The position numbers and the translations under genes are program-made. From Opitutales bacterium (lineage in GTDB: Bacteria; Verrucomicrobiota; Verrucomicrobiia; Opitutales; PNEW01), in NCBI GenBank assembly GCA_965197745.1, contig CBDANS010000007.1, forward strand, positions 1,568,001-1,632,000: 64,000 nt of DNA, written 5' to 3'. Below the pieces are notes generated by a model, which saw only the letters and a program-made list of their open reading frames with translations, was not told the origin of the DNA and ran no database searches. Each line of letters starts with the position of its first letter. Within the stretch, counting starts at the first letter, position 1. Shown here in pieces: positions 1 through 64,000 of the stretch.

Positions 1-1
1 A

Positions 2-559
2 TTGCATTGGGATACCCCTTTAGAACCGCCTATTCCGTTTTGTTGTCAGGGTGTGCTCTACCTGACAGACACAGAAGCGGAGCAGGGAGCGTTTACCTGC
101 GTGCCGGGGTTCCATCTAAAACTCGAAGCATGGTTGGAGTCCTTGCCACCGCACGCTGATCCGCGAAAGCAGGATCTGATGAGCCTCGGAGCGATACCAG
201 TAGCAGGTAAAGCTGGAGATCTCATTATCTGGCATCATTTACTCCCTCATGGAGCGGGAAAGAATACTGCGGACCAACCACGGGTGGTACAGTACATCTC
301 CATGTTCCCGGCTCATGGAAAGGACGAGGATTTTGTAAATTATCGCATCAAAGCATGGAAAAATCGACTGGCCGGCGGGGGGCATTCCGGCAGTAGGGTA
401 GAGTTGAAAAAAGGAAAGGAATTTGAAAAAGGTCAGACCGCTAAATTGTCACCGTTAGGACGAAAATTGTTGGGATTGGATTCGTGGGAGAGCGCTTACG
501 CGCGTCAAAAAGTCAAAAAGTTGAAGGCGAAGGAGAGATCAGTGAACGGTGAACGGTAA
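2..559 (+). CDS. Phytanoyl-CoA dioxygenase (PhyH) family protein, 5' end cut by window edge
   Basis: HWD iron motif, GAFTCVPGFH, GDLIIWH..LPHG and PRVVQY; close paralog of 1817..2692 and 6062..6955. Confidence 0.9.
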   Translation: MHWDTPLEPPIPFCCQGVLYLTDTEAEQGAFTCVPGFHLKLEAWLESLPPHADPRKQDLMSLGAIPVAGKAGDLIIWHHLLPHGAGKNTADQPRVVQYISMFPAHGKDEDFVNYRIKAWKNRLAGGGHSGSRVELKKGKEFEKGQTAKLSPLGRKLLGLDSWESAYARQKVKKLKAKERSVNGER

Positions 560-685
560 TCAGTAAACGGTAAACAGTGAATAGTGCTGTCGCTTGTGTT
601 AAGTTCTAAACATGGTTCATTTAGGTGGAACGTGCTGTCCCTATTTATAAAATCGACAATCGCAAATCGCAAATCGACAATTGAA
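492..685. repeat. Composite intergenic repeat block
   Basis: GCGC-N4-GCGC linker 492-503; GTCAAAAA octamers 504-527; six GTRAAYR-like heptamers 542-583; GTGTTAA heptamers 596-609; GGTGGAACG half hairpin 624-643; five AATCGMM-like heptamers 651-685. Confidence 0.85.
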
Positions 686-687
686 AT

Positions 688-1619
688 GTGTCCGTATTAA
701 GCGAAGAAGACCGAGCGTTTTGGAATGAGAATGGATACATTGTCATTCATGATGCTGTTTCTCGGGAAAATATAAAAGCTGCGGAGGATGCTATATGGAA
801 TTTTTTGGGAATGCGACCCGACAACCAGGAGAGTTGGTACCCCGACCCCCCACGGCGGGGGATCATGGCTGAAATGTATCAGCACCAGGCATTATGGGAC
901 AATCGTCAGTACCCCCGCGTGCATCAAGCCTTTGCGGAGGTCCTGGGAATGGAACAGTTGTGGGTGAGTATTGACCGCGTCAGCATGAGTCCACCGGAAC
1001 GCACCCCCCCCCCAATGATACCTCGTCAAAACAACCCATTCCATTGCACTGGGATTACGTTTTACAACTCCATGGGGATGGGAAACCCACGCTTATGGAA
1101 GGCAGTCTTGAACGGCCTCTTCCGTTTTGGGTGCAGGGTGTGCTCTACCTGACAGACACCGTGGAGAATGGGGGAGCGTTCACCAGTGTGCCGGGATTTC
1201 ATCGGGAAATTGAAGGGTGGTTGGAAACCCTGCCGCAAGTGGCCGACCCACGTAAGCGAGATGAAAGCGGTGGCGTCTTTTTAAACTACGATGCGTGGTT
1301 GGAGACTTTGCCAGCGAATGATGATTCGAGTGTGCAAGCCATAATTGATAGGGGCACAAAACCTGTTCCCGCTAAAGCCGGGGATCTTATTATCTGGCAC
1401 AGTTCACTCCCTCACGGGGCCAGCTATAATACTGCAAACCATCCACGTGTGGTGCAGTACATGACCATGTTCCCGGCGCAGGAAAATGATGATACTGCCC
1501 GCAATCGTCGGATCAAAGTATGGCAAAATGGCATGGCAGCTGAGGGACATTCAATGGATCATTCCGCAGAGCTTTCACCGTTAGGGCGAAAACTGCTGGG
1601 TCTAGACAGGTGGGATTAG
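688..1619 (+). pseudogene. PhyH family protein, frameshifted at a C10 tract (1004-1013)
   Basis: ORFs 688..1152 and 1044..1619 join across the poly-C to give NDTSSKQPIPLHWD, matching paralog 1817..2692. Confidence 0.88.
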
Positions 1620-1643
1620 CTGACTCGCAATGCGCATCCGCTA

Positions 1644-1741
1644 GTTTTAGGTTTTAAGTGTTAGGAAAATGATCGTCATAAAGAATCTTATAATAATAGT
1701 TTCTGACTAAAACTTAAAACCTAACACTTAACACTTAACAC
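1644..1741. repeat. Inverted pair of heptamer arrays (GTKTTAR x3 ... YTAAMAC x5)
   Basis: GTTTTAG GTTTTAA GTGTTAG at 1644-1664 and the complementary CTAAAAC...TTAACAC at 1707-1741. Confidence 0.85.
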
Positions 1742-1816
1742 GCGACGGTGAAATTCCTACCCGCTTTTTAATTGTTCAATAAACTGAATTATTATGTTAA
1801 ATCATAGGAGCTCATA

Positions 1817-2692
1817 ATGCCCGTATTAAGCAAAGAAGATCGAGCGTTTTGGGAGGAGAACGGCTACGTTGTCATCCATGATGCGGTTCCCCCGGAAAAT
1901 ATTAAAGCGGCCGAAGATGCGGTTTGGGATTTTTTGGAAATGCAGCCCGACAACCCAGATAGTTGGTACCCCGACCCGCCTCGGAAGAACATCACTATGG
2001 AGATGTACCATCACCAGGCATTGTGGGACAATCGTCAATATCCCCGCATGCATCAAGCCTTTGTGGAGATCTGGGAAACGGAGCGGTTGTGGGTAAGTAT
2101 TGACCGCGCAAGCATGAGCCCACCGGACCGCACATCCCCGAAAGAAGCTGGGAAATCAAAAGGTGATACCTCTTCAAAACAACCAATTCCGTTGCATTGG
2201 GATATCGCTATAGAACCACCTATACCGTTTTGTGTTCAGGGGGTGCTCTATCTGACGGACACAGCAGCGGATGGAGGAGCGTTTACCTGTGTGCCGGGGT
2301 TCCATCGAAAACTCGAAGCGTGGTTGGCGAACTTGCCGGCGGATGCCGATCCGCGTAAGCAGGATCTGATGAGTCTGGGTGCAACACCGATTCCAGGTAA
2401 AGCCGGTGATCTCATCATCTGGCATAGTTCTCTGCCTCACGGGGCAGGTCTTAATACAGCAAGGTATCCACGGGTCGTGCAGTACATCACCATGTTCCCG
2501 GTGCAGGAAAAAGACGAAAATATTCTAACTCATCGCGTTAACGCATGGCGAAATAACCTGGCAGGTTTGATCGTCGAAGGCACTGGCAGGAATTGGGAAT
2601 TACGTAAGGAAAAGGAACATGCTATTGGTCAAACCGCGGTGCTGTCACCGTTAGGGAGAAAGCTGCTGGGGTTGGATTCGTGGGAGCGCTAG
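1817..2692 (+). CDS. PhyH family dioxygenase
   Basis: FWEENGYVVI, HWD, WHSSLPHG, PRVVQY; AGGAG RBS. Confidence 0.93.
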   Translation: MPVLSKEDRAFWEENGYVVIHDAVPPENIKAAEDAVWDFLEMQPDNPDSWYPDPPRKNITMEMYHHQALWDNRQYPRMHQAFVEIWETERLWVSIDRASMSPPDRTSPKEAGKSKGDTSSKQPIPLHWDIAIEPPIPFCVQGVLYLTDTAADGGAFTCVPGFHRKLEAWLANLPADADPRKQDLMSLGATPIPGKAGDLIIWHSSLPHGAGLNTARYPRVVQYITMFPVQEKDENILTHRVNAWRNNLAGLIVEGTGRNWELRKEKEHAIGQTAVLSPLGRKLLGLDSWER

Positions 2693-2993
2693 CGCGCGTC
2701 AAAAGGTCAAAAAGTTGAAGACGGGGGAATCAGTGAACAGCCGCCGTCGCTTCGCTATGGCGTGCCAAGGTGAACGGTGATAAGCGCTGATGCGCGTGTT
2801 AAATTTTAATCATTATTCAAATAGGTGGAACGCGGTGCCTGTCCGATATAGTCCCGCTACCGCGGGACGACGGCTGATCCCAACCGCGTTTGTATATATT
2901 ATTAATAAAGAAGTGCGCTGAAACAGCCCGCTCCACCTATTCTTAGTTAATCATTTTAGTTTCTTGCATCCTGAACTCTCAACCTTGAACCTT
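2685..2993. repeat. Composite intergenic repeat block including GGTGGAACGCG...CGCTCCACC hairpin (2824-2937)
   Basis: Same module order as 492-685: GCGC linker, octamers, GTGAAC heptamers, GCGC linker, GTGTTAA, GGTGGA hairpin, then CTGAACT-type heptamers. Confidence 0.85.
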
Positions 2994-3054
2994 CCAATGA
3001 AAATGGAAAAATGATGGATAATGAAAACGACGATACATTAATAAAGGAGTTAAT

Positions 3055-3957
3055 ATGGATAAACTAAAAATTTTGATTGTCCATGCCCATCCAGCTGATT
3101 TTGCCTGTGATGCTTCTGCAACTATAGCCTTGCATTCAGAAAGAGGTGATAAAGTAACTAGCTTAGTGGTTTCTCATGGTGAAAGACACCATATGCTATG
3201 GATTCATGATCAGGAGACTAAACCTGTAGAAAAACAAGATCCCGATTTTAAAAATCTAAATATAGATAACTATCGGGAATTCAAAAAACGTGAGACCGAA
3301 CGCATCGCCTCTATCCTCGGAGTGGATGAATTGTTAATGCTGGGATGGACCGACAGCGAAATATATTTTGATCATGACAAAGTTGAACAAATATCTGAGA
3401 TAATTAGAAAAGTTAAACCAGACATATTTATAACCAGATTGCCAAATGTCCCTTACCTCTATTCAACGCATAACGATCATCCTGAAACGGCAAGGATAGC
3501 GATGAAAGCTCTCCGGCATGCCGAAGAGAGAGTTAGACAATTTGACGGAGTTGATGCCTATAGAGGTGTGAAGCAAGTTTTTCATTCGCTTGCAGGAGGG
3601 GAGGAAGTTAATTCTAATCATATGTTACTACCAGGAATTACTCCAGATGTTTGGATCGATACCACATCGGTTATAGAGAAAAAAGTGCAAGCTATTGACC
3701 AGTTAGTGAGCCAGGGATATAAGGGTAAATTTGCCAGGCGGGTTGTTGAAGCTAGAGATGGAAGGTGGGGGATGATAGCGGGAACCGCCTATGCTGAACC
3801 ATTTGTAAGACCAACCGGGTTGATTTATAACAGTCTGCCTTTACCCTCAAGCGCTATTAAAGATGCCCATAAACCGACAATTGACCATAGCGGAAAGACA
3901 TCAGTTCACAAAATACCTTCAGTAACTCCGAAGGCAGCTTATAAGCTTAAACTTTAA
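3055..3957 (+). CDS. PIG-L/LmbE deacetylase-fold protein, GalB (4-oxalomesaconate hydratase)-like motif variant
   Basis: AHPADF in place of HPDD, SHGE, R..E...A.ILG, HNDH, WIDTTSVIEKK, YAEPF; AAGGAG RBS. Confidence 0.82.
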   Translation: MDKLKILIVHAHPADFACDASATIALHSERGDKVTSLVVSHGERHHMLWIHDQETKPVEKQDPDFKNLNIDNYREFKKRETERIASILGVDELLMLGWTDSEIYFDHDKVEQISEIIRKVKPDIFITRLPNVPYLYSTHNDHPETARIAMKALRHAEERVRQFDGVDAYRGVKQVFHSLAGGEEVNSNHMLLPGITPDVWIDTTSVIEKKVQAIDQLVSQGYKGKFARRVVEARDGRWGMIAGTAYAEPFVRPTGLIYNSLPLPSSAIKDAHKPTIDHSGKTSVHKIPSVTPKAAYKLKL

Positions 3958-4028
3958 CTGTATGGTTCAGTTTCCCTTTTTCCCCATTAGAGGTTATGGA
4001 TATATATGAAGCCATGCAGCGACCCCCG

Positions 4029-4055
4029 CTGGGATTGGACAGTTGGGAGAGCTGA
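4029..4055 (+). pseudogene. 3'-terminal remnant of a PhyH paralog (LGLDSWES*)
   Basis: CTGGGATTGGACAGTTGGGAGAGCTGA matches the ends of the neighbouring PhyH genes and is followed by the same GCGCTTTGCG as after 6955. Confidence 0.7.
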
Positions 4056-4075
4056 TGCGCTTTGCGTGTAAGCTC

Positions 4076-4142
4076 GTTTTAGGTGTTAAGTTTTAAGTGT
4101 TAAGTAAAATCAACCTAAAACATAACACATAAAACTTAACAC
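4076..4142. repeat. Inverted pair of heptamer arrays
   Basis: GTTTTAG GTGTTAA GTTTTAA GTGTTAA, 11-bp loop, CTAAAAC ATAACAC ATAAAAC TTAACAC. Confidence 0.85.
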
Positions 4143-4202
4143 GCGCTTGCGCCCGCGTTATCCTTGACACTCTACGGTCGTTGCTAATTAAGATCGCAAC
4201 CG

Positions 4203-5045
4203 ATGTTAAAGCGCAGGAAAGGGTACTTGAAGCCGCGGAAAGGCCGCGTTCCTAAGGCAAGTCGTCAGCTGGAGGACGAGGGTTACACCATTTTACATAA
4301 GGTGCTTAGCAAGGAGGAGGTCGATGACCTCGCACGGGAAATCAATGAGGTTTATGATAAGCTTCCACCCGATGGACGAGTAAGCCTTGGTCTTTTGGAA
4401 GAGGACAGAGCTTTCCGTTATGAAATGTTTAATCGCAGTGCCTTGTGCCAGGAAGTTGTCGCCCATCCGAAGATCCTGAAGACCATTGAACCACTGTTGG
4501 GCGAAGATTGTCACATTATTGCGAACACCAGCTGGCGCAATCCGCCCGATTCCGATCCTGAACATAAGGGCGGAGTCTGGCATATAGACGGAGGTCCCCA
4601 TATTCCGCTCGATGACGATCAGGTATGGCCGAGCAACATACCTCACCCGGTTTTTGCCATCGGCACCCATATTTTTCTAACAGACTGTCCCATGGATTGT
4701 GGCCCCACGGGCGTAATTCCGGGCAGCCATCTTTCGGGCAAACCGGCACCGCTCAATCATGACATGTTGCTGACCTGGAACAATGTTTCGGTAAAGCCCC
4801 TTCCTGCCAAAGCGGGCGATGTCGCGATGTTCGTCTCAGATATTTGGCACAGACGGATGCCAACATCCGATGAAGATAGTGGCCGATTCTTTCTGCAAGT
4901 GCATTACGCGCGAAGAGACATAGCGCAGCGATTAAGGCGGACAGCTGAGGTTAATCATGTCTCGCCACAAGCCATCGCGCGCATCAAAAGTGATCGTGAA
5001 AAAGCATTACTCGGTTTGCATCCCCCGAAATTCTATGACGGCTAA
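4203..5045 (+). CDS. PhyH family dioxygenase
   Basis: EDEGYTIL, WHID, GPTGVIPGSH, AGDVAMF..DIWH, GRFFLQ. Confidence 0.9.
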   Translation: MLKRRKGYLKPRKGRVPKASRQLEDEGYTILHKVLSKEEVDDLAREINEVYDKLPPDGRVSLGLLEEDRAFRYEMFNRSALCQEVVAHPKILKTIEPLLGEDCHIIANTSWRNPPDSDPEHKGGVWHIDGGPHIPLDDDQVWPSNIPHPVFAIGTHIFLTDCPMDCGPTGVIPGSHLSGKPAPLNHDMLLTWNNVSVKPLPAKAGDVAMFVSDIWHRRMPTSDEDSGRFFLQVHYARRDIAQRLRRTAEVNHVSPQAIARIKSDREKALLGLHPPKFYDG

Positions 5046-5096
5046 GAAATGCAAAAGGGTTAATACCCAGAACTTAGAAATAATTAAATTAATCAC

Positions 5097-5855
5097 ATGG
5101 AATTAAAAGGAAAAGCAGCATTAATTACAGGCGGCAACAGCGGAATCGGTGAAGCTATCGCATACGCCTTGGCGGAAAAGGGAACAGAAGTATTGATAAG
5201 CGGCCGACGGGAAGAACAGAACCGCGCGGTTGCTGAAGCGATCAGTAAAAAAACCGAGACCCGGGTAGAAGCGGTAACCGCCGATGTCAGCATTGAGGAA
5301 GATTGTGAAATGATGGTTCGCCGAACGATTGAACTATTCGGAAAAATCGATATCTGTGTTAATAGTGCGGGGGTCTCAACGGGACCCCAGTTTTCGGAGC
5401 TTTCCACCGAAGTCTTTGATCAGGTACTTAAAACCAATTTATACGGAGCATTCTGGTGTTCACGAGCCGCATTTAACGCGATGCGTAAGAATAAACTGAG
5501 TTCTCCGGATGATATTCGTGGTTATATCATAAACATTTCATCGGTTGTAGGACTGGAAGCTTACGCGCGAAGTGGGACTGGGAGTGGCGTTTACAGCGCT
5601 TCCAAATTCGGCATGATGTCGCTCAACCAGGGCATGTCTGGCTCGGGGCAGAAGGAGTTGATAAAAGTTACCGCGATATGCCCCGCTATGGTCTCTACGC
5701 CAATGACTGAAGAATGGCGAAGCAACAATAGCAAAGAAGGTGATGAATTTATTGAACCCGAAGATGTAGCCGAAACAGTGCTTTACCTCATGCGCCTCTC
5801 ACGTGCAGTCTGGCCCGTGCAGGAAGTTTTGCCCAGACGTGAAGATGAGTGTTGA
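5097..5855 (+). CDS. SDR family NAD(P)-dependent oxidoreductase
   Basis: TGGNSGIG, VNSAG, YSASK. Confidence 0.93.
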   Translation: MELKGKAALITGGNSGIGEAIAYALAEKGTEVLISGRREEQNRAVAEAISKKTETRVEAVTADVSIEEDCEMMVRRTIELFGKIDICVNSAGVSTGPQFSELSTEVFDQVLKTNLYGAFWCSRAAFNAMRKNKLSSPDDIRGYIINISSVVGLEAYARSGTGSGVYSASKFGMMSLNQGMSGSGQKELIKVTAICPAMVSTPMTEEWRSNNSKEGDEFIEPEDVAETVLYLMRLSRAVWPVQEVLPRREDEC

Positions 5856-5906
5856 GAGATTTGCGATATTCGAATGCCAATTTTCGATTGAGTTATTACT
5901 CTCTTC

Positions 5907-6014
5907 TTGTCATTGTGAAGGAGGCGATAGCCGACTGCGGCAATCCAGGGGAATGTCTGTTGCGAAATGTAATTTCCCTGGATTGCCGCGTCGCGTTGCT
6001 CCTCGCAATGACAA
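5907..6014. repeat. REP-like long hairpin TTGTCATTG...CTCGCAATGACAA
   Basis: Terminal inverted arms plus inner GCGGCAATCCAGGG/CCCTGGATTGCCGC; right arm recurs at 16215-16240. Confidence 0.85.
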
Positions 6015-6061
6015 TTGAAATTGATGTATTCTCCATCTAAGATTTAATAGTGGAACAAAGT

Positions 6062-6955
6062 ATGAAGGTTTTAAGCAAAGAAGATCTAAAGTTCTGGGAT
6101 GAGAACGGTTACGTTATCATTCATGATGCGGTTCCTCCGGAAAATATTAAAGCGGCCAAGGATGCGATTTGGAGTTTTTTGGGAATGCAACCTGACAACC
6201 GGGAGAGTTGGTATCCCGACCCGCCTCGGAAGGGTATTGGGATTGAGATGTATCATCACCAGGCTTATTGGGACAACCGTCAATACCCTCGCGTGCATCA
6301 AGCCTTTGCCGATATCTGGGGAACGAATCGGTTGTGGGTAAGTTTTGATCGCGGCAGCATGAGTCCTCCGGATCGCACAAATCCTCAAGATTCCGATAAA
6401 CTGAACGGGGGTTCCTCATCGAAACTACCCCTTCCCATTCACTTTGATGGCCCCGTAGATCCTGCCAATCCGTTTTGTGTTCAAGGTGTGCTCTATCTTA
6501 CAGACACGAAAGAGAATGGGGGTGCATTCATCTGTGTCCCTGGGTTCCATCGGAAAGTCGCTGCCTGGTTGAAGACATTGCCTCCTGATTCCCATCCGAA
6601 TAGACAAGATTTTATGAGCCTCGGCGCAAAGCCGATTGCAGGTAAAGCAGGTGATCTCATTATCTGGCACCAATTACTGCCCCACGGGGCAAGTCAGAAT
6701 ACGGCGCGGTATCCAAGGGTGGTGCAATACATCACCATGTTCCCTGCGCAGGAAAAGGATGAAGAAACGCGAAATTATCGTGTCAGCGCATGGCAAAATA
6801 ACCTGGCCGGCGGAGGGGCCTGGGGTGTGATGCACGAGTTACCTATCGGCAAGAAAGTGGAGCTGCGAAAAGAAAAGGAACATGCCATCGGTCGACCCGT
6901 GAAACTATCTCCCCTAGGCCGAAAACTGCTGGGGTTAGATTCCTGGGAGCGCTGA
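6062..6955 (+). CDS. PhyH family dioxygenase
   Basis: HFD, WHQLLPHG, PRVVQY; paralog of 1817..2692; ATG 6062 chosen by alignment. Confidence 0.93.
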   Translation: MKVLSKEDLKFWDENGYVIIHDAVPPENIKAAKDAIWSFLGMQPDNRESWYPDPPRKGIGIEMYHHQAYWDNRQYPRVHQAFADIWGTNRLWVSFDRGSMSPPDRTNPQDSDKLNGGSSSKLPLPIHFDGPVDPANPFCVQGVLYLTDTKENGGAFICVPGFHRKVAAWLKTLPPDSHPNRQDFMSLGAKPIAGKAGDLIIWHQLLPHGASQNTARYPRVVQYITMFPAQEKDEETRNYRVSAWQNNLAGGGAWGVMHELPIGKKVELRKEKEHAIGRPVKLSPLGRKLLGLDSWER

Positions 6956-7046
6956 AGCGCTTTGCGCAGCAGTTAGTTTTAGGTTGAAAGAAGTATTATC
7001 CGCCAGGATCAATCGAAATTCGCAAATCGCAAATCGACAATGGCTA

Positions 7047-8498
7047 TCAGTCTATATCGGGCGCCCAGATGCGATTCTCACGGGCTTCGAGGAAACCCTC
7101 GTTGGTGGACTTGAGTTTCCAGATTTCTAATTTCCGGATTTTGGTCGGGGTTTTGCTGCGTCCGAAGAAGGCATACGCCTTTAAACTGTTACCTCCATCG
7201 CGGTAAGCAAGATGGGAAGTCAAAGCCGCTTGACGACCGCTGATGAAGACCTCGATCAGATACTTGTCGACAAAGATGCACAGCTCTAAATCTTCCCCAT
7301 CCGGGAGATCGGCGACGGAAAATGGCGCTTCGGTTTCTCCAATGCAAACGGTGCCGGTCTCAGGCCGAATGAGCACGAGGAGGCCTTCATTGTTTCCGCT
7401 GGCGAACAGCCGGATTCCGAAGCGCCTGCGTTCAGCCGCCGCTCTATCCATGGAGACGCGCAGCTCAAAAGAGTCCGACTCGATATCGGCGATGGGCAGT
7501 TCCTCGGACGAGGTCACTTCCAGATCGTTGAAGATAAGTTCTTCGTGCCGGAGCGACTCGAGCTCGCGCAGCGGTTGGATACTCAGGCTACCGTCCTCGT
7601 GAAGGCCCAGCTCACGCGGCAGTGACTGGATCGACTTCAGATTGATTTCCGGATCGAGGGTGGTAAGCCAGGCCCACATTACGCGGCGACCATCTGCTGT
7701 AAGCACGCTCTCCGGCGCAAAAAAATCACGGTAGCAAGGGTCTGTGAGTGACTGATCTGGGCGTCTCCAATTCATACGCCCATGGGTGTGAGGAACGAAC
7801 TGCTCGGCCTTGGCATCCCAGTCGCCAAGGTAGTAGCGGCAGCCGATCATATGACTGATACACAGGAGCATCCACTGGTTTCCGAAGGGGTAGAAATGGG
7901 CGCAGGACAGGTCTTCGCCGATGGCGACATCCGGCATGTCGTGTTGCATGAAGGGCCCGACGTAGCTCCAGTTGATAAGATCAGTAGACTTGCACAGTTG
8001 AACGTCGTCGGCAGCGGAATAGGCGTAGTAAGTGTCGTTGATGCGGAAGCAGTCGGGGTCGTGGGTTAAACCGATGTCTTTCCCGTCGGGATCGCCTTTC
8101 GGCAGAATCGGATAGGGTTTCTCCCATTCACTGAGTTGATTGTTCTTCGCGACTGCGATGTACGATTGATTTGGGTCCGCCAAACCCGCGTAGATGGCGG
8201 CAGGCTTTCCCTCCGCGGTGATGAATCCGGTGCCGCTGAACATGCCGGTGCCCGTAAAGGAAGGCTGCAGCTTGGTGGACTGCCATGTCCAGTGCAGCAT
8301 GTCGGGGCTGGTGACGTGGACAAAGGAGTATGAAATTTTCTCCTTCCACGGGTGCCGCAAGATGTAGTGCAAGTGGTAGACGCCGTCGAAATAATAGGCG
8401 ACGTTAGGATCGCCCGGTGCACTGTCGCCACCGGGGTGCATCAGGTGGTAGTTGAGAACCAAGTCGTCAGCTACTATTTCTTCGTCGGTGTGTTTCAT
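7047..8498 (-). CDS. Glycoside hydrolase family 32-like protein with non-canonical catalytic motifs
   Basis: GDPN, YHLHY, HVTSPDMLHW, FSG, HDP, SC, DGRRVMWAW, SLPREL, FVDKYLIEVF. Confidence 0.85.
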   Translation of the reverse strand: MKHTDEEIVADDLVLNYHLMHPGGDSAPGDPNVAYYFDGVYHLHYILRHPWKEKISYSFVHVTSPDMLHWTWQSTKLQPSFTGTGMFSGTGFITAEGKPAAIYAGLADPNQSYIAVAKNNQLSEWEKPYPILPKGDPDGKDIGLTHDPDCFRINDTYYAYSAADDVQLCKSTDLINWSYVGPFMQHDMPDVAIGEDLSCAHFYPFGNQWMLLCISHMIGCRYYLGDWDAKAEQFVPHTHGRMNWRRPDQSLTDPCYRDFFAPESVLTADGRRVMWAWLTTLDPEINLKSIQSLPRELGLHEDGSLSIQPLRELESLRHEELIFNDLEVTSSEELPIADIESDSFELRVSMDRAAAERRRFGIRLFASGNNEGLLVLIRPETGTVCIGETEAPFSVADLPDGEDLELCIFVDKYLIEVFISGRQAALTSHLAYRDGGNSLKAYAFFGRSKTPTKIRKLEIWKLKSTNEGFLEARENRIWAPDID

Positions 8499-8684
8499 TC
8501 GTGTGTCCTCTCATTTGTATTCATTTTGGAAAAATCCTCCTTTTTCAACAGGAGATGACGCATTGATTCCTATCACAAGAAAATTTTCAACCTATTGCCC
8601 CTTCAATTACAAAAAGATCGGTATGACCCCTTTTGAATTTGCCTGTAGAGTGAAAACTTAAATATTATGATGAGGAGTAGCTAA

Positions 8685-9437
8685 ATGAAACTCAAGGCAT
8701 CAGAAGTCCAAACTTTTCAACGAGAGGGATACTTGAAGATCCCCCATCGGATAATTGAGGAAGACCACCTTCAGCGTCTTGTCAGGTCCTATGACGAGGT
8801 ATTTAATGGAGCGGGTGTACGCAACCTTTCGGAAATGGAATCCACAACTGAAGATGCCGTGGAAACAGATGACGGGAAGATGTGGAAAGTGGAGGAGATG
8901 TGGAAAAGAAGCGAGGATTTCTGGCATCTGGTCTATCACAAGCCATTGCTTGAGATTGTTGAGAGCCTGATTGGTAGAAGCGTACAGCTATTTGGAGACG
9001 AGGCACTTTATAAACCAGCGAACAATGGTGGCCCTATACCCTGGCATCAGGACAATGGCTATTGGCGCTGTCAACGTGCAGACCTGGTCAGTATCTGGAT
9101 TGCCCTCGACGATGTCGATGAAGAAAACGGATGCATGTATGTAATCCCCGGTAGTCACATTAGCGGTGAGGTGGAGCATTCACGATCTAAGACGGGTGAT
9201 GGCAATATATCGAAGATTTTGCTGACAACTCAGGTTGATGAAAGCAAAGCGGTCCCCATACCCTTGTCCGCGGGTCATGCCATGGTTCATCACTGTTTAA
9301 CCTTACATGCTACCCGACCAAACTTTTCTAGCCATGATCGGCGCGCAATAGTCATTAATTACATGCCAGTTGGTACCCGAAATGGTGAAGGGGAGTTGTT
9401 GAAAGAAGGTTTTCCCATTTTAGCTTCCACGTCGTAA
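8685..9437 (+). CDS. PhyH family dioxygenase
   Basis: FQREGYL, WHQD, WIALDD..ENGCM.VIPGSH, HHCLTLH, DRRA. Confidence 0.95.
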   Translation: MKLKASEVQTFQREGYLKIPHRIIEEDHLQRLVRSYDEVFNGAGVRNLSEMESTTEDAVETDDGKMWKVEEMWKRSEDFWHLVYHKPLLEIVESLIGRSVQLFGDEALYKPANNGGPIPWHQDNGYWRCQRADLVSIWIALDDVDEENGCMYVIPGSHISGEVEHSRSKTGDGNISKILLTTQVDESKAVPIPLSAGHAMVHHCLTLHATRPNFSSHDRRAIVINYMPVGTRNGEGELLKEGFPILASTS

Positions 9438-9475
9438 GCTAATGAATAGATAAGAGAGTCGTGTGGAGTCGCTAA

Positions 9476-10252
9476 ATGAAACTCAAGGAATCAGAAGTCC
9501 AAACTTTTCAACGAGAGGGATACTTGAAGGTCCCCCATCGGGTGATTGAGAAAAATCACCTCCAGCGTCTTGTCAGATCTTATGACGAGGTATTTAATGA
9601 CCATGGAATAGGAGAAGGTGTGCGCAACCTTTCGCAAACGGAATCCACAACTGAGGCAGCGGTGGAAACGGATGACGGGAAGATGTGGCAGGCAATGGGG
9701 ATGTGGAAAAGAAACAAGGATTTCAGGTATCTGCTCTATCACAAGCCGTTGCTCGATATTGCTGAGAGTCTGATTGGTGGAAGCGTACAGCTATTTGGAG
9801 ACCAGGCGCTTTATAAACCGGCGAACAACGGTGGCCCTATTCCCTGGCACCAGGACAATAGTTATTGGCGTTGTCAGCCAGCAAAACTGGTCAATATCTG
9901 GATTGCCCTCGACGACACCGATGAAGAAAACGGTTGCATGAATGTCATCCCCGGCAGTCACGCGAGCGGTGCGTTGGAGCATTCACGAGCTAAGACGGGC
10001 GATGGAAATACATCGGCTATATTAATGACATCACAGGTAGATGAGGGGGGCAAAGCTGTCTCCATACCCTTGACCGCGGGTCATGCCATGGTTCATCATT
10101 GTTTAACCTTTCATACCACGCAGCCAAATTATTCCAGCCGTGACCGGCGGGCAATGGTCATTCACTACATGCCGGTAGGGACCCGCAATGGTGTCGGGGA
10201 GTTGTTGGAAGAGGAAGACTATCCGCTATTGAGAGGTCAGAACGTTAATTAG
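9476..10252 (+). CDS. PhyH family dioxygenase, tandem duplicate of 8685..9437
   Basis: Same motifs; near-identical 5' nucleotide sequence and RBS region. Confidence 0.95.
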   Translation: MKLKESEVQTFQREGYLKVPHRVIEKNHLQRLVRSYDEVFNDHGIGEGVRNLSQTESTTEAAVETDDGKMWQAMGMWKRNKDFRYLLYHKPLLDIAESLIGGSVQLFGDQALYKPANNGGPIPWHQDNSYWRCQPAKLVNIWIALDDTDEENGCMNVIPGSHASGALEHSRAKTGDGNTSAILMTSQVDEGGKAVSIPLTAGHAMVHHCLTFHTTQPNYSSRDRRAMVIHYMPVGTRNGVGELLEEEDYPLLRGQNVN

Positions 10253-10267
10253 ACAAGCAGGACAGGT

Positions 10268-10290
10268 CCTTCGGCGATGCTCAGGGCAGG
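10268..10290. repeat. Short REP-like element CCTTCG...GCTCAGGGCAGG
   Basis: Related copies in reverse orientation at 12330-12353 and 46085-46108. Confidence 0.7.
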
Positions 10291-10425
10291 CAGGTGTCGG
10301 GTGTCGGAATAGATATATAAGATGGACAATGAAAACGACCATCAATAGCGTGGATGGGAATGGGGATTTTATTTAAATCCATGCACGCATAATTTTACAC
10401 ATAAGATAAAAATGGAAGGTTGCCG

Positions 10426-11196
10426 ATGTTAACCGACCAGCAAGTCACATTTTTTAATACCTTTGGTTTCATTATCCTCAGGGAAGTGTTTTCGGAAAAT
10501 GAACTCGCTATTATTAATGATGAGTTTAATCGAGGGGCTATAGATAAGCGGCAAATTCACCCGACGCTTACTAACTGGTCCAACCTTGGCCCGGAGGCAT
10601 CTTTCCTCAATGTGTTGCCGGAAGATCCGCGAATATGTGAAACGGCAGAGCAGTTATTTGGAGAAGATGCGGTAGCGATGTCATCGAACAGTAGCCGCCG
10701 GGTGGGCGACACACACTGGCATACTGATCGACCTGCCCCCCATTCTTACGGAATGAAATTTTCCGCTTATCTGCAGCCCATCGATGCCAGTAATGGCGCG
10801 CTTCGTGTCATACCGGGATCACACAAGAAACCATATATTGATAATCTGAAGAAAATTGAATTGAATACTCCGGATATTAGTGTGCCCTCGTATTCCTGTG
10901 TGTCATATCCAGGAGACATTGTCCTTATCAACTTAGCCTTATGGCATTCCAGTTGGGGCGGATCCTCTGACCGTCGCGTGTGTACCATGGACTTTTACAA
11001 AAATCCTAAAATACCTGAAGAAGAAGAGGCTATTTATGATCAGGTGAAAATCGATAAAGAAGTTTACGCAAAAGTCCGCACCAGCGGGACTAACTTCCAT
11101 CCCCAATGGTTAGCCAATTCTCAAAACAGTCCCCGACGTCAGCGCTGGATCGATTGGTTGCGGAAATATGGGTATGTCGAATCGAATGCGACCTGA
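10426..11196 (+). CDS. PhyH family dioxygenase
   Basis: FFNTFGF, WHTD, GALRVIPGSH, PGDIVL...LWH, DRR. Confidence 0.92.
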   Translation: MLTDQQVTFFNTFGFIILREVFSENELAIINDEFNRGAIDKRQIHPTLTNWSNLGPEASFLNVLPEDPRICETAEQLFGEDAVAMSSNSSRRVGDTHWHTDRPAPHSYGMKFSAYLQPIDASNGALRVIPGSHKKPYIDNLKKIELNTPDISVPSYSCVSYPGDIVLINLALWHSSWGGSSDRRVCTMDFYKNPKIPEEEEAIYDQVKIDKEVYAKVRTSGTNFHPQWLANSQNSPRRQRWIDWLRKYGYVESNAT

Positions 11197-11269
11197 AAAG
11201 TTTTGACCAGCTTAGTGAAGGTATTAATATTCGTAATCTCTAATTCCCACTCTCAAGTTAACTAATATT

Positions 11270-12121
11270 ATGATACAGGATAATCACAGTCTTACAGAAA
11301 AGCAGATCCAACACTTTGAGACCTTTGGCTTTTTGGTCCGCCGTCAAGTGTTTAGGCTCGAGGAAATTGAACGTATTGACGGAGAGTTTGAAAATCATTT
11401 AACCGGAATGAAAGAGGAGTTTGAGCAAAAGAAAGATAGGCCTTGGCCTAATTGGTCGAATCTGATTCCAGAGACACCTTATATAGCAAATTTATTAGAA
11501 GATCCACGTATCTGCGTGCCTACCGAACAATTGCTGGGAGAAGACACCGCCCCTGTGTATTCCAATGCCAACAGCATGAATAAAAGTACCGGTTGGCATC
11601 CAGATATGCTTCATCGACATATTCGCGGACTTAAAAATCTTATATACCTGCAACCAACAACCGGTGATCATGGATCATTACGTCTCATTCCAGGTTCCCA
11701 TATGAATCCAATGTTTGATGAACTGCTACGGATTGGATTAAAAATAACCGCTGATAACGGACCGCAGTTTCTAAAAGATTCCGGCATGCGTGGTGAAGAT
11801 ATTCCCGCTTATATATTTTGTTCGGAGCCTGGGGACGTAATCACTTTTAACCAGAATACATGGCATGCCGCTTTTAATTGTTTTGAAGATCGAAGGCTCT
11901 GTTCTTTTGGTTTCTACAGCAACCCGAAGACTGCTCAAGAAGAAGTGGAACTACATGCACTGGCGGATAGAGCAAAAGAGCATAAAAAAACCCTGACCAT
12001 GAGTTCACAATCACAATACCATCATCCGTGGTGGTTATCTAACCCGGAAGGCAGTGCGCGGCGAGCACGATGGATAGAGTGGTTAGAGAATTGGGGATTT
12101 ATCGAAGCTTTAAATAATTAA
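11270..12121 (+). CDS. PhyH family dioxygenase (same subfamily as 10426..11196)
   Basis: HFETFGF, WHPD, GSLRLIPGSH, PGDVITF...TWH, DRR; shared C-terminal WL.N...S.RR.RWI.WL. Confidence 0.92.
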   Translation: MIQDNHSLTEKQIQHFETFGFLVRRQVFRLEEIERIDGEFENHLTGMKEEFEQKKDRPWPNWSNLIPETPYIANLLEDPRICVPTEQLLGEDTAPVYSNANSMNKSTGWHPDMLHRHIRGLKNLIYLQPTTGDHGSLRLIPGSHMNPMFDELLRIGLKITADNGPQFLKDSGMRGEDIPAYIFCSEPGDVITFNQNTWHAAFNCFEDRRLCSFGFYSNPKTAQEEVELHALADRAKEHKKTLTMSSQSQYHHPWWLSNPEGSARRARWIEWLENWGFIEALNN

Positions 12122-12125
12122 ATAA

Positions 12126-12392
12126 GGTGGAGCGGGCTGCCTGACGTCCATAGCCTAACAACGCACAGCGACGGCTGTTCCCCTAGCACGCTTCTTTACT
12201 TACGACATTCACCAACGCGGTAGGGAACAGCCGTCGTCCCGCGGTGGCGGGACTATGGCTGTCAGGCACCGCGTTCCACCCTATATGTCATAGCTAAGAT
12301 GATAATTTACATATTACCTCTGAACCCAACCTGCCCTGAGCGCAGTCGAAGGGAACCTTCTTACCTAATACTTAAATCCTAACACCTAACAC
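12126..12392. repeat. GGTGGAGCG...CGTTCCACC hairpin (12126-12280) with nested inserts, plus REP-like 12330-12353 and YTAAMAC heptamers
   Basis: Inverted arms visible; homologous to 2824-2937, 19362-19451 and 23448-23524. Confidence 0.85.
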
Positions 12393-12411
12393 ACAAAATC
12401 TATCGATTTTT

Positions 12412-14985
12412 TCATTCCCCCTTCAGGCTATGAACCGTCAACCCTTCGAATTTTGGTTTACCGGGAGTGATGAAACTCAAGGAGTAACCCAAAACAATTC
12501 CCACGGTCATCCCGACAATGGAATATAGGAAAAAATGAACATCGGTATATTGTTTTAAAAAACACAATAGTATGACACTAAGCACCGTGCTGGTAATAAC
12601 GCCGAAGCTGTTCGTGCGATTGGTAAAGATGCCAAGCGCAAATACTCCCCCTATCGCACCGCCAAACAGGTTTAAAGCAATAATAAATACATCCCACATC
12701 GAGGAGCTGTCCAGTTTTGCCATCCAGAGGGCGGCACCCGTTCCAAACATTCCGAGCAATCCAGTCAGCCAGCGTGAGACGACAAGTAAATGATGATCGG
12801 TAGAGGCCGGCCTGGACCGCTTGTAGAAATCAGTGACGATGACCGTCGCCGTGCTGTGCATGGAACTGTCCAGGCTGGACATCGCCGCGGCAAAAATTCC
12901 GGCAATAATGATACCACTGAGACCGATGGGGATATTTTGAACAATAAATAAAGGGACGACGGCATCAGTGGGCAAAGTCGGGTTTAATTGTTGGGGATGT
13001 GTTTTATAATAGACGTAAAGTACAGTCCCCAGACCAAATGCGATAAAAGACCAGGGGATGGCAAACAGGCAATCACACCAAAGCGCTTTTTTCGCTTCTT
13101 TTGCATCCGCAGTCGTCATAATTCGCTGAACGATCGTTTGATCCGTGCATAAATTTAATAGGCGGGTGATTATAGCATTCAGGAGGACAACCCATATTAC
13201 TGCTTCAGTGTAATCCCATTTGAAAATGGCCATCGTCAGCTTGCGGTCTGTCAAAGCAACTTCAAAAAAAGTTCCTACCCCGCCATCGATGTCTGTAAGG
13301 ACAAGCACGATACAAAGTATGGCACCCCCCATAAGAACAATGAGCTGAATAACATCCGTCCAGATGACGGCTTCCATACCTCCCAACACGGTATAGACGG
13401 TGGCGAATACACCCATGAGAAGGATGCAGGTGTATTTATCGATACCGGTTACCGCGGAGAGCGCGAGCGCTGGTAGAAAAAGAACGACGCTCATGCGCCC
13501 GAGGATTTGAAAGAGACAGAATATCCCGGCAATTATAAGACGAACAACGATATTAAACCTTGCTTCAAGGTACTCGTAAACGGAAGTAAACTTTAATTTG
13601 TGATAAAAAGGAATGATCGTGCTATTAATAAACGGAACGACGATAAACCAAACGACAACTGCGGTAAAATAGACCCAGTTAGTAGCAAATGCTTTCGCGG
13701 GAATAGCCATAAAACCAATGGAACTTACTCCCGTAGCTAACATGCTCAGCCCAGCTGCCCAGAAAGGAATGCGCTTCCCCGCCAGCAAATAATCTTTCGT
13801 CGTTTTTTCCCTTTTGGAAAAATAAAACCCCATCCCCATTAACACGACCAGATACAATATAAGTAATGTGTAATCGAGGGGATGAAAATACCTTTTTATT
13901 ATACTCTTGGTTCGAGCAAGAAAGATTTTAGTAGTCCGTATTCCCGGCGATGTTTCTCCGCTCGCCAAAACGTAACCCTCTGCAAAGGGAACGATACCCG
14001 TATGCACTATGCTTTGTGGAAGGTGTCCGAACTTTACCCAGGTGTCGGTAATCGTATGGTAGGCTAATATGTCATCAGCAAATCGAGATTCGACCTTCAA
14101 CAAACCAGTCCGGCCGATATAATGACCATCAGATCCGCCGAAAATCATGATATGCGACTGACCGATCGCAGCTGCAGGTGCCTGGAACGCGGGGCGTGGC
14201 ATAGGCGCAATTTGCTTCCAACGATTAATTAAATCATCTTCACGTGGATCATAAAAGTAGGCGTCATTGAGATAGACTTCATCGTGTTTACCACTAAACA
14301 GATATAGACAGGGATGATAGCCGCTGTTTTGGGTAATGAGTGTCGCTCCGTAGCGTTCTAAACCAGGAAAGGATTGAAGCTCCTGCCACAGCATCATCTC
14401 GCCCTCTTGGGATGGCATAAGATCCAAGACCATGAAATTATTGAGCGGGCCCTCCTCATTCATTCCCCCGGCAGCATAGATCATATTCCCAACGCGCGCA
14501 GCAGCTGCCCCATGACATTTGAGAGGAAGACCTGGTAATTCCTCTCTTACAATTTCCTTACTCTCTTCATTCCAGTTTAAAATAAAAACTTCTTCATATA
14601 GGTTGTTTTCATCGCGTCCTCCCAGGCAGACGAGACCATTATCCACTACCACCGAGGCTCCATCGGTGACAGGATGCGGCAATTTAAAATTTGTATGCCA
14701 AAGGTATTTATTTTTACCCGTTTTTTCTAAAACGTAAATTGAATCATGATAGACAGTTTGTCCGTCTTGGCTATTAATTTGAGATGTACTCGACCCCCCG
14801 GCAATTATCAACGCGCCATTGCTTGTTCCGATAAATGCTCCGGCAATGCCCGCTTCGTGTGGCAAGTTTGGCAATTCTTGCCAGGTGAATAAATCATCAG
14901 GGGAAATATTTTCACCGGATTCTGCCGCGACGGAGGTGCAGACGGTAATTAAAATAGATAGAAATATAAATAAAGTGTATCGCAT
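12412..14985 (-). CDS. Kelch/NanM-like beta-propeller fused to sodium:solute symporter
   Basis: Signal peptide; kelch repeats (IIAGG, CLGG, AAGG, IFGG, YHTITDTW); SSS motifs DYLLAGKRIPFW, YEYLEARF, GGMEAVIWTD, AAAMSSLDS; ATG 14985 preferred over 15081. Confidence 0.9.
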   Translation of the reverse strand: MRYTLFIFLSILITVCTSVAAESGENISPDDLFTWQELPNLPHEAGIAGAFIGTSNGALIIAGGSSTSQINSQDGQTVYHDSIYVLEKTGKNKYLWHTNFKLPHPVTDGASVVVDNGLVCLGGRDENNLYEEVFILNWNEESKEIVREELPGLPLKCHGAAAARVGNMIYAAGGMNEEGPLNNFMVLDLMPSQEGEMMLWQELQSFPGLERYGATLITQNSGYHPCLYLFSGKHDEVYLNDAYFYDPREDDLINRWKQIAPMPRPAFQAPAAAIGQSHIMIFGGSDGHYIGRTGLLKVESRFADDILAYHTITDTWVKFGHLPQSIVHTGIVPFAEGYVLASGETSPGIRTTKIFLARTKSIIKRYFHPLDYTLLILYLVVLMGMGFYFSKREKTTKDYLLAGKRIPFWAAGLSMLATGVSSIGFMAIPAKAFATNWVYFTAVVVWFIVVPFINSTIIPFYHKLKFTSVYEYLEARFNIVVRLIIAGIFCLFQILGRMSVVLFLPALALSAVTGIDKYTCILLMGVFATVYTVLGGMEAVIWTDVIQLIVLMGGAILCIVLVLTDIDGGVGTFFEVALTDRKLTMAIFKWDYTEAVIWVVLLNAIITRLLNLCTDQTIVQRIMTTADAKEAKKALWCDCLFAIPWSFIAFGLGTVLYVYYKTHPQQLNPTLPTDAVVPLFIVQNIPIGLSGIIIAGIFAAAMSSLDSSMHSTATVIVTDFYKRSRPASTDHHLLVVSRWLTGLLGMFGTGAALWMAKLDSSSMWDVFIIALNLFGGAIGGVFALGIFTNRTNSFGVITSTVLSVILLCFLKQYTDVHFFLYSIVGMTVGIVLGYSLSFITPGKPKFEGLTVHSLKGE

Positions 14986-15192
14986 GCGATAGCCATTACC
15001 GAGACCCGCGGCTGCGTGAAAACATCTTCCAAAGGTAGAGAAGACACAAGAAAAAGATTTAGGGAAATAAGGTGGAGCCATCAGGCACGGCGACCCACCA
15101 TTTTCAATTTATAATAAATAGTAGAGTGGAATCCTGCATTCGCATAGACGCTATCCCTCTACAGGTGTCGGTATCAACACACGCGCTGTAAC

Positions 15193-15220
15193 TTGACATC
15201 AAAGCCACTAATTTTATATT
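15193..15220 (+). promoter_or_regulatory. Putative sigma-70 promoter of 15231..16073
   Basis: TTGACA-16 bp-TATATT ending 10 bp before the ATG (near-leaderless). Confidence 0.45.
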
Positions 15221-15230
15221 AACCGGTATC

Positions 15231-16073
15231 ATGAAATATGTTACTCCCGATACGGACTGGTCTAAATTGACTTTAGGGGAGAGGATCAAACATCTCGAAA
15301 TCGAAGGTTACGTCGTAGTTCCAGATATTCTCAGTCCCGAGCATGTCAAAAAGCTCAAAGCTGAAACGATAAAACTTGAGACTAACCATACCGATTACAG
15401 TGAGAGACAACGTGTTTTAAAAGAGAGAAATCTGGAGTATAAGGGTGGGGTCTTTACCGATCTAGTTGCCCATCCTCCCACCATCGCTTTCTTGAAAGAA
15501 CTTTGTGGCGATGAGATTATCATGATGTCGTACTCCTATTCGCGTTCTGAACCGGGCCATCCGGGTATCAATTTTCATAGTGATGCCATGAGTTATGGAT
15601 CGCACCATTTTGGACACTCACTCAGCTGTCCGAAAATGCTGCGTGTTCTCTACTACCTGGACGATCTAACCCCGGAAGTTTCACCTTTCCGCATTATCCC
15701 TCGCACGCATCTTAGTTTTCATAATCAGGCCAACCCCTACCTGCGTTACAAGGAACATCCTGAACAGGTCATGGTTACCTGCAAGGCGGGGTCTGCAGTT
15801 TTCTTTAATATGTATTGTTTTCACGGAAATTTCCCTAACGTAGGGGATAGGCCGCGAGAAGTGTTGTTAATAAGTTACCGTCCTTCGTGGGCCGGTCCGA
15901 TTAATGAAATTGAGTCGAGAGACCCTGAAAAAGTAGCAACCCTGCCCCCAGAAATACAAGCGTTAATGGGCGATTTGAATACCCGCATCTGGAAGCCGGA
16001 TGCAGGTAACATTCACCCCGACATGCCCAGTGAAGCTACGGGAATCAATCCGAGTCGTTGGGATCGCGTCTAG
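15231..16073 (+). CDS. PhyH family dioxygenase
   Basis: LEIEGYVVV, FHSD, YYLDD, PFRIIPRTH, CFHG, PRE. Confidence 0.9.
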   Translation: MKYVTPDTDWSKLTLGERIKHLEIEGYVVVPDILSPEHVKKLKAETIKLETNHTDYSERQRVLKERNLEYKGGVFTDLVAHPPTIAFLKELCGDEIIMMSYSYSRSEPGHPGINFHSDAMSYGSHHFGHSLSCPKMLRVLYYLDDLTPEVSPFRIIPRTHLSFHNQANPYLRYKEHPEQVMVTCKAGSAVFFNMYCFHGNFPNVGDRPREVLLISYRPSWAGPINEIESRDPEKVATLPPEIQALMGDLNTRIWKPDAGNIHPDMPSEATGINPSRWDRV

Positions 16074-16105
16074 TGTGATTGCGGATTGAGGATTACAGAA
16101 TGCGT

Positions 16106-16294
16106 AGCGACGACACTACCGAACGCAGCGACATCTTCCATTCCAGGGGTTTACCGGTCACGTATTGACATCCCTCTGGAATGGAAGATGTCGGGCTGTA
16201 ACCCTCGGTAGCTTCGTCGCGTTGCTCCTCGCAATGACAATAAGGTGGAGCGTTCCACCTCTTTGCTTAACACCTAAAACTTAAAACCTAACAC
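16106..16294. repeat. Composite hairpin/repeat block between convergent genes
   Basis: CGACATCTTCCATTCCAG/CTGGAATGGAAGATGTCG arms; CTCGCAATGACAA arm; collapsed GGTGGAGCGTTCCACC at 16244-16259; YTAAMAC heptamers. Confidence 0.8.
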
Positions 16295-16306
16295 TTCTCG
16301 AAGAGA

Positions 16307-18580
16307 TCAGTCGATAGTGATCTCTTCGAGAGCAACCTCAATTGCATCTCCATCTTCATTGGCGAAGGTTGCATCGATACTCAGTGTGGGCTGAGGGGTG
16401 TTGTCGGACTTGAAATTGTTCTGGGTGATCAGGGTCTCAAACCCGGTTGTCGTCGATCCACTCTCTGCGACGACGATCGAAGCTCCGTTCGTCTGGGCCA
16501 GGTCGCCTCCAGTGATCCGCAAACCGGGATTGCCTGCCGGCACCGTGAACGATCCTGAACCAAATAGCAGGTGTGGGACCGCATCGTCGCTGGCATCGAT
16601 GTCCCCGACGGTCAAACGTACCGCGATCGGCACTCCCCGCGCATCTATGCCGATCCTGCCGGTGCTTCCCGAAAAAACAGTGTTCGACAACTGCATGCCA
16701 CCCATTCCCGTGGAGTTGATCACTTCCACCAGGGTCACGTCGGCTTGTGCATCATAGACCTGTCCCTCGGGGAACAGCGCCTGGTTCACCGCGTTGATTG
16801 ATCCTACCGTGAAGATACTGAAGAAAGTACTGGAGTCAGCACCATCAATAACCACGCTCGGTTTGCCCGTCACGTACTCCACTGCCTGATTATAGCGCGG
16901 GGGCAGGGCCGGGGGCAGGAAGGACGCAGGGTCCAGGTTTACGGTAAAAGTGCCAGCGCCCGAAAACTCAACCTGCACGATATCCTCGTCTTCGTCCATG
17001 AAGGAAACCCTCGTGATCTGATTCGGTTTCGCTGGGAGTTGAATGGATTCCCCGGTGAGCAGGATCTGGTCGAAGACGTTACCGTTAGGATGCTGGATGT
17101 TTTCACCAGCTATATCACCTGAACCGTCGAGGACGAGAGGGACAGAGTGAGCTGCAACGGTAATGACTGCAGTATCACTATTGACGGTCCCTCCGGCATT
17201 TGTGACCAGCACCCAGAAGTTTGTGCTCGTTGTGAGTGCACTGGTGGTGAAGGTGCTGTCAGTGGCTCCGCTGATAGGACTAGTGGTATCACCGCTATTA
17301 CCTGAATACCACTGGTAAGTAAGATCATCTCCACTGACCATAACTGATAAAACAACTGCAGTTCCCGATTGCACTTCCTGACTCGCGGGTTGGTTAGTAA
17401 TGGAGGGACCTTGTGCGGGGGGCGGTTCACCTCCCCCCGTCGGGATGCCGATCGGAGTAAACCCAAAATCGTCAAGAGCGATGTTCGTTAAAAATCCACC
17501 AGTCTGCGCTTGTGGTGACGGACCATTTCTATAAGTAATTTTTGCTATCCCGTCCGGCGCTCCTAATTCTTCTGCCACAAAGGAGAAAAAGGTAAAGGGA
17601 AAGTCAGGCAACTCGATACTCATATTTAAGGGGACATCATTGGTCGAGGTGAGCATATTCCCCGCCGTGTCGAATACTTCTAACGTCCCGTCGCCTTCTT
17701 CACCCACCGCCGCGTAAAACTCCACCTTCGCCGCCGGTGTTTCTTCAAAATTTATTTCTCCCATCGTTTCATCAAGAACTTGCCAGGAACCACCTGCGAC
17801 ATCGCCTAATGATGATGAACTACTGGGAGCGAGAGGAAAAGTATGGTTAAAACGCTTAGTCACGTTGCTATTAATGGTTACAATAACGGTGGTAACGACA
17901 CCCGTAGTAAAATGAGCCGTGTTTGGTGATTCACCGATGGTAAAATTTACCCGGTTTACAGAAGTTTTAAATATGGGGTGATTATCTAAATCCGAAAAAT
18001 CTTCAAAAACGGTATTGTTGGGAGGCCCTACAACATGGGTAAAAGTAAGGTCATCAATGGAGACTTGGCCGGAAGCATTAATAATTTTAATTTCTTTGAT
18101 TCCGTTCGTAAAATTGAGATCCGACGTATCGTTGATATCCCCGCTGAAAGCGACGAAACTTTGCAGAGGAGGGTTAGCACCAGGACTGATGTTATCGGGA
18201 AGGCCGTTTACAATACCAGAATCTGCCAAAACAAGAAAAACTTTATCTCTTAACTCAATGCGTCCACCACCCTGGGTATCGGCGGCAAAGAACTGAAGAT
18301 TTTGCACACCTCGCTCAAAGAGAATTTTTCCTTCTGAAGCACCGGGAACAAGGACCAGGGCCTTGATACCTGAATGCGCAAGAGCGGGATTAACTACGGT
18401 TTCCAGGGTAAAGTTAATCACCCGGGCGGTGAAGGGTGATTCGCCGATAGTAAATTCAGTTCCTTCTGCGGAGACACCCTCGAAATCGATGAAGGTTTCC
18501 TGATTTTGAGGAAAAGCAAAGGGTATACCCGCTAATAAGGTGGATATTATTAAAATTGAATTAAGGCTTTTCATAATCAT
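16307..18580 (-). CDS. Secreted/surface protein with Ig-like domain and conserved Opitutales-type C-terminal domain
   Basis: Signal peptide; PSITNQPASQ...LTYQWY...FWVLVTNAGG Ig-like module; HPNGNVFDQILLTG...DIVQVEFSGAGT C-terminal block recalled from Opitutales proteins. Confidence 0.72.
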   Translation of the reverse strand: MIMKSLNSILIISTLLAGIPFAFPQNQETFIDFEGVSAEGTEFTIGESPFTARVINFTLETVVNPALAHSGIKALVLVPGASEGKILFERGVQNLQFFAADTQGGGRIELRDKVFLVLADSGIVNGLPDNISPGANPPLQSFVAFSGDINDTSDLNFTNGIKEIKIINASGQVSIDDLTFTHVVGPPNNTVFEDFSDLDNHPIFKTSVNRVNFTIGESPNTAHFTTGVVTTVIVTINSNVTKRFNHTFPLAPSSSSSLGDVAGGSWQVLDETMGEINFEETPAAKVEFYAAVGEEGDGTLEVFDTAGNMLTSTNDVPLNMSIELPDFPFTFFSFVAEELGAPDGIAKITYRNGPSPQAQTGGFLTNIALDDFGFTPIGIPTGGGEPPPAQGPSITNQPASQEVQSGTAVVLSVMVSGDDLTYQWYSGNSGDTTSPISGATDSTFTTSALTTSTNFWVLVTNAGGTVNSDTAVITVAAHSVPLVLDGSGDIAGENIQHPNGNVFDQILLTGESIQLPAKPNQITRVSFMDEDEDIVQVEFSGAGTFTVNLDPASFLPPALPPRYNQAVEYVTGKPSVVIDGADSSTFFSIFTVGSINAVNQALFPEGQVYDAQADVTLVEVINSTGMGGMQLSNTVFSGSTGRIGIDARGVPIAVRLTVGDIDASDDAVPHLLFGSGSFTVPAGNPGLRITGGDLAQTNGASIVVAESGSTTTGFETLITQNNFKSDNTPQPTLSIDATFANEDGDAIEVALEEITID

Positions 18581-18659
18581 GAACAAGAAAAATTCGAAGG
18601 CTTATTATATTGGCCGGAAACAGCCATATTGATATAAGGGAACTTTGACAAGAGCTATT

Positions 18660-18686
18660 GCGCGCTTAAAGTTCCTTTAAGCGCGC
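18660..18686. other. Short perfect hairpin
   Basis: GCGCGCTTAAAG TTC CTTTAAGCGCGC; no U tract. Confidence 0.5.
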
Positions 18687-18840
18687 CGTCTATCTTCGCG
18701 CTTGCGTTCTCAACCTCGTTCTTCCACCTTCAATACCGTGAAGAAATGCTTTAGGAACGGTCTCGCCGGGGATGTGTGCCCGTACCACACGAAAAGCGAT
18801 TTCTTATCAGATGAAAAATCTCATAAAAAAGGGCGTTAAA

Positions 18841-19248
18841 ATGATGAAATATATTCACACTCCAGAAGATTCAAAAGATATCGATACTAAATTAGGGGTC
18901 GCTATAGCCGGGCCTGATCATGTCAAGATGGCCAAAGTTACACTCGGCGAGCTTGGGTTTAATAATTTTCCCACGCAGCGCTTGATTATTGGCACTCATA
19001 CATGGCCTCCGGGTAGAAGTCACGGTTCTCATCATCATCCGAACTGGGAGCAGTGCTATTACATCATGGCAGGTCAGGCAGAGATCACCGTTGGGGATGA
19101 GAAACGGATCGTTGGACTAGGAAGCTCTGCGTATATGCCGGCGAATGTCGAGCACAACATCACCGCAGTCGGTGATGAGATGATGGTAGCGTTCAATATC
19201 GGATGCGTCCTTGATGAAAATTATGAGGGAACAAATATAGTAACATGA
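18841..19248 (+). CDS. Cupin domain protein
   Basis: HHHPNWEQCYYIMAGQ and MPANVEH metal-binding motifs. Confidence 0.88.
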   Translation: MMKYIHTPEDSKDIDTKLGVAIAGPDHVKMAKVTLGELGFNNFPTQRLIIGTHTWPPGRSHGSHHHPNWEQCYYIMAGQAEITVGDEKRIVGLGSSAYMPANVEHNITAVGDEMMVAFNIGCVLDENYEGTNIVT

Positions 19249-19361
19249 GCTGAGAGTATCCCGATTGCGGAATACGGATTGAGGGTTGTCGTGTAATACA
19301 CTAGGTAGCGATTGCGGATTGTGCCTGACGGTTATTAATACCTTCGAATTGTCTTTGCAAT

Positions 19362-19451
19362 GGTGGAACGCGGTGCCTGACGGCCATAGCCTTGGCGACG
19401 GTTGTTCCCTACCGCGTTATATAAGTAATAGAAAAGAAGCCCGCGTTCCAC
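19362..19451. repeat. GGTGGAACGCG hairpin family copy
   Basis: GGTGGAACGCGG...CCGCGTTCCAC with nested CCTGACGGCCATAGCCTTGGCGACGG. Confidence 0.8.
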
Positions 19452-19603
19452 TCGGCGGCGGCGACAAACAGGGCGACTTCTTGAATGCCATGCTCCCGGC
19501 AAAAGCAAGCGAGGTTGCGCGCGTCCTCGCCGGGAATGATGTGGTACCGGAGTTGATAACGGACAGTATCGCCCTCAATCATCTTATCGGCATCATCCTG
19601 CAT
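19409..19603 (-). pseudogene. N-terminal fragment of a hypothetical protein, truncated at the hairpin repeat
   Basis: Co-oriented after the Gfo/Idh/MocA gene; protein-like YQLRYHIIPG...FCREHGIQEVALFVAAAEWNAG, then runs into AT-rich repeat loop. Confidence 0.55.
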
Positions 19604-19665
19604 ATCTTCGTATCTAGCCTATGGCGTCAAGGCATTTAGGAATTGTTTACCGACCAATATTTTTT

Positions 19666-20754
19666 TCATTCTTCGCCGATATCCTCTAGCTTCACAAGCT
19701 CCCCGCGATCTGCTGATTCTTCAACGGCGAAGCAAAGCTTCATAGTCGCATAGGCATCGCGAGGACTTGTTTTAGGAGGCAAACCCCGAGCGACACGTCG
19801 CACGACATCCCTGCTCTGGTCAAGGGTGTTATGGTAGTAGGAATGATTGTCTTGTTCATCCCATGTCAGTTTTTCAGCCAACTTGCTTGTAAAACAATCC
19901 TGGTCCTCGATGAACTCCCAACGTTCGATCGATCGGCCAAAGGTATCGGTTTTTACCACGCCCTTCGTTCCTACGACCACATACTTAAGCACATAGCCCA
20001 ACTCCGACAGCTCATCTTTGTGTTGCGCTTTCATCATTGGGTCATAAGCAGCAGTGGCGGTTGGAAGTCCCATCATACAAGTCAGGTGGCTGACCGCACC
20101 GTTCTCAAAACGGTAGATTGCATGGTAGTTGTCGCGGACTTCGTAATAGGGGATGATATTCGGAGCAGAGCGCGCGAAGACGTCGATGACCGGGGAACCG
20201 ATCCACCATAGGGGCAAGTCGACGTAATGACTAAGCTTTTCACCGAACATGCTACCGGCGATTTCCTTTTTGACGCGCCATTCCCCCTTTCGCCAGGAGC
20301 TAATACTGTAATAGCAGTAGGTGTTGATCAATCTGCCAAGCAAGTTAGCATCGATCCATCGCTTGACTGTCGTGTATAGTTTAGAGTAGCGCAGCTCGAA
20401 TCCGATCTGCAGGTAGCCACCACACTGTTCAACACATTTAACCATCTGGAGCGCATCAGAGAGTGTCGTGGCCATAGGCTTCTCACACATCACTGCTTTC
20501 TTTGCCTCAAGGGCCTGCAAGGTCAGGGCTTTGTGCGTAGCGTTGGTCGTTGCGATAAAAACAAGACGGACCTCAGGATCATTCAAGACATCATTGATAT
20601 GGCGAGTAGTTTGAACTTTGAAACACCTACTAACTTCGTTGAGGGGCTGCTCCTCGATATCATATACGATAATGTCCTGCACGCCTTCAAAGCCATTTAA
20701 GTGTTCAATAATGTGGCCACCCATGTTTCCCGCGCCAAAAACACCAACTTTCAT
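19666..20754 (-). CDS. Gfo/Idh/MocA family oxidoreductase
   Basis: GVFGAGNMG, MCEKPMA, IGFELRY, SHYVD. Confidence 0.93.
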   Translation of the reverse strand: MKVGVFGAGNMGGHIIEHLNGFEGVQDIIVYDIEEQPLNEVSRCFKVQTTRHINDVLNDPEVRLVFIATTNATHKALTLQALEAKKAVMCEKPMATTLSDALQMVKCVEQCGGYLQIGFELRYSKLYTTVKRWIDANLLGRLINTYCYYSISSWRKGEWRVKKEIAGSMFGEKLSHYVDLPLWWIGSPVIDVFARSAPNIIPYYEVRDNYHAIYRFENGAVSHLTCMMGLPTATAAYDPMMKAQHKDELSELGYVLKYVVVGTKGVVKTDTFGRSIERWEFIEDQDCFTSKLAEKLTWDEQDNHSYYHNTLDQSRDVVRRVARGLPPKTSPRDAYATMKLCFAVEESADRGELVKLEDIGEE

Positions 20755-20803
20755 TTGTTCCCTTCCTTCGTTCAGTTAGGGAGGGCAGCAGAAATAACGA
20801 TAT

Positions 20804-21881
20804 TCATTTGTTGACCTCTCTTGCAGCTGCATCGTAAACCTCGCGCAACAGTACGCGCCTACCTTCGGCCTGGGCAATCCGAGCGGCTTCGATTATGGCG
20901 ATCGGTTCGAGAATATGTTCGTAGGGAATGGGTGGTTTTCCGGTGTCGATCATCTGCCGAAATAAGTGGACGATTCGTTCGGTGCCGCTGCCAAACTCAG
21001 GGTCGCCGATGGGAGGCGAATGAATCACGCCCAGATTGCTGTAAGCGGAGCAGTAATACGAGCAACTGCGGGGCATAAGAGTATTGGGGGCATTGACAAA
21101 CATCGCCTCGAGACCGCTGGGGTAGTGCAGCAGGATGCATTCGAGAGGAATCGAGCCCATGCACTCGACCCATTCCACGCCATATCCCATCAACCCCTGT
21201 GCTGTAGCCAGACCGTGAATGACCGCTCCATTTGCCGGGCCAGCGCCCTTGACTACAAGCAGTCCCACCTCACCGATCTCATCAAAGCGTTGGCCAAACT
21301 TTTTGCCGACATCGGTGTGTGCCAGGATCGAGGCGCTCATCAAAATGGTGTTATGCTCTTTAGCCAACCTGACCATCTCCTGCGCGTCCGCCAAGGTAGC
21401 TGCAAAGGGTTTATCCACTAATGTGGGAATACCTCCTCTCCAGAAATGGCCGGGCCAGCTCCAGGTGGTCTGCACCATCGCGCGGCGAACTGGAGTCGGC
21501 GATGTAGGCGGCGTCTACCCCTTCAGCCGTTTCCTCTATTGTATCGCAGACCTTGGGGTGGCTCAGGAATGTCTTGGAATAAGCGATCGCCCGACCCGGG
21601 TAGGTGCCGTACTGGAGTTTTGGATTACCGTTATTATCTTCACCCTCTTCCATAATACGGTCAAAGACTTTGCTGATCACGAAGCCCGGCACGGGTTTGA
21701 TCCTTATCTCTCCCGGGCTGGCAAGAACCTTGAAATAGTGATGGACGGACTCACGCGTTGGGGCATCGTCACTGTACGTCGCCAGGATCAGTGGGTCGAC
21801 ATGGTCCATGAAGATACCGAACCAGTAAGCGTGCGTATCGCAGCGAACAATAGCCAGGCGTGTCTTTTGATTACTCGTCAT
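20804..21881 (-). pseudogene. Gfo/Idh/MocA family oxidoreductase, frameshifted near 21445
   Basis: DHLELARPFLE (ORF 21411..21905) continues as GIPTLVDKPFA (ORF 20804..21478) in another frame. Confidence 0.82.
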
Positions 21882-21897
21882 CGATCGGTCTTTTGCG

Positions 21898-22737
21898 CTA
21901 TTCACGGTCAGTCACAATCTGCTGATCCGGTACAGGGGTTTCGGTTGGTGTATTCAGAGCGGTAATTTCCATGAGCCGCTTATTGTCCTGGCAGGCGATT
22001 TGACCACCATCGACGATGATAGCCTGGCCATTTAGAAACGAAGCATCCTGCGAGAGCAAGAACGTGATCACCGAAGCGATCTCTTCTGGCCTGCCATAAC
22101 GATCCATCGGAATCTGTTTAAGGTAAGCCTTTTTAAAAAGCATTTCCTGGATACTCAGGTCGCCTGGTGTATCGATAACGCCAGGACAGACTGCATTGAC
22201 ACGTATGTTATTGCAAGCGAACTCACCCGCTGCGGTTCGTGTCAGCGCGACAAGGGCGGCTTTGGACGCATCGTAAGCAGCGTTGTTCGTACTGGATCGG
22301 TAGGCGTTTCGGCTGGAGACATTAACAATTGCTCCGCCGCCGGCTTTTGACATTTCGTGCGCTAACTCACGTATCAGCGCAAATGGCGCGCCGACGTTGA
22401 CGTCGAAGTTCAACCGCCACACCTGATCAGACATTTCGGTTATGGGTCCGCCGTCCCAAACGCCAGCATTATTGACCAGTTGTGTGATAGGCCCATGGCT
22501 ATCCGTCAGGTCGGAGATTAACTTTGGAATAGCCTTGATCTTCCGTAGGTCGAAGCAGCACGGAATTATCCCATGGTTTTTTGTCTCTGACATCAAAGCA
22601 TCAAGGCTATCCTGGCAACGATCCAGGGCGACCACACGCACCTTCTGTTCGAACAGGCGCAAAGCTGTTGTTTTACCAATACCGTTGGCTGCTCCAGTCA
22701 CCAGTGCAAGCGTTGATTGTTGCAACGTCATTGTCAT
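21898..22737 (-). CDS. SDR family oxidoreductase
   Basis: TGAANGIG, VNNAG, YDASK; AAGGA RBS before ATG 22737. Confidence 0.93.
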   Translation of the reverse strand: MTMTLQQSTLALVTGAANGIGKTTALRLFEQKVRVVALDRCQDSLDALMSETKNHGIIPCCFDLRKIKAIPKLISDLTDSHGPITQLVNNAGVWDGGPITEMSDQVWRLNFDVNVGAPFALIRELAHEMSKAGGGAIVNVSSRNAYRSSTNNAAYDASKAALVALTRTAAGEFACNNIRVNAVCPGVIDTPGDLSIQEMLFKKAYLKQIPMDRYGRPEEIASVITFLLSQDASFLNGQAIIVDGGQIACQDNKRLMEITALNTPTETPVPDQQIVTDRE

Positions 22738-22753
22738 TTCCTTTGTCGATGCC

Positions 22754-23218
22754 TTATCGGTTGATGATGTCGCCGTACTCCTGGAACATTTCAATACTGA
22801 TGTCATCAGGATCGAGTGCGTACATGGCGCGTGCGACCTTTTGCCCGTCGCGGATTACATCGGTGGGCGGGTTGACGGCACCGTGGCCAGCCTTTTTCAA
22901 TGCCGCATACTGTGCGTCGATATCATCGACCTCAAAGGCAATGTGGGACGAGCCCACGAAGTAATTCGAAAGCTTACGCTTCTCACATGGCGGGTTCAGA
23001 TACTGGAACAGCTCCAGCAGAAATTCATTAACCGGATGGCGCAAAAGCGCCACTAAAAGATTGACGTCATTGTAACCCAGAATCGCATCATAGGACGGTA
23101 AATTCGACCGTTCAGAGACGCGAACTACTTCCAGACCCAGGCAGTCGCGGTTGAATATTAGCGACTGTTCGAGGTTGGAGACCGTAAAACCATGGTGATG
23201 GATCATCTTGATGGCCAT
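22754..23218 (-). CDS. VOC (glyoxalase/bleomycin resistance) family protein
   Basis: HHHGFTVSNLE, LELFQY, HIAFEVDDI, DPDD..IEMF. Confidence 0.9.
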   Translation of the reverse strand: MAIKMIHHHGFTVSNLEQSLIFNRDCLGLEVVRVSERSNLPSYDAILGYNDVNLLVALLRHPVNEFLLELFQYLNPPCEKRKLSNYFVGSSHIAFEVDDIDAQYAALKKAGHGAVNPPTDVIRDGQKVARAMYALDPDDISIEMFQEYGDIINR

Positions 23219-23225
23219 ACCTAGA

Positions 23226-23350
23226 GATCCAGCGGTTGGCGCCGGTGATCAGCAGACCGCGTTGCCCATAACAATTGCAAACGGGAGATATTCACTGGGA
23301 ATTGCCGCAGGAAAGTTCCACGGAGTTAAAACCGTAACGACACCAAGCGG
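23226..23350 (-). pseudogene. Fused remnants of an aldehyde dehydrogenase and an SDR
   Basis: 23350-23249 reads PLGVVTVLTPWNFPAAIPSEYLPFAIVMGNAVC*; overlapping 23255-23226 reads LLITGANRWI. Confidence 0.75.
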
Positions 23351-23407
23351 TCACCAAAATGTCAATACCCGCTTTTTGGGATAGAAAGATGCGTGATCTA
23401 TCGATCA

Positions 23408-23639
23408 GTGTTAGGTGTTAAGTTTTAAGTGTTAAGCAATTAGGTAAGGTGGAGCGGGCTGTCCCTAGCGCGCTTCTTCTCTTCTATTAATAAACTAGCG
23501 CGCTAGGGACAGCCGCGTTCCACCGTATATGTCATAGGGAAGATGACAATTTGCATATTACAGCTGAACTCTGAAACGTGAACCTTCTTTTTAACAGGCG
23601 CAATAACGCTATTCAACTGTTAACCGTTCACTGTTTACT
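23408..23639. repeat. Composite repeat block with uninterrupted GGTGGAGCG hairpin (23448-23524)
   Basis: GTGTTAR heptamers, GGCTGTCCCTAGCGCGCT/AGCGCGCTAGGGACAGCC arms, CTGAACT heptamers, closing CCGTTCA/CTGTTTA heptamers. Confidence 0.85.
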
Positions 23640-23642
23640 CTC

Positions 23643-26225
23643 TTAATCTCCCCTTGGAAGTGAAGTATAGAGGGTGAGGCCCTCCATGGACTTTTCTCTT
23701 TCAGGTATAATCAAGCTGCAGAAGTAGCCCACAATGAAACAGACGACGAATCCAATAAATGCGTAATAGTAAAAATTAATATCGGTATGGAATTTTATAA
23801 AAAAGAGACAAACCGCGCTCGTGATCGCACCAATAAATGCGCCGATTCCATTGGATCGTCGTGTAAAAATACCCAGGGCAAATAATCCCCCCAGACCGCT
23901 GCTGAATAATCCAAGGATTGAAATGAAAAAGAGAGATGCGGATTTGATATCAAAGGATACCATGATTAAGGCGATGGTAGTAGCAAATACTCCAATAATC
24001 AAAGTGGCCCATCGCGCGAGATTTAAACAGCTATGTTCGGAGGCGTTTGGCTTGAATCGACGATAAAAATCAGTGACATAAGCTGTGGCCATCGAGTTCA
24101 TACCGCTGTCCAGACTGGACATCGCGGCGGAAAAAATAGCGGCTATCACGAACCCCGCTACCCCCACGGGTATTCTCTGCGAAATAAATAATGGCAAGAT
24201 AACATCATTCTGCATCCCCAAGTTTAGACTAGAAGGGTGAGCTTTGTAAAAAGCATATAAAGCTGTACCCATGAAGTAAAATAATAATCCGGTGGGGATC
24301 TTCATCGCTACGTTTAACCATAACCCCTTGGCGGCTGCTTTTTCATCCTTTGTTGTGAGATATCTTTGGATCATAGACTGATCTGAGGTATACATAATTA
24401 AGGTCCCGAACCCACCACCAATAACTACGGCCCAAAAGGTAGTCGCGGTTATATCCCATTCCAGGTAGAGGACACGGAATTTGTCGTCAGCTATCCCTGT
24501 TTTGAACACCTCAATAATACCGCCATCGATGTGAAAGGGAATAACGACCAGGGCGACGATGATCCCGCCAAAAAATATAATAACTTGAACAACATCAGTC
24601 CAAACCACCGCTTCAATACCACCGAGCACGGTATAAAAGGTGCTCAACAGTCCCATCGAAAGGATGCACACATAAATATTTATACCGGTAATGGTGGAGA
24701 GAACAATGGCGGGTAAATACATCACGATGCTGATCCGTACCAATTGGAAAATAATAAACTGTGCGCTACCGTATAAGCGGACGGGGAGATTGAAACGTTT
24801 TTCAAGGTATTCGAAAACGGTGACGATGTTGAGCCTTCTGAAAAAAGGGAGATAAAAATAGATGGTAATAATAGGGACGAGTATGATACCTATATACCCG
24901 GGATAGGTAAACCAGTCCGTGGCATAAACTAATGCGGGCAGGGAAATATAAGTGAGCGCGCTAAACCCCGTCCCCAAGACACTGAGTCCTGAGGCCCACC
25001 AGGGAACACGTCGGCTGGCGAGAAAATAATCGTCCGTTCCCTTCTCCCGTTTGGAAAAATAGAGCCCCATGATTACCAACCCAATCATGTATGAAATAAG
25101 AAAGAGGTAATTAATTATGCCAAACTTCGCACGCGCGCTGATGTCATGCATCATTAGCTGTACCTTGGGTGTTCTTCTGCCCGGTCGAATTTCACCACTC
25201 GTCAGGGCAATACCACCTCCCCAGGCCACGGCTTCCGCGTTGACTACACTTATTGGAATTTCATCTTTGCTTAGCCAGGTGTTAGTGATCGTGTGATAGA
25301 CGAGCAGGTCAGAGGAAAATCCTGGATGGGCATCGCCCAGTATTTGATCGATAAATTCACCTGTCGCTCCACCAAATATCAGAATATGCGATTGCCCGTA
25401 GGATAAAACGGGAGCTGCCGTGACGGGATGCGGGGCATCAGTAATACGCTCCCACTGCTTAAACCTTGGAGTGTAGCGGTATCCGTCAGTCAAAGGTTGA
25501 GGCTTAACTTTACCGGCCCCTTTATTGATGAGGGTTTCGCCACCAATAATATATAAATAAGTTTTATCACCCTCATTCTGAGCGGCAACGATCGCCTTCC
25601 TCCGAGCCGGACCATCCCAGGGTTCCAATACTTCCCATCCGGCCTCTTTGTCACTTAAGTTGAGTGACCAGAAAACCTTGGACAGGTTTTCTCTGCTTCC
25701 AATGGCCTGGCCACCTGCGACATAGAGTTTATCTCCTATCTTAGCGGCATCACCATAGGCTAGCGGTTGTGGCAGCACAGGCAGTGATACTTGTTCAATA
25801 TTCTGAGTTTCAGGATTCCAGATGAGTTGTGTGACCCCGTCATGATAGCTCTCGGCATCACTACCTCCGATCAGGATCAGGTTGTCTCCGGTGCTGACCG
25901 ATGCCCCGTAGGCGAGGGGTTGCTTAAGTTTGAATCCGGTCAACCACTTCTTATCTTTATTTTCAGGGGTTAAAACATATACCGTGTCATACCAGACTTT
26001 TGTTCCATTCTTCCACGCCGGTTTATCGGGAAAGTTCGCGCCACCAGCGACGATCAGTGCGCCGTTGCTGACACCGGCAAATACGCCTCCCAAGCCAATC
26101 GTATGCGGAAGATCAGGTAGCTCCTCCCAAGTGATGGCTTCCGGATTCTGGGTATCACTTTCACTGCAACCCGTATTTAATAAGACACCGACAAGAGATA
26201 AAAGAATAACGAATAGACGTTTCAT
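23643..26225 (-). CDS. Kelch/NanM-like beta-propeller fused to sodium:solute symporter (second copy)
   Basis: Lipoprotein-like signal (LLNTGC), IVAGGANFP, YGQSHILIFGG, DYFLASRRVPWW, FEYLEKRF, GGIEAVVWTD, SAAMSSLDS. Confidence 0.92.
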   Translation of the reverse strand: MKRLFVILLSLVGVLLNTGCSESDTQNPEAITWEELPDLPHTIGLGGVFAGVSNGALIVAGGANFPDKPAWKNGTKVWYDTVYVLTPENKDKKWLTGFKLKQPLAYGASVSTGDNLILIGGSDAESYHDGVTQLIWNPETQNIEQVSLPVLPQPLAYGDAAKIGDKLYVAGGQAIGSRENLSKVFWSLNLSDKEAGWEVLEPWDGPARRKAIVAAQNEGDKTYLYIIGGETLINKGAGKVKPQPLTDGYRYTPRFKQWERITDAPHPVTAAPVLSYGQSHILIFGGATGEFIDQILGDAHPGFSSDLLVYHTITNTWLSKDEIPISVVNAEAVAWGGGIALTSGEIRPGRRTPKVQLMMHDISARAKFGIINYLFLISYMIGLVIMGLYFSKREKGTDDYFLASRRVPWWASGLSVLGTGFSALTYISLPALVYATDWFTYPGYIGIILVPIITIYFYLPFFRRLNIVTVFEYLEKRFNLPVRLYGSAQFIIFQLVRISIVMYLPAIVLSTITGINIYVCILSMGLLSTFYTVLGGIEAVVWTDVVQVIIFFGGIIVALVVIPFHIDGGIIEVFKTGIADDKFRVLYLEWDITATTFWAVVIGGGFGTLIMYTSDQSMIQRYLTTKDEKAAAKGLWLNVAMKIPTGLLFYFMGTALYAFYKAHPSSLNLGMQNDVILPLFISQRIPVGVAGFVIAAIFSAAMSSLDSGMNSMATAYVTDFYRRFKPNASEHSCLNLARWATLIIGVFATTIALIMVSFDIKSASLFFISILGLFSSGLGGLFALGIFTRRSNGIGAFIGAITSAVCLFFIKFHTDINFYYYAFIGFVVCFIVGYFCSLIIPEREKSMEGLTLYTSLPRGD

Positions 26226-26279
26226 CGGGGCTGTGATGACAGTGCCGTTGAAAGTAAAAGCTGTCCAGAGTTAATCCCC

Positions 26280-27014
26280 TCAAACATTTTGATCATCGCG
26301 TATTATATTTTTAATTTTTTCTCTGAGCAGCGTTTTCAATTCATCATAGTGTGTCAGCCAGATACTATGAGCGGCATCTTTAATTTCAAAATACTCTCCT
26401 TTTCTGATTAAATTTGCTAACTGTTCTGTCGGCCAATTAAGCCTTATATCCTTCCCCGCATTTATAAATATCGCTGGAACATTTATACTCGCTATATCAT
26501 GTAACAAATTAGGGTTCTTTATGTATTCTCTCCATGATAGAGAACCTATTTTATTTACCATCGGGTCTGCTTGAAAAATTTTACCTCCATGATCTTCACC
26601 GTATTTCTCTAAATTTTCATGGTATGTTTTACTCCATTCTCTGTCATTAACAATTCTTCCACCGGCGATTCCGATCAACCCGATAACATTTTGAGGATAC
26701 TTAATGGTATAGGCTAGCGCAACATCTGGACCTGCAGAATGGCCGCCAATAATAAATTGGTTAAAATTATATTCTTTTCTGATAAATTCTATATCTCCCA
26801 ATGTTGTTTCCAAATCATAATTGCCGTCATAGTCCGATCTTCCACATCCCCTCGGTTCAAACCTAACGACTCGGCATAAGTCATCGAGCATTTCTGAAAT
26901 TGGTTCCAGGTAATCGTCACACCCTGGGCCGCCGTTACAAAGAAGTAGAGGGAAGCCTCGACCATTTATTGTAGTCCAGATTTCCGTTCCGTTATTATTT
27001 AGTATTTTGTCCAT
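26280..27014 (-). CDS. Alpha/beta fold hydrolase (proline iminopeptidase-like motif)
   Basis: NGGPG, PRGCGRS, GHSAG nucleophile elbow, AAH; visibly AT-rich. Confidence 0.88.
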   Translation of the reverse strand: MDKILNNNGTEIWTTINGRGFPLLLCNGGPGCDDYLEPISEMLDDLCRVVRFEPRGCGRSDYDGNYDLETTLGDIEFIRKEYNFNQFIIGGHSAGPDVALAYTIKYPQNVIGLIGIAGGRIVNDREWSKTYHENLEKYGEDHGGKIFQADPMVNKIGSLSWREYIKNPNLLHDIASINVPAIFINAGKDIRLNWPTEQLANLIRKGEYFEIKDAAHSIWLTHYDELKTLLREKIKNIIRDDQNV

Positions 27015-27032
27015 TAAATGATACTCGTAAGC

Positions 27033-27854
27033 TCAACCGTCGTGGGAGCGATATTCACCGCTGGCGTTCCAGCCGGGATACTGCTCTTCAAGAGCAGCGA
27101 GCGTCTGGCGGGTGTAGTAGGAGTGATCGGGCGGGGGAAATCGGAAGAGCTGTCGGTCGGCGGCGTCAAGGCTACCGATAAACTCGCGGAAATGGGGGTC
27201 TTGCATCACATGGGTGTAATATTCGACGCCCTCCCAGTAGTGGTCAGCGCGGCCAAAGGCGAACTTCCAGATGTAACGCTGGCTGTCCTCGCGAAGGAAG
27301 TCGCTGCCGGAGTGCCAGCTGTAGTTGTGGAAGATGGCCACCGAGCCACCGGGGGCGATCATCGCTTCGGCGCGCGTAGGGTCCTGGTGTTGACCGTCGG
27401 CGTCGGCGGACAAGAGTGTGGGGCCTTGATCAGGGTCGACGTCTTCCAGGCAGAACCAGAAATTGAGCTGACTGTAGCTGCGGTCGGATTCAGTGGGCGG
27501 CAGCAGTGAGTTGTTGCCATTGTCAATGTGGAAGGACATGTTCTTGCGGCCGGGATAGGTGATCAGGCCGAGTCCCGGGCGGTAGTGGATCTGGTCAGTG
27601 TCGAGCCAACGGCGGGAGAATGCGATCGCTTCGCGATTAAGGATGGCGCGGTTCAAGCATTGCTCTGGATAGGGGAAGTGACAATTCGACGAGAATTTGG
27701 CCGGTAGATTCCCCTTGGCTTCGTCCCAAGGTTTGAGGATGCGGCGGAGGGCGGCGGCCATTTCGGCGCGTTGCAATTCAGGCAGAAAGTTGTGAACGAT
27801 AGCGTAGCCCCGGGTAGCGAGAGCGTCAAATACGGTGTCGTTTAGTTTTTGCAT
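27033..27854 (-). CDS. PhyH family dioxygenase
   Basis: RGYAIV.NFL, FHID, FCLEDV..DQGPT, PGGSVAIF...SWHSG, QR. Confidence 0.85.
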   Translation of the reverse strand: MQKLNDTVFDALATRGYAIVHNFLPELQRAEMAAALRRILKPWDEAKGNLPAKFSSNCHFPYPEQCLNRAILNREAIAFSRRWLDTDQIHYRPGLGLITYPGRKNMSFHIDNGNNSLLPPTESDRSYSQLNFWFCLEDVDPDQGPTLLSADADGQHQDPTRAEAMIAPGGSVAIFHNYSWHSGSDFLREDSQRYIWKFAFGRADHYWEGVEYYTHVMQDPHFREFIGSLDAADRQLFRFPPPDHSYYTRQTLAALEEQYPGWNASGEYRSHDG

Positions 27855-28076
27855 GGTGTTTTCGAGAAGAGTATGCGCGTTAGCTTATGCAGATGGTGGC
27901 TGCTTGATCTTGAATCTTTTTCTATCGTCGATTCGATTTGCTTTGGTAATAAGGAAGATATTATTAAAAAGGCCAAGTTAAACAATAAGGTATATAAGAA
28001 ATGAACTTATCTTACCTTACTGACAAAAGCTTTAACAAATCATCAAATTGATTGCTTGCAACAACGATAAAATTAA

Positions 28077-29659
28077 TTGGAAAAGGAGCAGACCTTGGGA
28101 ATAATCGATACAGCGGTCATCGTAATTTATTTATGCGTCCTTGTCGTTATGGGTGTGTATTTTTCACGCCGCCAAAAGACGACAGAAAACTATTTTCTAG
28201 CAGGTCGAAACTTACCGGGATGGGTGGTCGGTTTTTCTATTATGGGAACAATTATCGGGACCATTACCTTCATTGGTAATCCCGGAGAGGTATTTAAAAC
28301 TAACATGTGGGGTTTGCCCTCGAGTTTAGCGTACCCGTTCGTCATGGTTTTTGTGTCCGTTTATATAGTCTCCTTTTATCGCCGGACGATTCGCATGACT
28401 GCCTATCGATATTTGGAGATGCGGTTTGGCTACCCCGTGCGGGCCTATGGCGCGGGTGTATTTCTGGTCGGCCACATTTTACATTTAAGTATGACTTTCT
28501 ATTTTCTGGCGGTCGCCGTTGCTTACATGAGCGGATGGGATGTGTGGTGGGTAATCCTTTTCGTAGGCCTGGCGACAGTCATTTACACAGTGGTCGGAGG
28601 TATAGAAGCTGTCGTCTGGTCTGATGTAATACAAGGCAACTTACTTTTAATCGGCGGTCTGACTTGTCTGTGTGTGCTTCTTTTCTCATCCGATGCTGGT
28701 CCCACCGTAATTGTCGCCAAAGCCTGGGAGGGGGGGAAGTTTTCATTGGGTAATTGGGATTTCAGCTGGTATGAAAAAAAATGTGGTTTTTCGTTGTTGG
28801 TGGAATATTGGGCGCACTCCAAAGTTTAGCCTGTGACCAGTCCAATGTACAACGTTATCTCCTGGCAAAGACAGATAAAGAAGCAGCTCGTGCAGCCTTT
28901 ATGGGAGCAGTTGTCTGTGTTCCCATCTGGTTCCTTTTTATGGTAATAGGTGCTTTAACGTGGGCGTTTTATGAATTATCAACGGATCCACTTCCAGCCG
29001 AGGTGCTTCAACAAAAGGACTTTATCCTACCGTATTTTATAAAAACCCAATTACCTGCAGGATTGGTTGGGCTTATTTTAGCTGCATTATTAGCATCAGC
29101 CATGTCATCAATCGATTCACATTTGAATGCAATTGCGCTCGTCGTCGTCAATGATTTTTATGTGCGACTACGCCCCAAATCCAAAGATAAACATCGACTG
29201 CTCCTGGGGAAAACTGTGGTTGTGTTTTTTGGCGTGTCCTCGATCATAATGGCACAGCAATGGATCGGGATTAAATCGGTTATTGAATTATCCATTGTCG
29301 TTGGAGCGATGATACCGGGGGGAATTCTCGGTGTGTTTACTCTCGGGTTTTTATTTCGATGGACGACGGCAAGGGGTGCCTGTATTGCCATTGCAATTAG
29401 TATTATCTTTAATTCGTGGGCAGCGTTTACGCGTATTACTCTCCCAGGAATGGAATCACCCTTGCTTGATTTCGGGCGTTTTAATTACACTTTGAGCCCA
29501 TTCGTGATTGGAATATTCAGCTATTTTGTTCTCCTGGGCGCCGGCATGCTGGCGAGTTTACTTGCAGGGGGGCCCCGATCGGATACCAGGGATCTTACTT
29601 TTTGGGATGTCCTCGAAAGACGTCGGGAGGAGAAGAAATTATTGAAAAGTGAACAGTGA
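28077..29659 (+). pseudogene. Sodium:solute symporter, frameshifted in A8 tract near 28775
   Basis: ORFs 28077..28829 and 28781..29659 together align end to end with paralog 29946..31511. Confidence 0.88.
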
Positions 29660-29675
29660 ACAGTGCTTCTGCGTC

Positions 29676-29735
29676 TTAACATGGGTGATGATTTTTAGCG
29701 AGAACGTTGAATACGGTGTCGTTTAATTTTTGCAT
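29676..29735 (-). pseudogene. 5' remnant of a copy of the 27033..27854 PhyH gene
   Basis: MQKLNDTVFNVLA.. versus MQKLNDTVFDALA..; upstream sequence also similar. Confidence 0.78.
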
Positions 29736-29945
29736 GGTGTATTCGGAATTGGTGAGCGCGTTAGCTTATCTTGCAACTTCCTCTAGGGTCGAATCGGATT
29801 GCATTTCTGAAATTGAAAATATTATTAAGAAGGCAAATTAAACTATTCGGTATTATAGAAATAAACTTATCTCACTCAGATAACAAAAGCATTAATATTT
29901 CATCGAAATGATCGCCTGTTATAATAATATGAAGCGGAGCAACCC

Positions 29946-31511
29946 TTGGGAATAATAGATACAGCGGTCATCGTTATTTATTTAGGCGTCCTTGTAACTA
30001 TGGGTGTGTATTTTTCACGCCGCCAAAAGACGACGGAAGACTACTTTCTAGCGGGTCGCCACTTACCGGGATGGGTGGTCGGTTTTTCGATAATGGGTAC
30101 AATTATCGGGAGCGTAACCTTCATAGGCCATCCCGGAGAGGTATTTAAAACCAACATGTGGTCATTGCCCTCGCATTTAGCTTACCCGTTTGTCATGGTT
30201 TTTGTGTCTATTTATATAGTCTCCTTTTATCGCCGGACGATTCGCATGACTGCCAATCAGTACTTGGAGATGCGATTTGGCTACCCCGTGCGGGCCTATG
30301 GCGCGGGAGTATTTCTTGTGGGGCACATTTTACATTTAAGTGTGACTTTCTATTTTCTGGCGGTCGCCGTTGCTTACATGAGCGGATGGGATGTGTGGTG
30401 GGTAATCCTTTTCGTAGGCCTGGCGACAGTCATTTACACAGTGGTCGGTGGTATTGAGGCAGTCGCCTGGTCTGATGTAATACAAGGCAACTTACTTTTA
30501 ATCGGCGGTCTGACTTGTCTGGGTGTTGTTCTTTTCTCATCCGATGCTGGTCCCACCGCAATTGTCGCAAAGGCCTGGGACGGGGGAAAGTTTTCATTGG
30601 GCAATTGGGATTTCAGCTGGTATGAAAAAAATCAGTGGTTTTTCGTCGTTGGTGGAATATTGGGCGCAATCGGTGGTTTAGCCTGTGACCAGTCCAATGT
30701 ACAGCGCTATCTCCTGGCAAAGACCGACAAAGAAGCAGCTCGAGCAGCTTATATGGGAGCAGCTGTGTGTGTTCCCATCTGGATTCTTTTTATGGTAATA
30801 GGCGCTTTAACGTGGGCATTTTATGAATTATCAACGGACCCACTTCCAGACGAGGTGCTTCAACAAAAGGACTTTATCATACCTTACTTTATTAAGACCC
30901 AATTACCTGCAGGATTGGTTGGTCTTATTTTAGCGGCGTTATTGGCAGCAGCCATGTCATCGATCGATTCAAATTTAAATGCAATTGCGCTGGTAATCGT
31001 CAATGATCTTTATGTGCGACTGTGTCCCAAATCCAAAGACAGACAACGCCTGCTCCTGGGGAAAACTGTGGTTGTGTTTTTTGGCGTGTCTTCGATCTTC
31101 ATGGCACAACAATGGATCGGGATTAAATCAGTCATTGAATTATCCATTATCGTGGGAGCGATGATACCGGGTGGTATTCTCGGTGTGTTTATGCTCGGGT
31201 TTTTATTTCGATGGGTGACGACAAGGGGTGCCTATATTGGCGTTGCAGTTAGTATTATCTTTAATTCGTGGGCAGCGTTTACGCGAATTACTCTCCCGGG
31301 TATGGAATCACCCTTGCTTGATTTCGGGCGTTTTAATTACACCTTGAGTCCATTCGTGATTGGAATCTTCAGCCATTTTGTTCTCATGGGCGCAGGGATG
31401 CTGGCAAGTGTAATTGCAGGGGGGCCCCGAAAGGATACGAAGAATCTTACTTTTTGGGATGTCCTCGATAGACGCAGGGAGGAGAAAGAATTAGTGAACA
31501 GTGAACAGTGA
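29946..31511 (+). CDS. Sodium:solute symporter (tandem paralog); original start probably ATG 29929, one base out of frame
   Basis: DYFLAGR, YLEMRFG, GGIEAVAWSD, DQSNVQRYL, AAAMSSIDS; EAEQPLG upstream aligns to the paralog's EKEQTLG. Confidence 0.9.
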   Translation: MGIIDTAVIVIYLGVLVTMGVYFSRRQKTTEDYFLAGRHLPGWVVGFSIMGTIIGSVTFIGHPGEVFKTNMWSLPSHLAYPFVMVFVSIYIVSFYRRTIRMTANQYLEMRFGYPVRAYGAGVFLVGHILHLSVTFYFLAVAVAYMSGWDVWWVILFVGLATVIYTVVGGIEAVAWSDVIQGNLLLIGGLTCLGVVLFSSDAGPTAIVAKAWDGGKFSLGNWDFSWYEKNQWFFVVGGILGAIGGLACDQSNVQRYLLAKTDKEAARAAYMGAAVCVPIWILFMVIGALTWAFYELSTDPLPDEVLQQKDFIIPYFIKTQLPAGLVGLILAALLAAAMSSIDSNLNAIALVIVNDLYVRLCPKSKDRQRLLLGKTVVVFFGVSSIFMAQQWIGIKSVIELSIIVGAMIPGGILGVFMLGFLFRWVTTRGAYIGVAVSIIFNSWAAFTRITLPGMESPLLDFGRFNYTLSPFVIGIFSHFVLMGAGMLASVIAGGPRKDTKNLTFWDVLDRRREEKELVNSEQ

Positions 31512-31678
31512 ACAGTGAATAAGCGCCAGAGCGCGTCAAAAAGTCAAAAAGTAATTCCGCCATTCTCAAATTTTATCAATGGGAACTCGACTTACTTACT
31601 CTCATACCGACACCCATTAATTATTACCTAACACTACATCCGCGTTTTATTCATTTTGACCTTTTGACTTTTTGACCC
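31494..31678. repeat. Composite repeat block
   Basis: GTGAACA x3 plus GTGAATA, GCGCCAGAGCGC linker, GTCAAAAA x2, closing TTTTGACC/TTTTGACT x3. Confidence 0.82.
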
Positions 31679-31696
31679 TAAAATAGGGTAAGAGAA

Positions 31697-32626
31697 GTGA
31701 AATCAAAACAATCGAAAATCGTCGATCGTACCGAGTCCAGCGGCCGCGGGACGACATCCTCCAAATCGGCATTCGAAATGACTGAAGAGCAGAAGTTCTT
31801 TTATGACCTTCGTGGGTGGATCCTTATACCGAACGTGTTATCGTCGGCTGAGATTGATGAGATGAAGGCTGAGGCGTATGCGTGTGATGGATCCCGACCA
31901 TTAAGGAATTCGCGGGGGTATGTAGGTTCACTGCAGAAGTTGTTAGACCATCCGGCTGTCGTGGGTATTCTGACCGAAATATTAGCGGAACCCCCTTATC
32001 TCTCTGACGATTTCTACAGTTTCCGTTGTGAGAATTCTTTTATCAGTATTCGCCATTGTGCAGGGACGATCAGCAAGGAACAAGATTCTGAAAATCATCA
32101 CGTAACAAATGATTTGCCCCATGTTGTGCGCCCTCCCCAGCAGGCCAACGCGATGCGCTACCAGGTAAAAGGAAATAAAATATTTTCTGGTCTTACTCGC
32201 GTGGTCTGGGAGCTTGAAGAGGTGAAAGCGGGACAAGGGGGAACCTCTTTTCTCAGCGGATCTCACAAAGCAAATTTCAACTATGGAGGACCTGATCCCT
32301 ATCGACCGAATATCAGTGAGTCGCCGTGGGAAGAAAGCATGCGTGAGACTATGAAGGGTTATAGCTGTCCGGCCGGATCGGTTGTTATATTTACTGAAAG
32401 TCTAATCCATGCAGCCAATGAATGGACCAATCCTGATAATCCCAGGTGCGCGGTATTCAATTGTTACAACTCCCTTTGGGCTCAATGGTATCTATTGAAT
32501 CTGGATCATAAGATTATTGAAAAGATGCCGGTAAAGCGACGCTCCCTCTTTCGCGGGACTTGGAAATTGGGTGAATTAAATGGTAGCGGCAACTTCCATT
32601 ATTCGGCAGACAACAGAAGTCTGTAA
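31697..32626 (+). CDS. PhyH-like dioxygenase lacking the canonical HxD carboxylate (alternative start ATG 31778)
   Basis: FFYDLRGW, LLDHP, PHVV, WELEEV..GQGGTSFLSGSH, FTESLIHA, PRCA. Confidence 0.85.
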   Translation: MKSKQSKIVDRTESSGRGTTSSKSAFEMTEEQKFFYDLRGWILIPNVLSSAEIDEMKAEAYACDGSRPLRNSRGYVGSLQKLLDHPAVVGILTEILAEPPYLSDDFYSFRCENSFISIRHCAGTISKEQDSENHHVTNDLPHVVRPPQQANAMRYQVKGNKIFSGLTRVVWELEEVKAGQGGTSFLSGSHKANFNYGGPDPYRPNISESPWEESMRETMKGYSCPAGSVVIFTESLIHAANEWTNPDNPRCAVFNCYNSLWAQWYLLNLDHKIIEKMPVKRRSLFRGTWKLGELNGSGNFHYSADNRSL

Positions 32627-32718
32627 TTGCAGACTTCAATGCTTATTCATTCTGTATTTATCTAGACATGGATTTACACAATTAAACTCGATGGACAATG
32701 AAAACGGACCAGTGAGGG

Positions 32719-33599
32719 ATGACTAACATAGCGATGAATATCGTCGAGCCGTTCGATGATTGCAGCGATGTCTTACAGGATCGGGATCGGCTCCTTTCGC
32801 GCGCCACTGACAGTGGTACCTCTACTTTCCACGTCTCCTCCCGGCCGACGAGATAATGCGGCTGCGCCACGAGCTTCTGCAGATCCACGAGCGGCACGGC
32901 TTGATCAAAGAGTGTACCGATCTGAATGCAGCCATTCACAAGGAGGGAGTCTACGTCGACGTTGAATATGAGAAGAAACCCACACCTGAGGTCAGAACAT
33001 TTTACAACGAGGTTCTCGGTTTGCGCAGCTTCAATGCGTTCTTCCATCATCCGTCCGTTTTAAACGTGCTCCAAGTCCTGCTCGGTGAAGAGATTTTGGT
33101 TCACCCGCGCGTTATCTGTCATATCGTTTTTCCACGGCGCTTCGAGCACACGGTCGAACCCCATCAGGACTTTGCCCCCGTCCGCGGGACACAGAATACC
33201 TGGACGGTCTGGATTCCTCTCGGTGACTGCGATGCCAACCTCGGAGGTGTAGCCATCGCCCGTGGCTCGAACCAACTCGGTTTTCTCGACGCGGGCAAAC
33301 TCGCTACCGGCGAGGCGTTGGACGATAAAACGGTGTGGAACTGGAATCCCTTTACCTGCGGCGACGTGCTGATGTTTCACAGCCTGGCTGTCCACCAGGG
33401 ACGCGACAACATAACCGATGATACCATTCGGCTTGCGACCAGCGCCCGCTATCAACCGGTTACTGAACCCGTGGACGAACTCGCCCTCGAGCCGCAGAGA
33501 CGGTGGGCGGAGTGGGACGAACTCTACGCCGACTGGGACCCTGACGATCCGCTCAAGTACTACTGGCAGTCGCTGCCTCTCGATGTGAGAACCTATTGA
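32719..33599 (+). pseudogene. PhyH family dioxygenase, 1-bp frameshift near 32815
   Basis: Upstream frame ...RATDSG joins YLYFPRLLP of ORF 32856..33599; PHQD, WIPLGD, FHSLAVH, IRL. Confidence 0.85.
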
Positions 33600-33739
33600 G
33601 AGTATTCCTCTCCCTCGCGGTATTCTGTTCGCGAAATCAAAAAACGAACGGCGCCTGTAATATTACAGATATTTTATTCATCATAAATGAAGAAATACCC
33701 ATACCACGCTTTGAATAAAGAACACGAGTTAAGGAATTG

Positions 33740-33812
33740 TGTATTTATCAGTTGTCCAGTTTGACAACATTATCTTACTTCTTGAATATGCAGAAATTTA
33801 AAATCACGTGTT
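33740..33812 (+). repeat. 73-bp attI-like repeat, copy 1 (most diverged)
   Basis: Ungapped alignment to copies 2-4; similarity ends at GTT 33810-33812. Confidence 0.75.
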
Positions 33813-33900
33813 CCGTTGTGAATCCATGCATTGACGCCATGTTGCATATCGAGATGTTCGCGACTTGAGCGCACGGGCATCCACAGTGAGTATTTCGAAA

Positions 33901-34662
33901 ATGTTACAGATTGATCTTACCAACAAGGTGGCGGTTGTCACCGGCGGCAGCGGCGAGCTGGGCCGGGTCATGGCCAGGACACTAGCGGGCTGTGGCGCGG
34001 CAGTGGCGGTGCAGTACCTGCGCGGCCGGGATCGGGCCGAGGCCGTGTGCCGGGACATCGTTAACACCGGCGGTACGGCAATGACGGTGCAGGCTGAAGT
34101 GAGCGATCTTGACTCGGTCCATGCCATGCACGGCGCGGTGGCCGAGGAGCTCGGTCACACCGACATCATCGTGAACAATGCCGTGCATCAGTACGACTGG
34201 ACCTCGGTGCTCGAACAAGCGGCGATGGATTACGAAAGCCAGTTCCGCACCTGTGTCCTGCACAATGTATTCATGGCGAAGGCCTTCGTTCCGCACATGA
34301 TCGAGCGTCAGTGGGGGCGGGTCATCGGGATCAATACCGAGTGCACCATGCGGTGCACGCCCAGTCAGTCGGCCTACATCTCAGGCAAGGCTGGACAGGA
34401 TCGTGTCTTGCGGGTACTGGCCAAGGAAGTGGGGCAGCACGGTATCACAGTCAACCAGGTGGCGCCGGGCTGGACCATCAGCGACAAGTATCGCGAAACG
34501 CCGGCGGAGGACAAAGGGTACCGGGACCTCGTACCCATGGGGCGTCGCGGTGAGGACCAGGAGATCGCCAACGCCGTTGCCTTCCTGGCCTCCGATCTCG
34601 CCGCCTTTATCACCGGGCTGTACCTGCCTGTCTGCGGCGGCAACGTCATGCCCGGGATCTAA
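33901..34662 (+). CDS. SDR family oxidoreductase (FabG-like)
   Basis: TGGSGELG, VNNA, YISGK, NQVAPG; visibly GC-rich. Confidence 0.92.
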   Translation: MLQIDLTNKVAVVTGGSGELGRVMARTLAGCGAAVAVQYLRGRDRAEAVCRDIVNTGGTAMTVQAEVSDLDSVHAMHGAVAEELGHTDIIVNNAVHQYDWTSVLEQAAMDYESQFRTCVLHNVFMAKAFVPHMIERQWGRVIGINTECTMRCTPSQSAYISGKAGQDRVLRVLAKEVGQHGITVNQVAPGWTISDKYRETPAEDKGYRDLVPMGRRGEDQEIANAVAFLASDLAAFITGLYLPVCGGNVMPGI

Positions 34663-34675
34663 GAGGTATTTATCG

Positions 34676-35469
34676 ATGCAACAGCTGAACCAGGAACAAC
34701 TCGATCATTTTGAAGGTGAAGGCTATATCATCCTTCCCGGTTTCTTCGGTGAAGCTGAAGTGCAGGAGCTCCTCGAGACGATGAGAAGAATCCTGCCAAC
34801 AATCAAACGTGGGACGCCGGCGACAGGCCATGATCCCCGGACTCAAGAACCGGGTGATGACTTGAATCCGCTGAGAGTCAGTTATATCAACGACCTGTTC
34901 GAGTATGACCAGAGGCTTGACGACCATATGAGGAGTGAGCGTCTAGTTAGTGTTCTGATGGATCTTTTCGGTCCGGATATTACAGCCTTCCAATCCGCCA
35001 CAGTGATTAAAACCCCTCATCTCAATTTTGACTACCATGGCTGGCATCAGGATATGTATGATTATCAGCCACTATCAAATTTCAATAATGCAAATGCAAT
35101 GACTTATCTAGGGGATATGGGACCGGGCACCGGCAGTACTTCACTTGTCCCCGGAAGCCACCTTGTCGGAATCCTTCAGCCGGTGTGGGAGGATGTTGAG
35201 GGCTGGCCCAAAAAACAGAGACGGCTTGAAGGTTTCGAAAATACGAGGCGGATGTTGTTACGCCTCACTTCAGATCCGGTGACGTTCTTGTTTTTGATTC
35301 CAGACTGATGCATCGGGCTAACTCAAATGCTGACGACGCAACAAAAATCGGACTGGTAAACGTATTTCAATCTGCGGATTGTATTGACATAGATGGAAAG
35401 AACGATTTCCACGTCGCGAATCTACCGATTGCCAGTCAAGGTAAAGTCCCACAAGCGAAGAGAGCATGA
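34676..35469 (+). pseudogene. PhyH family dioxygenase, frameshifted in A tract near 35238
   Basis: FEGEGYIIL, WHQD, LVPGSH; shifted frame restores SGDVLVFDSRLMHRANSN and ends at TGA 35467-35469. Confidence 0.87.
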
Positions 35470-35621
35470 AGATGGTGGCAGAGAGGCACCCAGTTAGATA
35501 GTTACCGAACAGTTTCGCGACGACGTCAAGGATGTGGAACGGGGTCAGGCATTGGAATCGGTTGGGTTACATCGAGAGCGAAACCTTTTCCCTCGATCCC
35601 TTGACCCCTTTATTAATCTTC

Positions 35622-35696
35622 TACGCCGACTGGGCTCCAGATGATCCGCTCAAGTACTACTGGCAATCGCTACCCCTGGATGTGCAAACGTATTGA
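35622..35696 (+). pseudogene. 3'-terminal remnant of a paralog of the 32719..33599 PhyH gene
   Basis: YADWAPDDPLKYYWQSLPLDVQTY* versus YADWDPDDPLKYYWQSLPLDVRTY* at 33525-33599. Confidence 0.88.
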
Positions 35697-35770
35697 AAGT
35701 TTTATTCGCGAACGCTCCCTTTTAGCTTCCCCCGGAATTACCAAAGATGTCATGCTAAGTGGAGAAAGCG

Positions 35771-36952
35771 ATGAAGCGCCCACACTACAATAAAGATCTG
35801 GATGTTCGCATAGTGGGAGTGGAAGATTTACCGCAAGCCCGTCAAGTGGCCGGACGCGCTTATGGTATGCACTGCGAAGATTGGTACAGGATGGAGACAA
35901 TCCTGGGTGGATTCGATAAGACCGGGACACTGGTTTGTGTCCTGAATTTTCAACCCGAATCGCTGTGGTGGGGTCACGCACAGATTCCTGCCAGGGCCAT
36001 CGAGTGTGTGGCTACCGATCCCAAGCATCAGGGGCGCGGACACACCGGAGGGCTCATGGTGCAGGCTATTCACATTCTACGAGAGCGGGGATGCTATATC
36101 TGTCCACTATGGCCTTCTTCCTTCAGGTGGTACGGTAAATTTGGTTGGGTCAGCCCCGCACCTGTCTTAGGGTTGAAAGTATGGCCAGATCTGATGCGTC
36201 AGACCAACCCAACTCCGGAGACAATACGCCAGGCAACATCCGATGATGTGATGGCCGTTATCCGGTTGTACACGGAAGGGGCACAGTTGCGAAACGGACA
36301 ATCCGTGCGTTCGGAGAGCTTTTGGCTAAAGGAGGAGATATTGCATCAGCTTTGGGTGCTGGAGGGTGAGAGCAGCGGCTTGGACTGTTGCGCCATAGTC
36401 AAACTAGAGGATATACGGCAAGCCCAGGGGAAAAGAGTCACCGTGCGAGAATTGCACGGAGCCACCTTTGCTTCCCAACTGCGCTTGGTCCTGTCCCTGG
36501 CTGAGCTGGACCGAGTCGTCGCCCTGAATCTCGAGCTGCCGGCTGGCAGTCTGTTTCTTCACGCCTTTCCCGAACGTTTTGACATTGCCGTCAACCATGC
36601 CATGGCACTGAGGGTGCTGCATGTGGAACGGGCCTTGGAGCATCTCAAGCCACCCGATGATTTGCGGGTACAGGTTTCCTTCGAGGTGACCGATTGGGTG
36701 ATCGATGCCGACAAGCCGTTGGCAGTGACGGCCCAGGTGGAAGAAGGAGATGTGGAGGTGGTCGATAAGGCGGGTAAGGATGCGCTACGTTGCGATATCT
36801 ATACCTTCACACAATTATTTGCAGGTGGCTTGACGGCGGCTGAGGCCCGGGGGTTGAGCCGCCTGGAGGGCGGCAATCCAGCGGTGGATGCAGCCTGTGA
36901 TGCCTTGCTGACTGGGCGCGTGCCGTATCGCTCATGGGTCGAAGCCGGTTAG
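35771..36952 (+). CDS. Eis-like GNAT acetyltransferase with C-terminal SCP2-like domain
   Basis: IECVATDPKHQGRG, LWPSSFRWYGKFGW, MALRVLHVERALE, FTQLFAG; about 390 aa. Confidence 0.85.
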   Translation: MKRPHYNKDLDVRIVGVEDLPQARQVAGRAYGMHCEDWYRMETILGGFDKTGTLVCVLNFQPESLWWGHAQIPARAIECVATDPKHQGRGHTGGLMVQAIHILRERGCYICPLWPSSFRWYGKFGWVSPAPVLGLKVWPDLMRQTNPTPETIRQATSDDVMAVIRLYTEGAQLRNGQSVRSESFWLKEEILHQLWVLEGESSGLDCCAIVKLEDIRQAQGKRVTVRELHGATFASQLRLVLSLAELDRVVALNLELPAGSLFLHAFPERFDIAVNHAMALRVLHVERALEHLKPPDDLRVQVSFEVTDWVIDADKPLAVTAQVEEGDVEVVDKAGKDALRCDIYTFTQLFAGGLTAAEARGLSRLEGGNPAVDAACDALLTGRVPYRSWVEAG

Positions 36953-37085
36953 AGCAAACATGTATATGACCGGATTGGGATTCACAATCGATAAAATCGG
37001 ATCGTAATCTCACGTAACTAATAGCACGACACAACTAACCAGTTGTTGCAATTGACTGACATCTTTTTATTCCTGCAGAAAATTT

Positions 37086-37158
37086 TGTATTCGCCAGTTG
37101 CCAATCTTGACAACATTATCCCCACACACGAATTTACTGAACTTTAGAATCAATTGTT
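37086..37158 (+). repeat. 73-bp attI-like repeat, copy 2
   Basis: Ends at core site GTTGTAA (37156-37162). Confidence 0.85.
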
Positions 37159-37284
37159 GTAAGTAAAACAATCCAAATCGAAATCGGAATCGATCCCGAA
37201 AGCGATTTCGATCCCGATGAAAGAAAATCACAACCAGACGGTGAAGGCAACGACTAACGGCGTGCTTCACTTTTAGCATTAATA
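37157..37284 (+). mobile_element. ORF-less integron-type cassette with degenerate attC (37228-37284)
   Basis: GTTGTAA...TCACAAC near-complementary core sites; GTGAAG[G]CA[A]CG pairs with CGTGCTTCAC leaving two unpaired bases; distal GTT reads ATT; body is AATCGR/GATTTC hexamer repeats. Confidence 0.65.
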
Positions 37285-37313
37285 GGTAAATTACTTAAAA
37301 GGGAGTCAGGCGG

Positions 37314-37386
37314 TGTATTTATTAGTTACCAACCTTGACAACATTGTCCCCATTCGCGAATTTACAGAACTTTAGAAACACTTGTT
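37314..37386 (+). repeat. 73-bp attI-like repeat, copy 3
   Basis: Ends at core site GTTAGGA (37384-37390). Confidence 0.88.
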
Positions 37387-37856
37387 AGGAGGCGCTATGG
37401 AGTTTCTGGCACTCTATTATGTGGTCGCCGATGCCATACTTATTACGCATGTACTGTTCGTAGTCTTTGTTGTGCTCGGCTTGATTCTTATCTTCGTAGG
37501 TAAGTTTCTATCATGGCATTGGGTCAGAAATCCGTGGTTCCGTGTCACACATTTATTAGGAATTGGCGTTGTCGTTTTGCAATCCTGGTTCGGTGTCATT
37601 TGCCCGCTGACGATCTGGGAAATGGATCTACGATCGAAAGCGGGGGAAACTGTCTACGAGGGTTACTTCATAACGCACTGGTTAAACGAACTCTTGTACT
37701 ATCAAGCCCCATCGTGGGTTTTTGTGGTTTGTTACACAGTCTTTGGTGGGCTGGCGTTGTCTAGCTGGTTTTTGGTGCGACCGCGTGTATTTTCGGCAGG
37801 GTTTCAGAGTGGTGCCTCCTAACAAGTCAATCAACTTCGCGCATTCGGTGTTAAAT
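37385..37856 (+). mobile_element. Integron gene cassette with truncated attC
   Basis: GTTAGGA 13 bp before ATG and perfectly complementary TCCTAAC (37817-37823) overlapping the stop, followed by AAGTCAATCAAC attC-type left arm and GTTAAAT at 37850. Confidence 0.75.
37397..37822 (+). CDS. DUF2784 family membrane protein
   Basis: ADAIL..H.LFV.FVV.G, FR..HL, CPLTIWE..LR, FI.HWL..LLY. Confidence 0.88.
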   Translation: MEFLALYYVVADAILITHVLFVVFVVLGLILIFVGKFLSWHWVRNPWFRVTHLLGIGVVVLQSWFGVICPLTIWEMDLRSKAGETVYEGYFITHWLNELLYYQAPSWVFVVCYTVFGGLALSSWFLVRPRVFSAGFQSGAS

Positions 37857-37886
37857 TACAGAAGGGGTCAGGCTTGGCTAGAAAAC

Positions 37887-37959
37887 TGTATTTATAAATT
37901 ACCAACCTTGACAACATTATCCCCATTCTCGAATTTACAGAACTTTAAAATCACTTGTT
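37887..37959 (+). repeat. 73-bp attI-like repeat, copy 4
   Basis: 67/73 identical to copy 3 by hand count; ends at GTTGTAT (37957-37963). Confidence 0.88.
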
Positions 37960-38070
37960 GTATGCCCTATCCCAGACAGTTCGCAGGTCCGCTCGAAGCA
38001 ATGCTAGCTACACACGACGTGGCGTTTTTCTCGCAAACGGTGTTGAAGAGGGGAAAGGAGAAAAAAGTAA

Positions 38071-39087
38071 GTGACCGCTAAGTACCGTGCATTAATAATT
38101 GGACCGGGTGGGGCCGGCACGGCGGTGATGAATGCGATGAAGGAAGACGGCCGGGGCGAGCCGGTGGCCTTCGTGGAAACGCGGAAGGAACGCATCGAGC
38201 AATTGAAAGAGAAGTATCCCGACGCCATCATTGGCACCGATTTTTTGAAAGTACTGCAGATCTGCAAGCCGGATGTCGTCGTCGCTGCCGGACCGGACTT
38301 CCTGCACGGCCCGCAGTGCCTGGCCGCACTGGAGGCGGGCTGCCACGTGCTCATTGAAAAACCCATGGCGACCAGCGTGGAAGACGCAAGAATGCTTCTG
38401 GAGGCCGAGGAACGCACCGGCAAGATCATCATGGTCGACTACACCATGCGGTATTCACATCCCTGGGGCACGATGATGCAGGCGGCCAGGGAAGGGCGGA
38501 TCGGTAAGATCTTTTATCTGGCGGGCTTCTACATCCACGACATGTGGAACTGGTACGACGAGAAGGGCAAGAATTGTACCCCGTGGCGGGTCGATAAAGA
38601 TAACCCGCAGAACATTCTGTTCGGTGGCGGGTGCCACGGGTTGGACATGGTTCTATATGTTATGGAAAATGACCCGGTCACCGAGGTTTATTGTTGCGGT
38701 AATCGTTTGTCAGGCTCCAACATGCCCATCGAGGACTGCTTCCTGGTCTCGATGAAGTTCGAGAGCGGCGCCGTCGGCAAGGTATTTGTCACAGCCGGCT
38801 GCAATCGTGGCGATATGGGAAATATGTTCGAGGCTTACGGTACTGACGGGACGCTCGTCGACGGCAGACTGCTTCGGCGTACGTCCGAGCCCGAGCTGTT
38901 GCCGCAGTCCAGCAACATTCAAAAAGGCCACGGCTGGAACCTGACCGTCCGCGACTTCCTGGACGTGTTGGATGGAAAGCGGGAGAACTGGATGAACTCA
39001 ACCTTCGGCGCCCGGAACGTGTCGATCTGCGATGCCGCCATGAAATCACTGAGGACAGGCAACGTCGAGACGGTGACGTGGTTCTGA
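38071..39087 (+). CDS. Gfo/Idh/MocA family oxidoreductase
   Basis: IIGPGGAG, HVLIEKPMA, GGGCHGLD; AAGGAG RBS. Confidence 0.92.
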   Translation: MTAKYRALIIGPGGAGTAVMNAMKEDGRGEPVAFVETRKERIEQLKEKYPDAIIGTDFLKVLQICKPDVVVAAGPDFLHGPQCLAALEAGCHVLIEKPMATSVEDARMLLEAEERTGKIIMVDYTMRYSHPWGTMMQAAREGRIGKIFYLAGFYIHDMWNWYDEKGKNCTPWRVDKDNPQNILFGGGCHGLDMVLYVMENDPVTEVYCCGNRLSGSNMPIEDCFLVSMKFESGAVGKVFVTAGCNRGDMGNMFEAYGTDGTLVDGRLLRRTSEPELLPQSSNIQKGHGWNLTVRDFLDVLDGKRENWMNSTFGARNVSICDAAMKSLRTGNVETVTWF

Positions 39088-39123
39088 GTGGACTTGACAC
39101 GCGCAATTCAGGGAGAATGTTAT

Positions 39124-40176
39124 ATGGCCATTGGTGTAGGAGTCATCGGTATGAATCCGACCAACATGGGATCAACCATGACCCTGTTGAAGGATGTGCC
39201 AGACCTGAATTTTGAGCTACGGGGCATCTGCGCTCAACGGGCAGAGGTCCTGGAAGCGTACGCCAAACAGATCGGCGTCGACTTTTGGACGACGGACTTT
39301 CGGGAATTAGTGAGCCGCGGCGACATCGATGTGGTTGCCGTATACTCCCCCGATCACCTCCACGCCGAACACTGTCTGGCCGCGGTTGAAGCGGGCAAGC
39401 ATGTCCTCTGCACCAAACCGATGGTGACAAACCTGGACGACGCCAAAAAGCTTGTGGGTGCGGTTAATAGAAAAGGGGTCAAATTTCTGGTCGGTCAGTC
39501 GATGCGTTTCGATTCCCAGTTCCTGACGATGCGTCGCCATTTCGACGATGGCGACCTGGGTGAGATCATGGTCGCCGAGGCCTACTACGTCCATGATATG
39601 CGCGAGGTTTATGGTTTCACGCCCTGGCGTTTAAGCGTCCCCCAGGACATGATGTTCGGCGGAGTCGTTCATCCGGTGGACATTTTACGCTGTTTCCTGG
39701 GCGACGTGGAGGAAGTGCACGCCTACGGCGCAAAAGGAAAACTCACCCCTGAATTCCCATTACCGAACAATTTCTTCCTCAATCTGAAGTTCAGCAGCGG
39801 GCAAATCGGTCGTGCAATGGGACTCTATGACGTTGTGCATCCGCCCATGCCCATGATGCAGGTATTGCTCTACGGCGCCAAAGGAACGATGATCGGAGAC
39901 TTCACCGATAATAAAGGCGGGCAAGTCAAGCTCATGTCGGATAAAATGTCAGCGAGAGAACCGCTGCAGATGACATGTCCTCCGGAAACAGATACCAGCG
40001 TTTACGGTCATGGCCAATCTGTGATCCGCTACATGCGACATCTTCAGGAATGTATTGAGGGTGATCTAGAACCAACGCCTAATGTGGTCGAAGGGGCTAA
40101 GTCGGTGGCCGTTGGAGTAGCAGCATGGGAATCGATTCAGACGGGCAGTCCGGTGAAGGTGTTCAACGAATTTTGA
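39124..40176 (+). CDS. Gfo/Idh/MocA family oxidoreductase
   Basis: SPDHLH, HVLCTKPM, VGQSMRF, GGVVHPVD. Confidence 0.92.
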   Translation: MAIGVGVIGMNPTNMGSTMTLLKDVPDLNFELRGICAQRAEVLEAYAKQIGVDFWTTDFRELVSRGDIDVVAVYSPDHLHAEHCLAAVEAGKHVLCTKPMVTNLDDAKKLVGAVNRKGVKFLVGQSMRFDSQFLTMRRHFDDGDLGEIMVAEAYYVHDMREVYGFTPWRLSVPQDMMFGGVVHPVDILRCFLGDVEEVHAYGAKGKLTPEFPLPNNFFLNLKFSSGQIGRAMGLYDVVHPPMPMMQVLLYGAKGTMIGDFTDNKGGQVKLMSDKMSAREPLQMTCPPETDTSVYGHGQSVIRYMRHLQECIEGDLEPTPNVVEGAKSVAVGVAAWESIQTGSPVKVFNEF

Positions 40177-40185
40177 GGGGATCGT

Positions 40186-40734
40186 ATGGAAGTCAAGCAA
40201 CTCAAACCGCCGCAACTTAAAATGCGCTGCAATCGACTCGAAGCATTGCCACCGGTCAAACTGCCGCCTGGCTACAGTCTGTGCACTCTCGTGGAACGGG
40301 ATGTAGCGGATTGGATAGATGCTTTGAACGCGACAGGTCAGTTGGGTGAATGGGATGATGATGCGGCTCGAAAGTGGCTGGAAGGGGAACGTCACGTCAT
40401 CAAGGAAGGCGTATTTATCATCACCTTCGCAGGCCGGCCAGTGGCCACCGCCAGCACCGTGGATCCTGCGCCCGGTGCGGTAAGGTTTGAGTTGGGTTGG
40501 GTTTCCGTCTCCCCTGACCACCAGGCAAAAGGATTGGGTTATCAGGTATCTCTGGCGGTCATGCACTACACCTATAAATTGGGATACTCAGAAACATACC
40601 TGTTCACCGACGACTGGCGCCTGCCTGCAGTTAAGACCTATTTGAATTTGGGTTTCGAACCCGAAATCATCCACGAGAGCCACCCCGCGAGATGGAAGGC
40701 TGTGTATGAAACGCTCGGTGTAAATGAAAACTAA
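40186..40734 (+). CDS. GNAT family N-acetyltransferase
   Basis: WVSVSPDHQAKGLG, TDDWRLPAVKTYLNLGF. Confidence 0.88.
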   Translation: MEVKQLKPPQLKMRCNRLEALPPVKLPPGYSLCTLVERDVADWIDALNATGQLGEWDDDAARKWLEGERHVIKEGVFIITFAGRPVATASTVDPAPGAVRFELGWVSVSPDHQAKGLGYQVSLAVMHYTYKLGYSETYLFTDDWRLPAVKTYLNLGFEPEIIHESHPARWKAVYETLGVNEN

Positions 40735-41503
40735 TACTCCTTCAAGCGGCTTTTCACCCGATCAATACCTACAGGTAGGTTACACCGGCCCGGTGCCACT
40801 TCTAAATAACGAAGAGGCCGCCGCCGGCCGCAAGGCATACTTCACAGCGATTGGTCAATCCGAGGTGACGCAGGGCCCTACAGATGAACGACCGGGTGGA
40901 TTCAACCTGCGCTATCGTTGGGCCTATGAGCTGGCTACGCACCAGAAAATCCTTGACCATGCAGAACGGATCCTGGGCCCGAACATTGTGCTTTGGGCCA
41001 TGGTCTTCTGGTACAAGGAGCCCCATAACTGTAAATACATCCCCTGGCATCAGGACGCGACCTACTGGCCCATGGAACCGAGGATCAATCTAACGGCATG
41101 GGTGGCCCTGGGACCGACCTTTCGAGAAAACGGTTGCTTGCGATTGATTCCGGGTTCGCACAGGCAGTGGCTGGACGAGCAGCACCAGCGTCTCGATCGG
41201 GACAGCTCCTTCGGCCATGGGCTAGCTGCTGACCGGGTGGATGAATCCAGCGCACTTGACCTCGAAATGGCCTCGGGAGAAGTCGTCTTTTTTAACGAGG
41301 CCATCCAACACGGCTCAGACGCCAACTCGAGTGATATGCCTCGACTGGCCTATGCCCTGCGTTTCACAACGCCCGAGGTTAAATTTGATCCGGACGGGTT
41401 GAAGGAAACAGGGTTGGTCTACCTAGCGAAAACGATGTTGGTCCGCGGCGAAGACCGTTTCCACTACAATGACTCCTTGAAAGTGGAACCGCCGACGACT
41501 TAA
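40724..41503 (+). CDS. PhyH family dioxygenase
   Basis: PWHQDATYW, WVAL....ENGCLRLIPGSH, IQHGSDANSS..PR. Confidence 0.94.
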   Translation: MKTNTPSSGFSPDQYLQVGYTGPVPLLNNEEAAAGRKAYFTAIGQSEVTQGPTDERPGGFNLRYRWAYELATHQKILDHAERILGPNIVLWAMVFWYKEPHNCKYIPWHQDATYWPMEPRINLTAWVALGPTFRENGCLRLIPGSHRQWLDEQHQRLDRDSSFGHGLAADRVDESSALDLEMASGEVVFFNEAIQHGSDANSSDMPRLAYALRFTTPEVKFDPDGLKETGLVYLAKTMLVRGEDRFHYNDSLKVEPPTT

Positions 41504-41540
41504 GCTGCCTGTCATCTTTTGGCTACCGTCGAACGGACAA

Positions 41541-42883
41541 TCACATCCAATCATTAGCCCGTGATACCACCCGCCAGCACCCATTACCCTCATAACTCGC
41601 AATCTCCGACAATGGTACCGCCGGTATGCCACCCCCCCCCCACGGGGCACATTACCGGGTGGCAGTAGCGGCAGGTTGTACTTGTCCCACCAGGGAAGTT
41701 CATCGACAACATGGCCCACCACAGGCCGCTGGCCAAGATTCCACTCATCGAAGGGGTCATTCCCAGGTGCGTGTTTGTCCAACAAGAATTCATTCGAATC
41801 TATCATCCATAGGGTGGTCACCTCGCGTTGTCCATCGGCGGGATCATCATTGGTGTTGGTTGGAAAGTTGAAGACGCCATCCATGTTGCAATGAACCCGC
41901 GGCACTCCAGCGCAAATGACTGCGCTGCTTGACCTTGTTGAAGTCCTGCACGGCAGCCATGCGAATGCGACCGCTTTCATGGATGCCTGCTGAGTGTACC
42001 ACCCAGCCGTGGCAGAAAATGACATCTCCTGCCTTGCCGGTAAACTCGATGGGCTGCACCTTGACCATGATCTCATCCATCGCGGTCTTCGACGATTCAG
42101 TTGCCACCCAGTTCAATGCCTGTGCGGAGGTCGGATAAAGCGACTGCGGTGAGGTTGGGAAAATCGTAAAACCGCCACCCCGTGGCTCAACATCATTGAG
42201 GTAGGTCACCACCATCATCTCAGTCATATTGTTGTCCGTGTGGGGTCCCAGTTTGGAACCGGATCCGAGTCGTTGCGCGGAAAAACCGAATAGATTCCTC
42301 GATTACGGTGCGGTCGCTTGACCGGACCACCCATCAATGCCTCGGCCATATGGAGCACATTAGGATGGGCTGATGTGGCAGCTACAAAAGCCGGGTCGTG
42401 GCCGATGCCATGCCAGCGCCACACATCATTGGCGATATCACGTGTCAGCTTATGGGGCAATTGGCCAACGCGCTCTCCGATATCGGCACCAGCGCGCGGC
42501 TCATCCGGAGTTGGCCAAGGGCTACTTCCCATCCAGTTTTTAGCAAGCCCCCAGCGATTATCCTTCGGCCAATGCCTGCCGGGAGAGACCCAGGTACCCG
42601 GATCATCCCGTTGCATCTTTGCCGCCAGCACTGGGGGTTGTTGCCACCACAAGTCGATGATGGAAGATAATGCTTCGGATGGAATCAGTCCGCGCTTGAT
42701 CACATAACCAAACTCGCGAAACTGGTCGATCTCTTCGCTTGTCAAACCCAGTTTGTCAGCACCTGGCGGATCGAGATCCGGTGTGGTCGGACGTGGCGAA
42801 TGCACTGCGGGCTGTTTGGTGTTAAAACTGCTTTCCGCATCCGTCGGTTCGGGGGCTCTATCCTGGTTGTGTGTGGCGGACAT
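41541..42883 (-). pseudogene. Extended PhyH-like protein with three frame breaks (about 42258, 41900, 41635)
   Basis: FREFGYVI...HPNVL (42224..42883) + KLGPHTD..TYLNDV..GGGF..GDVIFCHGWVVHSAG..IR + RVHCNMDG..PWWDKY + GGIPAVPL..NDWM* ending 41541. Confidence 0.75.
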
Positions 42884-42934
42884 ACTTACCTTTCCTCTGT
42901 TATAAGTTCAGCGAATTGCAAAAGATTGAAAAAG

Positions 42935-42992
42935 GGGTCAGGCCCTGCATTTTGGCATTTATAATTATTTGCCAGTTTGCAGGGCCTGACCC
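42935..42992. repeat. GGGTCAG...CTGACCC REP-like palindrome
   Basis: 15-bp arms GGGTCAGGCCCTGCA / TGCAGGGCCTGACCC; related half sites near 35541, 35601, 37301, 37864 and 44570. Confidence 0.8.
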
Positions 42993-44565
42993 GAATGGCG
43001 TTAAGATAAGGGTGGTTTAGGATGATAAAAGCCTTTGTTTTTTCGTGAAGCAGAGACGGTCATCATGGCTCGTGGATGAGTCAATCGTTGGAAAGGTATA
43101 GGTCTACGTTTGAGGACTCTTGGTTCGTATCGGAAGGGACGTAGGGGGACCGATTCGAGGGCAATGAGGTGTATCATCTCGTCAATGACAGATCGTTGGG
43201 CTCTGGGATTAAACCGGGTGGCCGCGAGCGCACTTTGATATTGGCGGAGGGTGTCAACAGCCCCCTTGAAGCTTAGCCGGGAGAGGTCGCGGTGGAAGGC
43301 ACTGGCAGCTTGCTGCAAAAGAGCGCGGATGAGAGATTGTAGGCGATGGCAAACATCGCAATCTCTTTGCGCACGAGAGCGACCGAGCGAGAGCGCAGGA
43401 TCTCCATCCCCATGGTGGTTTTGATGTGGCGAAAGTAAAGCTCCACTGCCCAGCGCCGATAGTATAATTCTCCGAGATCGTGGTGGGAGTATTGGTGAGG
43501 ATCGCTCAAGGTAGTCACGAGGTCTACGCTATGGGCGCGGAAACCTTTGATGAAAATGAAAATCTTCACCAGCCGTACGGGGATCTCATCAGGGATTTGC
43601 CGCCACTGCTCGCGACTGAAGCCGAAGACATTTTGCGGCTTCTTCCACATGATCAGCCGGTCATACCTACCCAAGGACCTGCCCTGACGAAAGTCGCTTC
43701 TTCGTTGCTGATGCAAACGCATGACCGCTTCAGCACCGCGGCCTTTAAGCAGGGCAATATTGAGGTAAGAGCAAAATCCCCGGTCGGCAAGGACCACATC
43801 ACCCTTTTGAAAAAATCCGATCATGCCCCGCAACAGCACACTGTCATGATGCCTTAGTGAGGACTCCATCCAGTGTAAAAGCGCCCCACTGGCTAAAGAA
43901 AAACAGCCCACCAGCTTCACCACCGGAAAGCCGCAGCCGCTTCGTTGCTGCGAAGGCTGTGGGTAACACCTCTGCAAGCACGGCGTATCGGCGGTGGCGA
44001 TACCCGTGCCGTCGACCACTTTTACCTCGTGACCTTTCCACCGTTGATCGTCGGTCACTCTCCCGGCCACCTCTTCACTGATCGCTTCATGGATCCCGTG
44101 CAGGTCTTGCACCAACAGCCGTTGCCTCGCCTGACAGTAGGCCGAGGCCGTTCCTTTAGCCAACTTCAGCCCCTTCATGCTGCAATAGCTCTGGAGCTTG
44201 CGCACCACTTCCCGGCAGGCAGTCCGTGGTGAGAGCACTTGGAACAAAAATGCCCAGAAGGTCACGTTTTGGCTGAACAATCTCCGCCGGCTGTTAGCCC
44301 CTCGAGGCTTCCGGTGTAAATACTTTTGCGGCACCCACTGCCCGAAGATATCCGATAGCTCGGAAAGACTTGACCGCCGTATTTCTACCAGCTTACCCTC
44401 CATCTGTGCAAGGGCTGTTCGGGGAGCACGACCGAACAGGACCTGATTAAATCCTGGAAAATAACGAGTTAAGTTTTGTTTTTGCATGCTCGTTAGGGTA
44501 GCTCTCCAACGGTCCCTGTACAAGCATCTATTGCACTCATTCTATCCCTTATCTTAACGCCATTC
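42993..44565 (-). mobile_element. IS4-family insertion sequence, 1573 bp
   Basis: Perfect 20-bp terminal inverted repeats GAATGGCGTTAAGATAAGGG (42993-43012) and CCCTTATCTTAACGCCATTC (44546-44565) enclosing a DDE transposase. Confidence 0.92.
43001..44487 (-). pseudogene. IS4-family transposase, frameshifted near 43332 (extra dinucleotide)
   Basis: VVDGT, LADRGF, Y..RWAVE..FR..K signature; AYNL-IRAL split; C-terminus EPRVLKRRP in ORF 43001..43318; stop within the IR. Confidence 0.9.
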
Positions 44566-44602
44566 CACTCTGACCCCTTTTGAAATCACTGGAGGAATAT
44601 TT

Positions 44603-45592
44603 ATGAAAGCTATTGTTTATCACATATATGGTTCACCCGATGTTCTTCAATTCAAAGAGGTAGAAAAACCTACTCCCAAGGACAATGAAGTCTTGATAAA
44701 AGTTCATGCCACAACAGTAAATTGAACTGACACTGCAACAATTAGAGCGAAACCTTTTATTATTGGTAGATTGATGACAGGTTTATTCAAACCAAATAAT
44801 CCAATTCCTGGAACCGAATTTGCTGGAAAAATTGAAGCTGTTGGAAAAAACATATCGTCTTATAAAGTAGGCGATAAGGTTTTTGGATTTGATGATAGCG
44901 GATCACGGGCTCATGCAGAGTACATGACGATATTAGAAGACAAAGTAGTAACAATACCTGAAAACATAACATATGAACAGGCCGCAGCGAGTTCTGAAGG
45001 CGCACATTATGCGTATATTTTTATCAAAAAAGTAAATATAAAAAGTGGGCAAAAAGTTCTTGTTAATGGTGCAACAGGAGCGATTGGTTCGGCAGCAGTT
45101 CAACTTCTAAAACATTTTGATGTTAAGGTTACGGCAACATGTAACACGAAGAATATAGAATTAGTGAAATCATTAGGTGCTGATAAAGTAATTGATTATA
45201 CAACAGAAGGTTTTACAAAAGATGAAGAAAAATATAACTTTGTGTTTGATGCTGTTGGAAAAAGTTCATTTTTTAAATGCACACAATTACTACAACCAGG
45301 AGGAGTTTATTTTTCAACGGACTTAGGTTATATGGGTCAGAATATTTTCTTACCACTCATAACAGCGATTATAAAACCCCTGATTGGCAGCAAAAAAACC
45401 GCATCTCCAAATTTTACAGATGTTAGGGAAAGTCTACTTTTAATCCAGAAGCTTATTGAAGTTGGAAAATTTAAAACAGTAATAGATAGAAAATATCCGT
45501 TAGAACAAATTGTCGAGGCGTATAAGTATGTTGAGACGGGGCAGAAGGTGGGGAATGTAGTAATAACATTGGAACATAATAACAAAACCTAG
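44603..45592 (+). pseudogene. MDR-family NAD(P)-dependent (quinone/alcohol) oxidoreductase with in-frame TGA at codon 41
   Basis: [45 protein letters not shown] in frame with ORF 44771..45592; NGATGAIGS. Confidence 0.88.
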
Positions 45593-45610
45593 ATCAAAAG
45601 GAGGCAAAAG

Positions 45611-45976
45611 ATGGCACAGGTAAGATATATAGTAAATGACGTAGAAGATGCCGTTGCCTTTTATGTCTCAAAGCTTGGTTTTGAACTCGAACAGCAATAC
45701 GGTACGGCGTTCGCAATCGTGGTCCATGGCGACTTGACGCTGTGGCTTGCGGGCCCAAAAGCATCAGCGTCCAAGCCGATGCCAGATGGCGCTATACCCA
45801 GCCCGGGAGGCTGGTCCAGGTTCGCCTTGATAGTCGACGATTTAGAATCCCTCGTCTCAAAGCTCAAGGACGATGGTGTAATATTCAGAAACGATATTGT
45901 AGAGGGGCCGGGGGGCAAACAGATTCTCTGCAAAGATCCTTCTGGTAATGTAGTTGAGCTCTTTCAGCCAGCGTAG
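45611..45976 (+). CDS. VOC family protein
   Basis: VRYIVNDVEDAVAFY...LGF, PGGWSRF, DPSGNVVELF; AGGAGG RBS. Confidence 0.92.
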   Translation: MAQVRYIVNDVEDAVAFYVSKLGFELEQQYGTAFAIVVHGDLTLWLAGPKASASKPMPDGAIPSPGGWSRFALIVDDLESLVSKLKDDGVIFRNDIVEGPGGKQILCKDPSGNVVELFQPA

Positions 45977-45983
45977 TAGTAAC

Positions 45984-46011
45984 GCCTAACCAATCGCTCA
46001 AACCTGACCGC
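45984..46011 (+). other. Left half of an attC-like site
   Basis: GCCTAAC CAATCGCTCAAACCTGACCG 7 bp after the VOC stop; no clear right arm. Confidence 0.5.
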
Positions 46012-46105
46012 TAATAAGCTGGACTTGGTTGCAACTTTTAATTGGTTACCTCAAGTAAAAAACCTGTCAGGTTAAGTCGTATGACCTGCCATGAGCGAAG
46101 CCGAA

Positions 46106-46192
46106 TGGTGCCCGGAGAGGGGGTCGAACCCACACTCCCTTGCGGGAACTGGATTTTGAATCCAGCGCGTCTGCCAATTCCGCCATCCGGGC
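46106..46192 (-). tRNA. tRNA-Leu (CAA), 87 nt, encoded CCA
   Basis: GCCCGGATGGCGGAATTGGCAGACGCGCTGGA-TTCAAAA-TCCAG, long variable arm, GGTTCGACCC, TCCGGGCACCA. Confidence 0.97.
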
Positions 46193-46254
46193 GCATGATG
46201 AAAGTCACTGTATGATGAAAGTGGTGTCTCGCAAATACTTTTTAAGGGAGATTT

Positions 46255-47487
46255 TTATTTCCCTCCCTCGCGTTTCGCTTTTGCGACCTGCTGTGCTCGC
46301 AATCGCAGTGACTGCAGGTGAATAAAACCGGTAGCATCATCAGGGTTATAATTACTGGCCACACCTTCCATCGAAGCTATGTCCGGGTCGTATAGTGATT
46401 GTGATGATTTGCGTCCAACCGTGATGATGTTTCCTTTATATAATTTTAAACGCACCGTACCGATAACTGTTTTCTGGCTTTTATTGATAAAGGCCTGCAG
46501 TGCTTCGCGTTCAGGTGAGTACCAAAAACCATTATAGATAAGTTCGGCATACTTGGGAATCAGACCATCGCGTAAATGCATGAGCTCCCGGTCCATGGTC
46601 AAACTTTCTACCTGGCGATGCGCGTGCATAAGAATGGTCCCACCCGGTGTCTCATAAACACCACGGCTTTTCATGCCGACAAAACGATTTTCCACAATGT
46701 CGGTACGACCGATACCATGTTTACCTCCGAGTGCATTCAAGGTCTTAAGAACGGCTGCTGGATTTAAGTTATTTCCGTTTACCGCGATACAATCCCCTTT
46801 CTCATATTCGAGTTCGATATGCTCGGGTTCATCAGGGGCGTCCTCCGGGGCGACCGTCAGTTTAAACATGCTTTTGTTGCAGGGTATGGTAGGGTCAAAC
46901 ATCGGATCTTCAAGGATACCCGCCTCGTATGAAATATGCAGGAGGTTGCGGTCCATGGAGTAGGGTTTCGAAGCGGTGGCCTCGACATCAATGCCATGTT
47001 CCTGGCAATAGGTAATCAATTCGCTTCGACCGGGAAATGTTTCGCGAAAGGCGGCTATTCGCCAGGGAGCGATGATCTCGAGATCGGGTGCGAGGGATGC
47101 ATAGGTGAGTTCAAAGCGGCATTGGTCATTGCCTTTACCCGTCGCTCCATGGGCGAGGGTTGTCGCCTTTTCTTTTCGAGCAACATCAATCTGCGCTTTG
47201 GCAATGAGAGGGCGGGCAATGGATGTACCCAGAAAGTACTGGCCCTCGTAAATAGCGTTTCCCCGCAACATGGGGTAGATAAAATCACGCGCGAACTCCT
47301 CGATAAGATCGACGGTATAATGTGCAGCAGCGCCGGTGGATTCCGCTTTTTCAGAGAGCCCCTCCAGTTCCTCTTCCTGGCCAATATTGGCGGCAAAAGT
47401 AACGACCTCTGCCCGGTATTGTTCTTTAATCCATTTAAGGATAACGGAAGTGTCCAATCCTCCCGAGTATGCGATAACGACTTTCAT
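46255..47487 (-). CDS. argG: Argininosuccinate synthase
   Basis: [33 protein letters not shown]. Confidence 0.98.
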
Positions 47488-47543
47488 AGTAAATAAATCC
47501 TGTTTTAATTATGCCGATAATGATCGAAGTTGAATGATAGAAT

Positions 47544-48485
47544 TTAAGATTTAACTGAATCTGCGAGCGCGGAGAGTATGGCCTTTTGCACATGAAGACG
47601 ATTTTCAGCCTGATCAAAGACAATCGATTTTGGGTTGTGGTAAACTTCAGGGGAGACCTCCATCTCGAGATGGGCAGGTAAGCAATGCATGAATAGGACA
47701 TCCTCCTTTGCGGCATTGAGGAGGTCCAGTGTTACTTTATAAGGGGACAATTTTTCTGAGCGCATTGCTTCCTCATCCTCTTTACCCATACTCACCCAGA
47801 CATCGGTGTAGATGACATCGGCATCCTTGACCGCATCCTGGATATCGGTGGTAAAGGTGTAAGCCGGGGCAATTCCCGCATTATCAAGGTAATTCTTAAT
47901 TTCATCCCCGGGAGCAAATGCTTCCGGACCGGCGAGAACGACATTCATGGAAAAGAGATGTCCAGCGAGGATCCAGGAATTTGCCATGTTGCAATTACAA
48001 TCACCGACAAAAACGATCTTGCGCTCTTTAAGCGAGGTGACATCACAATCTTCAGACCAGCGTTCGGCCAAAGTAAAAGCATCACTAAAAATCTGGCAGG
48101 GATGGAGAAAATCGGTCAGGGCGTTAACGACACTGATCGTGCCTTCACGCGCGAACTCTTCTATAATTTCGTGTTCGTAAGCGCGTATGACCAATCCATG
48201 ACAATAGCGGGAGAGAATTTTTGCGGTGTCGGCTACCGATTCGCCTCGACTGAGTTGCATCGTGTCCTTATCGAGGTAAAGAGCATGGCCTCCGAGTTCA
48301 TTAATACCCACTTCAAAAGAGACGCGTGTGCGCGTGCTACTTTTAAAAAAAAGCAAGGCCCAGCTTTGGTTATTTAATGCCGAGTAGTTATTCTCACCAC
48401 GGTGATTTTTATATTTTTGAGCGAGCGAAAATATATCGGCGGCCTCGCAAATAGAAAAATCCGTCTCTTTTAAAAAATGCTTCAT
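47544..48485 (-). CDS. argF: Ornithine carbamoyltransferase
   Basis: SSTRTR, HPCQ, DVWVSMG, FMHCLP. Confidence 0.97.
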   Translation of the reverse strand: MKHFLKETDFSICEAADIFSLAQKYKNHRGENNYSALNNQSWALLFFKSSTRTRVSFEVGINELGGHALYLDKDTMQLSRGESVADTAKILSRYCHGLVIRAYEHEIIEEFAREGTISVVNALTDFLHPCQIFSDAFTLAERWSEDCDVTSLKERKIVFVGDCNCNMANSWILAGHLFSMNVVLAGPEAFAPGDEIKNYLDNAGIAPAYTFTTDIQDAVKDADVIYTDVWVSMGKEDEEAMRSEKLSPYKVTLDLLNAAKEDVLFMHCLPAHLEMEVSPEVYHNPKSIVFDQAENRLHVQKAILSALADSVKS

Positions 48486-48523
48486 GACTGAATAAGGATG
48501 CGTTAATAACGAAATCTATTCCG

Positions 48524-49732
48524 TTATTTCAAATCTTCTAATGTCTGTTCAAGAATATCCAATGCCGATTGTATTTCATCATCCGAAACATTAAAGGGTG
48601 GATATATTCGTACTGTATTCTCACCAGCGGGCACCGTGATTAATCCTTTTTCAAAAAGACTATTGATGAAGTCCGTAGGATCTTCCTTCATCCCTATCCC
48701 CAGGAGATAACCCTGGCCTCGCACTTCAGCGATATGCTGCGGGTATTTATCCGCTAGCTTTTGCAATGAAGCTTTGAGCTTATTACCGCTTTCAGCGACG
48801 CGATCTAAGAGGTTTTCTTTTTCCATGACTTCGAGCACAGAGAGAGCAGCAGTACAGGCCAGCGGGTTTCCCCCATATGTTGAACCATGGGTGCCCGGTG
48901 TAAAAAGCCCGGCATATTTATCGGATATCCAGATAGCACCGATAGGAAATCCACCACCCAAGCCTTTAGCCATGGCAATGGCATCGGGAACAATACCCGC
49001 ATGCTCGTAGCCAAAAAAGCGACCGGTTCGCCCGACACCGGTTTGCACTTCGTCGAGCATGAGGAGCAGATTATTCTCGTCACAGAGCTTGCGTATGCCT
49101 TGAAGGAAATCCGGATCACAAGGCAGAACACCGCTTTCCCCCTGGGTCGGTTCGAGGTAAATGGCCACTGTATGTTCATCGATCTTTGAGGAAAAACTTT
49201 CGAGGTTATTTATCTCTCCAAAGGAGAATCCGTCGAGAAGAGGACGAAACCCTTTTTGTATTTTTTCGAGTGGGGTTGCCGACATCCCCCCAAAGGTGCG
49301 GCCGTGAAAAGCATTTTCGGCCCCGATTATTTTATAGCTCTTTCCCTCCTCGCCCGCTTTATCCGTGCCATAGAGCCGGGCCAGTTTAATCAAGGCTTCA
49401 TTCGCTTCAGCCCCGCTGTTGCAGAAGAAAAATTTCCCCGGTCCTGTGTATTGTGCTAACTTCTCCGCAAGCTGAGCGGGTTGGGGGAATCGGTAGAGGT
49501 TCGTGCAGTGAATCAATTCTGTCGCCTGTTCCTGAAGGCGTTTCACCCAATAGGGGTGGCAATGTCCCAGTCCGTTTACGGCGATACCGGTGCCGAAATC
49601 AAGGTATTCTTTTCCGGTGTCATCCCAGGCTTGAGTCCCTTGTCCTTTGACCAGAGTAAATGGCGCCGGGGGGTAATTCCCCAGGATATATTTTTCATAA
49701 AGGGTGGTAAGATTAGCGGTCTGCTTATTCAT
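48524..49732 (-). CDS. argD: Acetylornithine aminotransferase
   Basis: NSGAEANE, FHGRT, DEVQTG.GRTG, AKGLGGG.PIG; operon context. Confidence 0.95.
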   Translation of the reverse strand: MNKQTANLTTLYEKYILGNYPPAPFTLVKGQGTQAWDDTGKEYLDFGTGIAVNGLGHCHPYWVKRLQEQATELIHCTNLYRFPQPAQLAEKLAQYTGPGKFFFCNSGAEANEALIKLARLYGTDKAGEEGKSYKIIGAENAFHGRTFGGMSATPLEKIQKGFRPLLDGFSFGEINNLESFSSKIDEHTVAIYLEPTQGESGVLPCDPDFLQGIRKLCDENNLLLMLDEVQTGVGRTGRFFGYEHAGIVPDAIAMAKGLGGGFPIGAIWISDKYAGLFTPGTHGSTYGGNPLACTAALSVLEVMEKENLLDRVAESGNKLKASLQKLADKYPQHIAEVRGQGYLLGIGMKEDPTDFINSLFEKGLITVPAGENTVRIYPPFNVSDDEIQSALDILEQTLEDLK

Positions 49733-49751
49733 GATTTCCAAGCGTTGATTT

Positions 49752-50636
49752 TTAATTTTGAACAATTTCTGTGCCTATGCCCCGATCGGTAAATATTTCA
49801 AGAAGAAGGCTGTGGGGGACGCGGCCATCAACAAAGTGCACGCGACGAACACTGTTCTCGATAGCTTTAACGGCACTGTTTACTTTTGGCATCATACCCG
49901 ATCCGATGACGCCCTTGCCTTTGTAAGCTTCGACCTGATCGACTTTTAAAGTGGAAATAAGAGACTCGGGATCATCCGGATCATTTAAGAGGCCCGGGAC
50001 ATCGCAAAGATAAACAAGCCGCCGCGCATGCAGTGCGGAAGCGACATGGGAAGCAGCGATGTCCGCATTAGTATTGTAAACCCGACCTTCCTGATCCAAA
50101 GCGATGGGTGAGATGATGGGGATATAACCTTCTTCGAGCGCTTTTTGAATTTTCCTTGTATCAACTTTAATAATTTCTCCAACCCGGCCAAGATCGATTG
50201 GATTACCCGACACATCACGGGTTAATTTTTCGCATAGGAATACTTTATTTCCAATCATCGGTAGAGGGCGTCCGACACTTGCCTGAATAATTTCGGCGAT
50301 ATCAAGATTGATATTCTCATTGAGAGTTTTTTCGACAATTTTTATCGATTTTTCATCAGTAACCCGTAAACCCTGATTAAATATGGGTTCGAGCCCGGCT
50401 TCTTCCATTGACCGACTGATCTCTTTACCTCCGCCATGGACGACAACGACGTGGATTCCGACGGAAGCGAGAAAGACAATATCGGTAGCAACACGACGGC
50501 GCACATGAGGTTCGGGATCGTCCATAAAACTGCCACCGTATTTAATGACAAAAGTAGAGCCTTTAAAGCGTTGGATGTAAGGCAACGCTTCGAGCAAGAC
50601 ACGCGCTTTTGAAATGATGTCGACCTCTGTTAACAT
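49752..50636 (-). CDS. argB: Acetylglutamate kinase
   Basis: EALPYI, IKYGG, VHGGG, GLRVTD, NAD, GMMPK. Confidence 0.97.
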   Translation of the reverse strand: MLTEVDIISKARVLLEALPYIQRFKGSTFVIKYGGSFMDDPEPHVRRRVATDIVFLASVGIHVVVVHGGGKEISRSMEEAGLEPIFNQGLRVTDEKSIKIVEKTLNENINLDIAEIIQASVGRPLPMIGNKVFLCEKLTRDVSGNPIDLGRVGEIIKVDTRKIQKALEEGYIPIISPIALDQEGRVYNTNADIAASHVASALHARRLVYLCDVPGLLNDPDDPESLISTLKVDQVEAYKGKGVIGSGMMPKVNSAVKAIENSVRRVHFVDGRVPHSLLLEIFTDRGIGTEIVQN

Positions 50637-50642
50637 AAGATT

Positions 50643-51917
50643 TTATTCGCTTTTATTAAAATCCACGTAGGCCTCAGAGAGATCGGTGCTCAATAAACGG
50701 TAAGAGGCTTTGCCAAGATTTAAATTCATGTTTATACAAAACCGTTTTTTACTTACTAATTCTTTCCACCGCTTTTTATTATTTAAAAGACATCGTCCTT
50801 TTGTAATAACCGGTACCGAATGTTGTTTCGTTGTGCCAGGGGTACTATAGGCGAGATCGAGCTTTTCTTCTTGAATAGTTGCACCCGAGTAACCTGCAGC
50901 ATCGAGAATACGACCCCAGTTAGGATCACTGCCATACCAGGAGGTTTTCACCAGTAGAGAGTTTCCAATCGAACGGGCGATCTTATTGGCATCGGTTTTA
51001 TTCTTAGCTCCATCCACGTAAATTTCCACCACTTTGGTGATACGTTCACCATCGGAAACTATTTTATCGGCGAGGACTCCGCAGACATGACGCAATCCCT
51101 GAGTGAAATTATGAAATAAGCTTGATTGTGTGGGTGAAACCTTGATTCCGGATTTAGCATTGGCGAGAAGAATCACCGTATCATTAGTGCTCATGTCACC
51201 ATCCACAGTTATGGCATTAAAAGAGAGTTCAACGGCTTCGGATAATATTTTCTGAAGCAGGTTCTTGCTGATGTCAGCATCGGTGACAATAAAGGCGAGC
51301 ATAGTTGCCATACCGGGTTGAATCATACCCGCTCCTTTTGCCATTCCGCTGATCGTAATATAATCGAGATCGCTCGCTTTATCTCCAGCATGTAAATGGG
51401 GCACCTTTACGGTAATGATTTTTTCCCTCGTATCAGAAGTGAGTATTGCTTTTGCGGTGTTAAGGCCATGATCCTTCGTCGATCCCAAATTACCGGCGGC
51501 ATCTTTGATCCCCTTACGAATCTTTTGCATCGGGAGCACTTCACCGATGCGGCCGGTGGAACAGACAAAGAAAGTTTCCGGGGGTGCGTTACAGGCGCCG
51601 GCCGCGCTGAACTGCATCGACCAGGCATCTTTCATTCCACGATCCCCGGTGCAGGCATTGGCATTTCCACTATTCACGACTACTCCATGAAATTCATTTT
51701 CCACGTTCAGCAATTCCTGGCAGAGATTAACGGGCGCGGCCTTGATGGCATTTTTGGTAAAGACTCCCGCCGCAGAGCAGGGGGTAGGGGAAAAGATTAA
51801 TGCGAGGTCAAGTCGATCATCTTTTTTGTCGCGTATATCACAGGAGATACCGGCCGATTGAAATCCAGGAACATCGACGATACCTTTAGATTTTTTCTCT
51901 TCTGTGTAAGCACTCAT
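50643..51917 (-). CDS. argJ: Ornithine acetyltransferase / bifunctional ArgJ
   Basis: NSGNANACTG, KGAGMI.P.MATML, DGDMSTND, DPNWGR. Confidence 0.97.
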   Translation of the reverse strand: MSAYTEEKKSKGIVDVPGFQSAGISCDIRDKKDDRLDLALIFSPTPCSAAGVFTKNAIKAAPVNLCQELLNVENEFHGVVVNSGNANACTGDRGMKDAWSMQFSAAGACNAPPETFFVCSTGRIGEVLPMQKIRKGIKDAAGNLGSTKDHGLNTAKAILTSDTREKIITVKVPHLHAGDKASDLDYITISGMAKGAGMIQPGMATMLAFIVTDADISKNLLQKILSEAVELSFNAITVDGDMSTNDTVILLANAKSGIKVSPTQSSLFHNFTQGLRHVCGVLADKIVSDGERITKVVEIYVDGAKNKTDANKIARSIGNSLLVKTSWYGSDPNWGRILDAAGYSGATIQEEKLDLAYSTPGTTKQHSVPVITKGRCLLNNKKRWKELVSKKRFCINMNLNLGKASYRLLSTDLSEAYVDFNKSE

Positions 51918-51948
51918 GAAAAATTAGAGGTTATGCTGAGAATACACT

Positions 51949-52974
51949 CTAAATCAATCCCTCATCTTCCGGAAAACCCAGCATTATATTCATAATCTGG
52001 ACAGCTTGCCCACCGGCTCCCTTCATCAGGTTGTCCTCAGCGGAATGGATGATGAAGTTGCCGGTCCGCGGATCGAGCAATGCGGAAATGTCGATTCGAT
52101 TAGTCCCGAGAAGATCTGAGGTGTGAGGAGAGGTGCCCGAGGGAAGGATGGAGATGAATGGTTTTCCTGCGTAAGCTTTTTCCCATGCAGTATAAACGGC
52201 TTCAATCTTAGTCCCGTTAGCAGGTGCAATAATCGTTGTAATGATGCCACGTATCATCGGAACAAGATGGGGAGTGAACTGGATTACGGTGTTTTCCCCG
52301 GATATTTCCGATAATTGCTGTTCAATTTCAGAGAGATGACGGTGTTTAGGGACACCATAAGGGGTAGCATCTTCCGCGCGTTCACAGAAGCTATAATATT
52401 CTTCAGTTTTTTTGCCGGCCCCACTTACGCCACTCAAGCTATTGACAATAATTCCCTGATTTGAAATTACGCCGTTACGGAGCAAGGGAATAATTGGGAC
52501 AAGGATACTGGTCGGATAACATCCAGGGCAGCCGATAATGGGAGCCTCTTTCCAGGAGCCATTATGAATTTCGGGAATTACATAAGCAGAGCGGGAGAGC
52601 AGTTCGGGGTCGGGGTGGGGGCGGCCATAAAACTCCTCATAGCGCTCGGTTGTATCGAGCCGGAAATCAGCACTCAGGTCTATTACTTTTTTTCCGGCGT
52701 CAACAAGGGGCCGTGCATATTCCACCGCTACGCCGTGGGGAAGCGCTAAAAAATACAGCTCAACATCTTTGTTTTCAGCGAGCCGGGACACTTCTGAATC
52801 GGTAAATATTAAATTTGGCAACTGGCCGCGCAGCGCAGGAATGGCATCTTCGATCGCAGAACCGGCAAGTTTACGTGAAGTGACGACGGCTAAATCCACC
52901 CGCGGGTGTCGAGCCAGCAATCGCACAAGAGTCTCTCCAATATACCCCGATGCGCCTATAACCCCAATATTCAT
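51949..52974 (-). CDS. argC: N-acetyl-gamma-glutamyl-phosphate reductase
   Basis: GASGY.G, ALPHG, DLSADFR, PGCYPT, SGVSGAG, DNL.KGA.GQA. Confidence 0.97.
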   Translation of the reverse strand: MNIGVIGASGYIGETLVRLLARHPRVDLAVVTSRKLAGSAIEDAIPALRGQLPNLIFTDSEVSRLAENKDVELYFLALPHGVAVEYARPLVDAGKKVIDLSADFRLDTTERYEEFYGRPHPDPELLSRSAYVIPEIHNGSWKEAPIIGCPGCYPTSILVPIIPLLRNGVISNQGIIVNSLSGVSGAGKKTEEYYSFCERAEDATPYGVPKHRHLSEIEQQLSEISGENTVIQFTPHLVPMIRGIITTIIAPANGTKIEAVYTAWEKAYAGKPFISILPSGTSPHTSDLLGTNRIDISALLDPRTGNFIIHSAEDNLMKGAGGQAVQIMNIMLGFPEDEGLI

Positions 52975-53078
52975 GGTAAAAGAAATTCCCTGCAGTGTAT
53001 TACTGCGGGTATTGATTATTTAGATGAATTATTATGAAAACTTTCAATTAATTTAGATAAGAATAACAGCAATGTGCT

Positions 53079-53120
53079 AAAAAAACAAACCCTCCTCGGT
53101 ATCGATGAACCGGGGAGGGT
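53079..53120 (-). terminator. Rho-independent terminator after rpsI
   Basis: Minus strand ACCCTCCCCGGT-loop-ACCGAGGAGGGT followed by TTGTTTTTTT. Confidence 0.75.
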
Positions 53121-53149
53121 ATAGGTAAAAGAATCCCTGGTAAGATACC

Positions 53150-53557
53150 TTATCGTTTGGAAAACTGAAATCTTTTTCTCGCGCCCGGCTGACCCGACTT
53201 TTTGCGCTCCTTTTCACGTGGATCGCGTTTAAGGTAACCGGCCTGTTTGAGGGTAATGCGCCATTCAGGATTAAATTTTTCAAGGGCGCGAGCAAGGCCA
53301 TGAGATATTGCTCCGGCCTGACCATTTGGCCCGCTCCCATGAACCCTGATGACGGCATCAAATTGTTCGGCCGCATCGACGGCGACAAGCGGGGCTGTGG
53401 CCATTTTTGCAAGGCTCTCATGATAGCAGTAGTCAGTGAGATCGCGATCATTGACCTTATATTTGCCGCTGCCACCGGGGATGAGCCTGATGCGGGCGGT
53501 TGCCGTTTTGCGACGCCCCGTGGCGAGAAAATGTTCTTTTGGCGTGGAAGCACTCAT
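53150..53557 (-). CDS. rpsI: 30S ribosomal protein S9
   Basis: TGRRKTA.AR, GQAGAI.HG.ARAL, RDPR.KERKK, QFSKR. Confidence 0.98.
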   Translation of the reverse strand: MSASTPKEHFLATGRRKTATARIRLIPGGSGKYKVNDRDLTDYCYHESLAKMATAPLVAVDAAEQFDAVIRVHGSGPNGQAGAISHGLARALEKFNPEWRITLKQAGYLKRDPREKERKKSGQPGARKRFQFSKR

Positions 53558-53567
53558 TTTTCAGAAA

Positions 53568-53996
53568 TTACAATTCAATAAGCTGGGGTTGTTGTGCCTC
53601 ATGGGGATGATTAGGACCTGCATACACTTTAAGCTTTTTTAGTATATCACGGGCAAGACGATTTTTAGGGAGCATGCCTTTTACCGCGTTTTCAAAGATA
53701 AAAGCGGGTTTATTCGTTCGCAGATCACTGAATTTTCGGTATTTTTCGTTACCGAAATAGCCACTATAGGACATGTATTCCTTTTGAATTTCTTTATTAC
53801 CGCTAACCGCGACCTTGTCTGCATTGATGACAATGACAAAATCACCCGTGTCCACGTGTGGGGTGTACGTAGGTTTATTGCGTCCTCGCAAGAGATTAGC
53901 GATTTTGACAGCGAGACGCCCTAGTATCTGGTTCGATGCATCGACCACATACCATTTTTTTTCGGTTTCACCCGTTTTGGCCAGGTAACTTTTCAT
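53568..53996 (-). CDS. rplM: 50S ribosomal protein L13
   Basis: WYVVDA, LGRLA, KPTYTPHVDTGD, GMLPKN.L, HPHEAQQP. Confidence 0.98.
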   Translation of the reverse strand: MKSYLAKTGETEKKWYVVDASNQILGRLAVKIANLLRGRNKPTYTPHVDTGDFVIVINADKVAVSGNKEIQKEYMSYSGYFGNEKYRKFSDLRTNKPAFIFENAVKGMLPKNRLARDILKKLKVYAGPNHPHEAQQPQLIEL

Positions 53997-54013
53997 AAAA
54001 TAAGGAAAGCGAA

Positions 54014-54041
54014 AAAGTAAGCGGCAGGCGTTACTTGTCAA
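54014..54041 (-). promoter_or_regulatory. Putative sigma-70 promoter of rplM-rpsI
   Basis: TTGACA-16 bp-TACTTT on the minus strand. Confidence 0.5.
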
Positions 54042-54108
54042 CAGATTTATTAATACTGTGAATCAGGTTAATAAAATCTTCGTTAATAACCGGGAACACT
54101 TATTATCC

Positions 54109-54147
54109 AAAAAAATGCAGCCCGCATCTATAATAATGCGGGCTGCA
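54109..54147 (-). terminator. Rho-independent terminator after porin gene
   Basis: 12-bp stem TGCAGCCCGCAT/ATGCGGGCTGCA followed by T7 on the minus strand. Confidence 0.85.
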
Positions 54148-54172
54148 GAGAAATTATCAGTTAAAATCTGGC

Positions 54173-54859
54173 CTAGAAGCCAGCGGAGAAAACGGATCCC
54201 CACCAAAAATTGCCATCGCGAACGCCACTCAGGTCAGTGGATGAAACACGCATTCCAAAAGAGATGGAAGCGTTATCATTGAAGGCATAACTCCAATCTA
54301 TGGATCCGCCATAATAGACGTAATCGGTGCCCACATCAAAGTAGACACCCCCGACATAAAAGCCAACATCGATGGAGCTATTGGGGATGGATTCACTCAT
54401 ATCAAAACTGTGACCGCCAGAAAATTGGAGGGTAAATCCCTCGAGGTCGAAATCATAGTAGAAATAAACCGAAGGGGCAAGTGCGACATCAGCGGCAAAT
54501 CCAATGTATAACTCCCTAGAATAAGAGTCGGACGATGGATCTTCCGGAAACCAATAGTAGGTCAATCCCAGGTCTATACTCAGCCAGTCGGTGGGTGCAA
54601 ACCCGTAACCGCCATAGAAGTCGACTTCGTTATTGAACCCGACACCGTCAACAATAGGGGAGTTTACCCATGTCCCAAGATAGAAATCACCATAGCTAAG
54701 ATCAATCGCAGGCTGGAAGGATGAATCGGCGAATTGCACTCCTCGAAATACATATTCCGATTCAAAGGCAAAGGTAGACGATATCGCTATTTCCTGCGCC
54801 GAGACCCGGCTTATGCACATTAAAACAGTTAAAGCAATAATGCTAAGTTTCTTATTCAT
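54173..54859 (-). CDS. TorF-like putative outer-membrane porin
   Basis: Signal peptide, SEYVFRG, QPAIDL, EVDFYGGY, DLGLTYY.FP, C-terminal Phe. Confidence 0.82.
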   Translation of the reverse strand: MNKKLSIIALTVLMCISRVSAQEIAISSTFAFESEYVFRGVQFADSSFQPAIDLSYGDFYLGTWVNSPIVDGVGFNNEVDFYGGYGFAPTDWLSIDLGLTYYWFPEDPSSDSYSRELYIGFAADVALAPSVYFYYDFDLEGFTLQFSGGHSFDMSESIPNSSIDVGFYVGGVYFDVGTDYVYYGGSIDWSYAFNDNASISFGMRVSSTDLSGVRDGNFWWGSVFSAGF

Positions 54860-54915
54860 TCGTTATCCTATATGTAGTTTAGAATTTTTAATTTTTTGGG
54901 TTTTCCATAGATATA

Positions 54916-54931
54916 AGCCATAAGTGTGCCA
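54916..54931 (-). promoter_or_regulatory. Putative sigma-54 (-24/-12) promoter of the porin gene
   Basis: TGGCAC-ACTTA-TGGCT with exact GG-N10-GC spacing. Confidence 0.65.
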
Positions 54932-55376
54932 ATACCTGATATCTGTCTCATAATTAGCGTTAATGCCTTATTTTACACAGATATCCAAGGATGTCTGTTC
55001 AGAATGAAGGCAGAAATTTTGACTAATTATAGCCATTGACGATGGCAACAGGTTGTAAACTGCACCTGTGTTCTATAATCTTTCCGGAATATGAGTGGGG
55101 GAGTGAGCTATCTTTTGGTGTGTTATTGTGAATAAAAGAGGTAAATAGCTCGCTGGAGATTCAATCCACATACCACGGGGTGAATTCTGGCAGTCAGACA
55201 GCTGGCTCTCGGCTGCGCTTCGGTAAGTTGCCTTATCATCTCAAAGAATTCATTGCAAAAGTCGATGATCTCTTATACATCAAAGGCAGGTAGTTGCTCT
55301 TTATAGCATTCGTTAAAGAGGGCACTAAAATAATATTAAAATCAGCTGATATACAAAGAAAGGGCAGGGAGAAAAT

Positions 55377-56366
55377 ATGAGCCAGGCACAAGGTCCCACG
55401 GTAGAAACGCAAGTAAGCCAACTTGATCAGCTCAAACAATTTACAAAAGTCGTAGCAGACACGGGTGATTTTGGTGCGATCAAACAATATTCTCCCCAGG
55501 ATTCGACCACTAATCCCACCCTTATTTACAATGCGGTTGAGATGGATGAATATAAACCTCTGCTGGAAAAAGCGGTTGCCGAGAACAAGGGGCATGGCGC
55601 AGCTGATGATCTCCACGTTTATTCCATAATCGACCAACTGCTCATACTTTTTGGCATCGAAATCCTGAAAATTATTCCCGGGCGTGTTTCCACAGAAGTA
55701 GACGCCCGACTCTCATTCGATACCGGGGGCACCATAGTAAAAGCGCAATCACTCATCAAACTTTATGAGGACAGGGGCATTAGCAGAGAGCGGATCCTCA
55801 TCAAGATAGCATCTACCTGGGAGGGGACCTTAGCCGCGAGAAAGCTCGAAGAACAAGGCATCCACTGTAATATGACACTGCTTTTCTCCTTACCACAGGC
55901 ACTGGCTTGTGCTGAAGCGGGAGCGACCCTTATCTCTCCCTTCGTCGGGCGTATTCTGGATTGGTACAAAGCCAGCACGGGTGAAGATTACAAGGGCGCT
56001 GACGATCCAGGCGTGCTATCAGTCCAGAAAATATACAATTACTTTAAGAAGTACGATTACAAAACCGAGGTCATGGGTGCCAGTTTTCGCAATGCCGATG
56101 AGATCGTCGAATTGGCTGGGTGTGATCTGTTGACGATCAGTCCCGATCTCCTGAAAACTTTGAAAGAGTCGCAACGACCGCTTGAGCGGAAGTTAAGTCC
56201 TGAAATTGCACAGAAACAGGATATCGAAAAAATAATTCTCGATGAAAAAACATTCCGTTGGACCCTTAATGAAGATGCCATGGCAACCGAGAAACTGGCC
56301 GATGGCATTCGCAGATTTGCCGCGGATGCCGATAAACTGGCTGACTTGATAAAAAACAGACTGTAG
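55377..56366 (+). CDS. tal: Transaldolase
   Basis: [51 protein letters not shown]. Confidence 0.97.
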
Positions 56367-56386
56367 CAAAAGCAAGACGGGCATTC

Positions 56387-57238
56387 TCATCTATCACTCT
56401 CCTTCTGATTTTTCATTTCACTGGAGGTCCTTTTAGTTCGATCGAGAGGCATTAAAATAAGCCCCTTCATCGTTTGTTGCTCCGAACTATCGGTATCATT
56501 GAGACCATATTGAATCGACTCTGGTTGACGCTGCAGGCGAAAAGAAAAGAAAATTCGATCCCAGATCGAGAGGAGTGATGTGTAGTTTGAATTTGTTTCC
56601 GAGGGAACTCGAGAATGGTGCACTTTATGCATGGCAGGACTGGTAAAGAAAATACGAAGGAGACGGTCAACTTTTTCCGGGAATCCAATATTGGCATGAT
56701 GGACTTGCGTGTTGGCGAACATGATTATTTCGTATAAAACAAATTCACCCAGGGTAACCCCGGTAATGAGAAGCAGTGGTATGCGAAGGATAGATGAAAG
56801 AACAATTTCTCCAAGATGAAACCGATTGGCAGTCGTCACATCCATGAGGGGATCGGAATGGTGAACTTTATGAAAAATCCAGAGAAAGGGTAAGCTATGG
56901 TTGAAGCGATGCCACCAGTAAGTCCAAAGATCAAGAAGCAGGATTGCTCCTATGATATGAAAGCCTGAGGGAAGGGATACGCTATTGAGAAGGCCAAAGT
57001 TATGTTGCCGCGTCCACTCCATAACCATAACCCAGAGACTGACAAAAACGGCCATAACAATAAAAATGTTGATCAGTCCAATGGCTATGTTGCGGGTTCC
57101 GTGGATAAGGCGCTGGCGCCCTTTATGATTGAAAAATCCGAAATAGGGAGCCGCGCTTTCCCATAATAACAAAATGATTAATACCCCAATAGAGAGCGCT
57201 TGGCGAAAGGCTGAAATGTCCTGATAAATATTCTCCAT
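56387..57238 (-). CDS. Sterol desaturase / fatty acid hydroxylase family protein
   Basis: His boxes YWWHRFNH, FHKVHHS, HHAN, HKVHH; NY.....IWDR. Confidence 0.9.
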   Translation of the reverse strand: MENIYQDISAFRQALSIGVLIILLLWESAAPYFGFFNHKGRQRLIHGTRNIAIGLINIFIVMAVFVSLWVMVMEWTRQHNFGLLNSVSLPSGFHIIGAILLLDLWTYWWHRFNHSLPFLWIFHKVHHSDPLMDVTTANRFHLGEIVLSSILRIPLLLITGVTLGEFVLYEIIMFANTQVHHANIGFPEKVDRLLRIFFTSPAMHKVHHSRVPSETNSNYTSLLSIWDRIFFSFRLQRQPESIQYGLNDTDSSEQQTMKGLILMPLDRTKRTSSEMKNQKESDR

Positions 57239-57577
57239 TCAGGTGATAGGGTTTTTATTTAATGAATGAATTAGGTTCTTATTTCCAGTCGCGACAAAGG
57301 AACTGATAGTCTGGAAACCGGTCTGAATAATTCAATTATAGTGCATTGTCATTGTTATACAAACTCAAGGTGTAAAATGTCTATGCCTGAGATTAATAGC
57401 ACACTAACGGCCAGAATGGCTTGTCATATGTAAATTTTTTTTAAAAATAAATGGATTATTTGGCATACCATTGCCAAAAGCTTTTATTACTGCTAAGAAA
57501 CTACGGTTAAAACCATTTATTTAAATCACCATTTGATTTAATGCTTATCAGTGCGTTTAACATTTTAGAATATTATT

Positions 57578-58549
57578 ATGAGTGAAACCGCAAAAACAAT
57601 TCCGGCACCAGCTGTAAAAAATTCGCTCGACAGTTTACAGGCGAACATCGGGCAAGTGATAAAAGGGAAAGATGATGTCATTGAACAAGTGCTTATATGT
57701 ATGATTGCCTCGGGACATCTGCTTATAGAAGACCTCCCCGGTTTGGGTAAAACGACATTGGCCTACTGTCTTGCGCGTTCCATCGACTGCTCATTTACGA
57801 GAATTCAATTCACGAGTGATTTGCTGCCCAGCGATGTAATAGGCGTTTCCGTTTATGATGAACAGATAAAGGAGTTTGTCTTTAAACGCGGCCCAATATT
57901 CAGCAATATACTCCTTGCTGACGAAATTAATCGCACCACACCCAAGACCCAGTCCGCGCTCCTTGAGGTCATGGACCGAAGCAAAGTAACGGTTGACGGC
58001 CAGACTTATACAGTGGCAGCGCCATTTATGGTATTTGCGACTCAAAACCCCGTTGATTATGAGGGGACTTTTCCCTTACCCGAGAGTCAAATGGATCGAT
58101 TTCTCATGCGCCTGCAAATGGGCTATCCGGAATATGACAAGGAGTTGGAAATACTTGAAAATGGAACCTTGCGCTATGACAGCATTCACCCCGATCCAGT
58201 AATTACACGTAATGAAGTCCAGACTATCCAGCAATACGTGCATCAGGTATTTGTTGAAGAGAGCATCCTTGAATACATTTTGAGAATTATTAAAAGAACG
58301 CGGGCTGAAAGTGAATTTCTTGCCGGTGCCAGTACGAGGGGCAGTTTATCCGTGAGACTGGCATCTCAAGCGGCGGCATTAGCCGATGGCAGAAATTTTG
58401 TCATTCCTGAAGACGTGACCAAAATTTTACTCCCGGTCCTCACCCATCGCCTTGGGCTCAGGCGCCAGACTTCTGATGCTTTGGAAGAGAGAAGTATTGT
58501 CGAAGGTATCTTAAGAAAAATTATCGATGAGGAGCCCCTGCCGGTTTAA
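57578..58549 (+). CDS. MoxR family AAA+ ATPase
   Basis: [38 protein letters not shown]....[12 protein letters not shown]. Confidence 0.96.
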
Positions 58550-58603
58550 TTTTCAAGATTACTTGTAGAAAGCAGCAGGGGTATAACAGTCCTTGGCCAT
58601 CGT

Positions 58604-59752
58604 ATGACGTCAGACACTCCATATGTAAAATCCAAATCCATGGAGTGGGCTGATCCCGGGTTTTTTACCCATCAGTCCCGCACGCGCAATTTTTTTCGCA
58701 TCTTAAAACAACTCGTATCTCCACCGGATGGACATAAAACAATTCCCACACCGGTCGGGGTGGTCCTCATTGCATTGTCTCTCGGTATTGGATCGGCTGC
58801 TTACAATACCTCGAGTAACATTCTCTTTATGACCTTATCACTGCTCTTGAGCAGCCTGTTATTAAGCGGTATTCTGGCCTGGCTTAATTTTAAAGGGACG
58901 CGGTGGCGGCTTGTCCTCGAACCCCATTTCAGGGTGGGTGAAGTGACACCCATTCGCATCGAGTTATCAAATAATAAAAAGCTGCTTCCGACCTATAGCC
59001 TGTGGTTCAGGGTAAAAGCGAAAATCTCACAATCGTCCAAACGGATGTATCTCGAGGAACGCCTCGATGCCGGAGCCTCTCGTGAACTTAATTGGATTCT
59101 CGAGTTAAAAAAACGCGGGACTGAGATAATTGAGGTCGCGGGACTGGAAACTCAATTTCCATTCGGGTTTTTGCGCAAGATCATCGGGGGTGGAATTTCA
59201 CGTGAGGTAATCGTGTGGCCACGAAGGATTGAATATTATTTTTCACCTAAATTAGGAAAACGGGGACATCAGCAGGGAAACACGCTTCTCAAACCGGGCA
59301 GCGGCACCGAACTTATCAATCTGCGTGACTATAAAGCGGGTGATCCACAACGCCTGGTTCACTGGAAAGCCAGTGCCAGACAACAGCGAATTATGGTTCG
59401 CCAGATGAGTGAAGAAAACCAGGATGCTTATTTAATATTTTTAGAAACTTCCCGCGCTGTCTGGAAGGATGATGAACAATTTGAAAAACTATGTGCATTT
59501 GCCGGCTCCCTGGCCGAAGATTTGTATATGCAGAATAGGCTGTGGGGCACGGCGATCAATGATGAAGCAGTCCTCTCGATAAAACGGTTGAGTGATTTGC
59601 ATTTCTACCTCGAAAATCTTTCAAAACTTACCCCCCTGGATCATTATACACCCGTAAATGAAAGTATGGGGGCAACGGTAATAACTTTCCTTCCCGGAAT
59701 CAATAACCGGGTAGAAGCCTATGTCGGCGGTAACAAAGCAGGGTCGGCTTAG
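58604..59752 (+). CDS. DUF58 domain protein
   Basis: FPFG, LRDY..GD....VHWKASAR; follows MoxR. Confidence 0.9.
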   Translation: MTSDTPYVKSKSMEWADPGFFTHQSRTRNFFRILKQLVSPPDGHKTIPTPVGVVLIALSLGIGSAAYNTSSNILFMTLSLLLSSLLLSGILAWLNFKGTRWRLVLEPHFRVGEVTPIRIELSNNKKLLPTYSLWFRVKAKISQSSKRMYLEERLDAGASRELNWILELKKRGTEIIEVAGLETQFPFGFLRKIIGGGISREVIVWPRRIEYYFSPKLGKRGHQQGNTLLKPGSGTELINLRDYKAGDPQRLVHWKASARQQRIMVRQMSEENQDAYLIFLETSRAVWKDDEQFEKLCAFAGSLAEDLYMQNRLWGTAINDEAVLSIKRLSDLHFYLENLSKLTPLDHYTPVNESMGATVITFLPGINNRVEAYVGGNKAGSA

Positions 59753-61991
59753 TTACGCGGAGCTTTTACAGCTCAAGTGGCTGCTCGGGGGGAGTTTGTC
59801 CTTAATCTCCTTATGGACACTGCTCTATTTAGAAGTTCGCAGTGTTCCCCTCCTGCTTACGACAGCCGGCGTGATAGCGGGAGGTTTCCTCTGGCCTCCA
59901 TTGCCCGGGAAGATACCTCCGGTCGTGATGAAAGCGGTCACTCCAGCACTCATCCTGGTCATTGTGGGAGACTTTGTAATTTCCAGTCCCGATATTATAC
60001 CGCCGCTCATACGAATGGTGGTCCTGCTCGTGCTCGTCCGTTCGCTGAGCTACCGCAATCGACGGGAAGACCTGCAGCTCATACTCCTATGCCTGTTTAT
60101 TGTTGTCATCTCAGGTGTTCTCACCCTTTCCCTTACCTTTGCTTTTCAGATAATAATTTTTACTCCCTGCGCGATGGCACTGCTCTTTGTGATCAACCTG
60201 GTGGAATGTCACGACCGGGAACATGAGATACCCGATGAGGGTTGGGCAGATTTTAATCTCTTTCATTTTCTCTTCCGCATAATGAAAGCGGTGGACATGC
60301 GGATAGTAGCATTTGCCACGATTTTATTCGTGGGAGTAGTTTTAGTTTCAACATTAATATTTATTGTCATCCCGCGATTTCGGCTTGATCAGGCCATTCC
60401 TTTTTTGAATCTAAAGAGCCAGAAGAGCCGATCAGGATTCAGTGATACTATTCATTTCGGAGAGGTCGTAGAAATAATTGAAGATAATAGCGTGGCTCTT
60501 CGTGTTGATTTGCCGGAGGGCACAAAAATCCCCCAAACTCCCTATTGGCGAATGGTAGTGCTCGATGAATATTTAAATGAGACATTTCGCATGTCCTCAT
60601 CCGCTCGGTTGAAGAACATTTACGATATTAATAATGTCATAAAATTAAAAAAAGATTACCTTGAGTCTCAGGGTTCGAGAGATGCGTCGAAATGGACCTT
60701 TTATTTAGAAGGGGGAATCAGCAGATATTTACCTTCACTCGGGTTTTATGACATCTTGCGTTTTCAGACGCGTCAAAATGTTGAAATAAATCGGCATCTA
60801 CGTATCAACAGCACCAAAGATATCAGCAGCAGTGTTCTATTTTACCAGGTGGAGAACATGCAACCGACGAATATATATCCGAGGACATGGTATGAGCGGA
60901 AATTAGCTGACTTAAAACCACTGATCATAGAACCTTTCAGTCCCCAGTCGAAGCGCGCTATTTTGTACCCGCAGACGACTTTAGTATTACCTGGCGGTAA
61001 TGATAATATTGAAATCCTGGAGAAGATCGTCGGCGAAATTACGGGAGGAGAAATGCTTTCGGCTCGCGATTTTACAAAACGCGCGCTCGATTATTTAAAT
61101 CGAAAGCATAGCTATGACCTGGGTTACGATCTATCTGAGAACCGTGACAAAGGCGATGTTATGGTTCGATGGCTTAAAACTGATGCGCCCGGGCACTGTG
61201 AACTTTTTGCAGGGGCCTTTACTTTGCTCGCGCGCACGGCAGGTCATCCTACCCGAATTGTTACGGGGTTTAAAGGGGGCGCGTGGAACGGCTATGAAAA
61301 CTATTACATGGTCCGCAACAGTAACGCCCACGCCTGGTGTGAAATTTATGATGGAAAAGATTCCTGGTTACTCGTTGATCCTACACCTGGGGCTCAAGGT
61401 ATTGATGTATCCGGTGATCTGCTTGCCGCCAGCACCTTCTATATAGATGATACCTGGCGGGCTTATCTCGATAGCTTGCGCATTCTCTGGTATCGACGGA
61501 TCGTTAATTTTGATAAAGCGACGCAGGAAGAATTAACAAACCAGATAAGACTGGTGGGTTCAGAATTTCTCAACTTCCTAAAGGATGAGATTAAACAATG
61601 GTTTAAGGAAATGGCAACCTGGTTCAATTTGCCATTAAACAGTGCGAAATTTCTGCGCCTCACAATGTTAATTGCTATTTTCATATCGGTATTGATCATT
61701 TTTCACTATCGAGCCTATTTAATTTTCCGTCTCGGTGAAGAAGCGAGGTTTCTTGGGTTTGATTTCAAAAGTGATCCGGTGCGCAAGAAAGCGGGCAAAT
61801 ATGTTGTTAAATTCCGCGATAAACAGAGCGAGATTGCGTATGCTTATGGCAGCACGACTAAAGAATGGCAAAATGTATATCGCGACCTGCTCAATCTTCG
61901 ATTCAGTGACGGTTACAATCGGCCGATTCCAAGGATCGTATTTCGCAATGCCCGCCGCCTGATTAAACAAAAACAGAAGGAATTAACTTAG
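59721..61991 (+). CDS. Membrane transglutaminase-like protein (TgpA/DUF3488 type)
   Basis: N-terminal TM helices, PYWR..VLD.Y, GHCELFA, AHAWCE, VDPT catalytic triad. Confidence 0.92.
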   Translation: MSAVTKQGRLSYAELLQLKWLLGGSLSLISLWTLLYLEVRSVPLLLTTAGVIAGGFLWPPLPGKIPPVVMKAVTPALILVIVGDFVISSPDIIPPLIRMVVLLVLVRSLSYRNRREDLQLILLCLFIVVISGVLTLSLTFAFQIIIFTPCAMALLFVINLVECHDREHEIPDEGWADFNLFHFLFRIMKAVDMRIVAFATILFVGVVLVSTLIFIVIPRFRLDQAIPFLNLKSQKSRSGFSDTIHFGEVVEIIEDNSVALRVDLPEGTKIPQTPYWRMVVLDEYLNETFRMSSSARLKNIYDINNVIKLKKDYLESQGSRDASKWTFYLEGGISRYLPSLGFYDILRFQTRQNVEINRHLRINSTKDISSSVLFYQVENMQPTNIYPRTWYERKLADLKPLIIEPFSPQSKRAILYPQTTLVLPGGNDNIEILEKIVGEITGGEMLSARDFTKRALDYLNRKHSYDLGYDLSENRDKGDVMVRWLKTDAPGHCELFAGAFTLLARTAGHPTRIVTGFKGGAWNGYENYYMVRNSNAHAWCEIYDGKDSWLLVDPTPGAQGIDVSGDLLAASTFYIDDTWRAYLDSLRILWYRRIVNFDKATQEELTNQIRLVGSEFLNFLKDEIKQWFKEMATWFNLPLNSAKFLRLTMLIAIFISVLIIFHYRAYLIFRLGEEARFLGFDFKSDPVRKKAGKYVVKFRDKQSEIAYAYGSTTKEWQNVYRDLLNLRFSDGYNRPIPRIVFRNARRLIKQKQKELT

Positions 61992-62037
61992 AGCGTATGG
62001 CGAAAATGACTGACCGTCATTTTCACTCTCAACCTCC

Positions 62038-63123
62038 TTACCTCGGGCGCCTGAAATCGGGATTAGGAAATGGCGGAAATGTTTTATGAGGTTCCTGCTG
62101 ATACCAATAAGCAACTGAGGCAATATCGTCGGCAAGGGGCTGAAATTGACGGTTAGGCCACCAACCGAGGGCTTGAATAGTAACGCGTAAGTCTTTTTCG
62201 AAGCAGATAGGATCCATGATATGCCATCGGTAGAGGCTCCACTTCGGAGGACCATTTTCACCGGCATGTTTCAGGGTATTGCCAACATAAGCGGTATTGT
62301 AAAGCTCGGGAAATCCATAGCTGGCGCAAAAATAATCTTCAGTCCCAGTGCCGCAAATGGTCGGAAACTCACTATCCCCATCCATGAAAAATTTAATTTC
62401 ACCTTCTCCGAACCAACCATCCGACAATTGAGTCCAGGCGAGAAAGGTGCCGACATAGCGCCCCCGGCCTTCAACCTCATCAAGGATCAGGTAATCGGGA
62501 TTCGTTCGATCCGTAACGGCGCGCCGCCATTGAGCATGTAAATAACCTGCGTCATCGGGAATAGCGGATTCAGCATAGGTAATCTGATAGGCGAGAAGCT
62601 CCATATCGTTATCTGATTCATTTGAAAATGTGACTCTCGCATGTTTACGAAATGGCATGGGCCAATAACAATTGAGAGCAGATGTGGGATTGACAATGAC
62701 GGCTAAAGAATTCACCGGGGCGATCAAATCGTGACCGACAGAGAAGAAATCCGCGAGCGGAACTTCAATCGACGGCGTTTCTTCATGATCCCAGTAAAAT
62801 CGCAAGACACAGGCTCTGCCTTGCCCTTTCCATTTTCTATCAGAGACAATCCAGATATGCTGAATAACACCGGGCCCATCTACATCCATGAGGGTTACCG
62901 TCTCATGGGCTTTGGGATTTAAGAATGGTCTGACTTTCCAACCCTGCCCCAGATCGAGAGCATGGCTCGAGTGTGGGAGATCAGGATCGTTTGGATCGGG
63001 AATCGCCATCCCTCCGCTACTTTTAGCTCCCGTGGGGTTTTCAGCGGAGATAGACCGCGTCCTCATATCCGACAAAAGTGGCAATGCCCCCAAACCTGGT
63101 ATTAAACCCGAATAGTTATCCAT
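62038..63123 (-). CDS. Glycoside hydrolase family 172 (DUF2961) protein
   Basis: RSISAENPTG, GPGVIQHIW, NCYWPMPF, WFGEGE, GTGTEDYF. Confidence 0.9.
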   Translation of the reverse strand: MDNYSGLIPGLGALPLLSDMRTRSISAENPTGAKSSGGMAIPDPNDPDLPHSSHALDLGQGWKVRPFLNPKAHETVTLMDVDGPGVIQHIWIVSDRKWKGQGRACVLRFYWDHEETPSIEVPLADFFSVGHDLIAPVNSLAVIVNPTSALNCYWPMPFRKHARVTFSNESDNDMELLAYQITYAESAIPDDAGYLHAQWRRAVTDRTNPDYLILDEVEGRGRYVGTFLAWTQLSDGWFGEGEIKFFMDGDSEFPTICGTGTEDYFCASYGFPELYNTAYVGNTLKHAGENGPPKWSLYRWHIMDPICFEKDLRVTIQALGWWPNRQFQPLADDIASVAYWYQQEPHKTFPPFPNPDFRRPR

Positions 63124-63164
63124 ATTTAAATGTAGTTAAAGCTGCATGAGGAGGGTCGAGACTT

Positions 63165-64000
63165 TTAATTTTCGACGGCAGTCAACGCATAATTACGGAT
63201 CATCTTTCTTTTTTGAAAAAAAGATTGCAAGATGCTTTTAGCCAGAGGTCCCGCTGTTTTTCCCCCGGTATAATTATCGTCGGTTTCGGAACCCTGGACG
63301 CAGACGGCAACAGCGATTTGGGGATCGTCAACAGGGGCGAACCCGATAAACCAGGCAACCGAGAGGTTTCTGTTGTCAGCACGAAATTGCGCGGTTCCTG
63401 TTTTGCCCGCAATACGCATTCCGGGAATTCTCACTGATTTTGCTGTTCCTTTTTCTACCGCCAGTTCCATGCCATTAATTATCTTTTGGTATTGGTTATC
63501 ATCGATGACTATTGGCTGACCCGCATGACTGATATCATGACGTGAGCGGCTGGTTTGAAAGAGAAGGGTGGGGCGCGTGCGCGTTTCTTTTCGAGCGAAC
63601 GATGCGGTAAATGCGGCCATCTGTAAAGGGGTGACGCGCAAGTAACCATGGCCGATGGCGACATTAGCGGTTTCACCCGCGGACCAACGACCCAATAGCC
63701 GGTTCTTTTTCCATGCGGGGTCGGGGACAATCATATGTTTTGTCTCGGTATTCAGCTCAATACCCGTAGAGACATCAAAACCAAAATTTTTAGCTTCTTT
63801 ACTGAGGATGTCGATTCCCGCCAATAGACCGACTTTGTAAAAATAAACATTACAACTATATTGAATGGCCGACTCGAGGTTGACTTTGCCATGGCCGTTA
63901 AGTTTGTGACAATGGAATCTTCTATCACCGACAAGGAGTGATCCCGGGCAGATAAAAACCGTGTCAGTATTTATTTTTCCCGTTTTCAGTACAGCGAGAG
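63165..64000 (-). CDS. mrdA: Penicillin-binding protein 2, C-terminal transpeptidase part (5' end outside window)
   Basis: SCNVYFY upstream of the listed ORF, AIGHG...VTPLQMA, AGKTGTAQ, AWFIGFAP. Confidence 0.85.
   Translation of the reverse strand, partial: LAVLKTGKINTDTVFICPGSLLVGDRRFHCHKLNGHGKVNLESAIQYSCNVYFYKVGLLAGIDILSKEAKNFGFDVSTGIELNTETKHMIVPDPAWKKNRLLGRWSAGETANVAIGHGYLRVTPLQMAAFTASFARKETRTRPTLLFQTSRSRHDISHAGQPIVIDDNQYQKIINGMELAVEKGTAKSVRIPGMRIAGKTGTAQFRADNRNLSVAWFIGFAPVDDPQIAVAVCVQGSETDDNYTGGKTAGPLAKSILQSFFQKRKMIRNYALTAVEN

Follow-up and report, generated by a model that had tools for sequence, protein, structure and literature searches.

The window analyzed in this study is a stretch of 64,000 nt from an Opitutales bacterium (PNEW01; GCA_965197745.1, contig CBDANS010000007.1, positions 1,568,001-1,632,000, forward strand), whose marine genome is referred to here as G000. 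Integron attI sites are double-stranded, non-palindromic sequences of about 65 bp that normally occur in a single copy beside intI and recombine at G|TT, and a first-pass annotation of this window had described four dispersed 73-nt sequences resembling such sites. Repeat and profile searches identified a single direct-repeat family (D8) consisting of exactly these four copies, which align without gaps and are located at 33740..33812, 37086..37158, 37314..37386, and 37887..37959 (copies 1 to 4, respectively). Identity to copy 3 (100%) is 74% for copy 1, 82% for copy 2, and 92% for copy 4. When a profile of the four copies was compared with the whole genome, the window copies scored E-values of 7e-21 to 2e-17, and thus the family is not a product of chance. 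The annotation was also accurate in that all four copies lie on the + strand, contain TTGACA, and end in GTT, which is where their likeness to other copies ceases. The 73-mer is non-palindromic overall and unstructured on both strands, as none of the four copies is more stably folded than its shuffled counterparts (z 0.06 to 1.78). An origin as the end of an IS, MITE, or group II intron, which the annotation had named as an alternative, was rejected: Rfam identified only one tRNA in the window and no intron or ribozyme, the copies have no self-complementarity, and no transposase is adjacent to them.

The repeat is sometimes longer than 73 nt. One example is copy 1, which is of a long subtype (A-type) with an upstream extension at 33645..33739 (+ strand), in which homology to three copies of a related genome (G032) begins near 33645 and which includes a 14-bp palindrome, CTGTAATATTACAG, at 33655-33668. 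Downstream, 33812 is the exact limit of the homology of copy 1 to G032 (array 14892, 21319) and to a metagenome contig (L074). Across eight long A-type copies from four sources, ~135-175 nt are conserved and the conservation stops at GTT in all eight. Copies 3 and 4 have a further ~35 nt in common upstream, with indels (TAAATTAC..GGGRGTCAGGC), found by direct reading at 37287..37313 ahead of copy 3 (TAAATTAC..GGGAGTCAGGCGG) and at 37852..37886 ahead of copy 4 (TAAATTACAGAAGGGGTCAGGC..), both on the + strand.

The first gene after copy 1 encodes a short-chain dehydrogenase (33865..34662, + strand; Pfam adh_short_C2, E 6e-39). The sequence TTGTGAATCC lies 4 nt beyond copy 1 (33816..33825, + strand), and its reverse complement, GGATTCACAA, is found at 36978-36987, which is 99 nt ahead of copy 2; the pair forms the terminal inverted repeat of a 3.2-kb SDR/PhyH/GNAT unit. 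Copies 2 and 3 had both been described as being followed by integron-type cassettes, which holds for copy 3 only. What follows copy 2 is a decayed 155-nt remnant of a four-helix-bundle (23S_rRNA_IVP, PF05635) gene unit, annotated at 37159..37286 on the + strand, in which the leader (GTAAGTAAAACAATCC..) and tail (..CACTTTTAGCATTAATAGG) are present and the ORF is deleted. The cassette-like unit after copy 3 (37385..37850, + strand) carries a gene for a DUF2784 membrane protein (ORF 37397-37822; Pfam DUF2784, E 1.4e-28) and begins with TTAGGAGGC; the crossover in copy 3 would lie between G37384 and T37385. A 14-nt sequence at 37380-37393, ACTTGTTAGGAGGC, recurs in reverse-complement form as an R''-type box, GCCTCCTAAC-AAGT, at the end of the unit (37814-37827), and the complete inverted match of 15/18 with its 14-nt run was equalled by 1 of 300 random probes. 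It is possible that the unit ends in a degenerate short attC at GGTG|TT (37848-37853), where our attC model (R2, see below) found no match. Contigs from four public DNA runs bridge the copy 3-DUF2784-copy 4 arrangement with zero differences, while the unit is missing at the corresponding place in G032. Copy 4 is located 111 nt ahead of a Gfo/Idh/MocA oxidoreductase operon (38071-40176). The only transposase near the 73-mers is an IS4-type gene located 5 kb away.

Genome-wide, G000 contains 20 copies by nhmmer (E<1e-4) or 21 by Infernal, which are distributed over both strands in five clusters. The GTT terminus is present in 17 of the 20, and conservation ends there. The base after GTT is a purine in 18/20 copies, TTGACA is kept in 14/20 and faces the cassette side, and a co-oriented ORF begins ≤55 nt downstream in 15/20. 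The repeat was found in all four genomes of the same Opitutales family, with 20-21 copies in G000, 21 in the single-contig genome G032, 12 in G060, and 2 in G083, as well as on three metagenome contigs (L072, L074, and L085), while 37 genomes from other families yielded just three marginal matches. Among the genomes sampled, the 73-mer is specific to one Opitutales family plus the three metagenome contigs. Related genomes differ in content beyond its GTT: past the orthologous copy 1, the SDR gene follows after 60 nt in G000, compared with 3.7 kb in L074 and 7.8 kb in G032. Gene content varies between genomes in blocks with repeats at their bounds, and some indels break away from GTT, such as a 560-nt block ahead of the GNAT gene.

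As had been stated, no integrase is found among the ORFs of the window, nor is there one elsewhere in G000, where the closest matches of the integrase search are XerD and a XerC-like protein. No integron integrase scored above the cut-off in any of the four family genomes, the single-contig G032 included, or on contigs L072, L074, and L085, and no recombinase gene occurs among 64 ORFs scanned within the arrays. Conversely, the 73-mer is absent from 17/17 IntI-bearing Opitutales genomes sampled. The expectation that a copy would sit beside intI was not borne out, and supply of an integrase in trans is a guess. The TTGACA may act as an outward promoter, but 0/4 window copies passed a two-hexamer consensus scan, which does not support the suggested promoter in each site; the -35 hexamer is perfect in 14/20 copies, with no acceptable -10.

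We next consider the attC sites of this lineage, for which model R2 was built on a hand-derived attC hairpin. The hairpin pairs in 74% of cells, versus 26-38% when partners are slid, in a model seeded from sites picked in these same genomes. Outside the family, IntI is present in 8 of the 15 genomes that have R2 matches, compared with 9 of the 82 that have none (Fisher P 5e-4), and R2 matches track integron integrases across the order. In genome G057, they are found 3.5-12.6 kb from divergent intI genes. The lineage attC sites are compact hairpins of 50-64 nt, and separate R2 sites display the imperfect hairpin, R''/L''-L'/R' boxes, and bulged bases of attC; the attC of L072 scores just 24.7 bits. 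R2 detected seven attC sites in G000, three of which fall within 2.1 kb (C6:754153-756283), and none within the window. A cluster of at least two close attC sites without an integrase, i.e. a CALIN, is therefore present at C6:754153-756283 and not in the window.

Four independent attC-bearing cassettes begin exactly at the TT following the last G of a 73-mer: at G000 C7:26k (the same cassette as at G060 C2:889k), G060 C1:552k, G032 array 15505, and L072. The join between attC cassette and 73-mer thus falls precisely after the G of the terminal GTT of the 73-mer. To compare the cassette starts with their own attC R'' boxes, the first 9 nt past the 73-mer GTT were aligned at fixed positions with the last 9 nt ahead of the R'' AAC, of which 27/36 are complementary (P about 4e-10), including 16/16 for the four R-box bases of the four cassettes. 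The individual cassettes varied, with 9/9 for L072, 8/9 for G060 C2, 6/9 for G060 C1, and 4/9 for G032; for G060 C1:552k, the fit is about as good at another candidate junction lying 17 nt ahead of the 73-mer. A 602-nt cassette that is 96.8% identical in G000 and G060 follows a 73-mer in both genomes; the flanking sequences are unrelated, and on the right the cassette is bounded precisely by the attC GTT. For 13 attC sites, the cassette starts at a prior attC GTT in three cases and at a 73-mer GTT in five (four independent), with five unassigned. The order 73-mer, cassette, attC, cassette, attC is clear at G060 C1:552k, while a 73-mer followed by a single cassette and attC is found at G000 C7:26k, G060 C2:889k, G032 array 15505, and L072, and attC and 73-mers are co-oriented in 5/5 mixed arrays. 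At these five loci, the 73-mer accordingly takes the place of attI at the head of attC arrays, the first cassette of G000 C6:752-756k being left unassigned.

The annotation had also proposed one site per captured unit, which proved too strong. An identifiable attC cassette follows only 4-5 of about 55 known 73-mer copies, cassette-type end complementarity was found in 1/32 units bounded by two 73-mers (equal to the permuted control), and G000 has only the seven attC sites; most units downstream of 73-mers are without attC. A different relationship was evident for the four-helix-bundle gene units, a multicopy group of which 29 were collected (PF05635, E 4e-20 for a full-length copy). Directly after GTT, 23 of the 29 begin, 21 of them at a 73-mer-type end and two at attC, and thus the 73-mer GTT and the attC GTT are interchangeable junctions for these units.

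In the usual view of integrons, each platform has a single attI adjoining the integrase gene, and attC is the only site present in multiple copies. The 73-mer resembles attI in that it lies ahead of the first cassette of an array, in that the cassette junctions lie at G|TT of a GTTRRRY-type core, and in that the cassette starts are complementary to the R'' box of their own attC. Like attI1, it is also double-stranded and non-palindromic, with conservation 5' of G|TT, an attI property described in bioRxiv 10.1101/2022.09.11.507474, and a replaceable right part. The attI-like reading of the first-pass annotation therefore stands with respect to junction type, array-head position, and 5'-side conservation, but not with respect to an adjoining divergent intI or a single copy per platform. 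Unlike attI, there are 20-21 copies per genome, none is beside intI and the whole family lacks it, the long form extends over ~135-175 nt, compared with about 65 bp, and copies are interleaved within arrays, often after a four-helix-bundle unit. CALIN are defined by Cury et al. 2016 (PMC4889954) as attC clusters lacking an integron integrase. Our cassette arrays are similar in lacking an integrase, with the G000 C6 cluster as a small example, except that the multiplied element is a non-hairpin partner site rather than attC and the window is without R2-detectable attC. Overall, the reading that we consider reasonably probable is that of a lineage-specific attI-type recombination site, double-stranded and non-palindromic, whose conserved core is the 73-mer and which forms part of an integron-like cassette system in one Opitutales family.

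Several other origins were weighed against this reading. The 73-mer might mainly be a promoter/leader or regulatory module of accessory genes and only happen to be a favored attG-type secondary target that received a few cassettes from a transient integron integrase. The study of Loot et al. (bioRxiv 10.1101/2022.09.11.507474) describes attG as a double-stranded site outside the canonical integron that receives attC cassettes at GWT/GTT, with IntI1-3 inserting at very many genomic sites that have in common only a GWT consensus, and both the scarcity of attC cassettes among the known copies and the short distance to a co-oriented ORF (≤55 nt in 15/20) agree with such a module. We nevertheless regard this as unlikely, since it would require four independent insertions into a single repeat family to coincide to the nucleotide despite hundreds of thousands of GWT sites per genome. 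According to the same study, attG sites are unique sequences cleaved centrally with requirements on both sides, whereas the 73-mer is a multicopy family with a variable right side, one reused nucleotide, and conservation on the left only, as in attI; its own classification as attG was rejected for these reasons. In addition, none of the four window copies passed the promoter scan.

Another explanation, to which we give equally little weight, is that ordinary homologous recombination or duplication has spread and reshuffled the 73-mer as a junction repeat of the "mobile promoter" or intergenic-module type, with no site-specific recombinase and with attC neighbors being coincidental in accessory islands. 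Recombination between repeats of this similarity is feasible, gene content differs between genomes in repeat-bounded blocks, the 64 array ORFs include no recombinase, and near-identical upstream sequences co-oriented with unrelated genes are known from reused promoters, as described in PMC3575422. Such promoters differ from the 73-mer, which is defined by a recombination-type junction and has a -35 in 14/20 copies but no acceptable -10. Left unexplained would be the R'' complement starting exactly at the base after the repeat's G (27/36), the sharp common 3' edge beside a ragged 5' edge, and the same four-helix-bundle unit abutting both attC and 73-mer GTTs. It is very improbable that the 73-mer instead forms the 3' half (L'-R') of an attC that is lineage-specific, akin to Vibrio repeats, and unusually long, with R'' about 65-130 nt upstream. 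The box GCCTCCTAAC-AAGT before copy 4 can pair with the 73-mer end (ACTT-GTT) and close a 150-nt segment, but a 158-nt candidate folds at merely -14.4 kcal/mol, there is no conserved complementary 5' half, and genuine attC sites of the lineage are compact hairpins of 50-64 nt. The classification of the 73-mer as attC was likewise rejected because it has no structure of its own on either strand (z 0.06 to 1.78) and an R'' complement lies upstream of the next 73-mer in just 1/32 units.

If the 73-mer is an attI-type site, an integron-type tyrosine recombinase would have made the junctions through attC x 73-mer recombination, and would since have been lost from the family chromosomes or been supplied from outside. 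The site may have become multicopy because it is itself borne at the 3' end of small inserting units. Two kinds of carrier would be involved, one with a four-helix-bundle gene and the other lacking an ORF and about 110-270 nt long. Both would have entered attC sites and other 73-mers at G|TT, each insertion creating a new docking point, and most present copies are probably fossil junctions ahead of ordinary accessory genes. A plausible but decidedly tentative extension is that attI itself has turned into a mobile cassette, i.e. that units ending in the 73-mer, whether or not they carry the four-helix-bundle gene, enter both attC sites and other 73-mers at G|TT, such that the docking site copies itself and seeds capture points as an inside-out integron using an integrase no longer on the chromosome. 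An attI-type partner multiplied ~20-fold and heading attC cassettes at the canonical G|TT without an integrase would, if confirmed, constitute a different organization of cassette capture and extend integron-type recombination to integrase-less Verrucomicrobia. It has been suggested in bioRxiv 10.1101/2022.09.11.507474 that attI sites derive from genomic hot spots, and the 73-mer would offer a concrete, cloneable site for testing attI origin and spread. As a minor observation on the repeat itself, a short dyad, GTTGTCAA-NN-TTGACAAC, is found in many of its copies.

The four copies of the 73-mer in the window (33740-33812, 37086-37158, 37314-37386, and 37887-37959, all on the forward strand) form a single direct-repeat family (D8), each exactly 73 nt and aligning without gaps, just as the first-pass annotation had described and placed them, and a repeat search puts their identity to copy 3 at 74-100%. 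A profile built from the four scored them at E 7e-21 to 2e-17 against the whole genome (G000) and recovered 16 more copies at E<1e-4, for a total of 20, with Infernal finding 21. These are grouped into five clusters, with both strands represented: C7:26-81k, C7:1108-1110k (including copies at C7:1108108 and C7:1110155), the window (C7:1568001-1632000), C7:2044-2054k, and C6:752-754k, where C6 and C7 are contigs. The conserved core spans ~57 nt (CAACCTTGACAACATTATCCCCATACGCGAATATACAGAACTTTAGAATCACTTGTT), and many copies contain a short dyad, GTTGTCAA-NN-TTGACAAC. The 73-mer was also correctly described as non-palindromic, as on neither strand does its folding exceed that of shuffled sequence (z 0.06 to 1.78). 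Two of its reported features apply to most of the copies: the abrupt stop of similarity at GTT is present in 17 of 20 and missing from the remainder, while TTGACA is kept in 14 of 20 and lost in the rest, all four window copies having a perfect -35. The base following GTT is a purine in 18/20 copies, and in 15/20 an ORF of 60 aa or more in the same orientation begins no more than 55 nt downstream. In the long A-type subtype, which has a conserved upstream extension and includes copy 1, conservation covers ~135-175 nt in all eight copies (four sources), with GTT as its limit in 8/8. In a promoter consensus scan of the forward strand, none of the window copies passed; 16-18 nt beyond the -35, no hexamer matches TATAAT at more than three of six positions. 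We also considered the palindrome CTGTA-N4-TACAG of the A-type upstream extension as a LexA box and rejected it, since it is not enriched (4 found versus about 4.2 expected) and not upstream of recA; a lexA gene was not found in this 92%-complete genome.

We directly observed attC cassettes joined to the 73-mer at G|TT, with the 73-mer in first array position. The attC sites are 50-64-nt hairpins that open with an R''-type ...YAAC and close with GTT, found near some of the 73-mers. A block of 602 nt is common to G000 (C7:26k) and its family member G060 (C2:889k) at 96.8% identity between unrelated flanks; it consists of the 3' 45 nt of the 73-mer, G|TTAGGCGCTC..., a 158-aa ORF, ...GAGCGCCTAAC, and an attC, whose GTT is exactly the right edge of the block. 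At G060 C1:552k, G|TTAGAAA... comes after an A-type 73-mer and ...TTTCTAAC plus attC closes the cassette, the overall order being 73-mer, cassette, attC, cassette, attC, although a second GTTAGAAA located 17 nt upstream of this 73-mer fits about equally well. The metagenome contig L072 carries a cassette of about 1.3 kb that starts G|TTAGCGTGAAA... and ends ...TTTCACGCTAAC plus attC (complement 12/12), and behind the 73-mer at position 15505 of the array in another family member, G032, an isochorismatase cassette starts G|TTCGGC and ends GCCGAAC plus attC. Over 13 attC sites, the cassette start falls at the preceding attC in three cases and at a 73-mer in five (four independent cassettes), the other five not being assignable. 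Start/end complementarity in the four independent cassettes amounts to 27/36 at fixed positions (P 4e-10) and 16/16 over the first four bases, and the 73-mers and attC sites share the same orientation in all five mixed arrays.

Because RNAalifold returned no consensus for the seven seed sites, we drew the attC structure by hand and checked it on the seven-site alignment A4, where 74% of cells pair, versus 26-38% with the partners slid. The resulting hairpin model, R2, has seven matches in G000, of which five are its own seeds, none in the window, three in G032, and four in G060. Outside of the family, IntI is encoded in 8 of the 15 genomes with R2 matches versus 9 of the 82 without (Fisher P 5e-4), and in the IntI-bearing relative G057, intI genes in divergent orientation are found 3.5-12.6 kb from the matches. 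Since R2 matches track integrases, we regard these sites as real attC, with the caveat that the seeds were hand-chosen in these same genomes. Three solitary attC-type hairpins in G000 (C7:1510868-1510927, C7:1467757-1467811, and C6:576099-576158) are without an integrase and far from 73-mers and other attC. An initial fold-based scan with strict thresholds was discarded, having missed real sites and returned a single window hairpin (12214-12275). This near-perfect 62-nt hairpin runs from AAC to GTT (-24 kcal/mol when folded as DNA) and overlaps D18, a 57-nt direct repeat with copies 11 kb apart (12269-12325 and 23513-23569); it could be a terminator or a recombination site of another class. 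The G032 array (15161-15400, locus L039) and G000 C7:26.9k share a strong ~75-nt hairpin, AAAAGGGGTCAGGCTTCGCA...TGCGAAGCCTGACCCCTTTT, which is probably a terminator or belongs to another repeat class. Many 73-mers are closely preceded by the GGGGTCAGGC / CCTGACCCC motif, in one orientation or the other, and an arm of this hairpin accounts for it.

The family itself has no IntI. In G000, no protein matched the integron-integrase family TIGR02249 above its cut-off, the two best matches being XerD (334 bits, exceeding the cut-off of the XerD family) and a XerC-like protein, and IntI was found in 17 of 101 Opitutales genomes and in none of the four genomes of the 73-mer family. A Pfam scan of 64 ORFs from window positions 26-46 kb and the G032 array identified no recombinase except one IS4-type transposase per genome; these ORFs encode ordinary accessory enzymes (PhyH, SDR, GNAT, Gfo/Idh/MocA, sulfatase, and isochorismatase). 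In the window, the IS4-type DDE transposase gene occupies 43273-44520 on the reverse strand, and the homologous segment is inverted in G032. For distribution, we used R1, a sequence-only model of the 20 G000 copies, which found 21 copies in G032 (18 co-oriented 73-mers lie inside a 60-kb stretch there), 12 in G060, and 2 in a further family member, G083, and only three marginal matches in 37 genomes of other families. The expectation that some copy would sit beside intI failed: the 73-mer is absent from 17/17 IntI-bearing Opitutales genomes. Four of these were covered by the scan of other families, and in the other 13 the only R1 match is partial, marginal, and remote from the intI genes. A 22-nt core pattern found true copies only in G032 among species-representative genomes, and full-length copies at 3 of 29 loci in a metagenome collection (L072, its reversed duplicate L085, and L074), with no integrase on these three.

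The content behind the repeat is variable. The G032 array and the window are orthologous, sharing 86-94% identity in their flanking genes and differing in inter-repeat content. Homology over the PhyH gene and copy 1 stops exactly at GTT (33812) in both G032 and L074; the distance from there to the SDR gene, where it picks up again, is 60 nt in G000, 3.7 kb in L074, and 7.8 kb in G032. At the corresponding place, G032 lacks the DUF2784 gene that separates copies 3 and 4. As a counter-case, G032 has a 560-nt block ahead of its GNAT gene that does not break at GTT. Contigs from four DNA runs span copy 3, DUF2784, and copy 4 unchanged, and these short contigs contained no interpretable joint at any 73-mer; one "opposite strands" joint (37281/37959) probably derives from another copy of the repeat. 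Behind copy 1, the 3.2-kb SDR/PhyH/GNAT unit opens with TTGTGAATCC (33816-33825), which comes 4 nt past the repeat, behind a second GTT. At its other end stands the exact reverse complement of that sequence, GGATTCACAA (36978-36987), with T in place of C as the next base; this looks like a decayed cassette end with no attC after it.

The integron-type cassette reported behind copy 2 is instead an internally deleted unit (37159-37286) of a different kind. We found 29 units beginning GTAAGTAAAACAATCCAAATCG..., of which the full-length ones encode a 23S_rRNA_IVP four-helix-bundle protein (PF05635, E 4e-20) and the short ones are internal deletions. The unit starts directly after GTT in 23/29, at a 73-mer-type end in 21 and at an attC GTT in 2, and its 3' end is usually a tail followed by another ("B-type") 73-mer. 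This gene and its derivatives behave like a selfish unit. Besides the window derivative, the multicopy gene and its deleted forms occur in the G032 array (L039-L041) and at G000 C6:753.5-754.0k, some derivatives being joined head to tail via ..CACTTTTAGCATTACTTGTT|GTAAGT.... The unit leader consists of conserved NNATCG hexamer repeats, to which the AATCG-rich short repeats D19 of the window are similar. A small peptide in this leader was rejected as a candidate, as a GTG-initiated 18-codon frame exists in some copies and most have GTA at that codon.

What, then, is the 73-mer? As outlined in a preprint, attG sites are genomic targets centred on GWT that are cleaved at a central point and need particular sequence on either side of it, and the right-hand part of attI, unlike that of attG, is replaceable (bioRxiv 10.1101/2022.09.11.507474). 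The 73-mer is conserved left of the junction only and the A-type halts at GTT in 8/8, so it resembles attI rather than attG; an attG-type hot spot is unlikely in our view. Two defining features of attI nonetheless fail, as the 73-mer lacks intI adjacency and is multicopy. Its spread by plain homologous recombination likewise seems improbable. It might also be half of a long attC: the sequence formed by copy 3 and the bases behind it (ACTTGTTAGGAGGC, 37380-37393) is mirrored by a perfect 14-nt reverse complement at the DUF2784 stop codon (37814-37827), and the inverted match of 15/18 was equalled by only 1 of 300 random probes. However, among 32 units bounded by two co-oriented 73-mers, this is the only one with such an end complement, which is no better than permuted pairings (mean 3.4%), and 150-220-nt segments ending in each window copy fold weakly and inconsistently. 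We thus rejected the long attC, which is very improbable.

We consider an attI-type junction the probable reading, and the titles and abstracts searched, among them those on PF05635 or four-helix-bundle gene mobility, contained no description of a multiplied, orphan, or duplicated attI-type site. The G|TT junctions would have been made by an IntI-type enzyme, and the 73-mer may have spread as a passenger at the 3' end of small units inserting at G|TT sites. In G032, the two attC-to-four-helix-bundle-unit junctions are candidate cases, as is the window unit GGTG|TTAAATTAC..., which ends in copy 4. Most copies today would then be fossil junctions.

Several observations concern the window genes themselves. 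A frameshift splits the PhyH-family gene after the SDR gene (34677-35469), whose orthologue in G032 (275 aa) is unbroken. An additional A following position 35237 is present in contigs from three public runs and makes up about 40-60% of the summed depth; the frameshift is thus either polymorphic or an assembly error. A sodium:solute symporter gene is tandemly duplicated at 28077-31511, with its first copy (28077-29656) split into two ORFs and both G032 copies intact. Finally, positions 1-7000 and 8600-10300 hold direct-repeat families of 110-300 nt (D1-D4, D7, and D9-D12), whose spacing of about 1.1 kb and 0.8 kb indicates tandem paralogous genes.
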